Source: a bacterium
GTDB lineage: Bacteria > UBP7 > UBA6624
Assembly (NCBI GenBank): GCA_002716355.1
Contig: PBAU01000002.1
Span: 64,000-95,999, forward strand
Direction of reading: 5' to 3'
DNA: 32,000 nucleotides
The notes under the pieces: model-generated
The model's input: only the letters and a program-made list of their open reading frames with translations
Told to the model about the DNA's origin: nothing
The model's database searches: none
Part shown: piece after piece, positions 1 to 32,000 of the stretch
How the letters are laid out: every line of letters starts with the position of its first letter
Position numbering within the stretch: the stretch's first letter is position 1
Position numbers and translations under genes: made by a program

Positions 1-1037
1 GTGTATTCTTTATTCCAAATTCACCTTTTGATGCGCATGGTGGCCATTCTGCAGGTGCCATTGCCTGGGGTGTGACGTTAGCTTGGATTATCTTGGGTTT
101 ATTGTTATATGTCGGCCCATTTAGAAAGCTTCAACCAATGTCTAGATCCAGGATTGCAAGTCAAGATACCATTCATACGCCGCAAGGAAATAGCATATTG
201 CTTGCATTGCCAAATTCTAAAAATCAAAAACCTTTAACACATCTAGCTGCAAGCATTGCAAAAGCACAGGACAGTTTAATCCATATTGTTTCGATTGCAA
301 CCATACCAGAAACTACACCTTTAACTTTCGCTCCAAAAAAAGATATTCAAAAAAGACATGACTTAATCTCTTCCGCAAAGCAGGAGTTAGAGAAAAGTAA
401 GGTGAAAATTAACAGCAGTGTTGTGGTTGGAAGGCACCCTGCTGCAGTGATATGCAATGTCGCAGATTTAAGAGGTTCTGATTTGGTTTTAATGGGCTGG
501 AGAGGCGGTAAAAAGAAAAAAGGGTTGTTTCTTGGAGACACCCTTGACAGGGTTTTGGCTGATTCCTCTAAAACTCTTGCAATATTAAAACAAGGTAAAG
601 AAACTGAATATAAGAATGTTACTGTGGCTGTAGGTTATGGACCAAATACACAAAAATCAATTGAAATTGGGGCAAGAATCGTTTCGTCTAATCAAGGCTG
701 CCTTACACTGTTAGCCGTTGCAAAAAATGCCGATGAAAAAGATTTTGCTAAAAAAAGGTTGCAGGCATCAGCAATAGAAATTCAGTCAGTGTATAAGGAC
801 TTAAAGGTGGTTCAGAGCATAATTAAATCATCCTCGATTAAGAAATCAATTATTAAATCATCCAAAGAAAGCGATCTTTTGATCTTAGGGGCAAGTGTAA
901 ATGGTGTTTTGGATAAAGCCAGACTTGGAAATATCCAAGAAAGCATTGCAAGAGAGTCCAAAGGCAGTGTTTTAACTATTAGAGCGCCTGAGGGAAGGGT
1001 GAAAAGATGGTTACATAGGTTATTAAACGATGAATAA
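1..1037 (+). CDS. Partial CDS (5' end outside the window): last transmembrane segment of a permease-type membrane protein fused to two universal stress protein (UspA-like) domains
   Basis: The frame of the 72..1037 ORF stays open back to position 3 (VFFIPNSPFDAHGGHSAGAIAWGVTLAWIILGLLLYVGPF, hydrophobic). Two Usp-like modules are present, each with the nucleotide-binding-type motif (DLVLMGWRGGKKKKGLFLGDTLDRVL and DLLILGASVNGVLDKARLGNIQESI). The transporter family of the missing N-terminus cannot be determined. Confidence 0.7.
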   Translation, partial: VFFIPNSPFDAHGGHSAGAIAWGVTLAWIILGLLLYVGPFRKLQPMSRSRIASQDTIHTPQGNSILLALPNSKNQKPLTHLAASIAKAQDSLIHIVSIATIPETTPLTFAPKKDIQKRHDLISSAKQELEKSKVKINSSVVVGRHPAAVICNVADLRGSDLVLMGWRGGKKKKGLFLGDTLDRVLADSSKTLAILKQGKETEYKNVTVAVGYGPNTQKSIEIGARIVSSNQGCLTLLAVAKNADEKDFAKKRLQASAIEIQSVYKDLKVVQSIIKSSSIKKSIIKSSKESDLLILGASVNGVLDKARLGNIQESIARESKGSVLTIRAPEGRVKRWLHRLLNDE

Positions 1038-2079
1038 AAAAATATTATTTTTGCTGATTGGGTTTTTTGGTTTTTTTGGCTGCTACAAACCAACAATACC
1101 ATGGCAGATAACAGCCTCATCCATTGTTGACACAGGCCAACATGTAAGGGCAGCTGTTAACTGGAAAGGCGGGCCTGATGGAACACCAATCAATATCACT
1201 GTTATTTATGAGTTAAATATTGATGATAATCAAACAAATTGGCAGCCTATAGCTAGACACGATAATTGGAAAAATGTACAAAGTATTGATTTTTCAGAAG
1301 ACGGAAGCTTTGTCGTTTTGGCAGCTGATTCTAAAAATCGAGATATTTGGATTTGGGAAATAGGGAAACTACCGGTAGAGTTCACATCCAATAAAGATAT
1401 AGAGGGTGATGTTACCTTGATTCAGGATTCGATTGCTTTTAGAAAAAAAGAAGGCAAGGCCCATAATTTATTTGTCAAATCGTTAAATGGCCTTGATAAC
1501 AAAAGGTTAACCAATGGTAGCTCAACACGTTGGAATCTGAAAGCTTCAGAAAGAGAAGAGGGTGTTGTTCTTTTGCATAATGTTAGATCGAGAATGAATA
1601 TAGGTTTGTCTACTGTAGGAATTGATGGTTCTAAGCCACAACGTGTTTTTGATGAGGATGGACCTGAGGTTTCTTTTGATATTGCGGGAAACTATGTTGT
1701 TTTTTCCAATGAAAATAATTGGTTTTTGTGCTCTCCTGAAGCGGGAATGGATTTTTCAAACCCCGTATGTATCAAAAATGACGCCCCATCTGCTTTCGGT
1801 TGGATTGGGGATGTTTTCATAATTAATCAGGATCTTTATGGTGGGATAGTGGCAGATGAATCTTCGCCTAATGGTAATATTTTGTTATATGTTTTTAATA
1901 ATCAGATTTATGAATTTGCTTATGAGAATAATGTAATTAAACATGTGAAATCAGAAGGAGACAAGCTAAGTTTAAGCATCAACAACCCTATGTTTGGTGA
2001 TTTTTTTGCCATCCTTAAAATGGGTGAATTTGAACTTGAAGAACTTCCAGTTATTTACGCACCTGAATCTGATAGTTGA
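1030..2079 (+). CDS. Lipoprotein of unknown function (possibly beta-propeller-like)
   Basis: 349-aa ORF. N-terminal signal peptide with lipobox (LLIGFFGFFGC). The ATG overlaps the upstream stop (ATGAATAA), suggesting translational coupling. I recognise no family motif. Confidence 0.7.
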   Translation: MNKKILFLLIGFFGFFGCYKPTIPWQITASSIVDTGQHVRAAVNWKGGPDGTPINITVIYELNIDDNQTNWQPIARHDNWKNVQSIDFSEDGSFVVLAADSKNRDIWIWEIGKLPVEFTSNKDIEGDVTLIQDSIAFRKKEGKAHNLFVKSLNGLDNKRLTNGSSTRWNLKASEREEGVVLLHNVRSRMNIGLSTVGIDGSKPQRVFDEDGPEVSFDIAGNYVVFSNENNWFLCSPEAGMDFSNPVCIKNDAPSAFGWIGDVFIINQDLYGGIVADESSPNGNILLYVFNNQIYEFAYENNVIKHVKSEGDKLSLSINNPMFGDFFAILKMGEFELEELPVIYAPESDS

Positions 2080-3005
2080 TTTTTCAACGCCAACGTCTTA
2101 AGGTGCTGCCTAAGTATTGGCTTGGGGTAATTAGATAATATTTTTAAACTCCATCCGTCTGTTATCTCCGGTAAATCCATAAGCCATCCATCCAAATCAA
2201 GATCAAAAGATTTTTTAATTATTTTAAAATTTTCACTTTTTAAACCATGTTGAAAGTAAACCATATAAATATAAGCATCTTTCTCTTTTGAAAGGTAACT
2301 CACGAAGGCGCCTTTTGTTTCTTCCTCTTCGAGTTTGTGGGTGTTTAAATAAAATGTCCTTTGCCTTGTCGTCCCCAGTATTTCCTCAGGAAGAAAAAAA
2401 TCCTTTTTTGTGGTTTTCGTGGTAATTTTATAATTATTATTATTTTCAGGAGCCACAAATAAATCATCGTTTAACTCTTCTTCATTGATGCTGATCTCAA
2501 TAACATCAGTCAACGAATAACCTTCATTCAGCGTAACCCTCTCCCTTTTCATTGGCAGCTTGTATTCTTTATGTAGCCAGTAGGTTGTCTTGAAGCCTTG
2601 CTCTTCAAAATATGTATTGGAGTTTGAAATTGTCACAATCTCAACATCATTAAAAATGTCCTCTTTTTTTATCCATTGGTCATCATCTGGAGATATTTCT
2701 GCCACTTTGCCCCACACATGCCCAGGCTTTAAAAGGTTAAAGATTTCTTTGTTTCCCGGGAATAGAGCTTTTTCGAAAAAGATGTTTGTATTTATGTCTT
2801 GCAAAACATAGACATTGCCATCTTCCCTAAGTAGAAAAAATTCATTTTTTTTCTCTTCTAAACGAATGGAATTATTTTTTGCAAAGTAACGAAGTTCATT
2901 TTTCTCAATTGTTGTTTTTTGATTTTTTTTGTAAAAGTTTATTTCACCATAAAAGGAATTTTCAACCTGGAACACACTCAGCAGAATCAGGAGAAGCCCA
3001 ATCAT
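2055..3005 (-). CDS. Secreted/periplasmic protein of unknown function; positional analogue of RseB in a sigma/anti-sigma operon
   Basis: 316-aa ORF with a hydrophobic N-terminus (MIGLLLILLSVF). Its start codon directly abuts the stop of the putative anti-sigma gene (3006/3005). The function is inferred from position only. Confidence 0.6.
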   Translation of the reverse strand: MIGLLLILLSVFQVENSFYGEINFYKKNQKTTIEKNELRYFAKNNSIRLEEKKNEFFLLREDGNVYVLQDINTNIFFEKALFPGNKEIFNLLKPGHVWGKVAEISPDDDQWIKKEDIFNDVEIVTISNSNTYFEEQGFKTTYWLHKEYKLPMKRERVTLNEGYSLTDVIEISINEEELNDDLFVAPENNNNYKITTKTTKKDFFLPEEILGTTRQRTFYLNTHKLEEEETKGAFVSYLSKEKDAYIYMVYFQHGLKSENFKIIKKSFDLDLDGWLMDLPEITDGWSLKILSNYPKPILRQHLKTLALKNQLSDSGA

Positions 3006-3437
3006 CTATGTTAAAAAGGGATCTTCAAGTAGTAATGTATTGAAGTCGGAAACGCCACCGCTCAGGCCTGTTTGCGAAGCTTGCTCAACTTTGTTTAGAC
3101 TGTTGGCCATGTCAGTGTTATTTCGAAAAGTATCACGCACATAACCCCATCCAAAATAGGAAATCGACATTAGGCATATTGCCAATGTGGAAAAAGACAC
3201 GCCGGCAAATGAGTTAATGGCCAATTTTCTTTGTTGAATTTTTATTTTTTGATCAACTATACCAAAAATGTCAATTTTGGAATTTTTTGTCATGCCGGAC
3301 AATTCTGGAACTTTTGGCTTCTCGTTTTCAATCAAATCACACAAGATGTCTTTGACCCTTTTGGGCTTTTTCTGGCCCTGGAGACCCTTTCTGACCTCAG
3401 CCAGGAAAGCTTTATTTCTATTTTCTGAAAAAAACAT
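3006..3437 (-). CDS. Putative membrane-anchored anti-sigma factor (non-ZAS type)
   Basis: 143 aa with a single predicted TM helix (FAGVSFSTLAICLMSISYFGWGY). It starts 3 nt after the ECF sigma stop. No HxxxCxxC zinc motif is present. The call rests on the conserved sigma/anti-sigma gene order. Confidence 0.5.
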   Translation of the reverse strand: MFFSENRNKAFLAEVRKGLQGQKKPKRVKDILCDLIENEKPKVPELSGMTKNSKIDIFGIVDQKIKIQQRKLAINSFAGVSFSTLAICLMSISYFGWGYVRDTFRNNTDMANSLNKVEQASQTGLSGGVSDFNTLLLEDPFLT

Positions 3438-3440
3438 TAT

Positions 3441-4031
3441 TTATTTATTATCCATATATTGTTTAAATTTTAATCTCGCTTTATGTATTCGCATCTTTAC
3501 AGCAACAACAGAGCAGCCCAATATTTCGGCCACATCCAAGTAGCTTAATTCCGCCTGAACGGCAAGCATTAAGGCCTCTCGCAAATGAACAGGTAGCTTC
3601 ATGAGTACGATTCCAATTTTTTCAGCTTGATCCTGTTGGTTCAGCACTTGTTCGGGATTGAATTCTCGAGGGTCGCTTGGGTCAAAGGCGTTGTTTTCCG
3701 AATCATTGGTGTTAAATAGACCTTCAATAGATCCCGGTCTTTTGTTTTGGGAGGTCAGTAACGTGTTGCCCTGGTTTCTGGCTATTGTGAAAAGCCATGT
3801 TTTGAATTTTTGTTTTGTGTTAAATTTTTTAGCATATTTCCACACTCTAAAAAACGACTCCGCCGCAGCTCCTTCCGCTGTGGCTGGGTCTTTGATGTAT
3901 ATGCTCAAAAAGTTAAAGAGTGGCCCCTGGTATCTTTCGACAAGCTCATTCAAGGCATCATGATTGTTCTTTGCAACTAGCTCCATCAGTTTTTCATCCG
4001 TATATCCATTTAAAGCCATACTAGGCTCCAT
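3441..4031 (-). CDS. RNA polymerase ECF-type sigma-70 family factor
   Basis: Region 2 signature (LFNFLSIYIKDPATAEGAAAESFFRVWKYAKKF...FKTWLFTIARNQ) and region 4 HTH (LREALMLAVQAELSYLDVAEILGCSVVAVKMRIHKARLKF). The ~190 aa size is typical of ECF sigmas. An alternative start is M5 at 4019. Confidence 0.9.
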   Translation of the reverse strand: MEPSMALNGYTDEKLMELVAKNNHDALNELVERYQGPLFNFLSIYIKDPATAEGAAAESFFRVWKYAKKFNTKQKFKTWLFTIARNQGNTLLTSQNKRPGSIEGLFNTNDSENNAFDPSDPREFNPEQVLNQQDQAEKIGIVLMKLPVHLREALMLAVQAELSYLDVAEILGCSVVAVKMRIHKARLKFKQYMDNK

Positions 4032-4032
4032 C

Positions 4033-4061
4033 TTATACTCATTCAGGCCGGGGTTTGTTTC
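4033..4061 (-). promoter_or_regulatory. Candidate ECF-type (sigma-W-like) autoregulatory promoter, GAAAC-N18-GTATAA
   Basis: Minus-strand sequence tccaaGAAACaaaccccggcctgaatgaGTATAAgATG. The same two elements at identical 18-nt spacing recur at 31951..31979. It resembles the B. subtilis sigma-W consensus TGAAAC-N16-CGTATA but is one nt longer. Confidence 0.4.
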
Positions 4062-4101
4062 TTGGAAATGTAGGTTTGATGAACTTGATTAAAAATTTCT
4101 A

Positions 4102-5463
4102 TCAATTATATTCTGGCTCTCTTATTGAAACTACAAATTCTTGTGTTGTCGTGGTGACTAATCTTGAATAGCCAATACGGAACCCATAATCTCCATGTTG
4201 TGAAAGGTTGCCATCAAATGACGGTTGCATGTTGATTGGCATGTCATCCATGCCAGAACCTGTAAAACTGATAAGCATGTCGCCACTCCAAAGGCTATTT
4301 ATTGAAAATCTGTGATGCAGCTTGAATGTGTTTGTTGCATTATGCTCCCCATGCTCCCACCAAAAAATATGCTTTCTGCCACTTGTCTCAATTGCGAGGG
4401 ATATTTGTGCTGATCTCAAGTTTATGGGAGCGTAAGCCATACCGATCCCCTCTCTCTCTGGTCCAGCTGTCCATGGGTTTGCGGGTGACCATTCTTTGTA
4501 AACGATTTGCTCAGTAGAGTCATTTTGGTAAACCAGTGTCAGTTTAGATGTGAAGGGATTGATCTCAAAGCCAAAAGACTCAGTGACATCTTCAGCAATG
4601 GGAGAATAAATAGCATCTGCACCACTCCATTGTGAGATTTGACCGCAAGCACTTACACAATGGTAAAGTTTTATTTTCTTTTTTCCGCTAGCTAGATCCA
4701 GATATCTGGCTGTTATATAGATTTTTGCACCGTTGGTTTTTAAAATTGGCGAACTGCCGACATATGACTGCAATGTGCCACCGCCATCAATAGACACTGG
4801 AGCATTCCAATCTGTAAAATCATAGGGGTTTGCTTGTAAATTTGCTAGCGGGTAGTCCATAAAGTTTAATCCCATATTAATTGGGTTGCCTAAATCGTCA
4901 AAACTTTCTTGCCAGGCCAGAAGAAGAGTGTTGTTTGTTGTGTCAATCGCAGCAGTTGGGGCCCCACCACCTACTGTGTTTGACAAACTAGACCCACAAC
5001 CTTGCAAGCTACCTCCTGTTGACCAAGTTCCATCCCAGCACCAATACGTTACATAAGTGTCAGCAGTTGGAATATCCTCAGTTGCAAAAATATGCAGTAC
5101 TCCACTATTTACTGAGTTATAAACTGAATTGTTATTATCGATAATTGCAGTCACCCCACTACATCCAATACCACCTCCAATTGTCATTTTTTCGGTTGTG
5201 CTAAAGCTCCCTGAGATGTCTTTGTAGATTTCAAGCTGACCGACACTCAGGCCACTTGAGTTGCACGCTAAAAGATAATTATTACCCTGAAAATCATAAA
5301 TATAATGAGTTTCAGAATAGACTGCAGGAGTTTGGGAAGTTGGTGCAACTGAAAGATCTTGACCGTTATATGCTATTGGGTGTGTTGCGTTTGAATTGTT
5401 GTTACCGCCACATGCGGATATTGCGATAATTAAAATTGGTAAAAGTTTAATAATTTTTTTCAT
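4102..5463 (-). CDS. Lipoprotein of unknown function (Gly/Trp/Cys-rich, probably beta-rich extracytoplasmic protein)
   Basis: 453-aa ORF. Signal peptide plus lipobox (LIIAISACGG). It starts 5 nt downstream of the hutI stop and lies upstream of the ECF sigma gene on the same strand. Confidence 0.75.
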   Translation of the reverse strand: MKKIIKLLPILIIAISACGGNNNSNATHPIAYNGQDLSVAPTSQTPAVYSETHYIYDFQGNNYLLACNSSGLSVGQLEIYKDISGSFSTTEKMTIGGGIGCSGVTAIIDNNNSVYNSVNSGVLHIFATEDIPTADTYVTYWCWDGTWSTGGSLQGCGSSLSNTVGGGAPTAAIDTTNNTLLLAWQESFDDLGNPINMGLNFMDYPLANLQANPYDFTDWNAPVSIDGGGTLQSYVGSSPILKTNGAKIYITARYLDLASGKKKIKLYHCVSACGQISQWSGADAIYSPIAEDVTESFGFEINPFTSKLTLVYQNDSTEQIVYKEWSPANPWTAGPEREGIGMAYAPINLRSAQISLAIETSGRKHIFWWEHGEHNATNTFKLHHRFSINSLWSGDMLISFTGSGMDDMPINMQPSFDGNLSQHGDYGFRIGYSRLVTTTTQEFVVSIREPEYN

Positions 5464-5468
5464 AATAT

Positions 5469-6695
5469 TTAGTTTACCACTTTCTTGCCTTCAACAAACA
5501 GCATCTTCAGTTTGTTATTTTTTTCAAAAAATTTATCAATATTGTTTTTCCACACACCCAAATCGGCAATATAGCCTTTTTTGATTTTTCCAATTTTGGT
5601 CAAACCTATAGTTTTGGCAGGAATAGATGTGATTGATTTCAAAATTTCTTCATTTGTCATATTCAAGTCTCGCAAGGCCAGCCTTCCAATGTCTAATAAG
5701 GATGTGCAAAAAGACGAACCTGCATTCAGGTCTGTTGCCAAAAACACTTCAACACCAGAGTCAATTAAAAATCTTGCATTTGGCTGGATGTTGGTGTCAA
5801 GTTCAATATTGCACATGGGTAAAATCCCAACCACAATTCCACTTTCAGATAGCTTTTCTACATCACCAGTTTTTAAATGTTCAGCATGATCAATTGATGA
5901 TGCTCCATATCTGACCGCAATGTCAACTCCATTCATTTCTGAAAATTGACCTGCATGCAATGTTATCTGATAGCCAAGTGAGCAAGCATGAGAGAGAAGG
6001 AATTCAGTTTCCTCTTGGGAGAATGCGCCACTCTCTAAAAAGACATCAAATCTATTTGTTAGATTTTCTTGTCGTGCGATTTTAGCAGTATCTACCACTT
6101 CTTCAAGATATTCCTTTCTGTTTTTTTCATCTGGAACTGTATGTGCCATTAGCAATGTTGGGACTATTCGTGTTTTGTTCTCTTTTGACCATTCCGCATA
6201 TAGCCTTAAATGGTTTAATTCATCTTTTTTAGATAAACCATAACCAGTTTTTACCTCTATTGTTGTTGTGCCAGTCGCTTGCATTTTTAAAAATCTTGTA
6301 TCCATGAGTTTCTTAAGTTGTCTATTTGATGATTCACAAGTTTTTTGAACTGTATACTTGATCCCGCCACCTGCCTTCAGGATATCAATATAAGAGGCAC
6401 CCTGTTTGCGCATTTCTTTTTCAAAATGTCGATTGCCTGCATGGAGAATATGGGTGTGTGCATCCACCAAGCCAGGCGTAATGAAGGATGCTCCAAGGTC
6501 GATATGTTCCATATTTGCACCTTGCAACAATGACTGTCTGGCTTTCTCACCAGAACCGTGATTGTGAATAAGGCCATTTTTGACATGTATGGAATTAGGG
6601 CCTGGCACAATCCTTTCGCCATCCCATACATTGCCGCTTGTTGTTAGAAGGTATTCCACATAAGAATCATATTGTCGCATTGTAGAATTTTTCAT
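5469..6695 (-). CDS. hutI: Imidazolonepropionase (amidohydrolase superfamily), histidine utilisation
   Basis: HutI-type metal-binding motif ITPGLVDAHTHILHAGNR and overall HutI-like length. The longest ORF runs to 6722 but would overlap the divergent gene. In-frame ATGs at 6695 and 6680 are more plausible starts, so the start is uncertain. Confidence 0.88.
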   Translation of the reverse strand: MKNSTMRQYDSYVEYLLTTSGNVWDGERIVPGPNSIHVKNGLIHNHGSGEKARQSLLQGANMEHIDLGASFITPGLVDAHTHILHAGNRHFEKEMRKQGASYIDILKAGGGIKYTVQKTCESSNRQLKKLMDTRFLKMQATGTTTIEVKTGYGLSKKDELNHLRLYAEWSKENKTRIVPTLLMAHTVPDEKNRKEYLEEVVDTAKIARQENLTNRFDVFLESGAFSQEETEFLLSHACSLGYQITLHAGQFSEMNGVDIAVRYGASSIDHAEHLKTGDVEKLSESGIVVGILPMCNIELDTNIQPNARFLIDSGVEVFLATDLNAGSSFCTSLLDIGRLALRDLNMTNEEILKSITSIPAKTIGLTKIGKIKKGYIADLGVWKNNIDKFFEKNNKLKMLFVEGKKVVN

Positions 6696-6696
6696 T

Positions 6697-8199
6697 ATGA
6701 ATCCAAAAAAAGCTTTTTCCAAATTAAAAAAAATATCAGAAGACTCTCATGCAATTAGCGACGTAAGTGCAATTGTGAGCTGGGACCAGGAGGTAAACAT
6801 GCCTCCAAAAGGTTTAGAGAACAGGGGCAGAATGATGTCCTGGCTTGCACAGCAAAGACACAAAAATGCAACTAATCCAGAGATTGGAGAGGCCTTGGAA
6901 ACAACCCGTTCTGGTGACTGGAACGAAAAGGAAAAAGCTTGCTTGAGGGAATGGCAAAGAGGTTGGGACCTTTCAACCAAGATACCGGCTGACTTGGTTC
7001 AAAGAGCAGCACTGGCTTCAGTCAAGGGGCATGAATCATGGAAGTCTGCCAGGGAGAAGAATGATTTTTCCATTTTTAGAGATGATCTAAAAGAGCTTAT
7101 TGACCTCAGCAAAGAACGAGCCGAATGTATTGGTTATACAACTGAATCCTATGATGCGCTTTTGGACATGTACCAAGCTGGCATGAATGTTCAAGGTATT
7201 GATGCATTATTTACAAATTTAAAAAACAAATTAACCCCTTTATTGGAGGAAATTCTTGATTGGCAGGGAGAGATTGAGGATGATCCTGTTGCAGGTCATT
7301 ACTCACAAGAAGAGCAGAAAAAATTCTGTGAGTGGGGTGCAAAGCATATCGGTTTTGATTTTGATGCAGGCAGGATTGACACTGCAGTACATCCATTTTG
7401 CTCTGGTGCTGGACCAGGTGACATAAGGCTTACAACAAGATACAATCTTGAAAATCCTTTTGACTCTTTCTTTGGTTCATTGCATGAAACTGGTCATGGA
7501 CTTTACGAACAGGGCTTACCTTCAGGAAAGGATGAGTATGGAACACCATTGAGTGAATCTGTTTCATTAGGCATTCATGAAAGTCAATCTTTATTCTGGG
7601 AATCAATTGTTGGCCAAAGTCCCGAATTTTGGGAATACGTGCTTCCTTTTTTCAAAGAGCACTTCCCCGGCAGGGCTGATTCGGTCACACATGCACAAAT
7701 CGTCAGGAGGACAAACAAGGTTTCAAGATCACTCATTAGGGTTGAAGCAGACGAGGTTACATATCCGCTTCATGTTATTTTGCGATTCGAAATCGAGAGG
7801 GATATTTTTAGAGGTAATTTATCTGTAGACGATTTGCCTGACGCTTGGAACCAAAAGATGCAAGAGCTTATTGGTGTAACTCCACCCAACAACACTTTGG
7901 GCGTGCTGCAGGATGTGCATTGGTCAATGGGTGGTTTTGGGTACTTCCCAACTTATGCTCTCGGCAGGCTGTATTCAGCTCAATTCACAGAAACACTTTC
8001 CAAGGATGTTCCAAGCTGGAAAGATGATATGGCTAAAGGTGATTGTTCTCCAGCTTTGGAATGGTCACGAAAAAATATTCATTCAAGAGGTTCAATTTAC
8101 AGAACTGAACAATTGATTGAAAAAGTGACAGGCACACCACCAAGTGAAGAGCCATTCTTGAATTATTTAAGAAAGAAATATAAGTCGATTTTTAGTTAG
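6697..8199 (+). CDS. Carboxypeptidase Taq-type metallopeptidase (family M32)
   Basis: HEXXH motif ([13 protein letters not shown]), the HPF motif (AVHPFCSG), HESQS, and [21 protein letters not shown], all typical of M32. 500 aa. Confidence 0.9.
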
Positions 8200-9925
8200 C
8201 TAAGTCGATATTCATGTCAGAAGCATTTTGTATAGCGTCTTCATAACCTGCATCTGCATGTCTTGCAACACCGATTCCAGGATCATTGGTTAAGACCCTG
8301 TCCAGTCTTTTTTCTTTAGATTTGGTCCCATCAGCAACAACCACCATTCCTGCATGCATAGACATGCCCGTTCCAACTCCGCCTCCACTGTGAAAAGACA
8401 CCCAGGAAGCCCCAGATGCTGCATTTAGCGCAAAATTCAATAATGGCCAATCTGCAACAGCATCCGACCCATCAGCCATTGCTTCTGTCTCCCTGCTAGG
8501 GCTTGCAACCGAACCAGTATCCAAATGATCTCTACCTATAACAATAGGGGCATCAAGGGTTTTGTTTTTGACCATGTCATTCATCGCTAAACCCGCTTTA
8601 GCGCGGTCTCCATATTTAAGCCAGCAAATCCTTGTAGGCATACCTTCAAAAGGCACTCTAGTTTGGGCTAATTTAATCCATTGTGCTAAAAATTTATCAT
8701 CCGGAAACAACTCCAGCATCCTTTTATCGGTTTTTTCTATATCTTTTTTGTTTCCAGATAATGCTGCCCACCTAAAAGGACCCATACCTTTTGAAAAAAG
8801 AGGCCTGATATAGGCCGGCAAAAAACCAGGATAAATATACTCATTCCCTTTTTTAACCTTTTTAAACCCAGCAAAATAAGCTTGATCCCTAAGGGCATTG
8901 CCATAATCAAAAGCAATTGATCCTCTTTTCTGCATGCCTAAAATTGCATCTACATGTTTCACTATGGTTTCTTGTGATTTTTTTGCATACTCTTTTGGAT
9001 CAGATGTTCTAAGTCTATTTAGATCACCAAGATCTCCTTCCGGCCAGTATGACAAAAGGTTATGAGCCGATGTTTGATCTGTAACTATATCGGGAATCTC
9101 ATCTCGTTTAAGCAATTCTGTGGCAACTGTAGCTATATTGCCAACAAGCCCAACAGATAAACCTTTACCCTGAAGCACAGCTTCATCTTTCCACTTCAAG
9201 GCCTCTTCAAGGCTGTCTGTTATTTTGTCACAGAAACCTTGCTTGACCTTTTTTTCAATTCGTTCTTTTAAAACCTCAACACATATGATGCATGCTCCAG
9301 CCATTGCGCCTGCAAGAGGTTGTGCGCCACTCATCCCACCAACCCCTCCTGTTAATATCCATCTATTTGTTAGGTCAGTGGTTCCATATTCTTTTTCTGC
9401 AAGGGCAACAAATGTTTGGTATGTTCCCTGCAGTATGCCCTGTGTGCCTATGTATATCCATGATCCAGCAGTCATTTGGCCATACATAAACAAACCTTTT
9501 CTATCCAACTCATTAAAGTGTTCGTCATTAGCCCAGTTCGGAACCAAATTGCTATTTGCAATAATTACCCTGGGTGCATCTTCATGTGTTTTCCCTACGT
9601 AAACTGCTTTACCACTTTGAACACAGAGTGTTTCGTCAGGCTGTAATCTTTTAAGAGTATCGAGTATCCGAGCATATTCCTTCCAATTTCTTGCTGCTCT
9701 TCCTGACCCTCCGTATACTATTAATTTTTCCCAATCTATAGCCACTCTTGGATCAAGATTATTTTGAAGCATCCTGTAAGCAGCTTCAATATCCCAATTT
9801 TTACATGTTTTAGATCTTCCAACCGGAGCGCTGGGTGGTTTGTTAGGCTTGGCATCCATAAACATAGGCCTGCCGTAAAGAGATTTTTCGTTAAATTTGT
9901 CTGCTTGAAAAAAGTTCATTCCCAA
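8192..9925 (-). CDS. hutU: Urocanate hydratase (urocanase)
   Basis: 577 aa with hallmark urocanase segments ([69 protein letters not shown]). Confidence 0.95.
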
Positions 9926-10422
9926 CTATCTTCTTTGATGTTTGGGGGTGTTATTTCATATTTTGAAGAAAGTGTTTTTTGCAAATAGAGTGAAGTTGTT
10001 GTGATTCTTTGTACTGATTCAATAATGCATTGCAATGTCAATTCACTCGCTTCTTTATTTTCACATGAATAGAGCCATCCATCGCCAGGAGCAGAAACAT
10101 TTGAAAAACTTGAATGCGCAATTGATAAAGAATCTTTTAGAAATGCAATTCTTTTTTCTTGAGGGAATGGTAGGCATTGAGCTTCACTTTTAAAAACAAC
10201 AGCTCCATTTTCATCTTTGTGAATTCCAAGAACCACAGGAACCGTTCGACGTGGCCAGAAGCCGATAGAAACACTGTCATCGTCATCTTCCATCGTGTGC
10301 TCCATGAAGTTTATTTTGAGTTTTTTGCAAACCTCCACGAGCAGCTCTCTTCCAAGCCCCAATTCATCTTTTAGAGGTTTTAAGTTGTCAAAAATATTTT
10401 CTGAACCCACTGGATTTATCAT
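9916..10422 (-). CDS. Hypothetical cytoplasmic protein (168 aa, acidic), no recognisable family
   Basis: The ORF fills the gap between the M24 peptidase gene and hutU. Its 3' end overlaps the hutU start by 10 nt. No signal peptide or TM segment. Confidence 0.6.
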
Positions 10423-10440
10423 AACAATTTAAATAAAAAA

Positions 10441-11607
10441 TTAAACTAAAAACCAATCTTTTTGTGGCTCTGTTGTGACAATTGGAAGAGGATTGATTAC
10501 TAGGTTGATCTCACTTCGTATGCCCCATTCTGGATAATAAACACCAGGTTCAATCGTTCCTGCCCATCCTGGAAGCAGCGATCTTGTGTCTTTTGCCTCA
10601 TAGCTGTCTAGTTGAGCAGCATCACCATGGGCGCTTGTAAGTCCCAGATTATGGCCTGTCCTATGAATGAACCCCTCTCCAAATCCATGATTTTCAATTA
10701 CATTTCTAACAGCCTGGTCAACCTCATAACCGGCAATCGATCTTTTCTCCAAAAAAGCTCTCTTTATTACCTGAACCCCCGCATCTCTGGCTTCTAAAAC
10801 AGCATAAAAACCCTTGTCGATAACCTTGTCAACTTTTCCTCGTTTTGCCATCCATGTTATATCGGCATATGCAGGTTTGTCAGATTTTTTTGTTGCCCAT
10901 AAATCTATAAGAAGCACAAAATTTTCTCCCAATCTTGCACTTCCCTCTTTTGGTGTTGCGTAATGGGGATCGCCAGCATTTCCATTAACTGCAACTACAG
11001 GTGGATGGTCAGTTGTCATGCCCATTTCTTCAAAACTTTCTAGTATCCAATTTTGAACCATTGATTCATCCAGTTCAAAAGGTTTTGCCTTAGACACTCG
11101 ATCAAAAACACCTTGGACTATTGATGTTAAATTTATTGCTGATTCACAATGGGATTCAATTGTTTTTTCGGACCATAGTAAAAGATGTTCCTGCGAGATG
11201 TTTTCACTACTTTTTAAACTGCAATCCATTGATCTTAGTAGGTCAATCAACCCCCCATCAAGATAAGAGAGATAGGGAATCTTGCCATCTTCACACCATT
11301 CCACATAAATGGTTTTTCCTGCAATCATTGATGTCAATGTTCTTTTCCAATCTTCAAAATTTTGATATTTTCTAATTTGCACATCAGTGAATGCCAGACT
11401 TTTTGATTCAATTCCATTGACAATCATTTCTGCTTTTCCTTTTTTTGGAATCCAGAGCGCCCATCGCCTGCTTAAAAACACATTATCTGGTAAAAATTTT
11501 CTAGCAATTGGATTATGTGAATGGAAATCTGCAACAAACCATCCATCAACTGCATGGCTGGAAAGGTTGTTTTGAATTTCTTTAATCAATAAATCGAGTT
11601 GTTTCAT
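10441..11607 (-). CDS. M24-family metallopeptidase (Xaa-Pro aminopeptidase/dipeptidase-like)
   Basis: Pita-bread-fold metal-ligand motifs (LIDLWA.., HRTGHNLG, GTIEPGVYYPEWGIRSEINLV). 388 aa. Confidence 0.85.
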   Translation of the reverse strand: MKQLDLLIKEIQNNLSSHAVDGWFVADFHSHNPIARKFLPDNVFLSRRWALWIPKKGKAEMIVNGIESKSLAFTDVQIRKYQNFEDWKRTLTSMIAGKTIYVEWCEDGKIPYLSYLDGGLIDLLRSMDCSLKSSENISQEHLLLWSEKTIESHCESAINLTSIVQGVFDRVSKAKPFELDESMVQNWILESFEEMGMTTDHPPVVAVNGNAGDPHYATPKEGSARLGENFVLLIDLWATKKSDKPAYADITWMAKRGKVDKVIDKGFYAVLEARDAGVQVIKRAFLEKRSIAGYEVDQAVRNVIENHGFGEGFIHRTGHNLGLTSAHGDAAQLDSYEAKDTRSLLPGWAGTIEPGVYYPEWGIRSEINLVINPLPIVTTEPQKDWFLV

Positions 11608-11635
11608 TGTGGAAAATTTTATACTATGCTAAGTT

Positions 11636-12436
11636 ATGTTTTTTCTAATGATGTTGTTAATGAAACCATGCCTCGGGCATGATCAGCATTGTGACAAAAG
11701 ATACGACGAGCTTTCTTACCTTGTTACGCATAATGCGATGTCGACATCAGAAGATAGATGGCTTTTCCCCAACCAGGATCGAGGTCTCATTGCTCAGCTG
11801 AACGATGGCGTTAGAGGCTTGTCGTGGGACATCTACGAGCATAATCAGGAGGTTTATCTTTGCCATGGTTATTGCTGGCTTGGAAAAAGGAAATTAATGC
11901 ATGACCTTGTTGAACTCAAAGGTTGGCTAGATGATAACCCCAGAGAGATAGTCTCGATTTTTTTTGAAAGCTATGTCGGGAAGAAGCCGGTTGTCGAGCT
12001 TTTTGAGCAGTCTGGAATGATTAGCTATGTTCACCATCAAGCCCTTGAGCAAGATTGGCCATCCATAATTGATATGATCGACAGCGGAAAAAGGGTTGTT
12101 GTTTTCACAAGTCGGGAAGGCGGTATTGACGACTGGTACCATGATGCCTGGAGGTATGTTTGGGATACAGATTTTTCATACAAAAGCATCGATGACTTTT
12201 CATGCTCAAGGCTCAGGGGCCCAAAAGACCTTTCAGGTCTTTACAGCATAAATCATTTTTTGACAAACCCACTTGCCTCAAAAACACTTGCCTCAAAAGC
12301 AAACCCGTCTGTTTACAAAAGAGCTGAGAGCTGTTGGGTAAAGACTGGGCAAAGGCCCAATTTTATTTTTGTTGATTTTTATTCGGTCGGAAACACCTTG
12401 GAGGCGGTAAGAAAATTAAACTTGTTACATTTTTAA
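11636..12436 (+). CDS. PLC-like phosphodiesterase (PI-PLC X-domain-like protein), probably exported
   Basis: The N-terminal region YDELSYLVTHNAMS....NQDRGLIAQLNDGVRGLSWDIYE...VYLCHG matches bacterial PI-PLC X-domain-containing proteins. Short hydrophobic N-terminus. Confidence 0.7.
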   Translation: MFFLMMLLMKPCLGHDQHCDKRYDELSYLVTHNAMSTSEDRWLFPNQDRGLIAQLNDGVRGLSWDIYEHNQEVYLCHGYCWLGKRKLMHDLVELKGWLDDNPREIVSIFFESYVGKKPVVELFEQSGMISYVHHQALEQDWPSIIDMIDSGKRVVVFTSREGGIDDWYHDAWRYVWDTDFSYKSIDDFSCSRLRGPKDLSGLYSINHFLTNPLASKTLASKANPSVYKRAESCWVKTGQRPNFIFVDFYSVGNTLEAVRKLNLLHF

Positions 12437-12469
12437 AACAAGTTTGAATGCACATAACAAATATACAAT
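12418..12469 (+). promoter_or_regulatory. Candidate operator plus promoter upstream of the PhoU-wHTH gene: AAACTTGTTACA ... ACAAGTTT-N18-TACAAT
   Basis: Perfect 9-bp inverted repeat AAACTTGTT (12418-12426) / AACAAGTTT (12437-12445) with a 10-nt spacer. ACAAGTTT lies exactly 18 nt upstream of the -10-like TACAAT (12464-12469). The same elements and spacing occur upstream of pstS. Confidence 0.45.
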
Positions 12470-13412
12470 TGAGAAGATGATGACAGAGGATCGTACAAAC
12501 AAGGTTCATTTAAACGTTATCAGGTTAGGCAAGCTGGTTGTTTTTGCGTTAAAAAAAGCTCTTAAGGGTAGCACCTTTAACATAGATGCTTTTCTTGCAA
12601 AATGCAGAGCAAGAGAGACTGAAATCAACCTGTTAGAGATGGAAATTGAACAGGATCTCCAGACTTTAATGAGACCAGAGCTGGAAGATAAAGATTGTCG
12701 TCACTTTACAGCGTTGTTGAAAATCAATAATGACCTTGAGAGGATTGGCGATTATGCCATGGCGATAGCTAAATATCTTGTTGATGTTGACATGTCAGAA
12801 ACGGTGAAAATTGAATCCAAATTTAAAAAATTATCAAAAGCATCTATAGAGATGCTTGAAAGATCCGTTAAGGCAATAGAGCTTGAAGATATCAACCTAG
12901 CCAAGCAGGTTATTCGTGATGACGATTATGTTGATAAATTGAACAAGGCAATAATCAAGATTCTTTTAAGCAGTAAAAATCCAGATATGGCTTCGGTTGT
13001 TTCGTTGGTTAATTTGTGTAGAAGATTGGAGAGGACAGCAGATCATGCAACCAACATAGCAGAAGATTTGGTTTTTTGGATAGAGGGTGATGTTTTGAGG
13101 CATCCCACAAAAAAAAGATCCTTTATGTTTAATGAGATTGAAATATATCCAAACAGCAGAGAGATTAAGATTTCAGAAAAGGTCCATCTTTCTAAAAGTG
13201 AATGGGAGATATTCATACACCTTATAGAAAGATCTCCAGACGGTGTTTCTAGAGAGGATCTTATGAAAAATGCTTTAGGCTACGACTCTTCTGTTGAAAC
13301 TCGAACTATCGATCAACACGTGGTTAGATTGCGAAAAAAACTAGGCCACAAAAAAACACTTTTGAAATCTATAGCTGGATTCGGTTACAAAGTGGTTAAT
13401 TCAAAGAATTAA
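12444..13412 (+). CDS. PhoU-domain protein fused to an OmpR/PhoB-type winged-helix DNA-binding domain (no receiver domain)
   Basis: Residues ~15-220 carry two PhoU repeats (LKINNDLERIGDYAMAIAKY; RRLERTADHATNIAEDLVFWIEG). Residues ~231-318 match the Trans_reg_C pattern (LSKSEWEIFIHLIERSPDGVSREDLMKNALGYDSSVETRTIDQHVVRLRKKLG....GFGYKV). The listed start is TTG at 12444. ATG at 12477/12480 (MMTEDR) is at least as likely. Confidence 0.85.
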   Translation: MNAHNKYTIEKMMTEDRTNKVHLNVIRLGKLVVFALKKALKGSTFNIDAFLAKCRARETEINLLEMEIEQDLQTLMRPELEDKDCRHFTALLKINNDLERIGDYAMAIAKYLVDVDMSETVKIESKFKKLSKASIEMLERSVKAIELEDINLAKQVIRDDDYVDKLNKAIIKILLSSKNPDMASVVSLVNLCRRLERTADHATNIAEDLVFWIEGDVLRHPTKKRSFMFNEIEIYPNSREIKISEKVHLSKSEWEIFIHLIERSPDGVSREDLMKNALGYDSSVETRTIDQHVVRLRKKLGHKKTLLKSIAGFGYKVVNSKN

Positions 13413-13415
13413 AAC

Positions 13416-13456
13416 AAATTTGTTACAAGTTTTTAAAAAATCACAAAGAATACTAT
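13416..13456 (+). promoter_or_regulatory. Candidate Pho-box-like operator plus promoter of pstS: AAATTTGTTACAAGTTT-N18-TACTAT
   Basis: The 12-mer AAATTTGTTACA (13416-13427) matches 12418-12429 at 11 of 12 positions. ACAAGTTT (13425-13432) lies 18 nt upstream of the -10-like TACTAT (13451-13456). There is no good -35 hexamer, as expected for an activator-dependent promoter. A strong SD, AGGAGG, lies at 13482-13487. Confidence 0.45.
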
Positions 13457-13500
13457 TTAAGATTTCAACTTAAATCCAAAAAGGAGGATTTTATATAAAA

Positions 13501-14385
13501 ATGAAATTTAAATTTTCAAGCTTTTTTATATTGTTAGTTTTAGTAGTTACCAGTTGTGCAAGGCCGCAGGATTCTGAAGGAAATGCCGCAGGAAGTAGTT
13601 CCTCGGGAAGCGAGCAAAGCATACAGGTGACAGGCTCTGACACCATGGTTAACTTAGGTCAAGCATGGGCTGAAGAATATACAAAAACGAACCCCAACGC
13701 ATATATTGCTGTTGGTGGCGGAGGCTCTGGTGTTGGGATCGCTGCCTTGATGAATGGAACTGCTGATCTCGCAAATTCATCCAGAGCAATTAAGGACAAA
13801 GAGATCTCAAAGGCAAACGAACTTGGCTTCGGTATCAAGGAGTATATTGTTGGTTGGGATGGGCTTGCTGTTGTCGTTCACCCAGATAATCCAGTTAACC
13901 AATTGTCAATTTTGCAAATCGCAGAAATTTTTACTGCCAAAATTACAAACTGGAAAGAGGTTGGTGGTGATGATTTAGAGATTGTTTTGTTGTCACGAGA
14001 GGTAAATAGTGGAACACATGTTTACTTCAAAGAAAATGTCGTTGGATCTTTAGGTAAGGGTACTGAATTCAGCGAAGAGGCGTTATTGATGCCAAGTAGC
14101 CAAGCACTTGCTGATGAGGTAACAAATAATATTGGCGCAATTGGCTATTATGGCATGGGTTATTTGTCACCATCACAAAAGCCAATTGATGTATCTGTTG
14201 ATGGGGTTGTTTTTGTTCCACCAACTATAGAAAATGTTCTTAATAAAACATATCCAATTGCGAGACCCCTACACATGTTTTCAAGAGATAACATTTCTGC
14301 AGCAGCAAAAGCTTATATTGAGTGGATAATGGGAGAGGGGGGCCAGGCTGTTGTTGCAGCACAGGATTTTGTCCCCTTGAGCTGA
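13501..14385 (+). CDS. pstS: Phosphate ABC transporter substrate-binding lipoprotein
   Basis: Lipobox (LVVTSC). PstS-family motifs GSDTMVNLGQAWAEEY, GGGGSGVGIAALMNGTADLANSSRAIKDKE, YPIARPLHMF. Confidence 0.92.
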   Translation: MKFKFSSFFILLVLVVTSCARPQDSEGNAAGSSSSGSEQSIQVTGSDTMVNLGQAWAEEYTKTNPNAYIAVGGGGSGVGIAALMNGTADLANSSRAIKDKEISKANELGFGIKEYIVGWDGLAVVVHPDNPVNQLSILQIAEIFTAKITNWKEVGGDDLEIVLLSREVNSGTHVYFKENVVGSLGKGTEFSEEALLMPSSQALADEVTNNIGAIGYYGMGYLSPSQKPIDVSVDGVVFVPPTIENVLNKTYPIARPLHMFSRDNISAAAKAYIEWIMGEGGQAVVAAQDFVPLS

Positions 14386-14416
14386 CTTTAGCCTGATTTG
14401 ATTAAGATTTGAACTT

Positions 14417-15328
14417 GTGAAAAATATAAAATTAAAAAAGCATAAAACAGAGACTTTCAAACAGCCTCTGTCTGAAAAAATAACAGAGGCATGCTTGCGT
14501 TTTGCAGCATGGCTATGCATCTTTTTTATTGCCTGCATTCTTTATTTTTTAGTAAAAGAAAGTGGCGGGGTTTTTTTTAGTGACATTTTTACTATTACAG
14601 GTAAATTTTGGAGACCAATCAGTGAACCTCCAGATTTTGGTGTTTGGGTATTGCTTGCAGGCAGTTTGGCAGTAACGTTAACAGCATCTCTAATCGCAGT
14701 GCCCCTAGGGATTTGTGCAGCTATTTTTATCGGCGAACTGCTGCCACAGAAATTTAGAGAATTTTTGAAAGTTATAGTTGAATTTCTAGCAGCAATACCA
14801 AGTGTTGTTATTGGGTTCTTGGGCATGATTATTCTTGCACCATACATCAAGGAAGCTTTTGACCTAAAAACAGGCTTAACGGCTTTTTCGGCAGCATTGA
14901 TGCTTGCATGGATGGCAATGCCGACAATAGTCAGTTTAACTGAGGATGCTCTCAGAAGTGTACCTGATACTTTAAGAGATGGGGCTCTTGCTCTTGGTGC
15001 TACCAAATGGCAAATGATCACAAGGGTGCTTTTGCCAACAGCAAAACCAGGCATACTTGCTGCAGCAATGCTTGGTGTTGGAAGGGTGATAGGTGAAACA
15101 ATGGCGGTTTTAATGATTAGTGGTAATTCTGCCAGGATACCAAGTAGCATCATGGAGCCAGTCAGAACTCTCACTGCAACAATTGCTGCAGAAATGGGAG
15201 AAACAGTCAAGGGCGATGAGCATTATCAAGCCCTTTTTGGCTTGGGTGTTGTTTTATTTATTATCACATTGCTAATTAATACTGCAGCAGATAGGTTTAT
15301 TAATAAAAAATACACAGAAGAATCATGA
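14417..15328 (+). CDS. pstC: Phosphate ABC transporter permease PstC
   Basis: Multi-TM protein with the PstC-type EAA loop (LTEDALRSVPDTLRDGALALGATKWQMITRVLLPTAKPGI). GTG start. Position after pstS. Confidence 0.92.
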   Translation: MKNIKLKKHKTETFKQPLSEKITEACLRFAAWLCIFFIACILYFLVKESGGVFFSDIFTITGKFWRPISEPPDFGVWVLLAGSLAVTLTASLIAVPLGICAAIFIGELLPQKFREFLKVIVEFLAAIPSVVIGFLGMIILAPYIKEAFDLKTGLTAFSAALMLAWMAMPTIVSLTEDALRSVPDTLRDGALALGATKWQMITRVLLPTAKPGILAAAMLGVGRVIGETMAVLMISGNSARIPSSIMEPVRTLTATIAAEMGETVKGDEHYQALFGLGVVLFIITLLINTAADRFINKKYTEES

Positions 15329-16185
15329 ACTTTAAAAAACAAAATCCAATCAACCAGCAAAAAAGGGCCACTTTTGGCTTGGGGCTTATAACAGCCATTG
15401 TGGTTATTCCGGTTTTATTGATACTAGGTGTTGTTTTTGTTAAGGGTATTTCAGTTATAGATTGGAACTTCCTGACCACTGAACCCACCAATGGTTTAAG
15501 AGAGGGCGGGGTTTTCCCGGCCATAGTTGGAACATTGATCCTGGTTGTTGGGGCCGTGGTTTGGAGTGTCCCTTTTGGTGTGGCTACTGCAATTTATCTT
15601 GTTGAATATTCTCCAAGAAGCCGAGCAGCTAACTTGGTTAGGTTAGCAATCTTAAATTTAGCAGGAGTCCCCAGTGTTGTTTACGGGTTGTTTGGCTTGG
15701 GGGTGTTTGTCATAGCTTTAAAATTTGGCGCAAGCATTTTAGCGGGAACTTTAACCCTTGCTCTGATGGGTTTGCCAGTAATAGTCACATCAACTGCAGA
15801 AGCGTTAAAAGCTGTTCCTGATAGATTCAGAGAAGCAAGCTTGGCATTGGGTGCTAGCAAATGGCAAACAACTAGGCATGTTGTTCTTCCAAACTCCATA
15901 CAGGGAATTTTGACCGGAATAATTTTAGAAATTAGTCGTGCTGGCGGAGAGACTGCACCAATTTTGTTCACTGTAGCAGCTTTTTATTTACCAAGATTGC
16001 CACAAAGTATCTTTGATCAGGTCATGGCGCTTCCAATGCATCTTTTTGCAATCTCAACACAGGTGCCTAACATAGGCTTGGATGTGAGATATGCAGTTGC
16101 CTTAACGTTGTTGTTTTTAGTTTTAGGCATCAATGCAGTTGCAATTTCCATAAGAGCAAAAATTAGGAAAAACAGAATATGGTAA
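15325..16185 (+). CDS. pstA: Phosphate ABC transporter permease PstA
   Basis: Multi-TM protein with EAA loop (STAEALKAVPDRFREASLALGASKWQTTRHVVLPNSIQGI). 4-nt start/stop overlap with pstC. Confidence 0.92.
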   Translation: MNFKKQNPINQQKRATFGLGLITAIVVIPVLLILGVVFVKGISVIDWNFLTTEPTNGLREGGVFPAIVGTLILVVGAVVWSVPFGVATAIYLVEYSPRSRAANLVRLAILNLAGVPSVVYGLFGLGVFVIALKFGASILAGTLTLALMGLPVIVTSTAEALKAVPDRFREASLALGASKWQTTRHVVLPNSIQGILTGIILEISRAGGETAPILFTVAAFYLPRLPQSIFDQVMALPMHLFAISTQVPNIGLDVRYAVALTLLFLVLGINAVAISIRAKIRKNRIW

Positions 16186-16928
16186 AAGAAATCATTATTA
16201 AATCTTTGTCGGTTTCATATGGAAACAAACAGGCAATAAGAAATTTGTCTTTATCGGTTGAAAAAAATGAAATATTAGGAATCATTGGTCCTACTACTTC
16301 AGGAAAAACAACCTTACTTACAGTTTTAAACAGAATGATCGACACAATACCGTCAGTTGCGATTTCCGGCAATGTTTCCATGGGTGATATTGATGTTTTG
16401 ACAACACCAAACATCCATAGTCTCAGGAGGTCTGTTGGGATGATTTTTGCCCTTCCGGTCGCTTTGCCCATGACTATTAGGGAAAATGTTGAATATGGCC
16501 CAAAGATGGCTGGAGAGGCAAAAGGAGAGTTGGAGACAAGGGTTAAAGAAAGTCTTGTGCAGGCTGGATTATGGGATGAGGTGCACGACAGGTTGGACAC
16601 CCCGGCATTAAAGCTTTCAGGCGGCCAGCAACAAAGGCTTTGCATCGCAAGGGCTTTAGCATTAAAGCCAAAGGTTTTATTGCTTGATGAGCCTTGTTCG
16701 GGGCTTGATCCAATCTCAACATCCAGAATAGAGGATACACTGAGTCAATTAAAAAATGACATGACTATCATCTTGGTCACAAACAACCCCCATCAAGCTG
16801 CTCGTGTTGCTCATCGAACAGCTTTTATGCTTAAGGGCGAGCTTATCGAGCTTGCTGACACAGACACACTGTTCACAAATCCTGCAGACAATAGAACAAA
16901 AGAATACATTGAGGGTAAATTTGGATAA
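16179..16928 (+). CDS. pstB: Phosphate ABC transporter ATP-binding protein, divergent paralogue (Q-loop and H-loop substituted)
   Basis: PstB-like throughout: Walker A GPTTSGKT, canonical signature LSGGQQQRLCIARAL, Walker B LLLDEP, C-terminal EYIEGKFG. The Q-loop Gln is Ala (VGMIFALP, codon 16449-16451). The switch His is Asn (LVTNNPHQAAR, codon 16782-16784). Confidence 0.9.
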   Translation: MVKEIIIKSLSVSYGNKQAIRNLSLSVEKNEILGIIGPTTSGKTTLLTVLNRMIDTIPSVAISGNVSMGDIDVLTTPNIHSLRRSVGMIFALPVALPMTIRENVEYGPKMAGEAKGELETRVKESLVQAGLWDEVHDRLDTPALKLSGGQQQRLCIARALALKPKVLLLDEPCSGLDPISTSRIEDTLSQLKNDMTIILVTNNPHQAARVAHRTAFMLKGELIELADTDTLFTNPADNRTKEYIEGKFG

Positions 16929-17692
16929 TGGCAAAAACTCTAATTAAATCTGAAAAATTCAATTTGTGGTATGGTGACTTTCAAGCTTTAATTGATATAG
17001 ATCTCGACATACCAGAAAATCAAGTTACAGCTGTTGTGGGTCCTTCAGGATGCGGAAAAAGCACTTTTGTTCGTTGTATCAACAGGCTAAACGATCAAAT
17101 AAACACAGTTAGCACCAAGGGTTCTATTTTTATTGATGGGACAGACATTTACCAATATACGGCTGATGAGGTTGTTGGGCTTAGGCGATCTGTCGGGATG
17201 GTTTTTCAGAGACCCAACCCCTTTCCGCTTTCTGTTTTTGAAAACGTTGCTTTTGGCTTAAAGACAAACCCCATGGTTCCTGATCATCAAACCATAAAAA
17301 AGGAAGTCAATAAAGCGCTGCAAGCGGTAGGTTTGCTTGAGGACCTAGACGGTAACCTTGCGAGACCAGGAACCAGTCTTTCCCTGGAACAGCAGCAAAG
17401 ATTATGTATTGCAAGATGCCTGCCAACAAGGCCCAAAATATTGCTTATGGACGAACCTTGTTCAGCATTGGATCCAAGCGATACCGATAAGGTAGAGGAG
17501 CTCATAAGGGAATTAAGGAAAGACTATACCGTTGTGATAGTGACCCACAACCTACAACAAGCTGGCAGAATTTCTGATCAATCTGTATTATTCCATTTGG
17601 GCAAAATTATTGAAGCAGCACCAACAGCAGATTTCTTCCAGAACCCGAAAGAAAAAAGAACAAGAGACTTTATTACAGGTCGTTATGGTTAG
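16928..17692 (+). CDS. pstB: Phosphate ABC transporter ATP-binding protein, canonical catalytic motifs but degenerate signature motif
   Basis: Walker A GPSGCGKST, Q-loop VGMVFQRPNPFP, Walker B LLMDEP, H-loop VIVTHNLQQAGR, C-terminal DFITGRYG. The ABC signature reads LSLEQQQRL instead of LSGGQQQRL (17378-17392). Confidence 0.93.
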   Translation: MAKTLIKSEKFNLWYGDFQALIDIDLDIPENQVTAVVGPSGCGKSTFVRCINRLNDQINTVSTKGSIFIDGTDIYQYTADEVVGLRRSVGMVFQRPNPFPLSVFENVAFGLKTNPMVPDHQTIKKEVNKALQAVGLLEDLDGNLARPGTSLSLEQQQRLCIARCLPTRPKILLMDEPCSALDPSDTDKVEELIRELRKDYTVVIVTHNLQQAGRISDQSVLFHLGKIIEAAPTADFFQNPKEKRTRDFITGRYG

Positions 17693-17701
17693 GAGTTAAA
17701 T

Positions 17702-18349
17702 ATGACTAAAAGATTAACAAAACTTATTGATAAAATCAAAGTAAAAACCTTGGCAATGGCTCAAGATGTTTGCAAATCAATGGATGATGCAATGGAGGCA
17801 ATTTTAAATTCTAGCGATGATAAATATCAAGCAATGAAACAACGAGAAGATAATATTGATTCGCTAGAAGTTGAGATCGAAGAATCCATACTTGGCACCA
17901 TTGCTGTCCATCAACCTGTTGCAGATGATTTAAGAATTCTTGCAGCAATGTTGAAGATTACAAATGACTTAGAAAGAATTGGTGATTATGCGATCAAAAT
18001 TGCTCAAAGGGGCAAGGATATTGACGCCAACTTGATCAAGAGCATCAAAGCTCCTTTGTCTAAATTGGGAACATCTTCAATCCAGATGATTAAAGATGCA
18101 GTACAGGCTTTAGACGCAGGAGATGCAGATTTAGCCCAGAAGGTTAGAGATGCTGATGACCAGGTGGATGAGCTTAACAAATCCCTCATAAAGGAATTAT
18201 CCAAAATCGATGATGATGACTTTGAGTCCTTGGTCGCACTGGTTTCAATATCCAGAAGATTCGAAAGAGCTGCTGATCATGCAACAAACATAGCAGAAGA
18301 TGTTTTGTTCTGGCTTGAAGGCAGGATATTCAGACACGGTGAAACCTAA
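17702..18349 (+). CDS. phoU: Phosphate signalling complex protein PhoU (stand-alone)
   Basis: 215 aa with two PhoU repeats (LKITNDLERIGDYAIKIAQR; RRFERAADHATNIAEDVLFWLEG). Position immediately after pstB. Confidence 0.92.
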   Translation: MTKRLTKLIDKIKVKTLAMAQDVCKSMDDAMEAILNSSDDKYQAMKQREDNIDSLEVEIEESILGTIAVHQPVADDLRILAAMLKITNDLERIGDYAIKIAQRGKDIDANLIKSIKAPLSKLGTSSIQMIKDAVQALDAGDADLAQKVRDADDQVDELNKSLIKELSKIDDDDFESLVALVSISRRFERAADHATNIAEDVLFWLEGRIFRHGET

Positions 18350-18377
18350 ACCAGCACTTGGGCATAAAATTGCCTAA

Positions 18378-19265
18378 GTGAAAAAAGTTCGTTATTTTCA
18401 AAGACCATCAGAGTATTGGAAGGATCATGTTTTCCCAATGCGAAAAATGGATTTGTTGAAAAAACGTATCGAAGAATCGTTTTCAATTGATTTTGTTGAG
18501 CCTGACAGTTTGCCAGAAGGTTCAATTGCACTCACGCATCACCGCAATTTTATAAATCGTATACATTCATATTTTGATAACCCCGAAGCTTCTTATGGTG
18601 AGTTTGAAGCAAGATGTGACAGTTGGGTTTTTGAGAACGAATGCAAGGCGGTTGCCGGCACTTTGTCTGCATGCAGGGATGCCTTGCTGCAGGGTTGGGG
18701 TTTTAATATTGGCGGCGGATTGCACCATTCTTTCCCTGATCATGGAGAGGGTTTCTGTATCATTAACGATATTGCAATTTCAATTAACCAACTTATCAAA
18801 GAGGGCAATATCCATAATGCAGCTGTAGTCGATCTTGACGTGCATCAAGGCAATGGTACTGCTGTTTGTTTCCAAAATAGCCCAAATGTAAAAACAATCT
18901 CATTGCATCAACAGCATAATTATCCATCCTGGAAACCTAAATCAGATTTAGACATTGGTTTAGACGACGGAACAGGTGATAGCGCTTATTTGCAGCATCT
19001 ATCAACTGCACTTGATTGGCTTTCAACACAAGATAAACCTGACTTGGTTTTATTTTTGGCAGGTGCTGACCCTTATCGAAAAGACCAGCTTGGAGGGCTT
19101 GCGCTCACAAAAGCGGGCTTAAGCTCAAGAGATAGGCTTGTAATAGAGTGGTGCAAAAATAAAAATTGCCCAGTAGCGATTGTTTTGGCTGGTGGCTACG
19201 CTAAGGATGTAAATGACGTTGTTGATATACACTTTAATACATTCAAATGTTTAATGGAGGTTTAA
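18378..19265 (+). CDS. Histone deacetylase-family (arginase/deacetylase superfamily) Zn-dependent deacetylase
   Basis: Catalytic motifs GGGLHHSFPDHGEGFCIINDIA, DLDVHQGNGT, FLAGADPYRKDQLG. GTG start; the alternative ATG at 18438 would remove conserved N-terminal residues. Confidence 0.85.
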   Translation: MKKVRYFQRPSEYWKDHVFPMRKMDLLKKRIEESFSIDFVEPDSLPEGSIALTHHRNFINRIHSYFDNPEASYGEFEARCDSWVFENECKAVAGTLSACRDALLQGWGFNIGGGLHHSFPDHGEGFCIINDIAISINQLIKEGNIHNAAVVDLDVHQGNGTAVCFQNSPNVKTISLHQQHNYPSWKPKSDLDIGLDDGTGDSAYLQHLSTALDWLSTQDKPDLVLFLAGADPYRKDQLGGLALTKAGLSSRDRLVIEWCKNKNCPVAIVLAGGYAKDVNDVVDIHFNTFKCLMEV

Positions 19266-19266
19266 G

Positions 19267-20094
19267 GTGATGTTGTTAGGTTTGTTATTTATATCTAATC
19301 TTTTTAATTCAGACTGCACAGATGCAGAAAAATCCTTTAGGGGTTATTTAGCACATGAGTCAAAAAGCGAAATCACGATAGATGGAAAGTTGGATGATCT
19401 CTCATGGAGAAAAGCACTATGGTCGGATTGTTTTGTAGACATAGAGGGATCACTTCAGCCTAATCCAAAATATAAAACGAGATTAAAAATGTTATGGGAT
19501 GAGAATTACTTTTACATCGCTGCACTAATGGAGGATCCTCATATTTGGGCCGTAAGCACAGAACGAGATTCTTATATTTGGCAAAATGAAGGGGATTTTG
19601 AGGTTTTTATAGATCCCGACAGTAATTCTTTGGACTATATTGAAATTGAAATTAACGCCATGGGAACAGAATGGGATCTTCTTATGGATAAACCGTATAG
19701 CGAAGGTGGCGTTAATGATGATAGTTGGGATATTCAAGGCCTTAAATCAGCAGTTACTATTGATGGAACCTTAAACAACCCTGAAGATATAGATAAAAAA
19801 TGGATAGTTGAAATTGCAATTCCCTGGAAAGGTATAAACCAAACCGCAAATGTTTCTATGCCGCCAAAAAATAATGATTCTTGGAGAATTAATTTTTCTA
19901 GAGTATGGTGGGATCACGAAGTGATTGATGGCCGTTATGTCAAGATTGGAGAGGCTTTTGAAGGCCTGGAGTCAAATTGGGTTTGGTCTGCACAGGGTGT
20001 GATCAATATGCATGATCCTAGCCTTTGGGGCTTTGTAACTTTTAAAAAATTTGAAAAATCTCAAAATCGCATACTTGATTTTTTGTCTAGGTGA
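19267..20094 (+). CDS. Carbohydrate-binding family 9 (CBM9)-like protein
   Basis: IDGKLDDLSWRKALWSDCFVDIEG, YFYIAALMEDPHIWA, DFEVFIDPD...YIEIEINAMGTEWDLLMDKPY, WRINFSRVWW match my memory of CBM9-like family proteins. Hydrophobic N-terminus. GTG 19267 or ATG 19270 start. Confidence 0.75.
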   Translation: MMLLGLLFISNLFNSDCTDAEKSFRGYLAHESKSEITIDGKLDDLSWRKALWSDCFVDIEGSLQPNPKYKTRLKMLWDENYFYIAALMEDPHIWAVSTERDSYIWQNEGDFEVFIDPDSNSLDYIEIEINAMGTEWDLLMDKPYSEGGVNDDSWDIQGLKSAVTIDGTLNNPEDIDKKWIVEIAIPWKGINQTANVSMPPKNNDSWRINFSRVWWDHEVIDGRYVKIGEAFEGLESNWVWSAQGVINMHDPSLWGFVTFKKFEKSQNRILDFLSR

Positions 20095-20099
20095 ATTGA

Positions 20100-22037
20100 A
20101 TGAATGCTGGTCCTCTTGATTGGTTGATCATATTTGTCACTTGGGGTATTTTGGTTTTATCGGTTCCAATTGCCAAAAAATACATGAGGAGCGTTGCTGA
20201 CTACCTTTCTGCAGGAAGATCGGCAGGCAGATATATTTTATCTGTTGCTCAAGGTATAGCTGCGCTTGGTGCAATTTCTGTTGTAGCGATGATGGAACAG
20301 AATTATGTTGCCGGTTTTTCAATGTCTTGGTGGGGGCTAACTATGAATCTTGTTGTTCTCGCTGTCACCGCTTCAGGTTGGGTCATTTATCGTTTTAGGG
20401 AAACCAGGTGTTTAACATTAGCAGAATTTTTTGAACGAAGATACAGTAAAAAATTTCGTATTTTTTCAGGGCTTATAGCTTTCATTTCCGGAATTGTTAA
20501 TTTCGGAATCTTCCCCGCAGTTGGAGCAAGGTTCTTTTTGAATTATCTTGGATTGCCAGGGCATCTCAGCCTGCTTGGCTTTGATATCCCCACTTTTGCA
20601 ATCCTGATGCTTTTTCTTCTTGGGACATCTTTGTATTTTGTTTTTTCTGGAGGGCATGTTGCAGTCACAATTGCAGATTTCATCCAAGGGGTCTTCAGCA
20701 ACGTGGTTTTCATTTGGATGATTTTGTTTTTCTTATTTAATGTTTCCTGGGATCAGATTTTTTATTCATTAAATCAGGCACCAGAAAATGCATCATTGAT
20801 CAACCCATTTAAAACAAGCCAGGTCGAGGATTTTAACCTAGGCTTCTTTTTGATTGGTATATTGATTTACATTTATGGAACCATGTCTTGGCAAGGTACG
20901 CAAGCGTATAACGCCTCGGCCAAAAACGCACATGAAGCTAAAATGGGCAGCCTGTTAGGAAATTGGCGAAATATCCCCCAAAATCTTTTCATGCTTTTCA
21001 TACCAATAATTGCATATACCGTTTTGCATCATCCGGACTTTAGCCTTCAGGCCGATTTTGTAAATTCAACCTTATCTAATGAGGAAAACAATGCAGTTGT
21101 GAATCAATTAAGAGTTCCTGCTGTATTGATATCAATGCTACCTCCTGGTCTAATGGGGGCTTTTGCCGCAGTGATGTTGGCTGCTTTTATTAGCACTCAT
21201 GACACTTACCTTCACTCATGGGGTAGCATCTTTGTTCAAGATGTATACATGCCCTTTCAAAAGAAACCTTTAACCCAAGAAAAACATTTAAAGATTTTAA
21301 AGTGGTCCACGATCGGTGTCGCTATTTTCATATTCATCTTTTCACTAATCTTTCAACAGAGTGAATACATCCTTTTGTTTTTTGCAATTACTGGTGCTAT
21401 CTTCTTTGGTGGGTCCGGAGCTGTTCTGATAGGTGGTCTTTATTGGAACAAAGGCACAACCAAGGGAGCATGGTGGGCAATGTCATTAGGTGCGTCGCTA
21501 TCAGTTTTCGGCATCTTCGGTGAAAGGTACATTGAGGCTTGGCCTGACTGGTTGAATGGGCAGGTTATGACGGGTATTGTTATTTTGTGCTGTATTGTCA
21601 CATATGTGCTTGTGTCTTTAAACTCAAAACAAGCCGGTATAGATTTAAATAAACTTCTTTATAGAGGAAAACATGAAACAGAAAAAGAAAAAAAATTAAT
21701 ACAATTGCAAGTTCCGAGAGGGCTAAAAGCAATAGGCATCACTGAAGAGTTTACAAAATCTGATCGACGACTTTACTATATTACTTATACCTGGGTTATT
21801 GGTTGGTTCCTGACATTTCTAATTGGAACAATATATAACTTAAACAAGACTGTAGTCGATGATAGCTGGATTGCCTTTTGGAAGACTTATATGTGGATAA
21901 ATGTTGTTGTAGCTATATTGGTTACGATTTGGTTTACATACAATGGTTTTAATGATCTAAAAGGCATGTTGAAGGAATTGAAAAGAAAAAAGATAGACAT
22001 TAAGGATAACGGTTTTATTTCAGATGACAACATTTAA
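20100..22037 (+). CDS. Sodium:solute symporter (SSS) family transporter with C-terminal extension
   Basis: 645 aa with about 13-15 hydrophobic helices. SSS-like N-terminal region (YLSAGRSAGRY) and an overall SSS-like helix layout. The substrate is not determinable from sequence. Confidence 0.78.
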   Translation: MNAGPLDWLIIFVTWGILVLSVPIAKKYMRSVADYLSAGRSAGRYILSVAQGIAALGAISVVAMMEQNYVAGFSMSWWGLTMNLVVLAVTASGWVIYRFRETRCLTLAEFFERRYSKKFRIFSGLIAFISGIVNFGIFPAVGARFFLNYLGLPGHLSLLGFDIPTFAILMLFLLGTSLYFVFSGGHVAVTIADFIQGVFSNVVFIWMILFFLFNVSWDQIFYSLNQAPENASLINPFKTSQVEDFNLGFFLIGILIYIYGTMSWQGTQAYNASAKNAHEAKMGSLLGNWRNIPQNLFMLFIPIIAYTVLHHPDFSLQADFVNSTLSNEENNAVVNQLRVPAVLISMLPPGLMGAFAAVMLAAFISTHDTYLHSWGSIFVQDVYMPFQKKPLTQEKHLKILKWSTIGVAIFIFIFSLIFQQSEYILLFFAITGAIFFGGSGAVLIGGLYWNKGTTKGAWWAMSLGASLSVFGIFGERYIEAWPDWLNGQVMTGIVILCCIVTYVLVSLNSKQAGIDLNKLLYRGKHETEKEKKLIQLQVPRGLKAIGITEEFTKSDRRLYYITYTWVIGWFLTFLIGTIYNLNKTVVDDSWIAFWKTYMWINVVVAILVTIWFTYNGFNDLKGMLKELKRKKIDIKDNGFISDDNI

Positions 22038-22977
22038 CAGATATTCAAAAAATCCAATCATTACAAGGAAAGATATACCTTTAAGTTGCACAAATGGAAT
22101 TGAATCAAGTTCGGTTTTCAACCCAGGTGCAATTCTTGACAATGGTGTTTTTCATTTGTTGTTAAGGGTGCAAAGCAGGCAAAGAAAAACTTTCTTAACC
22201 CACTGCTCAAGCACAAATGGGCATGACTTTACTGTTGATGCTCAGTCTGTGAAAATCAACGGGATTAATGAATTGGGCTTCGAGATTTTCCACGTTTACG
22301 ACCCTAGGATTGTCAAAATTGAGGATGTTTTTTTGGTTTCAGCCGCAGTTGATGTTGAAGAGGGGTGCAGAACAGCAATTTTTTCAACTAAAGATTTCAA
22401 AGAGATGGATTTGATCCATATGGGAGATATTGATTCCAGAAACGGTGTTCTTTTTCCAGAGAAAATCAATGGCCATTATTGTCTTTTAGACAGGCCGAAT
22501 AATCAGTTTGCAGGAGGTGTAATGTCAGGTTCTCAGATTTGCTTTTCAGCATCTACCGATTTGGTCTCCTGGGGACGTTCGGTTCCAGTAATGAGTGGAA
22601 ATCATCATTATTGGGATGAGCTTATTGGCGCAGGCCCTCCGCCGATACGAACCAAAGAAGGTTGGCTGCTTGTTTATCATGGCGTTGCGACTCACTTTAT
22701 GAGTAGCAACATATATCAAGCTGGTGTTGCTTTGTTGGATATTGATGAGCCACACAAGATTCTTGCAAGATGTCCAGCTAATATCTTTGAACCCAGAGAA
22801 AGTTACGAACTAACAGGACAGGTACCAAATGTTGTATTTCCCACAGGCTTGCTGGTTGATGCGTCTTCCAAAAACCCTGAAAACTGCAATGAGGTTCTAA
22901 TGTATTATGGTGCAGCTGATTCAAGTGTTTGTCTTGCCAAAACAACCATTCAAAAATTATTGGATTGTTTTAAATGA
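22024..22977 (+). CDS. Glycoside hydrolase family 130 enzyme (beta-mannoside phosphorylase/hydrolase)
   Basis: GH130 pattern: NPIITRKDIP, VFNPGAILDNGVFHLLLRVQS, YDPRIVKIED, SRNGVLFPEKINGHYCLLDRP, WDELIGAGPPPIRTKEGWLLVYHGV, YQAGVALLDIDEPHKILAR, YELTGQVPNVVFPTG, YYGAADSSVCLA. No signal peptide. Confidence 0.82.
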   Translation: MTTFNRYSKNPIITRKDIPLSCTNGIESSSVFNPGAILDNGVFHLLLRVQSRQRKTFLTHCSSTNGHDFTVDAQSVKINGINELGFEIFHVYDPRIVKIEDVFLVSAAVDVEEGCRTAIFSTKDFKEMDLIHMGDIDSRNGVLFPEKINGHYCLLDRPNNQFAGGVMSGSQICFSASTDLVSWGRSVPVMSGNHHYWDELIGAGPPPIRTKEGWLLVYHGVATHFMSSNIYQAGVALLDIDEPHKILARCPANIFEPRESYELTGQVPNVVFPTGLLVDASSKNPENCNEVLMYYGAADSSVCLAKTTIQKLLDCFK

Positions 22978-25706
22978 TCAACCCACAAAAAGCTTTTATA
23001 GTCTCTCATACACATTGGGACAGAGAGTGGTACAGAACCTATCATGATTTCAAAGTCGATCTTTCAAATGTGGTTAGAGAAGTCTTAGATTTACTTGAAG
23101 GTGCAAATGATTTCAATCATTTTGTTTTGGACGGACAAACAATTATTTTGAGAGATTATCTTTCGCTTTTCCCAGAAGATGCACCTCGTATAAAAAAACT
23201 AGTTCAAAAAGGCAAGTTGTCACTAGGTCCTTGGTACATTCTTCCAGATGAGTTTTTAATTAGCTCTGAATCAACCATACGCAATTTGTTGCTTGGCTTC
23301 GCAACAGCTGAAGATTTCGGTGGTGTTCAGCGTGTTGGTTATATGCCTGATTCCTTTGGGCATGTTGCTCAGGTACCGCAAATATTGAAAAATATTGGTA
23401 TAGATTCATTTATTTATACACGTGGCTCAGGTCCAGAGATTGAGGACCTGGGTTTTGAGTATTTTTGGGAAGCCCCAGATGGCAGCAAGGTTCTTGCTGT
23501 CAATCAATGCAATGGTTATTGCAATGCTGCTGGACTTGGGCTCCATGAGATATGGCATGCCCACACAAATCGTAATGTTGATTTAGACCTGGCCTCCAAG
23601 CAGGTCAAAGATCTTTTTTCTAAAATGTCTGAATTGTCAAACTCCCCAATATTTTTATTGAATAATGGTTGTGATCATTTTCCACCACAAAAAGATTTTG
23701 ATGCAATTCTTGAAAAAATCAAATTAGATTTTCCTGAAACGAGTTTTGAGCATTCCGGATTTGATGCTTTTGTCAAGGAGCTTTATAAACATTCAGGATC
23801 TTTCAAAACCCACAAGGGAGAGTTGTTGTCAGGTTACCACCACTTCATTCTTTCTGGAGTGTGGTCTGCTCGAACTTACCTCAAGCAAATTAATGACAAT
23901 GCGCAAACATGGCTATCTGGAATCCTGGAGCCCTTAGCTTCTCATTATCATTTTTCACTTTCAAAAACATATCCATCTGAACACATTTTTAATTCGTGGA
24001 AAAAGCTGTTAGAAAATCACCCACATGATTCGATATGCGGATGCAGCACAGATGAGGTTCATAGCGAAATGATCCCCAGGTTTAGAGCAGTTACAGAAAC
24101 TTCGGAATCGGTTCTGCAAAAGATAATGAGCGAGATAACCCCCACTTTTGCAAGAGAGGAGAAAAATGATGAGCAAACATGTTTCACTGTGTTTAACGCA
24201 CTACCTGAAAAAAGAGAATGTGTGATCAATAGGCTGATCGTTTTGCAACCTTTTGAAGGGGATATTGAGGATTGGGTTCTTGTTGACTCCACCGGTGAGC
24301 AAATACCATTTCACATAACGGAAATATCTCATTTTGAAAGGTTTTGGGCGATTGACTATCGAAGAGAGAGCGACAATCACAAAAACATTAAACGTCTTCA
24401 CCTTTATCAAGATAAGTTCAAGCATAGGGTTGCTAGCAGCTCAAAACAAAAAGATGAATTCGACACATTTTTTAATATTCAATTTGTTGACACCTTACCT
24501 TCCGTGGGGCATAAGTTGTATTTCCTTAAAAGGGAAACACACCAGAAGAAAGCTGAGCAGAAGCTACAAATCGGTGTTGATTTTCTAGAAAATGATTTTT
24601 TAAAGGTTTCGATAAACGCTAATGGAACAATTAACATCCTCAACAAAGAAACACAGAAGAGCCATGAGGGTTTAAATATCCTAGAAAGCTCTGGGGATAA
24701 GGGGGATGAATATGACTATAGCCTATGTGGTAGCAGTCAAACCGTAACATCAGCAGAGACATCTGCTTCTATTGATATTGTTGAGGCGACCCCATATAAA
24801 GGCTCTTTGAGAATTAATTTTGATTTGAATTTGCCCAAGTCGATCGATGAGATCAGGCAAAACAGATCAAGCGAAACAGAAAAATGCAATGTTAAGATTG
24901 ATGTTTCACTGGAGCACCTTGAGCCCTACGTAAGGATTAAGACAAAATTCAATAACCAGGTAGAAGACCACAGATTGCGTGCAGGTTTCCCAATGCCTAA
25001 TTCAAACAGTGTTTTTTCAGATGGCCATTTCTATATCAATAAAAGACCTTCTGAGTTTCCTGTAGATGATAATTGGACTCAACCACATACAAGGACTTAC
25101 CCGCAACAAGATTTTTCTTTTTGCCATGATGGCAAAAATGGATTGGCTGTTTTTTCTAAAGGTTTGCATGAGCTTGAAATCAAAAAAGGAACTCTTTGGT
25201 TGACTTTATTGAGGGCTGTTGGTTGGCTTTCTAGGGATGATTTTGAATCCAGAAAAAATAATAATGCGGGACCGACAATCTACACTCCTGACGCTCAGTG
25301 CAAAGGTGAAAATGCTTACGAGTATGCTCTTTATCCTTTTTCGGGAGATTGGGTTAAGTCCAAAGTTAAACATTGGGCCACAAGGTACAAAACAGATTTA
25401 AAGTCAATGCAGGGAGTTGTAGACGGGGCAATAAGCGACGATTGGCTTTTAGAAAAAAAGAATGATGCGGTTGCCATAACGGCAATTAAGAAACATGAAT
25501 CTCGCAACACATTGGTTGTGAGAATGTTTAACCTCACCGATGAGGATGTTCTAGAAAAAATATCAACATCTAAACAAATCAAAACATGCTGGAAATTGAA
25601 TCTCATCGAATCCAGACAAAGCCAAATCAAGCATCAATTAAATGCTTTTCAGGTTACATTAAAAGCACATGAGATCGGCACTTTTGAGGTTGAGTTTGAA
25701 TCATGA
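22974..25706 (+). CDS. Glycoside hydrolase family 38 alpha-mannosidase (MngB-like, cytoplasmic)
   Basis: GH38 N-terminal catalytic motifs VSHTHWDREWY, GPWYILPDEFL, GYMPDSFGH, NHPHDSICGCS. 910 aa, no signal peptide. ATGA overlap with GH130. Confidence 0.9.
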   Translation: MINPQKAFIVSHTHWDREWYRTYHDFKVDLSNVVREVLDLLEGANDFNHFVLDGQTIILRDYLSLFPEDAPRIKKLVQKGKLSLGPWYILPDEFLISSESTIRNLLLGFATAEDFGGVQRVGYMPDSFGHVAQVPQILKNIGIDSFIYTRGSGPEIEDLGFEYFWEAPDGSKVLAVNQCNGYCNAAGLGLHEIWHAHTNRNVDLDLASKQVKDLFSKMSELSNSPIFLLNNGCDHFPPQKDFDAILEKIKLDFPETSFEHSGFDAFVKELYKHSGSFKTHKGELLSGYHHFILSGVWSARTYLKQINDNAQTWLSGILEPLASHYHFSLSKTYPSEHIFNSWKKLLENHPHDSICGCSTDEVHSEMIPRFRAVTETSESVLQKIMSEITPTFAREEKNDEQTCFTVFNALPEKRECVINRLIVLQPFEGDIEDWVLVDSTGEQIPFHITEISHFERFWAIDYRRESDNHKNIKRLHLYQDKFKHRVASSSKQKDEFDTFFNIQFVDTLPSVGHKLYFLKRETHQKKAEQKLQIGVDFLENDFLKVSINANGTINILNKETQKSHEGLNILESSGDKGDEYDYSLCGSSQTVTSAETSASIDIVEATPYKGSLRINFDLNLPKSIDEIRQNRSSETEKCNVKIDVSLEHLEPYVRIKTKFNNQVEDHRLRAGFPMPNSNSVFSDGHFYINKRPSEFPVDDNWTQPHTRTYPQQDFSFCHDGKNGLAVFSKGLHELEIKKGTLWLTLLRAVGWLSRDDFESRKNNNAGPTIYTPDAQCKGENAYEYALYPFSGDWVKSKVKHWATRYKTDLKSMQGVVDGAISDDWLLEKKNDAVAITAIKKHESRNTLVVRMFNLTDEDVLEKISTSKQIKTCWKLNLIESRQSQIKHQLNAFQVTLKAHEIGTFEVEFES

Positions 25707-27346
25707 AGATTAAATTTCCTATTTTTTTAATTTTCATTTTGGCAATGGGCCCACAAAAGGGAATAGTGGTTGCCGATAACCAGATTGCTGTTGATATCGG
25801 TTCTCAAATATTGAAAGAAGGGAATGCTTTTGATGCTGCTGTTACAACAGCTTTGATTTTAGGAATTACACACCCTCACAGTAGTGGCATTGGAGGAGGA
25901 GGTTTTGTTGTTTTTAAAAATGACAATGCAATTGGCTCTCTCGATTTTCGTGAAATGGCTCCTTCAAGCTTCTATCCAGAAGTGTTTATTGATGGTAGAA
26001 ATTCAAGATTAGGGGCATGGTCTGTCGGTGTTCCAGGAGAGCTTGCCGGTCTGTTTGAATTGCACAAAGGGCGTGGGGCTCTTCCATGGAGCGAAGTTGT
26101 TAAACCAGCAACAAGATTAGCGGAAGAGGGTTTTGTTGTCGGGCCCGTTCTTGCTGCTGCAATTAAATCCAATTTTGATTCAATTCTTAGCGACCCAGGC
26201 CTCAGCGTTATTTTTGCACCTGGTGGAAACATGCTAAAAGAGGGTGATCTTTGCCAACGACCCAATCTTGCAAAAACATTAAAAAAGCTTGAATTAGGTT
26301 TAGCGGATTTTTACAGTTGGGACACTGCTGAGAGGTCTGTTGTTTTTTTAAATTCCAAAGGTGGTGATTTTGGTTTGTATGATTTTGAATCTTATGAAAC
26401 AAAATACAGAAAACCTGTTTCTGGATCTTTTCGTGATTTTGATATATACAGCATGCCCCCACCATCTTCTGGAGGTATCGCCATTGTGCAGATGCTCGGC
26501 ATATTTGAAGCTTCAGGATTATTTTTTGACAGAAGCTTAAATGCAACCAGATCTTTCCTTCATGCTATGACACATGCATTTGCAGATAGAGCTGCATATG
26601 GTGGCGATCCTGATTTTTCAGAAATTCCAATGGACAGACTTTTGGACTCTAGCTTGCACGCAACTCTATCTGTTTGGTCTCCTGAAAAGGGGCCTCAGCC
26701 CACAATTGAAGCAGGGCTCGCTTCCATTAAGGGCGATTTGCCCATTGTCAATCAGGCTGACGATGACGGTACGACTCATTTCTCAATACTAGATAAATTT
26801 GGGAATGCCGTTTCTCTCACTTCAACCATCAACTTAGCTTTTGGATCCAAAATGATGGATCCGCAAACAGGTATTATCTTTAATAACGAAATGGATGATT
26901 TTGCAGCAAGGCCAGGTGTTCCGAATGCATTTGGTTTGATCCAGGGTGCAGCAAATGCTCCGAATGCAAAAAAAAGACCATTATCATCAATGTCACCAAC
27001 GATAGTTGTAAGCAACGGACAGGTCTATCTGGCCTTAGGCGCTTCTGGTGGCCCTAGGATTATCACCGGAACAATACAAACATTATTAACGATACTCGAT
27101 GGCGGCTTAAGCCCTCAAGATGCACTCAGCCTTCCTAGACTTCACCACCAATGGCTTCCAGAAACAGTATGGCATGAACAGGGATTTGAGCCGATGGTTT
27201 TAGCAGAGTTGCAATCGGAAGGTTTTTTATTTAAGGTTGGATCAAGCGGTGTTGTGCAGGTTGCAATGTTTCAAGATGGAGAATTTAAAGGCGCTGCAGA
27301 TCCCAGGAAGGGTGCTGAAGTGAATATTTCAATTGTGCATGAATGA
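25703..27346 (+). CDS. ggt: Gamma-glutamyltranspeptidase / glutathione hydrolase
   Basis: Signal-peptide-like N-terminus. GGGGF motif. Autoprocessing site and nucleophile region DDGTTHFSILDKFGNAVSLTSTIN, FNNEMDDF, PLSSMSPT, GASGGPRIITG. Confidence 0.92.
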   Translation: MKIKFPIFLIFILAMGPQKGIVVADNQIAVDIGSQILKEGNAFDAAVTTALILGITHPHSSGIGGGGFVVFKNDNAIGSLDFREMAPSSFYPEVFIDGRNSRLGAWSVGVPGELAGLFELHKGRGALPWSEVVKPATRLAEEGFVVGPVLAAAIKSNFDSILSDPGLSVIFAPGGNMLKEGDLCQRPNLAKTLKKLELGLADFYSWDTAERSVVFLNSKGGDFGLYDFESYETKYRKPVSGSFRDFDIYSMPPPSSGGIAIVQMLGIFEASGLFFDRSLNATRSFLHAMTHAFADRAAYGGDPDFSEIPMDRLLDSSLHATLSVWSPEKGPQPTIEAGLASIKGDLPIVNQADDDGTTHFSILDKFGNAVSLTSTINLAFGSKMMDPQTGIIFNNEMDDFAARPGVPNAFGLIQGAANAPNAKKRPLSSMSPTIVVSNGQVYLALGASGGPRIITGTIQTLLTILDGGLSPQDALSLPRLHHQWLPETVWHEQGFEPMVLAELQSEGFLFKVGSSGVVQVAMFQDGEFKGAADPRKGAEVNISIVHE

Positions 27347-27884
27347 TGTTAAGCCAACAATATTAGAGTTTTCCATAGGCTCCTTTTTTTCTGGATATAG
27401 AAAAATTGCTTGGGTCGATTCAATCTCTTATTCCACTATCAAAAAAATCAAGTGGCCCAAATGTAGAGATTGCTATTCTTCAATATGCAAGGATTGCTTT
27501 TCTAAAATCAGATTCCATTTCCACAAACGGCTTCATCGTTTTTACGCAAATAAAACCCCGCAAAATCCCGATAACTGGTTTCAATATGGTCACTCACCGT
27601 TTTCAAAAAAGCATCTTGAGGAAATTTCTCAAGATGCACTGTACCCCAACTATCTTCCTTGTTTGCTAAATCACCCTAGCGGGATTTTGCCTCGAAAAAA
27701 AGTTTGGATATATTTCTGGAAAGAGATGGACAGACTAGATATATGGAATTGGCAGAAATCATATCGCCAAATCGAACCTAATGACGGGCTTGAATGGGAA
27801 TTGAAAATCAAAAGGGCAGGCAGGAGGCATAGGCGAATCGTCGGGGGCAAGAGAGATACCCTAAAGGCTTTAACCAGTTTGTAA
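27333..27884 (+). CDS. Orphan hypothetical protein, very basic, Trp/Cys/His-rich (CxxC-x4-CxxC)
   Basis: 183-codon stop-free frame, which is unlikely by chance in AT-rich DNA. No family recognised and odd composition. Overlaps the ggt stop by 14 nt. The minus strand here carries only broken reading frames. Confidence 0.4.
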   Translation: MCMNDVKPTILEFSIGSFFSGYRKIAWVDSISYSTIKKIKWPKCRDCYSSICKDCFSKIRFHFHKRLHRFYANKTPQNPDNWFQYGHSPFSKKHLEEISQDALYPNYLPCLLNHPSGILPRKKVWIYFWKEMDRLDIWNWQKSYRQIEPNDGLEWELKIKRAGRRHRRIVGGKRDTLKALTSL

Positions 27885-27915
27885 AGATTATGGAAGGTCT
27901 AGCTTACACCCAACT

Positions 27916-28779
27916 TTGGCAATCATGATCATTTTCCTTATCTCCCAAATGTTTTTTTACACTCAGCCAGAAGAGGTAAATGTCATGTCTTTCAATATCA
28001 GGTACGGAGCAGCTAATGACGGTATAAACAAATGGGACAATAGGAAAGAGTTTGTATATGAAACGATTAAGCAAGAGACATATGATTTTATTGGTGTTCA
28101 GGAGGCTTTGCACTTTCAGATCCAGGCAATAAATGCCGAGCTGATCGATCACAATGTTTTTTTTAGAGGTAGAGGCTGGTCGCCTTTAACAGGTGAAGCA
28201 TGCGGTATTTTTTACAGTAATTCCTGGGAGATTATCATTAATGAATCAGGTACGTTTTGGCTGTCAGAAAAACCTGATACACCAGCATCTAAAAGTTGGG
28301 ATTCTTCACTGCCCAGAATTGTTACCTGGGCTAAATTCAGAAACAAAATATCGAACAATTTTGTTTATGTTTACAACACGCACTTTGACCATCTGGGACA
28401 ACAAGCAAGGGAGCAGAGTTCAAAGATTATCATTGAACACATCAGTAAAAGAGAGCATGATGCCCCTGTAATTTTGCTTGGTGATTTCAATGCTGCAGAA
28501 AACAATAAGGCAATTGCCATTTTGAAAAAAGGCATGCCTGAAGGTTTGTCTTTTTTTGACCCTTGGAATCAAATGCATCCAGAAGAAACCCAAAGAGGAA
28601 CTTTCAATTATTGGAAGAGTGAAAAGGATGGACCGAAGATTGATTATATTTTTGCTTTAAAGGGTACTCGCGTATTGGACGCACAGATATTGAGAAGGAC
28701 TTTTGAAGGGAGGAATTCTTCTGACCATTACCCGGTAACAGCAAAACTTGTTTTAACGGCATCCTTGGGGGATTACTAA
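27916..28779 (+). CDS. Endonuclease/exonuclease/phosphatase (EEP) family protein
   Basis: EEP motifs VMSFNIRYG, IGVQEAL, VYNTHFDHLG, LLGDFNA, IDYIF, SSDHYPVTA. The listed start is TTG 27916. ATG 27985 (MSFNIRY), preceded by GAGG at 8 nt, is a plausible alternative. Confidence 0.85.
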   Translation: MAIMIIFLISQMFFYTQPEEVNVMSFNIRYGAANDGINKWDNRKEFVYETIKQETYDFIGVQEALHFQIQAINAELIDHNVFFRGRGWSPLTGEACGIFYSNSWEIIINESGTFWLSEKPDTPASKSWDSSLPRIVTWAKFRNKISNNFVYVYNTHFDHLGQQAREQSSKIIIEHISKREHDAPVILLGDFNAAENNKAIAILKKGMPEGLSFFDPWNQMHPEETQRGTFNYWKSEKDGPKIDYIFALKGTRVLDAQILRRTFEGRNSSDHYPVTAKLVLTASLGDY

Positions 28780-28795
28780 TTAGAATTAAAAAACA

Positions 28796-29140
28796 ATGAA
28801 GATTAAATTTATTTTTGCTCTTTTGGCTTTTGTTTTTTTTGGCTGTGGAGATGGTCAGATATTTGGGAATGTAATATGTGATACAGCTCCAAGCGCAAAT
28901 CCAATATCGGGCATGGACCCACTTGAGGTTACTTTTACTGAAAACGCCCAAGGAGCCGTTGGGTACCTATGGTCTTTTGGAGACCTCAATACATCAACTG
29001 AGGAAAACCCCGTACATACTTTTCAACTGTTGGATCCCAATGTAAATCAGCAGTACACTGTGACCTTAAGAGCTTTTGGAATCAATGAATCTTTTGCTGA
29101 TTGCCCATCCATTTCAATAACTGTTGAATCTTCTCAATAA
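28796..29140 (+). CDS. Small PKD-domain lipoprotein
   Basis: Lipobox (FVFFGCG). PKD-like pattern PLEVTFTENAQGAVGYLWSFGDLNTSTEENPVHTF...YTVTLRA. Confidence 0.75.
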   Translation: MKIKFIFALLAFVFFGCGDGQIFGNVICDTAPSANPISGMDPLEVTFTENAQGAVGYLWSFGDLNTSTEENPVHTFQLLDPNVNQQYTVTLRAFGINESFADCPSISITVESSQ

Positions 29141-29153
29141 GATTTAAGAAACA

Positions 29154-29921
29154 ATGCTGTTTTTCCAAATATTGGCAATCCTGATTCAGCTTGGGGTTCC
29201 TGTTTTCCTGTTTTTTTTGATTTGGAAGAAATGGAAAATAGACAATCGTTTGATTTATGCAGGATCTGCTGCTTTTCTTGGATCCCAACTGATTCATCTG
29301 CCACTGAATTGGTATTTGGCTAATGTTGGCCTGCTTGATGGATCGGGCTTAGTTACACTTTTGATTCTTTCATTCACTGCAGGTTTGTGTGAAGAGCCAG
29401 CACGTTATTTTGTTTTAAAGCGATGGTGGCCAGCATCTAACACTTACAAGGAGGCAATTGCCTTTGGGGCTGGTCATGGCGGAATCGAGTCGTTAGGGGT
29501 TGGGCTTTTGTCAATATTTAGTGTTATGAATTTTTGGAATATCAAAAACGGTGGAATAATTCCAGGCATCACACCCGAAGATCTGATGTTAGCAAGAGAA
29601 CAGATAGAAGCATCTCTTGCGATGCCTTCCTGGCTGCAGCTTGCAGGGGGTTTTGAAAGGATTTTTGCAATTGTTTTTCACTTTTCAGCATCATGCATCG
29701 TTATGTTTTCTATTGCAAAAAACAAACCAATGCTTGTTTGGCTCGCAATTTTATGGCATACGCTTTTCAATTTTGCTGGATTGTCGGTCCTGTTCCTTGC
29801 AGGCGGGGCAACTGAGCCAAATGCAATTATGTATTCCGAATTAACACTTTTGGTTTTGATGATTCCGTCGATTTGGATCATAAAAACAACTAGGAAAAGC
29901 TTAAAGTCGAATCAATATTGA
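29154..29921 (+). CDS. YhfC-family intramembrane metalloprotease-like membrane protein
   Basis: Polytopic membrane protein with GLCEEPARYFVLK (EExxR), AFGAGHGGIES, ERIFAIVFHFS and WHTLFNF. These resemble the B. subtilis YhfC family as I recall it. Confidence 0.68.
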   Translation: MLFFQILAILIQLGVPVFLFFLIWKKWKIDNRLIYAGSAAFLGSQLIHLPLNWYLANVGLLDGSGLVTLLILSFTAGLCEEPARYFVLKRWWPASNTYKEAIAFGAGHGGIESLGVGLLSIFSVMNFWNIKNGGIIPGITPEDLMLAREQIEASLAMPSWLQLAGGFERIFAIVFHFSASCIVMFSIAKNKPMLVWLAILWHTLFNFAGLSVLFLAGGATEPNAIMYSELTLLVLMIPSIWIIKTTRKSLKSNQY

Positions 29922-30409
29922 TCTTGCATCGTTGCTATCTCGGCGTAAACTTCAGTTGTCCCATCTTCTTTTACCAGAATGATTGAATAAGGGTCAAACA
30001 TATCGCCCATTTCCATACCAGGGCTTCCCATAGGCATCCTCGGAACGGAAAGGCCTATTGCCCCTTCAGGCGGATCCATAAGGAATTCAAGGATGAATTT
30101 TGCAGGAATATGCCCTTCAAAAAAATAGCCATTCTTGCTTGTTCCCGTATGGCAGGATGCAAGATTTTCACCAATGCCAAGTTGCTTTTTCATTCTGTTG
30201 AGTGCAAAAGGGTCATGGTCATAGCTTTTAACCTTTATGCCATTTTCTTCAAGATGGCTGTTCCAGAGCTTGCAACAGCCGCAAGTCGGTGTTTTATGGA
30301 CACTGATGACGATACTGGAAGTATCTCCTTGTTCCGGATCGGCAGAATTGCCAAGAGCCCAAATAAACCCAACTAAAAGGATCCAGAATAAATTTGAATT
30401 TTTTTTCAT
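29912..30409 (-). CDS. DUF411 / CopG-like periplasmic metal (copper)-binding protein
   Basis: Conserved CxCC motif (TPTCGCCKLW), LASCHTG, FEGHIPAKFI, GLSVPRMPMGSPGME. The signal peptide begins at MKKNSNLFWILLVGFIWALG (ATG 30409). The longer ORF to 30478 would overlap the upstream gene. Confidence 0.85.
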   Translation of the reverse strand: MKKNSNLFWILLVGFIWALGNSADPEQGDTSSIVISVHKTPTCGCCKLWNSHLEENGIKVKSYDHDPFALNRMKKQLGIGENLASCHTGTSKNGYFFEGHIPAKFILEFLMDPPEGAIGLSVPRMPMGSPGMEMGDMFDPYSIILVKEDGTTEVYAEIATMQDQY

Positions 30410-30422
30410 ACTGTAATCCCCA

Positions 30423-30830
30423 TTAGCAATCTTTGCAGTTTTTTGAAACGCATAATCTTTGATTTTGGATATGTGCATAAGAGATAATTAAGGTACCTAA
30501 TGTAGTCAATGCGACCTCTCCCGTTTCACCAAGTGCATCGTGTGCCCAGGTAGCTGCAATAACCAGTACAGCCATTCCGCTAAAGCCGTATGAGATGATA
30601 TGTTTTTGATTATGCTTTTTGCAACCCATAAACAAAGCCAGCATGCTTAATGGAATGATTACAAGAAGTAGCATCTTGTGGAAAGATTCATCCCCAAAAA
30701 ATGTCAGGCCCAATGTTGGAAATAGCAACAGGAATACAGGCAGAAACAGGCAATGCAGAAAGCATAAGGCTGAAAAGCCTATAGCCAGCTTGTCAAGAAA
30801 GTTATTTTTTGCTTCCACACGCGGAATCAT
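30423..30830 (-). CDS. MerC-domain-like small membrane protein (putative metal transporter)
   Basis: 135 aa with four hydrophobic helices. First-helix Cys/His motif (FSALCFLHCLFLPVFLL) and central GCKKHNQKH resemble MerC domain-containing proteins. Confidence 0.62.
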   Translation of the reverse strand: MIPRVEAKNNFLDKLAIGFSALCFLHCLFLPVFLLLFPTLGLTFFGDESFHKMLLLVIIPLSMLALFMGCKKHNQKHIISYGFSGMAVLVIAATWAHDALGETGEVALTTLGTLIISYAHIQNQRLCVSKNCKDC

Positions 30831-30857
30831 AACTTTAAAAGGTAGTTTTTTATGATT

Positions 30858-31931
30858 TTATGGCCAGATTGATGTGTCAGGATCAGATATTTCCCAATCA
30901 AAAGGCCATCCATTCGGACATGGGGGATAGGTCTGAAAGATCCAGCCCATCCCTTCATAGCTCCATGTTGCAAGGGTGAATAGTGGGCCCAGTTCATATG
31001 ATACTGACCTCACCTCTTCGCAATCAGTAAGGTTGATGGAGAGGAGGGTTGTGTCCCAGTAACCCAATATGATTTTCCATGCATTTAGAGGAGGGTTTGC
31101 ATTTCCTGTAAATCCTATTTGATCTTCTGTTTCCTGAAGAAAAAAAAGAAGATCAGTGTGTATAGCTGGACCTGTTCCATTGTTGTCATCCATGTAATGC
31201 AAAGGAAAACCTTTTCCAATACCTCCGCCAGGGGAGATATTGTCACTCCAATAAAGAGTGCCCTTGGGGTCATTTGAAATTGGATCCCTGTACCAATTTA
31301 TGTCTTGTCCAAGATGGTCTGTTTCGCCGCCTATGTAAAGATCATTGTTGTCGTACCTGAAGAAGAAACACGATGCATCATTCGGCATGGTGTCAACAGA
31401 GTTCGCAACATCCTGCCAGCTTGTTTCCCATGAGCATTTTACGAATTCATACCATTCTTCAGGCATGCTTCCGGGGAGAAGAAAATGACCACCAATGTCA
31501 TAAACGGCGGATACAGGGCACCCTCCATTTGGTCCAGTGTTGTAGTCAACAGTGGAAATATGCCCGGAAAAATTACACCATAATCTTGTGTCTGTTATTT
31601 TTGTAACAAGTACAAGTTGCCCGACATTTGGCTCGGTTCCAGCAGGGATGCCATATGTAACGCTTCCTACAGGTCCATCTGTGCAGTTTTCCTGTAACGG
31701 GAATGATGCGTAAAGGGATTGTGGAGAGCAGAAGTAAACCATTTCATATTCTTTGTCTGGGGTGGTTTTGTCTATCTCGTATCCAAGTGCTGACATGACA
31801 AACCACTCGCTTTCCCCATCTCCCCCATGAATATGCCAATTTTGAATTAAATTCAGGGGAGGTGTTGGATTGTTGTTTGGGCAGCCAGTAAGCAAAAAAA
31901 CAAATCCAAAAATCAATAATATTTTTTTCAC
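30858..31931 (-). CDS. Lipoprotein of unknown function (Trp/Cys/Gly-rich)
   Basis: 357-aa ORF with a GTG start preceded by AAGGAGG at 7 nt. Signal peptide plus lipobox (FLLTGC). No family recognised. Confidence 0.7.
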   Translation of the reverse strand: MKKILLIFGFVFLLTGCPNNNPTPPLNLIQNWHIHGGDGESEWFVMSALGYEIDKTTPDKEYEMVYFCSPQSLYASFPLQENCTDGPVGSVTYGIPAGTEPNVGQLVLVTKITDTRLWCNFSGHISTVDYNTGPNGGCPVSAVYDIGGHFLLPGSMPEEWYEFVKCSWETSWQDVANSVDTMPNDASCFFFRYDNNDLYIGGETDHLGQDINWYRDPISNDPKGTLYWSDNISPGGGIGKGFPLHYMDDNNGTGPAIHTDLLFFLQETEDQIGFTGNANPPLNAWKIILGYWDTTLLSINLTDCEEVRSVSYELGPLFTLATWSYEGMGWIFQTYPPCPNGWPFDWEISDPDTSIWP

Positions 31932-31950
31932 AAGAACCTCCTTTTTTCTT

Positions 31951-31979
31951 TTATACCCTTGATTTTAATGCAAGGTTTC
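31951..31979 (-). promoter_or_regulatory. Candidate ECF-type promoter GAAAC-N18-GTATAA upstream of the 30858..31931 lipoprotein gene
   Basis: Minus-strand sequence tatcgGAAACcttgcattaaaatcaaggGTATAAaagaaaaaAGGAGGttcttGTG. Both elements and their spacing are identical to the motif upstream of the ECF sigma gene (4033..4061). Confidence 0.4.
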
Positions 31980-32000
31980 CGATATAAAGGGGGGAGACTA

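Follow-up and report, generated by a model that had tools for sequence, protein, structure and literature searches.

How PhoU relays the phosphate signal from the PstSCAB transporter to transcription is still debated; in model bacteria the relay runs via PhoR and PhoB. The locus analysed here raises the question of whether this relay may be carried by one protein and one adjoining DNA site. In the window (the whole 32-kb stretch of DNA that was analysed), a gene for a PhoU domain fused to a winged-helix (wHTH) domain stands directly upstream of pstS, and the initial annotation had proposed that the promoters of both genes share a bipartite motif at a fixed distance from a -10 hexamer. According to our analysis, the best reading of the sequence would be a Pho-box operator upstream of pstS bound by a one-component PhoU-wHTH regulator, a proposal whose chances we consider to be about even.

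The regulator gene was annotated as PhoU joined to a wHTH; Pfam, NCBIfam, AlphaFold and Foldseek all agree with this assignment, and the wHTH is of the OmpR/PhoB type. The protein consists of a PhoU six-helix bundle (residues 2-203), a flexible linker (approximately residues 204-215) and an OmpR/PhoB-type winged helix (residues 216-306). The N-terminal part has the two repeats, the six-helix bundle and the E/D-xxx-D motifs that define PhoU: PF01895 matches two stretches of the protein, and both acidic motifs, DLERIGD and ERxADHATNIAED, are kept and invariant. With the NCBIfam model TIGR02135 this part reaches 122 bits, against an equivalog cut-off of 130. At the C-terminus, PF00486 (Trans_reg_C) scores 59.5 bits (cut-off 26.2), and PhoB models are the best NCBIfam matches (2e-15 and 2e-12). 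The AlphaFold model (mean pLDDT 86) has a wHTH with a four-strand sheet, three helices and a wing; in Foldseek it matched PhoU 4q25 (TM 0.87), and the PhoB-DNA complex 1gxp (TM 0.80) was the best match of the DNA-binding domain. Judged by sequence and by model, the DNA-binding domain of the fusion is most PhoB-like. The fusion has no match to the Response_reg domain, its N-terminus being PhoU, and no kinase or response regulator was found in the window-clade DNA examined (about 32 kb of genome and flanks from relatives). Because the protein has no receiver, and neither a kinase nor a receiver occurs in any window-clade locus, it is not a response regulator. Only 3 clusters in a set of 1.84 billion protein representatives combine PhoU with a wHTH, which makes the architecture very rare, and our literature search found no paper on it.

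A canonical phoU (17702-18349) closes the pst operon, so that the fusion is an extra PhoU paralogue here. In the nearest outgroup (PstS 64% identical), the pst locus lies in the same M24-peptidase and urocanase neighbourhood as in the window, and genes for a PhoR-like kinase and for a regulator of the OmpR/PhoB family come after pstSCABB-phoU, with no fusion. The recognition-helix motif TR.(I/V)DQH..RLRK.LG is common to the fusion and to this pst-linked response regulator of the outgroup. The outgroup pstS boxes (locus L023), CTGTCTC / CCGTCTC, CTGTCTCaacaCCGTCTC, are E. coli-like and unlike ACAAnTTT, the core found in the window. The gene upstream of the regulator encodes a PI-PLC-X-like protein; a Pfam scan of the window protein gave no match at E <= 0.001, and its orthologues have precomputed matches to PF26146 and PF26178. 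A fusion at 36% identity was also seen on a contig whose shortness made it uninformative (L020, P0241).

Table. Positions of the main features of the regulator-pstS locus in the window
Feature	Position	Strand	Basis
PI-PLC-X-like gene, just upstream of the regulator gene	11636..12436	+	ORF; 3' end bears the left half of site 1
9-bp inverted repeat AAACTTGTT / AACAAGTTT, 10 nt between arms	12418..12445		arms 12418-12426 / 12437-12445, 100% complementary
Site 1, ACATTTTT-aaa-ACAAGTTT	12427..12445	+	1-mismatch copy of the direct-repeat pattern
TACAAT, probable -10 of a leaderless promoter of the regulator gene	12464..12469	+	invariant in four lineages, 7-8 nt before ATG
PhoU-wHTH fusion gene, 311 aa	12477..13412	+	Pfam PF01895 3.7e-30, PF00486 3.5e-16
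Predicted pstS operator (site 2), 2 x 11-bp direct-repeat units ACAAATTTgtt + ACAAGTTTtta	13414..13435	+	cores 13414-13421, 13425-13432
T/A tract TTAAAAAAT, directly 3' of the proximal pstS repeat	13433..13441	+	invariant; alignment of orthologous loci
Candidate -10 region of pstS	13451..13463	+	TACTAT 13451-13456; TATTTA 13454-13459; TAAGAT 13458-13463
pstS-pstC-pstA-pstB-pstB-phoU operon, presumed target	13501..18349	+	ORFs, Pfam; synteny in all related loci

Upstream of pstS, the elements initially described (AAATTTGTTACAAGTTT at 13416-13432, an 18-nt gap and TACTAT) are all in place. The operator is best read as direct repeats, ACAAATTT-gtt-ACAAGTTT (13414-13432), with a period of 11 bp. 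In the window clade it is also legible as a near-palindrome, AAATTTGT-T-ACAAGTTT. As a conserved unit, the palindrome (AAAYTTGT-T-ACAAGTTT) was rejected, being confined to the window clade: on the + strand of the 73-74% clade TTGT is missing, but the direct ACAA repeats are still present and the operator is kept there as ACAAAATTtttACAACTTT. Locus L008, from a clade at 30% identity that also bears the fusion, has copies of CTAACAATT spaced 22 bp apart upstream of pstS, with TCACATTC between them. The pstS operator was the sole match without mismatches to ACAANTTT-N3-ACAANTTT in the scan of the window, and the top match to this pattern in every orthologous locus.

A PHO box is made up of two 11-nt direct repeat units; in each, 7 positions are conserved and 4 less so, and the consensus differs from species to species (PMC4415409). 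At least two such 11-nt units are present at pstS and are kept in all clades, and they lie directly 5' of pstSCABB-phoU, i.e., in the promoter of phosphate-acquisition genes (one promoter was examined). The core, ACAAnTTT, does not match the E. coli consensus CTGTCAT, a mismatch that is compatible with Pho box membership because the consensus is species-specific. From the box onward, clades share 79-83% identity, and the operator region 79-88%, against 40-43% at third codon positions; the TTAAAAAAT tract and TTACAAnTTT form one block with 18 of 19 positions kept across clades. By its repeat architecture and conservation, the pstS element is a solid prediction of a Pho-box-like operator.

The candidate -10 hexamers of pstS begin 18, 21 and 25 nt downstream of the proximal unit, which places this unit at about -31 to -45, depending on which of them is used. 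The candidate at 18 nt, TACTAT, is restricted to the window clade and is not conserved; TAAGAT occurs as TAnGAT in all clades. No -35-like hexamer was found at a usable spacing in the pstS promoter. The Shine-Dalgarno sequence of pstS is strong (AAGGAGG, 13481-13487). A conserved hairpin in the pstS 5' region is unsupported (-0.56 kcal/mol, no covariation), and Rfam and tRNA scans found nothing.

At site 1, upstream of the regulator gene, the described elements were likewise confirmed (AAACTTGTTACA at 12418-12429, ACAAGTTT at 12438-12445, an 18-nt gap, TACAAT, 7 nt and ATG 12477). The 12-mers of the two sites do match at 11 of 12 positions, the 12-mer is displaced by 11 bp between the sites (its start precedes the 8-mer by 20 nt at site 1 and by 9 nt at site 2), and the 9-bp inverted repeat at site 1 is perfect. 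Comparison with relatives led us to abandon two parts of the proposal. The shared 18-nt geometry is not conserved, because the spacing from site 1 to TACAAT drifts, with values of 18, 17 or 16 nt in relatives that are 94-99% identical, and TACTAT is clade-specific (CCCTAT or CACTAC in the 73-74% clade). Nor are the 12-mer and the 8-mer a conserved unit: what persists everywhere are ACAA-type direct repeats. The left part of the 12-mer at site 1 belongs to the coding region of the upstream gene, and relatives with 96-97% identity have mutations in it. The inverted repeat retains 7 of 9 pairs in L006, L009, L015 and L016; in other clades it is not conserved. The expectation that the motif is kept in orthologous loci thus holds for the pstS site, across clades, and fails for site 1, which is kept only at identities of 94% or more.

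It is a real possibility, which we place a little short of even, that only the pstS element is functional and that the likeness of site 1 to it is due to chance, arising from AT-rich DNA and the 3' coding constraint of the PI-PLC-like gene, with neither a shared motif nor autoregulation. The generic similarity of the two promoter regions is at the level expected by chance, as is ordinary for AT-rich DNA: 686 of 2000 shuffles matched their best ungapped similarity, and scores as high were obtained for other gene pairs of the window. ACAAGTTT occurs five times in the window against 2.1 expected, a count reached in 8 of 100 shuffles, and the 12-mer at <=2 mismatches is not enriched. The first unit of site 1 overlaps the final codons and the TAA stop (12434-12436) of the PI-PLC-X-like gene, and the site is absent from the 73-74% clade, in which the upstream 45 nt are only 27-36% identical. 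The paired pattern tells against chance. At <=1 mismatch, ACAANTTT-N3-ACAANTTT has exactly two sites in the 32-kb window, the pstS operator and site 1, against 0.11 expected (1 of 100 shuffles), and the chance of such a match within an 80-nt promoter region is 0.0002-0.004, figures that are optimistic because the pattern was defined after the sites had been viewed. In relatives of 94-99% identity site 1 is kept as ACAATTTT or as ACAAGTT variants; within the window clade the box has a single substitution, at a degenerate position, and its ACAA core survives despite several substitutions and indels in the adjoining spacer. Judged from these comparisons, site 1 is weaker than the pstS site and confined to close relatives. 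Across the loci examined there was only one further match to the pattern (in L011, at 4676 in an M32 peptidase gene, with 1 mismatch), which is not conserved in the window and was taken as chance. Upstream of the PI-PLC-like gene, a single conserved AAACAAATT is found in other clades and none in the window, where approximately 50 nt are deleted.

The start of the regulator gene had been assigned to ATG 12477 in preference to TTG 12444, and the relatives agree with this choice: the N-terminal extension from TTG 12444 is not conserved, and an in-frame TGA stands directly before the position of ATG 12477 in L003, L010 and L012. The true start predicted by this comparison is ATG 12477. The hexamer TACAAT is invariant in all four lineages, while the DNA flanking it is unconserved. 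Across the window, TAnnnT hexamers are most frequent 7-8 nt ahead of start codons (10 of 30 genes, against 1.6 expected). A -10 element about 6-8 nt before an AUG, with no Shine-Dalgarno sequence, is the arrangement of leaderless promoters and is the one seen here. The position of TACAAT, 7-8 nt before the ATG in every clade, and the TAnnnT peak support the leaderless mRNA suggested in the initial annotation.

For the binder of the repeats, the sign of regulation, its dependence on phosphate and the link to PstB, we infer the following. The pstS operator, an 11-bp repeat with the core ACAAnTTT that is present twice (three times in one relative), would cover the -35 position or lie just 5' of it, in a promoter with no recognisable -35, and each repeat unit would take up one OmpR/PhoB-type winged-helix domain, the domains being arranged in tandem on the same DNA face. 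The most likely binder would be the fusion encoded immediately upstream, composed of PhoU, a flexible linker of about 12 residues and a PhoB-like effector, with no receiver; it would act as a one-component phosphate regulator in this lineage. Two reports describe PhoU as the bridge between PstSCAB and PhoR (PMC13577022, PMC9239213). The PhoU part of the fusion would, like free PhoU, read the state of the PstSCAB transporter, probably via PstB. At low phosphate, the DNA-binding domains would be free, the repeats would be occupied, and pstSCABB-phoU would be activated. The regulator gene itself would be transcribed from the conserved TACAAT as a leaderless mRNA that begins at or next to ATG 12477, and the repeat copy at its -35 position (12427-12445) may add autoregulation in the window's own clade only. 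We tentatively suggest that, in this uncultured marine lineage, PhoR/PhoB may have been replaced by one PhoU-wHTH protein that reads the state of Pst, binds ACAAnTTT and switches on pstSCAB, although we would not put this above the halfway mark.

The repeats at pstS might also be a genuine Pho box bound by a conventional PhoB encoded elsewhere, with the fusion serving another role or other targets; we regard this as unlikely, though deserving of some weight. Repeats with an 11-bp architecture are a general feature of the OmpR/PhoB family (PMC4415409), the sister lineage has a PhoR/PhoB-like pair, and our inspection covered about 32 kb of genome and flanks from relatives. In the 73-74% clade, moreover, the box is missing from the fusion's own promoter. 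Gene order speaks for the fusion as the binder: it replaces the two-component pair in a syntenic neighbourhood, and it adjoins or lies inside the pst operon in all three fusion clades with context. The similarity of its DNA-binding domain to PhoB above all, and the difference of the box from the CTGTCTC type of the outgroup, point the same way.

The preferred reading, in which the pstS element is an operator, has also to be weighed against the view that the conserved block is a core-promoter, UP-element or 5'-UTR feature, with the 11-bp periodicity reflecting the phasing of A/T tracts. The pstS boxes are not uniquely conserved within the 5' region, because the whole 88-nt intergenic region is conserved beyond the repeats (mean column identity 77% in the alignment). 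The block TTTTTAAAAAAT is invariant. We nevertheless find this view improbable, as the ACAA cores recur at exactly 11 bp and the promoter has no -35-like hexamer at a usable spacing. In L011 the operator has gained a third unit by an exact 11-bp insertion that leaves the phase and the distance to the promoter unchanged, and a GC-rich fusion-carrying clade has AACAATT repeats spaced 22 bp apart in front of pstS. That the palindromes act as RNA hairpin terminators, site 1 for the PI-PLC-like gene and site 2 for the regulator gene, is very improbable: site 1 does straddle the upstream stop codon and folds at -8.8 kcal/mol (z = -2), and site 2 does follow the regulator stop codon and precede a run of T, but no terminator-like site was called at either place. 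A U tract is missing from site 1, the fold of site 2 reaches only -2.3 kcal/mol (z = +0.1), and the hairpins are not conserved in relatives. The stable G+C-rich hairpin with a U tract that marks an intrinsic terminator is found at neither palindrome, and the terminator reading was rejected for both.

If the one-component reading is true, the phosphate pathway would be reduced here to one protein and one adjoining DNA site. The input of PhoU (phosphate, metal or the state of PstB) would become directly testable by DNA binding in a natural minimal system, and the locus would show that genome-streamlined marine bacteria can drop a two-component system for a key nutrient response. If the fusion is not the binder, what remains would be an ordinary lineage-specific Pho box.

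Among known systems, the E. coli Pho box and PhoB (two 11-nt units, core CTGTCAT) are similar in having 11-bp tandem repeats upstream of pstS and a promoter without a good -35, and the winged-helix effector of the fusion is PhoB-like, its best structural match being PhoB on pho-box DNA. The core here is ACAAnTTT, however, and the TGT-containing strand is opposite relative to transcription; furthermore, the presumed binder lacks a receiver domain, and the locus encodes no partner kinase for it. The PhoP boxes of Bacillus subtilis are TT(A/T/C)ACA direct repeats approximately 11 bp apart on the coding strand, with four or more units. The pstS operator likewise has ACA-containing hexamers on the coding strand in an 11-bp phase, with TTTACA as the proximal unit of the 73-74% clade and GTTACA as that of the window; it differs in having 2-3 units and in belonging to an unrelated organism and regulator, and the match is short and lies in AT-rich DNA.

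With PhoU itself, the fusion shares its N-terminal 205 residues (TM 0.87 to P. aeruginosa PhoU), and it differs in adding a DNA-binding domain, in scoring just under the NCBIfam equivalog cut-off and in occurring beside a separate canonical phoU. ToxR, CadC and the SARP family have their winged helix at the N-terminus, combined with a periplasmic sensor or with a BTAD/NB-ARC module. ToxR (8b4d) was among the Foldseek matches of the fusion. As in these proteins, an OmpR/PhoB-type effector is attached directly to a sensory module that is not a receiver, so that no phosphorelay would be needed; unlike in them, the winged helix of the fusion is C-terminal to a cytoplasmic PhoU domain. Finally, in the MalK-MalT and PtsG-Mlc systems, the activity of a transport complex decides whether it holds a transcription factor or sets it free. 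The logic proposed for the fusion would similarly be gated by a transporter; this is a mechanistic analogy only, with no homology, and it presupposes a putative interaction between the fusion and PstB.

According to our analysis, the pstS upstream region of this window carries conserved, operator-like 11-bp repeats, and the gene next to it encodes a 311-aa protein that joins a PhoU domain to a C-terminal winged helix of the OmpR/PhoB type. All coordinates of the initial annotation proved correct on reading of the window sequence, as did the match at 11 of 12 positions between the 12-mers of site 1 (upstream of the regulator gene) and site 2 (upstream of pstS), their 11-bp offset, and the perfect 9-bp inverted repeat at site 1. 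In this 39% G+C DNA the naive similarity of the two sites is unremarkable. The 8-mer ACAAGTTT occurs five times in the window (2.1 expected), the 12-mer at up to two mismatches is not enriched there, and 686 of 2000 shuffles scored as high as the two upstream regions in their best ungapped local alignment, as did other gene pairs of the window. Common to both sites are ACA(A/T)nTTT units at 11-bp spacing, which read ACAAATTT-gtt-ACAAGTTT at pstS and ACATTTTT-aaa-ACAAGTTT at site 1. At up to one mismatch, ACAANTTT-N3-ACAANTTT occurs in the window exactly at these two sites against 0.11 expected (other matches need three mismatches), and the match probability of the pstS-derived pattern within an 80-nt promoter is 0.0002-0.004; the pattern was set after the sites had been inspected, and these figures are therefore generous.

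Coordinates of the two sites, neighbouring genes and TAnnnT gene starts (window positions)
Feature	Position	Strand	Remark
Site 1, AAACTTGTTACA	12418-12429		
Site 1, ACAAGTTT	12438-12445		18 nt to TACAAT
Site 1, TACAAT	12464-12469		7 nt to ATG
Site 1, ATG	12477		
Site 2, AAATTTGTTACAAGTTT	13416-13432		18 nt to TACTAT
Site 2, TACTAT	13451-13456		
M24 peptidase gene		minus	
PI-PLC-X-like gene	11636-12436		
PhoU + Trans_reg_C fusion gene	12477-13412		
pstS, pstC, pstA, pstB, pstB, phoU	13501-18349		
Deacetylase-like gene			listed after phoU
TAnnnT gene starts (examples)	6697; 10441-11607 (minus strand); 12477; 14417; 18378		

The syntenic loci, all from uncultured marine metagenome bins, comprise close relatives at 99% (L014), 97% (L016, L006, L009), 96% (L015) and 94% (L017) protein identity and a clade at 73-74% (L001, identical to L011; L012; L010; L003-5). 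In every one of them the pstS site was the top pattern match. In the 73-74% clade it reads ACAAAATT-ttt-ACAACTTT; L011 (10938-10978) has ACAAAATTttt, ACAACTTTttt and ACAACTTTtta, three 11-bp units against two in the other loci, the third resulting from an exact 11-bp insertion that kept the helical phase and the distance between the proximal unit and the promoter. The pstS upstream blocks share 79-88% identity between clades, the third codon positions of the fusion gene only 40-43%. These alignments point to strong constraint on the pstS 5' region, in which 18 of the 19 positions of TTACAAnTTTTTAAAAAAT do not vary across clades. A second element, TTAAGATTTCAACTT (13457-13471), lies in the same region and matches at 14 of 15 positions TTAAGATTTGAACTT (14402-14416), which abuts the GTG start codon of pstC with no gap and is conserved in the 73-74% clade before a TTG start. 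These two copies are the only 0-mismatch matches in the window (others need three mismatches); candidate roles for the element are internal promoter, processing site and translation signal.

At site 1, identity between clades over the 45 nt preceding TACAAT is only 27-36%, which is the random level, and the proximal box of the 73-74% clade reads ACGTAAAC, ACGTAACC, ACATAACC or GCAACGAA. The window clade keeps the ACAA core, as ACAAGTTT, ACAATTTT or ACAAGTT, next to a spacer with substitutions and indels. The left part of the 12-mer falls within the final codons of the PI-PLC-like gene; in the 96-97% relatives it becomes AAATTCGT, and the inverted repeat falls to 7 of 9 pairs. Site 1 would at best be a lineage-restricted autoregulatory copy, and we regard its function as somewhat doubtful.

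The equal 18-nt spacing to a -10 hexamer, proposed for both sites, is not conserved: the box-to-TACAAT distance is 18, 17 or 16 nt in the window clade, and TACTAT at pstS is TATTAT in L017 and CCCTAT or CACTAC in the 73-74% clade. TATTTA (13454-13459; TACTTA only in L012) and TAnGAT (TAAGAT, 13458-13463; conserved in all clades) are further -10 candidates at pstS, and the sequence does not single one out. All clades have TACAAT unchanged, 7-8 nt before the regulator ATG. Directly before this ATG, L003, L010 and L012 have an in-frame TGA, and the relatives do not conserve the N-terminal extension that a start at TTG 12444 would add, so that ATG 12477 is the start, as had been argued. A leaderless regulator mRNA is the simplest reading of this arrangement. 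TAnnnT hexamers end 7-8 nt before the start codons of 10 of the 30 window genes (1.6 expected), and most window genes are without a Shine-Dalgarno sequence; this suggests that leaderless transcription is widespread. The hexamer may instead be tied to translation initiation, because genes inside operons that start with GTG have it upstream as well. The Shine-Dalgarno sequence of pstS, AAGGAGG, is strong.

Action of the palindromes as terminators was rejected: the folding energy was -8.8 kcal/mol (z = -2) for site 1, which lacks a U tract, and -2.3 kcal/mol (z = +0.1) for site 2; neither fold is conserved, and the terminator scan called nothing at either. A PHO box consists of two 11-nt direct repeat units with seven conserved and four variable positions and a species-specific consensus (PMC4415409), and the pstS element, as read here, fits this structural definition. 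Direct repeats are preferred over a palindrome and over the "12-mer plus 8-mer" of the initial annotation, because the ACAA units in direct orientation are all that persists in every clade and because the copy number changed by one whole unit. It is quite probable that the pstS element is a genuine operator, serving a domain of the OmpR/PhoB type.

In the structure model of the fusion protein, which is confident (mean pLDDT 86), residues 2-203 form the six helices of the PhoU bundle. A linker of about 12 residues, modelled with low confidence, joins them to a complete effector domain of the OmpR/PhoB type. Foldseek matched the N-terminus to PhoU structures (TM-score 0.87 to 4q25) and the winged helix best to 1gxp, the PhoB effector domain on pho-box DNA (TM 0.80, rmsd 1.8 Å). 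For the C-terminus, two PhoB models ranked first among the NCBIfam regulator models (2e-15 and 2e-12); a plain sequence search of the PDB did not single out PhoB. The fusion is rare: only five proteins carrying both domains were found by a word-indexed search, and when 1.84 billion representatives were searched exhaustively with HMMER, three full-length clusters emerged: this clade, P0241 (36% identity) and P0031 (31%). Literature searches found no description of a PhoU-winged-helix fusion. In a GC-rich clade (L008, 58% G+C), a fusion with 30% identity follows pstB in the order pstSCAB-fusion, with a convergent CckA-like hybrid kinase gene downstream of it; upstream of the pstS of this clade (1989-2019), two copies of CTAACAATT lie at a distance of 22 bp, and TCACATTC stands halfway between them.

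Among lineages outside the fusion clades, the nearest (L021-L023; GCA_014384545.1, 53% G+C) shares the neighbourhood of deacetylase, pstSCABB-phoU, M24 peptidase and urocanase (e.g., L023 9316-16039); identity to the window proteins is 64% for PstS and 73% for urocanase. This lineage has neither the PI-PLC-like gene nor the fusion there; adjoining phoU are genes for a histidine kinase resembling PhoR (TIGR02966, 4.5e-25) and for a response regulator of the OmpR/PhoB family. The DNA-binding domain of this regulator is 36% identical to that of the fusion and has the same recognition-helix motif, TR.(I/V)DQH..RLRK.LG. The tandem pstB paralogues (249 and 254 aa; window 16179-17692) are arranged alike in the relatives and this outgroup. 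Directly upstream of the phosphate locus, and for that reason a candidate phosphorus-scavenging enzyme, the PI-PLC-like protein of the window matched no Pfam family at E <= 0.001; its orthologues have precomputed matches to PF26146 (PI-PLC_X) and PF26178. L017 (4132-5901 against window 11636-13412) is mosaic: its fusion and PstS are 94% and 90% identical to those of the window, its PI-PLC-like protein only 69.5% and resembling the 73-74% clade version, which implies a putative recombination breakpoint within or near this gene. Upstream of the PI-PLC-like gene, the other clades have about 50 nt that are missing from the window clade.

Three points make the fusion protein the most economical candidate for binding the pstS repeats: it is adjacent, it has a PhoB-like domain, and in the syntenic neighbourhood it takes the place of the two-component pair. 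We give this role an even chance. A PhoB encoded elsewhere in the genome may instead be the binder; no kinase or receiver domain occurs in the window-clade DNA examined, which is a small part of each genome. Published accounts describe PhoU as a bridge between PstSCAB and PhoR (PMC13577022, PMC9239213) and PhoU homologues as forming dimers (PMC11705898). With the fusion as binder, its PhoU part would couple the state of the transporter to DNA binding. The boxes would activate pstS under phosphate limitation, which is favored because a -35 is missing and they lie upstream.

Overall, the observation is real and its original interpretation was partly right. The pstS cis-element alone is a further example of a well-known class; what is new is a receiver-less PhoU-PhoB-domain regulator, putatively DNA-binding at these repeats, located where PhoBR sits in the sister lineage, in which the units upstream of pstS resemble those of E. 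coli (CTGTCTC-aaca-CCGTCTC) and two more 11-bp units come after them.

What the first reader, a model, noticed from the sequence alone, without database searches (positions are those of the whole stretch)
12444..13412. PhoU sensor domain fused directly to a PhoB/OmpR-type DNA-binding domain: a possible one-component phosphate regulator
Seen directly:
- The first ~220 residues are a complete two-repeat PhoU. Its motifs are nearly identical to the stand-alone PhoU at 17702..18349 (LKINNDLERIGDYA vs LKITNDLERIGDYA; RRLERTADHATNIAEDLVFWIEG vs RRFERAADHATNIAEDVLFWLEG).
- The stand-alone protein ends ...FWLEGRIFRH-GET-stop. The fusion continues after ...FWIEGDVLRH with a 10-residue basic linker (PTKKRSFMFN).
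- About 88 residues then fit the winged-helix Trans_reg_C pattern of OmpR/PhoB effectors (LSKSEWEIFIHLIERSPDGVSREDLM...TRTIDQHVVRLRKKLG...GFGYKV).
- There is no receiver (REC) domain, and no histidine kinase or response regulator anywhere in the 32 kb.

Established model: PhoU relays the state of PstB to the kinase PhoR, which phosphorylates PhoB.

Inference: this protein would short-circuit that relay, coupling PstSCAB occupancy to DNA binding without phosphotransfer. I do not recall this domain architecture being characterised.
Basis: partly seen in the sequence, partly recalled or inferred. Interest (0 to 1): 0.86.

Follow-up and report, generated by a model that had tools for sequence, protein, structure and literature searches.

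The report
PhoU fused to PhoB-type DNA-binding domain
An uncultured marine bacterium has a real, conserved gene at the head of its phosphate-uptake operon that joins the phosphate-signalling protein PhoU directly to a PhoB-type DNA-binding domain with no receiver domain, a very rare and unstudied design that probably lets phosphate-transporter status control transcription without a kinase relay.

Summary
ORF 12444..13412 (likely start ATG 12477, 311 aa) has two PhoU repeats (Pfam 4e-30) and a Trans_reg_C domain (3e-16), with no receiver. AlphaFold2 (pLDDT 88.7) gives a PhoU six-helix bundle, a ~12-residue hinge and a complete PhoB-like effector domain.

It is not a frameshift artefact. Independent assemblies and 73-74% orthologues keep the frame with A8 or A7 tracts. 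A GC-rich 35% homologue has the same junction. Both halves are under purifying selection.

The architecture is very rare. Three lineages were found among 1.84 billion cluster representatives. A related PhoU + pseudo-receiver + wHTH form also exists. Every member with genomic context lies in a pst locus, and in one lineage it occupies the phoU slot.

Arrays of T[TAC]ACA[A/T] units spaced 11 bp apart, resembling Pho boxes, lie upstream of pstS in all four loci.

No kinase or receiver genes occur within about 52 kb. The rest of the genome could not be examined.

The best reading is a one-component Pho regulator. The function and the direction of control are inferred. No paper describing this architecture was found. 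I rate it a new variant of a known kind, of moderately high interest.

The parts
12477..13412 (+). Coding sequence of the PhoU-wHTH fusion protein (311 aa from ATG 12477; the longest ORF starts at TTG 12444, 322 aa).
   Evidence: ORF list. Pfam PhoU plus Trans_reg_C. Orthologues of 97%, 74%, 73% and 35% identity have the same architecture. The start is inferred from N-terminal conservation and from the 310-aa gene call in L006.
12477..13085 (+). PhoU domain: two PhoU repeats forming a six-helix bundle (residues 1-203), with the conserved NDLERIGD and ERxADHATNIAED motifs.
   Evidence: Pfam 4e-30. TIGR02135 at 122 bits. AF2 helices 2-30, 36-64, 71-101, 110-136, 139-165 and 171-203. Foldseek matches to 1xwm, 1t72, 4q25 and 2i0m with target TM 0.84-0.89. 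Invariant motif columns.
13086..13121 (+). Inter-domain hinge GDVLRHPTKKRS (residues 204-215). It contains the A8 tract at 13109-13116.
   Evidence: Coil in the AF2 model, with pLDDT below 50 only at residues 209-213. The junction DNA stays in frame with A8 or A7 in three lineages.
13122..13394 (+). Complete OmpR/PhoB-type effector (winged-helix) domain, residues 216-306: a four-stranded sheet, three helices and a beta-hairpin wing. The recognition helix (TRTIDQHVVRLRKKL) is at about 13296-13343.
   Evidence: Pfam Trans_reg_C 3.1e-16. The best NCBIfam equivalogs are PhoB models. Foldseek match to the PhoB effector domain on pho-box DNA, 1gxp, rmsd 2.1 A over 95 residues. pN/pS is 0.15.
13412..13439 (+). 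Pho-box-like array upstream of pstS: three units spaced 11 bp apart, AAACAA (13412), TTACAA (13423) and TAAAAA (13434).
   Evidence: The three-unit scan scores 16/18 here. The pattern search gives 8 matches against 1.1 expected, and 4 of the 8 are in this array. The block is conserved in L001 and L008, and L001 has an exact 11-bp unit insertion. Analogous arrays lie upstream of pstS in L097 (18/18) and L098 (17/18).
13453..13464 (+). Conserved block CTATTTAnGATT between the repeat array and the pstS ribosome-binding site. It may be a -10 element (inference).
   Evidence: Invariant except for one position in the window, L001 and L008. No canonical -35/-10 pair was found in 11400-13600.
12418..12445 (+). 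Second candidate operator just upstream of the fusion gene: two units 11 bp apart (TTACAT at 12425, AAACAA at 12436), lying within a perfect 9-nt inverted repeat AAACTTGTT/AACAAGTTT. It shares the 8-mers TTGTTACA and ACAAGTTT with the pstS site.
   Evidence: plus direct reading. It overlaps the stop codon of the upstream gene and is only partly conserved in L001 and L008.
11636..12436 (+). Gene for a PI-PLC X-domain / Rv2075c-like protein, immediately upstream on the same strand. It is conserved next to the fusion gene in all sub-lineages, so it is a likely operon partner and a Pho-regulon-type enzyme.
   Evidence: Precomputed Pfam families PF26178 and PF26146 and conserved adjacency. The local Pfam copy gave no hit.
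13501..17692 (+). The pstS (13501-14385), pstC (14417-15328), pstA (15325-16185), pstB1 (16179-16928) and pstB2 (16928-17692) genes of the phosphate ABC transporter.
   Evidence: ORFs. Pfam families of the identical or orthologous genes in L001 and L004.
17702..18349 (+). Stand-alone PhoU (215 aa) at the canonical 3' end of the pst operon.
   Evidence: Pfam PhoU 2.6e-38. TIGR02135 at 162.4 bits, above its cutoff. It is 40% identical to the PhoU half of the fusion.

Best explanation
The gene encodes a functional one-component transcription regulator of the phosphate-uptake (pst) locus. A PhoU domain takes the place that the phosphorylatable receiver domain holds in PhoB.

Shown:
- The protein is a complete PhoU six-helix bundle with its conserved motifs, a short hinge, and a complete PhoB-type winged-helix effector domain.
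- The fusion is genuine, selected and ancient.
- It is tied to pst loci wherever context is known.
- The pstS upstream regions carry direct repeats spaced 11 bp apart, of the kind that OmpR/PhoB effector domains bind in tandem.

Inferred:
- The winged-helix domains bind these repeats upstream of pstS, and probably the site in front of the regulator's own gene.
- The PhoU domains supply the dimer or oligomer contacts that a phosphorylated receiver normally provides.
- As in the E. coli model, the PhoU domain reads the state of the transporter ATPase PstB.

The mechanism I think most likely is as follows. When phosphate is plentiful, the PhoU domain is held by PstB at the membrane or kept in a conformation that cannot bind DNA. 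When transport stalls, it is released and activates the PI-PLC-like gene, itself and pstSCAB-phoU from promoters that lack a -35 element. The stand-alone PhoU encoded at the end of the operon could then give negative feedback, either by competing for PstB or by pairing with the fusion's PhoU domain.

I put about 0.6 on 'a PhoU-gated, phosphorylation-independent DNA-binding regulator of the pst locus'. I put about 0.3 on the specific version in which it is an activator released from PstB at low phosphate.
For: Architecture and fold.

Not an artefact:
- The fused ORF recurs in independent assemblies.
- The frame is kept with A8 or A7, and a GC-rich homologue has the same junction.
- pN/pS is 0.25-0.27 for the PhoU half and 0.15 for the wHTH half against the 73-74% orthologues, with synonymous sites saturated.

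Genomic association:
- The order fusion-pstS-pstC-pstA-pstB-pstB-phoU is conserved at 74% identity.
- In the third lineage (L097) the fusion sits directly after pstSCAB in the phoU slot, and no other phoU is called on the 11-kb contig.
- The PhoU-REC-wHTH relative P0229 sits in the same slot.
- In P0229's receiver, Asn replaces the phospho-acceptor Asp and Gln replaces the conserved Lys. Control by phosphorylation has apparently been given up in that lineage too.

Regulatory DNA:
- Three-unit arrays with 11-bp spacing lie upstream of pstS in the window (16/18), L001 (17/18), L097 (18/18, 0.0 expected on the contig) and L098 (17/18; this locus was not used to define the motif).
- L001 differs from the window by an exact 11-bp unit insertion.
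- The pattern search gives 8 matches against 1.1 expected, and 5 of them lie in the two short regions flanking the fusion gene.
- There is no canonical -35/-10 promoter in 11400-13600 (0 found against 5.7 expected). That fits activator-dependent promoters.

No kinase or receiver genes were found in about 52 kb.

Established knowledge, from memory: removing the receiver of PhoB gives a constitutively active effector domain (Ellison and McCleary 2000), so a REC-less domain needs another form of control. From PMC4423584: PhoU interacts with both PstB and PhoR, and PhoU mutants that lose the PhoR contact keep the PstB contact.
Against: - No experiment and no expression data are available.
- The repeat motif was defined after looking at these sequences, the intergenic DNA is AT-rich, and two-unit matches are common (18 against 11.6 expected).
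- Pho boxes upstream of pstS would also be present if a canonical PhoB encoded elsewhere were the regulator, so they do not identify the fusion as the binding protein.
- The rest of the genome could not be searched for phoBR.
- The window's sites also show dyad symmetry, so the binding geometry is unresolved.
- The window lineage keeps a stand-alone PhoU, so the fusion is not simply 'the' PhoU of this organism.
- The PhoU halves of the three fused lineages are no closer to each other than to stand-alone PhoUs. The family may therefore be polyphyletic, and its members need not share one mechanism.
- PhoB models are only marginally the best match for the wHTH. Among PDB sequences, CovR, ArlR and WalR score slightly higher than E. 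coli PhoB.
Confidence: 0.6

Rival explanations
1. The protein is a phosphate-replete repressor rather than an activator. The PhoU domain, loaded with its signal (PstB contact, metal or phosphate) at high phosphate, promotes binding of the winged helix to repeats that overlap the pstS promoter and shuts the operon off. Release at low phosphate then de-represses it.
For: - The repeat array lies immediately upstream of, and close to, the only conserved -10-like block, where a bound protein could occlude RNA polymerase.
- PhoU is genetically a negative regulator in E. coli and Salmonella (abstracts).
- The candidate site in front of the fusion gene is a perfect 9-nt inverted repeat, a geometry typical of repressor operators.
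- The acidic transactivation patch of PhoB is only partly kept: W184 becomes L and D192 becomes T in the alignment.
Against: - No recognisable -35 element or full sigma-70 promoter exists for a repressor to cover. Pho-box-type arrays that replace the -35 are the hallmark of activation by PhoB-type proteins (established knowledge).
- The direct-repeat phasing, not the dyad, is what is conserved across lineages.
Confidence: 0.2
2. The protein is an accessory component of a canonical PhoR-PhoB system encoded elsewhere in the genome. The fusion competes with, or assists, phosphorylated PhoB at Pho boxes. For example, it could act as a PhoU-tethered decoy DNA-binding domain that damps the response when PstSCAB is busy. 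It would not be a stand-alone pathway.
For: - Only about 52 kb of the genome could be inspected.
- phoBR is often unlinked to pst (established knowledge).
- The window lineage retains a normal stand-alone PhoU that passes the TIGR02135 cutoff. In the classical model such a protein needs a PhoR partner.
- In Planctomycetota, phoU and phoB are adjacent but separate genes, which shows that the two functions normally coexist.
Against: - In L097 the fusion is the only PhoU-domain gene in the pst operon.
- In the P0229 lineage the receiver between PhoU and the wHTH has lost its phospho-acceptor Asp and conserved Lys. This suggests that PhoU, not a kinase, is the input when the two are joined.
- Strong purifying selection on the DNA-binding half fits a primary regulator at least as well as a decoy.
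Confidence: 0.15
3. The fusion is a sequencing, assembly or frameshift artefact, or a decaying pseudogene. On this reading the PhoU and the winged-helix protein are really separate ORFs, joined by an error in the A8 tract.
For: A homopolymer tract (A8, 13109-13116) lies exactly in the linker.
Against: - The same fused ORF occurs in at least seven independent assemblies from different projects and assemblers.
- Orthologues with an A7 tract keep the frame because the preceding codon differs.
- The GC-rich homologue P0004 and the third lineage P0270 have the same architecture without any A tract.
- Both halves are under purifying selection.
- No start codon or ribosome-binding site is available for a separate wHTH ORF (direct reading).
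Confidence: 0.01

Closest known systems
PhoU (phosphate signalling complex protein; PF01895 x2, TIGR02135), e.g. E. coli PhoU and the structures 1xwm, 1t72, 4q25 and 2i0m
   Same: The N-terminal 203 residues have the same two-repeat six-helix bundle, with target TM 0.84-0.89, and the same conserved NDLERIGD and ERxADHATNIAED motifs. The gene shows the same genomic association with pstSCAB.
   Different: It carries an additional C-terminal DNA-binding domain. It scores below the TIGR02135 equivalog cutoff (122 against 130 bits). In the window it lies at the head rather than the tail of the operon, and it coexists with a canonical PhoU. The known PhoU acts through the kinase PhoR, not on DNA.
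PhoB / OmpR-family response regulators (REC + Trans_reg_C), e.g. E. coli PhoB, with its effector domain on pho-box DNA in 1gxp
   Same: The effector domain has the same fold (rmsd 2.1 A over 95 residues). PhoB models are the best NCBIfam matches. Recognition-helix positions are conserved. Candidate binding sites are direct repeats spaced 11 bp apart upstream of pstS.
   Different: There is no receiver domain, and so no phosphorylation switch. By definition it is not a response regulator. Position V197 of the recognition helix is Gln (the DQH signature), so the sequence specificity may differ.
Archaeal SpoVT/AbrB-PhoU regulators (e.g. [quoted passage not shown]
   Same: The concept is the same: a PhoU domain and a DNA-binding domain in a single polypeptide. 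TK2245 was recovered among chromosome-associated proteins (PMC7325993). PhoU-domain proteins are counted among the transcription factors of Pyrococcus furiosus (PMC6316755).
   Different: The DNA-binding fold is different (a swapped-hairpin AbrB domain, N-terminal) and the domain order is reversed. They are archaeal. They have no relation to the PhoB/Pho-box paradigm.
REC-less OmpR-type regulators: ToxR/CadC-like membrane one-component regulators and the SARP/AfsR/EmbR family
   Same: These also use a Trans_reg_C winged helix without a phosphorylatable receiver, controlled instead by a fused sensor module (the ToxR and CadC papers listed).
   Different: In those proteins the winged helix is N-terminal, followed by a transmembrane or periplasmic sensor (ToxR, CadC) or a BTAD domain (SARP). 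Here it is C-terminal, the protein is soluble and consists of just two domains, and the sensor is PhoU.
PhoU-(pseudo)REC-wHTH protein P0229 (GCA_965178085.1) and adjacent phoU-phoB gene pairs in Planctomycetota (L037)
   Same: They show the same pairing of PhoU with a PhoB-type output, and P0229 sits in the phoU slot of a pst operon.
   Different: P0229 keeps a receiver-like domain, although it lacks the phospho-acceptor Asp and the conserved Lys. In L037 the two proteins are separate. Together they look like earlier steps on the path to the REC-less fusion. This evolutionary path is an inference.

Membership tests
PhoU family (PF01895; TIGR02135 phoU_full) | Two PhoU repeats that fold into a six-helix bundle | tested here: met
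   Pfam finds two stretches at E=4e-30. The AF2 model has six helices. Foldseek target TM to solved PhoUs is 0.84-0.89.
PhoU family (PF01895; TIGR02135 phoU_full) | Conserved E/D-x-x-x-D motifs in each repeat (NDLERIGD, ERxADHATNIAED) | tested here: met
   These columns are invariant among the fused proteins and across 64 PhoU-domain sequences.
PhoU family (PF01895; TIGR02135 phoU_full) | Score above the NCBIfam equivalog cutoff (130.25 bits) and a single-module architecture of about 215-240 aa | tested here: not met
   It scores 122.3 bits and carries an extra 100-residue domain. The window's stand-alone PhoU scores 162.4 bits.
PhoU family (PF01895; TIGR02135 phoU_full) | The gene is linked to pstSCAB | tested here: met
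PhoU family (PF01895; TIGR02135 phoU_full) | Physical interaction with PstB and with the PAS domain of PhoR | not testable with these tools
   This needs two-hybrid or pull-down assays, or multimer modelling. No PhoR was found in the DNA available.
OmpR/PhoB-family response regulators | C-terminal Trans_reg_C winged-helix effector domain | tested here: met
   Pfam 3.1e-16. The fold matches 1gxp, 2hwv and 8hml.
OmpR/PhoB-family response regulators | N-terminal receiver domain with a phospho-acceptor Asp | tested here: not met
   There is no PF00072 hit. The model shows only the PhoU bundle N-terminal to the effector domain.
PhoB equivalog (TIGR02154 / NF053854) | Full-length score above the cutoff (296 / 270 bits) | tested here: not met
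   It scores 46.9 and 56.7 bits, and only the effector-domain part is matched.
PhoB equivalog (TIGR02154 / NF053854) | Binds Pho boxes (direct repeats with 11-bp periodicity) upstream of pstS | tested here: inconclusive
   Suitable arrays are present and conserved. Binding by this protein has not been shown, and the motif was defined post hoc.
One-component signal transduction systems (input and output domains in one protein, with no phosphotransfer domains) | A sensory or input domain fused to a DNA-binding output, without HisKA, HATPase or REC | tested here: met
   Domain content and model.
One-component signal transduction systems (input and output domains in one protein, with no phosphotransfer domains) | The output activity is controlled by the input domain in response to a signal | not testable with these tools
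   This requires biochemistry or genetics.
ToxR/CadC-like membrane one-component regulators | N-terminal wHTH followed by a transmembrane helix and a periplasmic sensor | tested here: not met
   The wHTH is C-terminal. The whole chain is accounted for by two soluble domains.
Archaeal AbrB-PhoU regulators | N-terminal SpoVT/AbrB domain followed by PhoU repeats | tested here: not met
   There is no AbrB hit. The DNA-binding domain is Trans_reg_C and is C-terminal.

The most novel reading that the evidence does not exclude
This lineage has no PhoR/PhoB two-component system at all. The PhoU-wHTH protein would then be the sole, phosphorylation-independent master switch of its Pho regulon. Its PhoU domain would read the conformational state of PstB directly and gate a PhoB-type DNA-binding domain. 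That would be a natural minimal phosphate-sensing circuit. It would show that PhoU is itself the signal-receiving module, and it would provide a two-protein system (PstB plus the fusion) in which the long-unresolved mechanism of PhoU signalling can be reconstituted.
Probability: 0.3. Interest if true: 0.82.

Novelty: new variant of a known kind. Interest (0 to 1): 0.64.

Why it matters
How PhoU passes information from the PstSCAB transporter to the Pho regulon is still debated. Recent Salmonella, mycobacterial and S. aureus papers still treat it as an open question.

A natural protein in which PhoU is wired directly to a PhoB-type DNA-binding domain works as a 'Rosetta-stone' fusion. It argues that the PhoU fold can act as the regulatory input of a transcription factor. 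It also gives a compact system for experiments: one soluble protein, one ATPase and one short promoter.

The series found here sketches how a two-component pathway may collapse into a one-component one. The steps are separate adjacent phoU and phoB genes, then PhoU + pseudo-receiver + wHTH, then PhoU + wHTH.

The protein could also serve as a kinase-free phosphate-responsive switch for synthetic biology. It should be borne in mind when Pho regulons are annotated in marine metagenomes, where the lack of phoBR might otherwise be read as a lack of regulation.

Tried and rejected
1. Frameshift or assembly artefact at the A8 tract. Rejected.

2. Genome-collection scan with the full-length family alignment. 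It returned only stand-alone PhoUs and phoU-phoB neighbours. It neither recovered the window's organism nor allowed a search for phoBR.

3. Apparent 'long' matches in Planctomycetota (L035, L037, L039, L065). I first suspected PhoU-REC-wHTH fusions, but L037 turned out to have two adjacent genes.

4. Word-index search with the winged-helix half alone. It found only a 74-aa fragment, so it gave no information on the parent response-regulator family and no depth for modelling.

5. Metagenome scan with a wHTH-only alignment. It found only the window's own lineage, plus a canonical kinase/regulator pair (L104) that shares the VSREELLKNALGY...SRTID signature. No new fused lineages appeared.

6. Taxonomy by urocanase. 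The nearest named sequences are 62-65% identical and spread over Nitrospirota, Myxococcota, Desulfobacterota and Chloroflexota. The only hint is a 'Gemmatimonadota bacterium' label on a cluster mate, at 90% identity or more, of the neighbouring M32 peptidase. The organism remains unplaced.

7. Walking further along the genome with proteins from the flanks.

8. The sigma-70 promoter scan found nothing in 11400-13600, so no transcription start could be proposed with confidence.

9. I considered using E. coli PhoU residues A147 and R148 (the PhoR contact) as a test for PhoR binding. I rejected this because these positions are not conserved even in the window's own stand-alone PhoU (reading; E. 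coli numbering from memory).

10. The inverted repeat at 12418-12445 as a terminator of the upstream gene. This is unlikely, because the stem is AT-rich, there is no T tract, and the scan did not call it.
Full report
**1. The observation**

The ORF at 12444..13412 (+) exists and reads as the first-stage reader described. Pfam finds two PhoU stretches (PF01895, E=4e-30) and one Trans_reg_C (PF00486, E=3.1e-16, aa 245-316). It finds no Response_reg domain.

NCBIfam aligns residues 18-216 to the full-length PhoU model at 122.3 bits, just under the 130.25 equivalog cutoff. It aligns residues 222-316 to the C-terminal third of response regulators. The two best models are both PhoB. The stand-alone PhoU at 17702..18349 scores 162.4 bits on the same model.

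The likely start is ATG 12477, giving 311 aa. The first 11 residues of the longest ORF are not conserved, and another gene caller chose the short form.

**2. Structure**

An AlphaFold2 model was built on 64 sequences. Its mean pLDDT is 88.7.
- Residues 2-203 form six long helices.
- Residues 204-215 (GDVLRHPTKKRS) are a coil, with low confidence at only five residues.
- Residues 216-306 form the full OmpR/PhoB effector fold: four strands, three helices and a C-terminal hairpin.

Foldseek against the PDB matches the first part to PhoU structures 1xwm, 1t72, 4q25 and 2i0m, with target TM 0.84-0.89. It matches the second part to effector domains, including PhoB on pho-box DNA (1gxp, rmsd 2.1 A over 95 residues). 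No entry covers both parts. A sequence search of the PDB gives the same split.

**3. Not an artefact**

- The identical or near-identical fused gene occurs in several independent assemblies: Tara ERR594323, TARA_SAMEA2622822, ERZ976865, JGI Ga0208261, Ga0163180, Ga0114932 and CEOQ01.
- Orthologues of 74% (P0002; two NCBI assemblies) and 73% identity (P0003; three ENA assemblies) have the same architecture.
- At the junction the window has ACA-AAA-AAA-GAT (A8). L001 and L008 have TTG-AAA-AAA-GAT (A7). All three stay in frame.
- P0004 (35% identity, GC-rich) has the same junction with no A tract.
- Between the window and its 73-74% orthologues, synonymous sites are saturated (pS about 0.8). pN is 0.20-0.22 in the PhoU half and 0.125-0.13 in the hinge plus wHTH half. 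So pN/pS is 0.25-0.27 and 0.15 respectively. The DNA-binding half is therefore at least as constrained as the PhoU half.

**4. How rare it is**

A profile of the family was run against 1.84 billion cluster representatives. Only three proteins matched across both halves:
- P0001, which represents this lineage.
- P0004.
- P0121, an N-terminally truncated gene call whose cluster mate P0270 is the full 322 aa.

All other strong hits are stand-alone PhoUs of about 215-240 aa. The word-index search of 5.8 billion proteins found the same four fused sequences. A metagenome scan with a wHTH-only alignment added none.

The PhoU halves of the three lineages are 35-36% identical to each other, and 37-46% identical to stand-alone PhoUs. 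The wHTH halves of the window and P0004 share the unusual DQH and NALG signatures (34% identity, 79 bits). P0270's wHTH is more distant. It is therefore open whether there was one fusion event or several.

**5. Genomic context**

In the window and in L001 the gene order is:
- a PI-PLC-X/Rv2075c-like gene,
- the fusion gene,
- pstS, pstC, pstA, pstB, pstB,
- phoU,
- a deacetylase gene.

The PI-PLC-like gene is immediately upstream and on the same strand in every sub-lineage.

In the third lineage (L097) the order is pstS-pstC-pstA-pstB-fusion. The fusion occupies the canonical phoU slot, and no other phoU is called on the contig.

A further relative, P0229 (489 aa), is PhoU + Response_reg + Trans_reg_C and sits in the same slot. 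Aligned to a canonical PhoB, its receiver has Asn at the phospho-acceptor Asp and Gln at the conserved Lys. It is therefore a pseudo-receiver.

In Planctomycetota (L037), phoU and phoB are adjacent but separate genes.

These states can be read as a series: adjacent genes, then a fusion with a degenerating receiver, then a REC-less fusion. That ordering is an inference.

**6. Regulatory DNA**

The 88-bp pstS leader in the window begins AAACAAATTTG TTACAAGTTTT TAAAAAATCAC. L008 has AAACAAAATTT TTACAACTTTT. L001 has the same plus one extra exact 11-bp unit (TTACAACTTTT twice). A conserved CTATTTAnGATT block and a strong Shine-Dalgarno sequence follow.

In L097 the pstS upstream region contains CTAACAATTCC CTCACATTCCC CTAACAATTGC, followed by TATGGT.

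I scanned for three units of T[TAC]ACA[AT] at 11-bp spacing:

| Locus | Position | Score | Note |
|---|---|---|---|
| Window | 13412 | 16/18 | one other hit in 32 kb; 0.8 expected |
| L001 | 10975 / 10986 | 17/18 | 0.3 expected |
| L097 | 4130 | 18/18 | 0.0 expected |
| L098 | 5117 | 17/18 | only hit in 21 kb; locus not used to define the motif |

All of these lie upstream of pstS.

The pattern TWACAANTTTNTWACAA with up to 2 mismatches gives 8 matches in the window against 1.1 expected. No shuffle out of 100 reached 8. Five of the 8 lie in the two short regions that flank the fusion gene.

The site in front of the fusion gene (12418-12445) is also a perfect 9-nt inverted repeat. It shares the 8-mers TTGTTACA and ACAAGTTT with the pstS site.

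No canonical sigma-70 promoter is found in 11400-13600.

Caveats: the motif is post hoc, the DNA is AT-rich, and two-unit matches are not rare. Any PhoB-type regulator would be expected to leave such boxes upstream of pstS. The core resembles the Bacillus PhoP repeat TT(A/T/C)ACA (from memory).

**7. Kinase and receiver genes**

None of the main ORFs of the window has a kinase or receiver domain. The same is true of the genes called within 10 kb on either side. The rest of the genome could not be reached.

The organism is an uncultured marine bacterium with GC of about 0.39. NCBI labels the matching MAG proteins '[bacterium]', and one cluster mate 'Gemmatimonadota bacterium'. Urocanase similarity does not resolve the phylum.

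**8. Mechanism**

Shown: the architecture, the selection, the pst linkage and the presence of phased repeats.

Inferred: the winged helices bind the repeats in tandem, as PhoB does. The PhoU bundle supplies the self-association and the switch that the phosphorylated receiver supplies in PhoB. The switch is set by PstB, which PhoU contacts in E. coli on a surface separate from the one that contacts PhoR (PMC4423584).

The isolated PhoB effector domain is constitutively active (Ellison and McCleary 2000, from memory), so a REC-less domain needs restraint. Sequestration or conformational restraint by the PhoU-PstB contact at high phosphate would provide this. That version is the one I favour (about 0.3), within the broader claim of a PhoU-gated one-component pst regulator (about 0.6).

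The rivals are a phosphate-replete repressor (0.2), an accessory to an unlinked PhoBR (0.15) and an artefact (0.01).

**9. Comparison with what is known**

The protein is a PhoU-domain protein, but not an equivalog of PhoU. It has a PhoB-type effector domain but is not a response regulator, because it has no receiver. By architecture it is a one-component regulator.

The nearest conceptual precedents are the archaeal AbrB-PhoU proteins and the REC-less OmpR-type regulators (ToxR/CadC, SARP). None of these has this domain pair or order.

No paper in the held library mentions PhoU together with Trans_reg_C as an architecture. The 2026 survey of PhoU clades restricted itself to proteins with no additional Pfam domain (PMC13170248).

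**10. Verdict**

The feature is real, rare and uncharacterised. It is a new variant of a known kind: a new combination of two well-known modules. Its function is strongly suggested by context but remains untested. Interest 0.64.

Noticed in passing
L098 10001-11470 (P0229, GCA_965178085.1): A 489-aa PhoU + Response_reg + Trans_reg_C protein sits in the phoU slot of a pstSCAB operon. In its receiver, Asn replaces the phospho-acceptor Asp and Gln replaces the conserved Lys, so it is a pseudo-receiver sandwiched between PhoU and the DNA-binding domain.
   Followed up: partly
L097 8006-8974 (P0270/P0121): In the third lineage the PhoU-wHTH fusion replaces phoU after pstB. The gene caller used an internal start (277 aa), but the full-length form is 322 aa. 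About 185 bp of non-coding DNA separates pstB from the gene.
   Followed up: partly
P0126 (692 aa; found): This protein has an N-terminal signal-like segment followed by six tandem Trans_reg_C-like winged-helix repeats and no receiver. It is an odd multi-wHTH architecture unrelated to PhoU.
   Followed up: no
window 16179-17692: Two tandem pstB paralogues (249 and 254 aa) overlap by one base. They imply a heterodimeric ATPase, which gives two possible docking partners for the two PhoU-domain proteins.
   Followed up: no
L098 5250-5300: A perfect 20-bp direct repeat (GATCTATGTTTAAACATTTT, twice in tandem) lies just upstream of pstS. It is separate from the three-unit Pho-box-like array at 5117.
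   Followed up: no
window 72-1037 and L091 7594-10008: The first ORF of the window is the C-terminal universal-stress-protein part of an 804-aa amino-acid permease-Usp fusion that is cut by the window edge.
   Followed up: no
window 19267-25706: Directly downstream of the pst operon lies a mannoside-utilisation cluster: a CBM9 protein, an SSF transporter, a GH130 phosphorylase and a GH38 alpha-mannosidase. GH130 enzymes consume phosphate, so the neighbourhood may not be accidental.
   Followed up: no
window 27885-27915 (minus strand) and 27916-28779: A two-unit match to the repeat motif (11/12, reverse orientation) lies in the short gap upstream of an Exo_endo_phos family gene, which is a typical Pho-regulon type of enzyme. 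This is weak evidence.
   Followed up: no
window 29912-30830: MerC and DUF411 genes on the minus strand form a small metal-resistance-like pair, unrelated to the finding.
   Followed up: no
L104 1403-3059: A canonical histidine kinase/OmpR-type regulator pair from an AT-rich marine organism. Its winged helix shares the VSREELLKNALGY...SRTID signature (44% identity) with the fusion, so it may be related to the parent regulator family.
   Followed up: partly
window 11400-13600: The consensus scan found no sigma-70 type promoter at all in this 2.2-kb stretch (0 found against 5.7 expected from shuffles), although it contains two gene starts.
   Followed up: no
window 11636-12436: The local Pfam copy gave no hit for the PI-PLC-like protein. 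The precomputed tables list PF26178 (Rv2075c_cat) and PF26146 (PI-PLC_X) for the same or orthologous genes. The longest ORF leaves only 28 bp to the divergently transcribed M24 peptidase gene.
   Followed up: no

Follow-up and report, generated by a model that had tools for sequence, protein, structure and literature searches.

Two tandem PstB paralogues with complementary motif degeneracy: a predicted asymmetric ATPase pair in a bacterial phosphate transporter

Pst systems are described as using a PstB homodimer, in which one PstB docks on PstA and the other one on PstC (PMC12976172). In E. coli PstSCAB (PDB 9k3x, 9k3y and 9k3s), two identical canonical PstBs provide two consensus ATP sites. 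Tandem pstB genes are known from Firmicutes, where they are located side by side within the pst-phoU operon: They encode PstB1/PstB2 in Enterococcus faecalis and PstBA/PstBB in B. subtilis. In E. faecalis, a required role has been proposed for PstB2 and an accessory one for PstB1, and both carry identical canonical motifs (PMC12096839). The B. subtilis transporter has been modelled as PstBA-PstBB-PstC-PstA-PstS (PMC11466899). Some Bacillota possess a lone 'dead' PstB.

According to reviews, degenerate ATP sites are a frequent feature of ABC exporters (PMC3971661, PMC7756269). In HisQMP2, one active site is enough (PMC3971661). Among importers, one degenerate ATP site has been reported for RbsA and NupO from the CUT2 family (PMC11466899). 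Complementary degeneracy in PstB was not found described in the literature on PstB paralogues and heterodimers, including the pstB genes of Synechocystis. Here, we analyse a locus from the bacterial lineage UBP7 (UBA6624) that encodes such a pair. It belongs to the same transporter family and the same type of operon as E. coli PstSCAB, and it shares the adjacent pstB genes with the Firmicute operons. In contrast to the latter, its two PstBs show complementary degeneracy, are only 37% identical and belong to distinct deep clades.

The pst-phoU operon and the motifs of its two PstB proteins

The window, a stretch of 32,000 nucleotides (assembly GCA_002716355.1, contig PBAU01000002.1, positions 64,000 to 95,999), contains a complete set of pst genes. 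All features discussed here are encoded on the plus strand. The phosphate-binding protein PstS (13501..14385; TIGR02136, 236 bits) is followed by the permeases PstC (14417..15328; TIGR02138, 284.5 bits) and PstA (15325..16185; TIGR00974, 280.3 bits), the two ATPases and an ordinary PhoU with a single domain pair (17702..18349; TIGR02135, 162 bits). The scores of PstS, PstC, PstA and PhoU exceed the cutoffs of their models, and both pstB genes are contiguous with these four genes. Directly 5' of pstS, an additional gene (12444..13412) encodes a PhoU-wHTH fusion composed of two Pfam PhoU domains and a Trans_reg_C domain (residues 245-316), a winged helix of the OmpR/PhoB type. With 122 bits, this fusion scores below the TIGR02135 cutoff. 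Inspection of the region upstream of pstS for a promoter or a Pho box yielded nothing interpretable.

The first ATPase gene, pstB-1 (16179..16928), encodes a protein of 249 aa with a degenerate catalytic face and an intact signature and is designated type A. The second one, pstB-2 (16928..17692), encodes a protein of 254 aa with a canonical catalytic face and a degenerate signature and is designated type B. The pstA stop codon overlaps the pstB-1 start codon (ATGGTAA), and the pstB-1 stop codon overlaps the pstB-2 start codon by 1 nt (TAATG). These overlaps suggest translational coupling of pstA, pstB-1 and pstB-2. An alignment of either protein with E. coli PstB extends from end to end, and the PstB equivalog model TIGR00972 is the best match for both over their entire length. 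Nevertheless, with 306.8 bits for PstB-1 and 332.8 bits for PstB-2, neither reaches the cutoff of this model (343.2 bits). An identity of 37% between them rules out a recent duplication.

The motif states were read directly from the two open reading frames and agree with the original prediction. In PstB-1, the Q-loop VGMIFALP carries Ala91 in place of Gln (codon 91, 16449..16451), and the H-loop VTNN carries Asn202 in place of the switch His (codon 202, 16782..16784). Thus, PstB-1 lacks two elements of the canonical catalytic motif set. Walker B (LLLDEP) has kept both Asp170 and Glu171 (16686..16691), and its canonical signature LSGGQ (L146-Q150, 16614..16628) would complete the consensus site. 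The Walker A motif GPTTSGKT (G37-T44, 16287..16310) had been called atypical. This holds for the loss of its second Gly, but the motif is less damaged than the term implied: It still matches GxxxxGK[ST], and Lys43 and Thr44 are intact. The D-loop reads SGLD, with Gly in place of Ala. Type A is invariant in this D-loop and in a Phe to Leu exchange at E. coli position 103, two additional marks that the original prediction had not included.

In PstB-2, Walker A (GPSGCGKS), Q-loop (VGMVFQRP with Gln94), Walker B (LLMDEP with Asp175 and Glu176), D-loop (SALD) and H-loop (VTHN with His207) are all canonical. Only the signature deviates: In LSLEQ, Leu153 and Glu154 (codons 153-154, 17384..17389) replace Gly-Gly. 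Hence, the canonical catalytic motif set is incomplete in PstB-2, too.

Conservation, pairing and co-divergence of types A and B

The check that had been named as decisive was whether the substitutions are conserved and co-vary. Both were found to be the case across many phyla. Among the best 120 homologues of PstB-1 (53-96% identity), the Q-loop Gln is replaced by Ala in 119 and by Asp in one, and the switch Asn, the SGLD D-loop and LSGGQQQRL are present in all 120. Among the best full-length homologues of PstB-2, 110 of 119 carry LSxE, and in these 110 the remaining motifs are all canonical. For each type, more than 200 non-redundant sequences were collected, with identities within a clade down to 36%. 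In 228 sequences of type A, the Q-loop position is occupied by Ala (97%) or Ser (3%) and the switch position by Asn (100%). LSGGQ, Walker A Lys, Walker A Ser/Thr and Walker B Asp-Glu are found in 100% each, an aromatic A-loop residue (Phe/Tyr) in 94%. At the position of the second Walker A Gly, Asn is most frequent (65%), followed by Gly (16%) and Arg (9%), so that 84% of them deviate from Gly; Thr is peculiar to the lineage of the window. In 203 sequences of type B, Glu (96%) or Asp (4%) takes the place of the second signature Gly, and Leu that of the first one in 78%. A relative with 90% amino-acid identity displays the same motif states as the pair in the window. Hundreds of non-redundant homologues show these same substitutions, and the pattern thus goes far beyond what chance would produce.

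Pairing was investigated in 120 metagenome loci found with a type-A-specific DNA pattern. Because this pattern requires SGLD and VTN, the value of 100% for both motifs in these loci is in part a consequence of the selection; the 120 best PstB-1 matches, which were collected independently of the pattern, agree on both. In all 98 loci with readable downstream sequence, the next gene encodes a PstB with a degenerate signature, without a single counterexample. Of the remaining loci, 5 have a partner that is cut off before the signature and 15 have type A at a contig end. In two further loci, where type A is broken by the contig end, only the B gene was scored. Conversely, in loci reached via type B, type A is located directly upstream in six of six cases. 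A genome scan with the type-A alignment, employing the patterns GGQQQRLC and DEPCSGLD, yielded at least 80 loci, mostly canonical PstBs, which were sorted by alignment; the scan provides no estimate of prevalence. Among the matches listed, type B follows every type-A gene for which downstream DNA is available.

In a neighbour-joining tree calculated with all motif columns masked, type A (46/46) and type B (46/46) form pure and separate clades. Furthermore, partners have diverged together: Pairwise identities among A proteins correlate with those among their B partners (r=0.79), and 0 of 2000 permutations exceeded 0.20. The pairing is spread over many bacterial phyla, most of them uncultured. 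In a tblastn search of a plasmid collection with PstB-1, 149 records were obtained, all canonical and below 50% identity; neither a type A gene nor a cultured carrier was among them. In five of the 120 metagenome loci, a canonical pstB is also found nearby, and mixed assemblies with a canonical PstB may occur in these organisms.

In related loci, the gene order pstS-pstC-pstA-A-B-phoU is conserved. The situation is different for the PhoU-wHTH fusion. It is kept in the syntenic genome GCA_964343345.1 and absent from all 118 other A/B loci, and it was found only in the lineage of the window. Among 1.84 billion representatives, only three match it over its full span. Its absence from the 118 loci rules it out as a part of the A/B system.

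A predicted heterodimer and degenerate ATP sites of other ABC proteins

When the motif states are placed on the head-to-tail architecture of ABC proteins (PMC7756269), all degenerate elements fall into one composite site and the other one is consensus, in agreement with the original prediction. The consensus site would comprise Walker A, Q-loop, Walker B and H-loop of PstB-2 and the LSGGQ of PstB-1, and would hydrolyse ATP. The second, non-catalytic site would combine the PstB-1 face, devoid of the Q-loop Gln and the switch His, with the LSLEQ of PstB-2. Here, tight closure on the gamma-phosphate should be prevented by the acidic residue in the place of the second signature Gly. This site might act as a hinge or an allosteric site, and turnover would amount to about 1 ATP per cycle. 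The predicted ATP:Pi ratio is, accordingly, about 1, compared with about 2 for a canonical Pst.

From the motifs, their conservation, the strict tandem co-occurrence, the separate clades and the co-divergence, we consider it probable that PstB-1 and PstB-2 constitute an obligate heterodimer that energises PstC/PstA and in which only one of the two ATP sites is catalytic. A heterodimer is favoured because, in the same architecture, either homodimer would have two defective sites, and an intact site would be present in the heterodimer only. Most likely, nucleotide is still bound at the PstB-1 site but not hydrolysed there, since type A keeps the aromatic residue, Walker A Lys/Thr and Walker B Asp-Glu under strict selection. 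Two points run counter to these predictions. The catalytic Glu is kept in type A, in contrast to most known degenerate sites, and the Glu of LSxE might shut nucleotide out of the degenerate site altogether. In the PDB, PstB structures are from E. coli only, and no type A or type B PstB is among them.

Several known systems resemble the A/B pair. Heterodimeric exporters and channels like TM287/288, TmrAB, BmrCD, TAP1/TAP2, MRP1 and CFTR also have two non-identical NBDs, one fully consensus site and conserved complementarity. They are type IV exporters or a channel with NBDs fused to TMDs, whereas the A/B pair consists of free NBDs of a type I binding-protein-dependent importer. Exporters usually retain the second signature Gly, whereas type B always has Glu or Asp in its place. 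The hallmark of degenerate sites in exporters is the loss of the Walker B Glu (PMC7544095, PMC7756269). In contrast, all type A sequences (100%) have this Glu, and the changes concern Gln to Ala in the Q-loop and His to Asn in the H-loop. Therefore, the original equation with the pattern of exporters and CFTR was too simple.

The fungal PDR proteins Pdr5 and Cdr1 come close in another respect: The Glu of their LNVEQ signature is found at the same position as the Glu of LSLEQ. The Q-loop of Pdr5 is replaced, too. Its H-loop His is also altered in the same composite site as LNVEQ (PMC7756269), and ATP remains bound in this deviant site (PMC8421411). However, Pdr5, a full-length eukaryotic type V exporter, has lost Walker A Lys and Walker B Glu as well. 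When its degenerate site was restored, Pdr5 reportedly became inactive. The likeness between LNVEQ and LSxE is convergent and not homologous at the subfamily level. In CFTR, an acidic residue at the second Gly of LSGGQ (G551D/E) prevents NBD dimerisation by repelling the gamma-phosphate of ATP (PMC4178940). There, it is a pathogenic or test change in the consensus site, whereas type B carries the acidic residue as its conserved wild type, in the predicted non-catalytic site. RbsA and NupO, which are unrelated to Pst, differ from the A/B pair by fused tandem NBDs, by their importer class and by losses that affect Walker A Lys and the signature.

Alternative readings and a possible role of the degenerate site

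Instead of holding a nucleotide, the degenerate site could be a permanent nucleotide-free latch. The Glu or Asp of LSxE, paired for instance with the Walker A Lys, would fill or block the gamma-phosphate position, and ATP would only ever enter the consensus site. The acidic residue is found in 100% of type B, which looks like selection for a function rather than mere loss. The repulsion observed with CFTR G551D/E and the replacement of the second Walker A Gly in most type A proteins point in the same direction. Nonetheless, we regard a latch as unlikely: The nearly invariant aromatic A-loop residue and the invariant Lys, Ser/Thr, Asp and Glu of type A are hard to explain without nucleotide and Mg, and Pdr5 holds ATP in a deviant site in spite of its LNVEQ-type signature.

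Alternatively, both composite sites might hydrolyse ATP, with Asn standing in for His and other residues compensating for the missing Gln and Gly-Gly, so that the heterodimer would be functionally symmetric. This would fit the Walker B catalytic Glu present in all type A proteins. Furthermore, MRP1 mutants with Asn or Gln instead of the active-site His retain transport at a level resembling the wild type (PMC7756269). Therefore, the His to Asn exchange alone is no proof of an inactive PstB-1 site. However, three independent catalytic elements, Gln, His and Gly-Gly, are altered together in the same composite site, whereas the other site is strictly canonical over hundreds of sequences. Such an asymmetry of constraint between composite sites is a signature of functional asymmetry. 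In addition, CFTR loses ATP-driven dimerisation when Glu occupies the position of the second signature Gly (PMC4178940). Two active sites are, hence, very unlikely.

It is even harder to imagine that PstB-1 and PstB-2 act separately, either as alternative homodimers or with one of them as an accessory protein, as proposed for E. faecalis. There, genetic evidence assigns non-overlapping roles to the tandem PstBs, and an excess of PstB2 can replace PstB1 (PMC12096839). In the A/B system, no intact site would be left in either homodimer: Gln and His would be missing from both sites of A2, and LSLE would be present in both sites of B2. Strict co-occurrence, fixed order, overlapping genes and co-divergence of the two types also argue against separate action. 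Finally, random drift, a decaying duplicate or sequencing errors, for which nothing but the scores slightly under the TIGR00972 cutoff would speak, are refuted by the intact reading frames and by the recurrence of the same substitutions in the collected sequences of both types, down to the lowest identities and including the close relative; judged from these comparative data, the substitutions in PstB-1 and PstB-2 are not drift.

For the favoured heterodimer, the role of the non-catalytic site is a matter of speculation. The original prediction had linked it to PhoU. No specific support for this link was obtained: A plain phoU is the usual gene downstream of type B in related loci, and phoU follows pstB in canonical operons alike. 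We tentatively consider a regulatory function, although with considerable doubt. PhoU or a Pho regulator could read the occupancy of the site (ATP, ADP or empty) or an asymmetry imposed on PstC versus PstA, and, in connection with this, the ATP cost per phosphate might be halved in energy-limited lineages. If so, energisation of transport by the PstB-2 site would be split from phosphate-status signalling by the PstB-1 site.

As both proteins score under the PstB equivalog cutoff and carry the label of ordinary ATP-binding proteins, current annotation does not reveal the A/B asymmetry. With a deep and phylogenetically broad clade of Pst importers built on such a pair, one could investigate in a natural type I importer whether a single hydrolysis per cycle is enough and what purpose the second site serves. 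A PstB with a built-in asymmetry would also provide a handle on the relay from PstB conformation to PhoU and Pho signalling, a question posed in PMC12976172. Furthermore, the LSxE signature is independent in origin from the fungal LNVEQ, and these independent origins point to a general solution for an ATP site that does not close.

Organisation of the pst operon and motif states of its PstB proteins

A compact phosphate-uptake operon is located on the plus strand of the window at 12444-18349, as deduced from the ORF list and from NCBIfam and Pfam assignments. It comprises a gene for a PhoU-winged-helix fusion (12444-13412), pstS (13501-14385), pstC (14417-15328), pstA (15325-16185), pstB-1 (16179-16928), pstB-2 (16928-17692) and phoU (17702-18349). 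The pstA stop overlaps the pstB-1 start (ATGGTAA) and the pstB-1 stop the pstB-2 start (TAATG), an arrangement typical for translationally coupled subunits. PstB-1 and PstB-2 share only 37% identity. For both, the PstB equivalog TIGR00972 is the top full-length match (306.8 and 332.8 bits, respectively). As these scores lie just below the cutoff of 343.2, neither is flagged as an equivalog PstB by automatic annotation, which reveals nothing about the asymmetry of the two proteins.

All motif states originally listed were confirmed. PstB-1, termed type A, combines an intact signature (LSGGQQQRL) and Walker B (LLLDEP) with the D-loop SGLD, the Q-loop VGMIFALP, where Gln is replaced by Ala91, and the H-loop VTNN, where His is replaced by Asn202. 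Its Walker A (GPTTSGKT), which had been called atypical, has indeed lost the second Gly usual in ABC ATPases but still satisfies GxxxxGK[ST]. PstB-2, termed type B, has the signature LSLEQQQRL together with canonical Walker A (GPSGCGKS), Q-loop (VGMVFQRP), Walker B (LLMDEP), D-loop (SALD) and H-loop (VTHN).

Conservation and joint inheritance of the two types

The substitutions are kept in orthologues. Asn in place of the switch His, SGLD and the intact LSGGQQQRL are present in all 120 of the best PstB-1 homologues in the database (53-96% identity), and Ala in place of the Q-loop Gln in 119 of them. Those with names are MAGs labelled as Firestonebacteria, Deltaproteobacteria, Armatimonadota, Actinobacteria, Chlamydiota and Eisenbacteria. 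Among the homologues of PstB-2, the 119 best full-length ones include 110 with an LSxE-form signature and all other motifs canonical. A pooled non-redundant set contained 228 type-A, 203 type-B and 69 canonical sequences. In type A, the switch His is replaced by Asn and the D-loop Ala by Gly in 100%, figures partly built in, since the metagenome search pattern demanded SGLD and Asn; the independent set of 120 homologues, collected with no DNA pattern, gave the same result. Furthermore, type A has Ala (97%) or Ser (3%) for the Q-loop Gln, Leu for Phe103 (100%), and Asn (65%), Gly (16%) or Arg (9%) at the second Walker A Gly position. It retains the A-loop aromatic residue (94%) and, each in 100%, the Walker A Lys and Ser/Thr, the Walker B Asp-Glu and LSGGQ. 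Type B has Glu (96%) or Asp (4%) for the second Gly of the signature and Leu (78%) for the first, and its Q-loop Gln is followed by Arg (99%), where canonical PstB has Lys.

Types A and B travel together. A verified DNA pattern for type A (DEPxSGLDP, 21 codons, VTN, three codons, Q) detected at least 120 metagenome loci, in 98 of which the gene directly after type A was classified by alignment as a degenerate-signature PstB. Among the 120 loci listed, five have a partner ending before the signature, 15 have less than about 400 nt downstream of type A, two were scored for the B gene only as type A is broken by the contig end, and none has type A followed by any other gene. Likewise, among the matches listed in a scan of species-representative genomes, type B comes next wherever the sequence continues 3' of a type-A gene; these cases are from Planctomycetales, WOR-1, Desulfobaccales and one uncultured bacterium. 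The reverse search from type B found type A immediately upstream in 6/6 loci. The prevailing gene order in related loci is pstS-pstC-pstA-A-B-phoU. No cultured carrier was identified among the homologues and loci recovered.

A neighbour-joining tree from an alignment with all six motif blocks removed yielded two pure clades (type A 46/46, type B 46/46). Mean identities are 0.53 (A-A), 0.57 (B-B), 0.44 (A-B), 0.47 (type A-canonical) and 0.51 (type B-canonical). Pairwise identity within type A tracks that within the type-B partners (r=0.79, 82 pairs); in 2000 label permutations, the correlation never exceeded 0.20. Hence, the A/B pair is an old duplication that was passed on and diverged as a unit.

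Predicted heterodimer with one catalytic site

By the established head-to-tail geometry of ABC dimers, one subunit supplies Walker A/B and the A-, Q- and H-loops of an ATP site and the opposite subunit contributes the signature (PMC7756269). Hence, an A2 dimer would lack Gln and His in both sites, a B2 dimer would have LSLE in both, and an intact site would be formed only in the A-B dimer. Taken with the strict co-occurrence of the two types, the motif pattern is best explained by an obligate heterodimer that has one catalytic site, and this reading is probable. We infer all functional properties of the pair from sequence. The degenerate site would still bind nucleotide, because type A strictly keeps the adenine-stacking aromatic residue, Walker A Lys and Thr and Walker B Asp-Glu. 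It would be unable to close on the gamma-phosphate because type B always has an acidic residue in place of the second Gly of the signature. At exactly this position, the CFTR substitutions G551D and G551E prevent NBD dimerisation via electrostatic repulsion; G551S and G551K have no such effect (PMC4178940). In yeast Pdr5, which has LNVEQ at the signature equivalent to LSLEQ of PstB-2, the deviant site is occupied by ATP over the whole cycle (PMC7756269, PMC8421411). That a single active site can power a binding-protein-dependent importer is known from HisQMP2, as cited in PMC3971661.

A degenerate site acting as a nucleotide-free latch would agree with the acidic residue, but is rather improbable given the retained nucleotide-binding residues. 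Activity of both composite sites, with which the conserved Walker B Glu would be compatible, is still less probable, as one site would combine the loss of Gln and His with LSxE. Separate homodimers of PstB-1 and PstB-2 are very unlikely: neither A2 nor B2 would contain an intact site. Drift as the origin of the substitutions is ruled out by their conservation among type-A and type-B homologues.

The pair had been likened to heterodimeric exporters and CFTR. The heterodimer with one catalytic site would follow the same logic as TM287/288, TAP, MRP1 and CFTR, but it fits the pattern incompletely: the hallmark of degenerate-site exporters is loss of the Walker B Glu, which is 100% conserved in type A, and in contrast to them, the A/B Pst system is a type I importer whose NBDs are free subunits. 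Firmicutes were already known to have tandem pstB genes; according to PMC12096839, no earlier study had compared such paralogues. For PstB, the E. coli homodimer is the only form with a solved structure. A description of complementary degeneracy in PstB was not found in full-text searches of a literature collection holding few subscription-journal papers.

Neighbouring genes, variant loci and possibly coexisting Pst systems

The idea that PhoU reads out the degenerate site received no specific support. Plain phoU follows pstB in canonical and A/B operons alike and is, therefore, not specific to the latter. The second PhoU protein, encoded immediately 5' of pstS, joins two PhoU domains to an OmpR/PhoB-type winged-helix domain. 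It is absent from all 118 other A/B loci and does not belong to the conserved A/B design. It is kept in L201, a syntenic relative at 90% amino-acid identity (GCA_964343345.1), while L203, a 65%-identity relative, has a classical histidine kinase/response regulator pair in its place. The architecture is very rare: 1.84 billion representative proteins were searched exhaustively, and among the best 150 matches only three spanned both halves. The fusion may act as a one-component phosphate regulator in place of PhoR/PhoB. An ORF at 11636-12436 (+) ends 8 nt 5' of the fusion gene; its L201 counterpart matches PI-PLC X-like and Rv2075c catalytic domains, and it may encode a phosphodiesterase that is regulated together with the phosphate genes. 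A histone-deacetylase-family gene (18378-19265, +; Pfam Hist_deacetyl, 1.5e-50) adjoins the operon. It is located 3' of phoU in the window and in L201 (7448-8338), and upstream of pstS on the opposite strand in L203 (2610-3497, -); its link to the pst operon is conserved.

Variant PstB proteins were also observed. In two Bacillota MAGs (L016 2633-3445, L024 1894-2655), a type-A-like PstB lacks both the Lys of Walker A (GPAKSGIT) and the Glu of Walker B (LLDRP) and has Asp for the Q-loop Gln; its homodimer would be devoid of a working ATP site. In L024 it is the sole pstB of a pstC-pstA-pstB-phoU operon. A milder or alternative complementary design was found in Anaerolineae (L006 3980-5569) and Syntrophobacteraceae (L033 3893-5515): the upstream PstB carries GPAAGGKT as Walker A, Thr or Ala for the Q-loop Gln and a retained His (VPHN/VPHS), and the partner (LSLGQQQRL) has lost the first signature Gly only.

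A separate canonical pstB lies no more than a few kb from the A/B operon in five metagenome loci (L098, L131, L152, L196 and L198) and one WOR-1 genome locus (L003); in four of the five metagenome loci it lies in a complete or partial canonical pst operon. Such organisms may, therefore, use homodimeric and heterodimeric Pst systems side by side.
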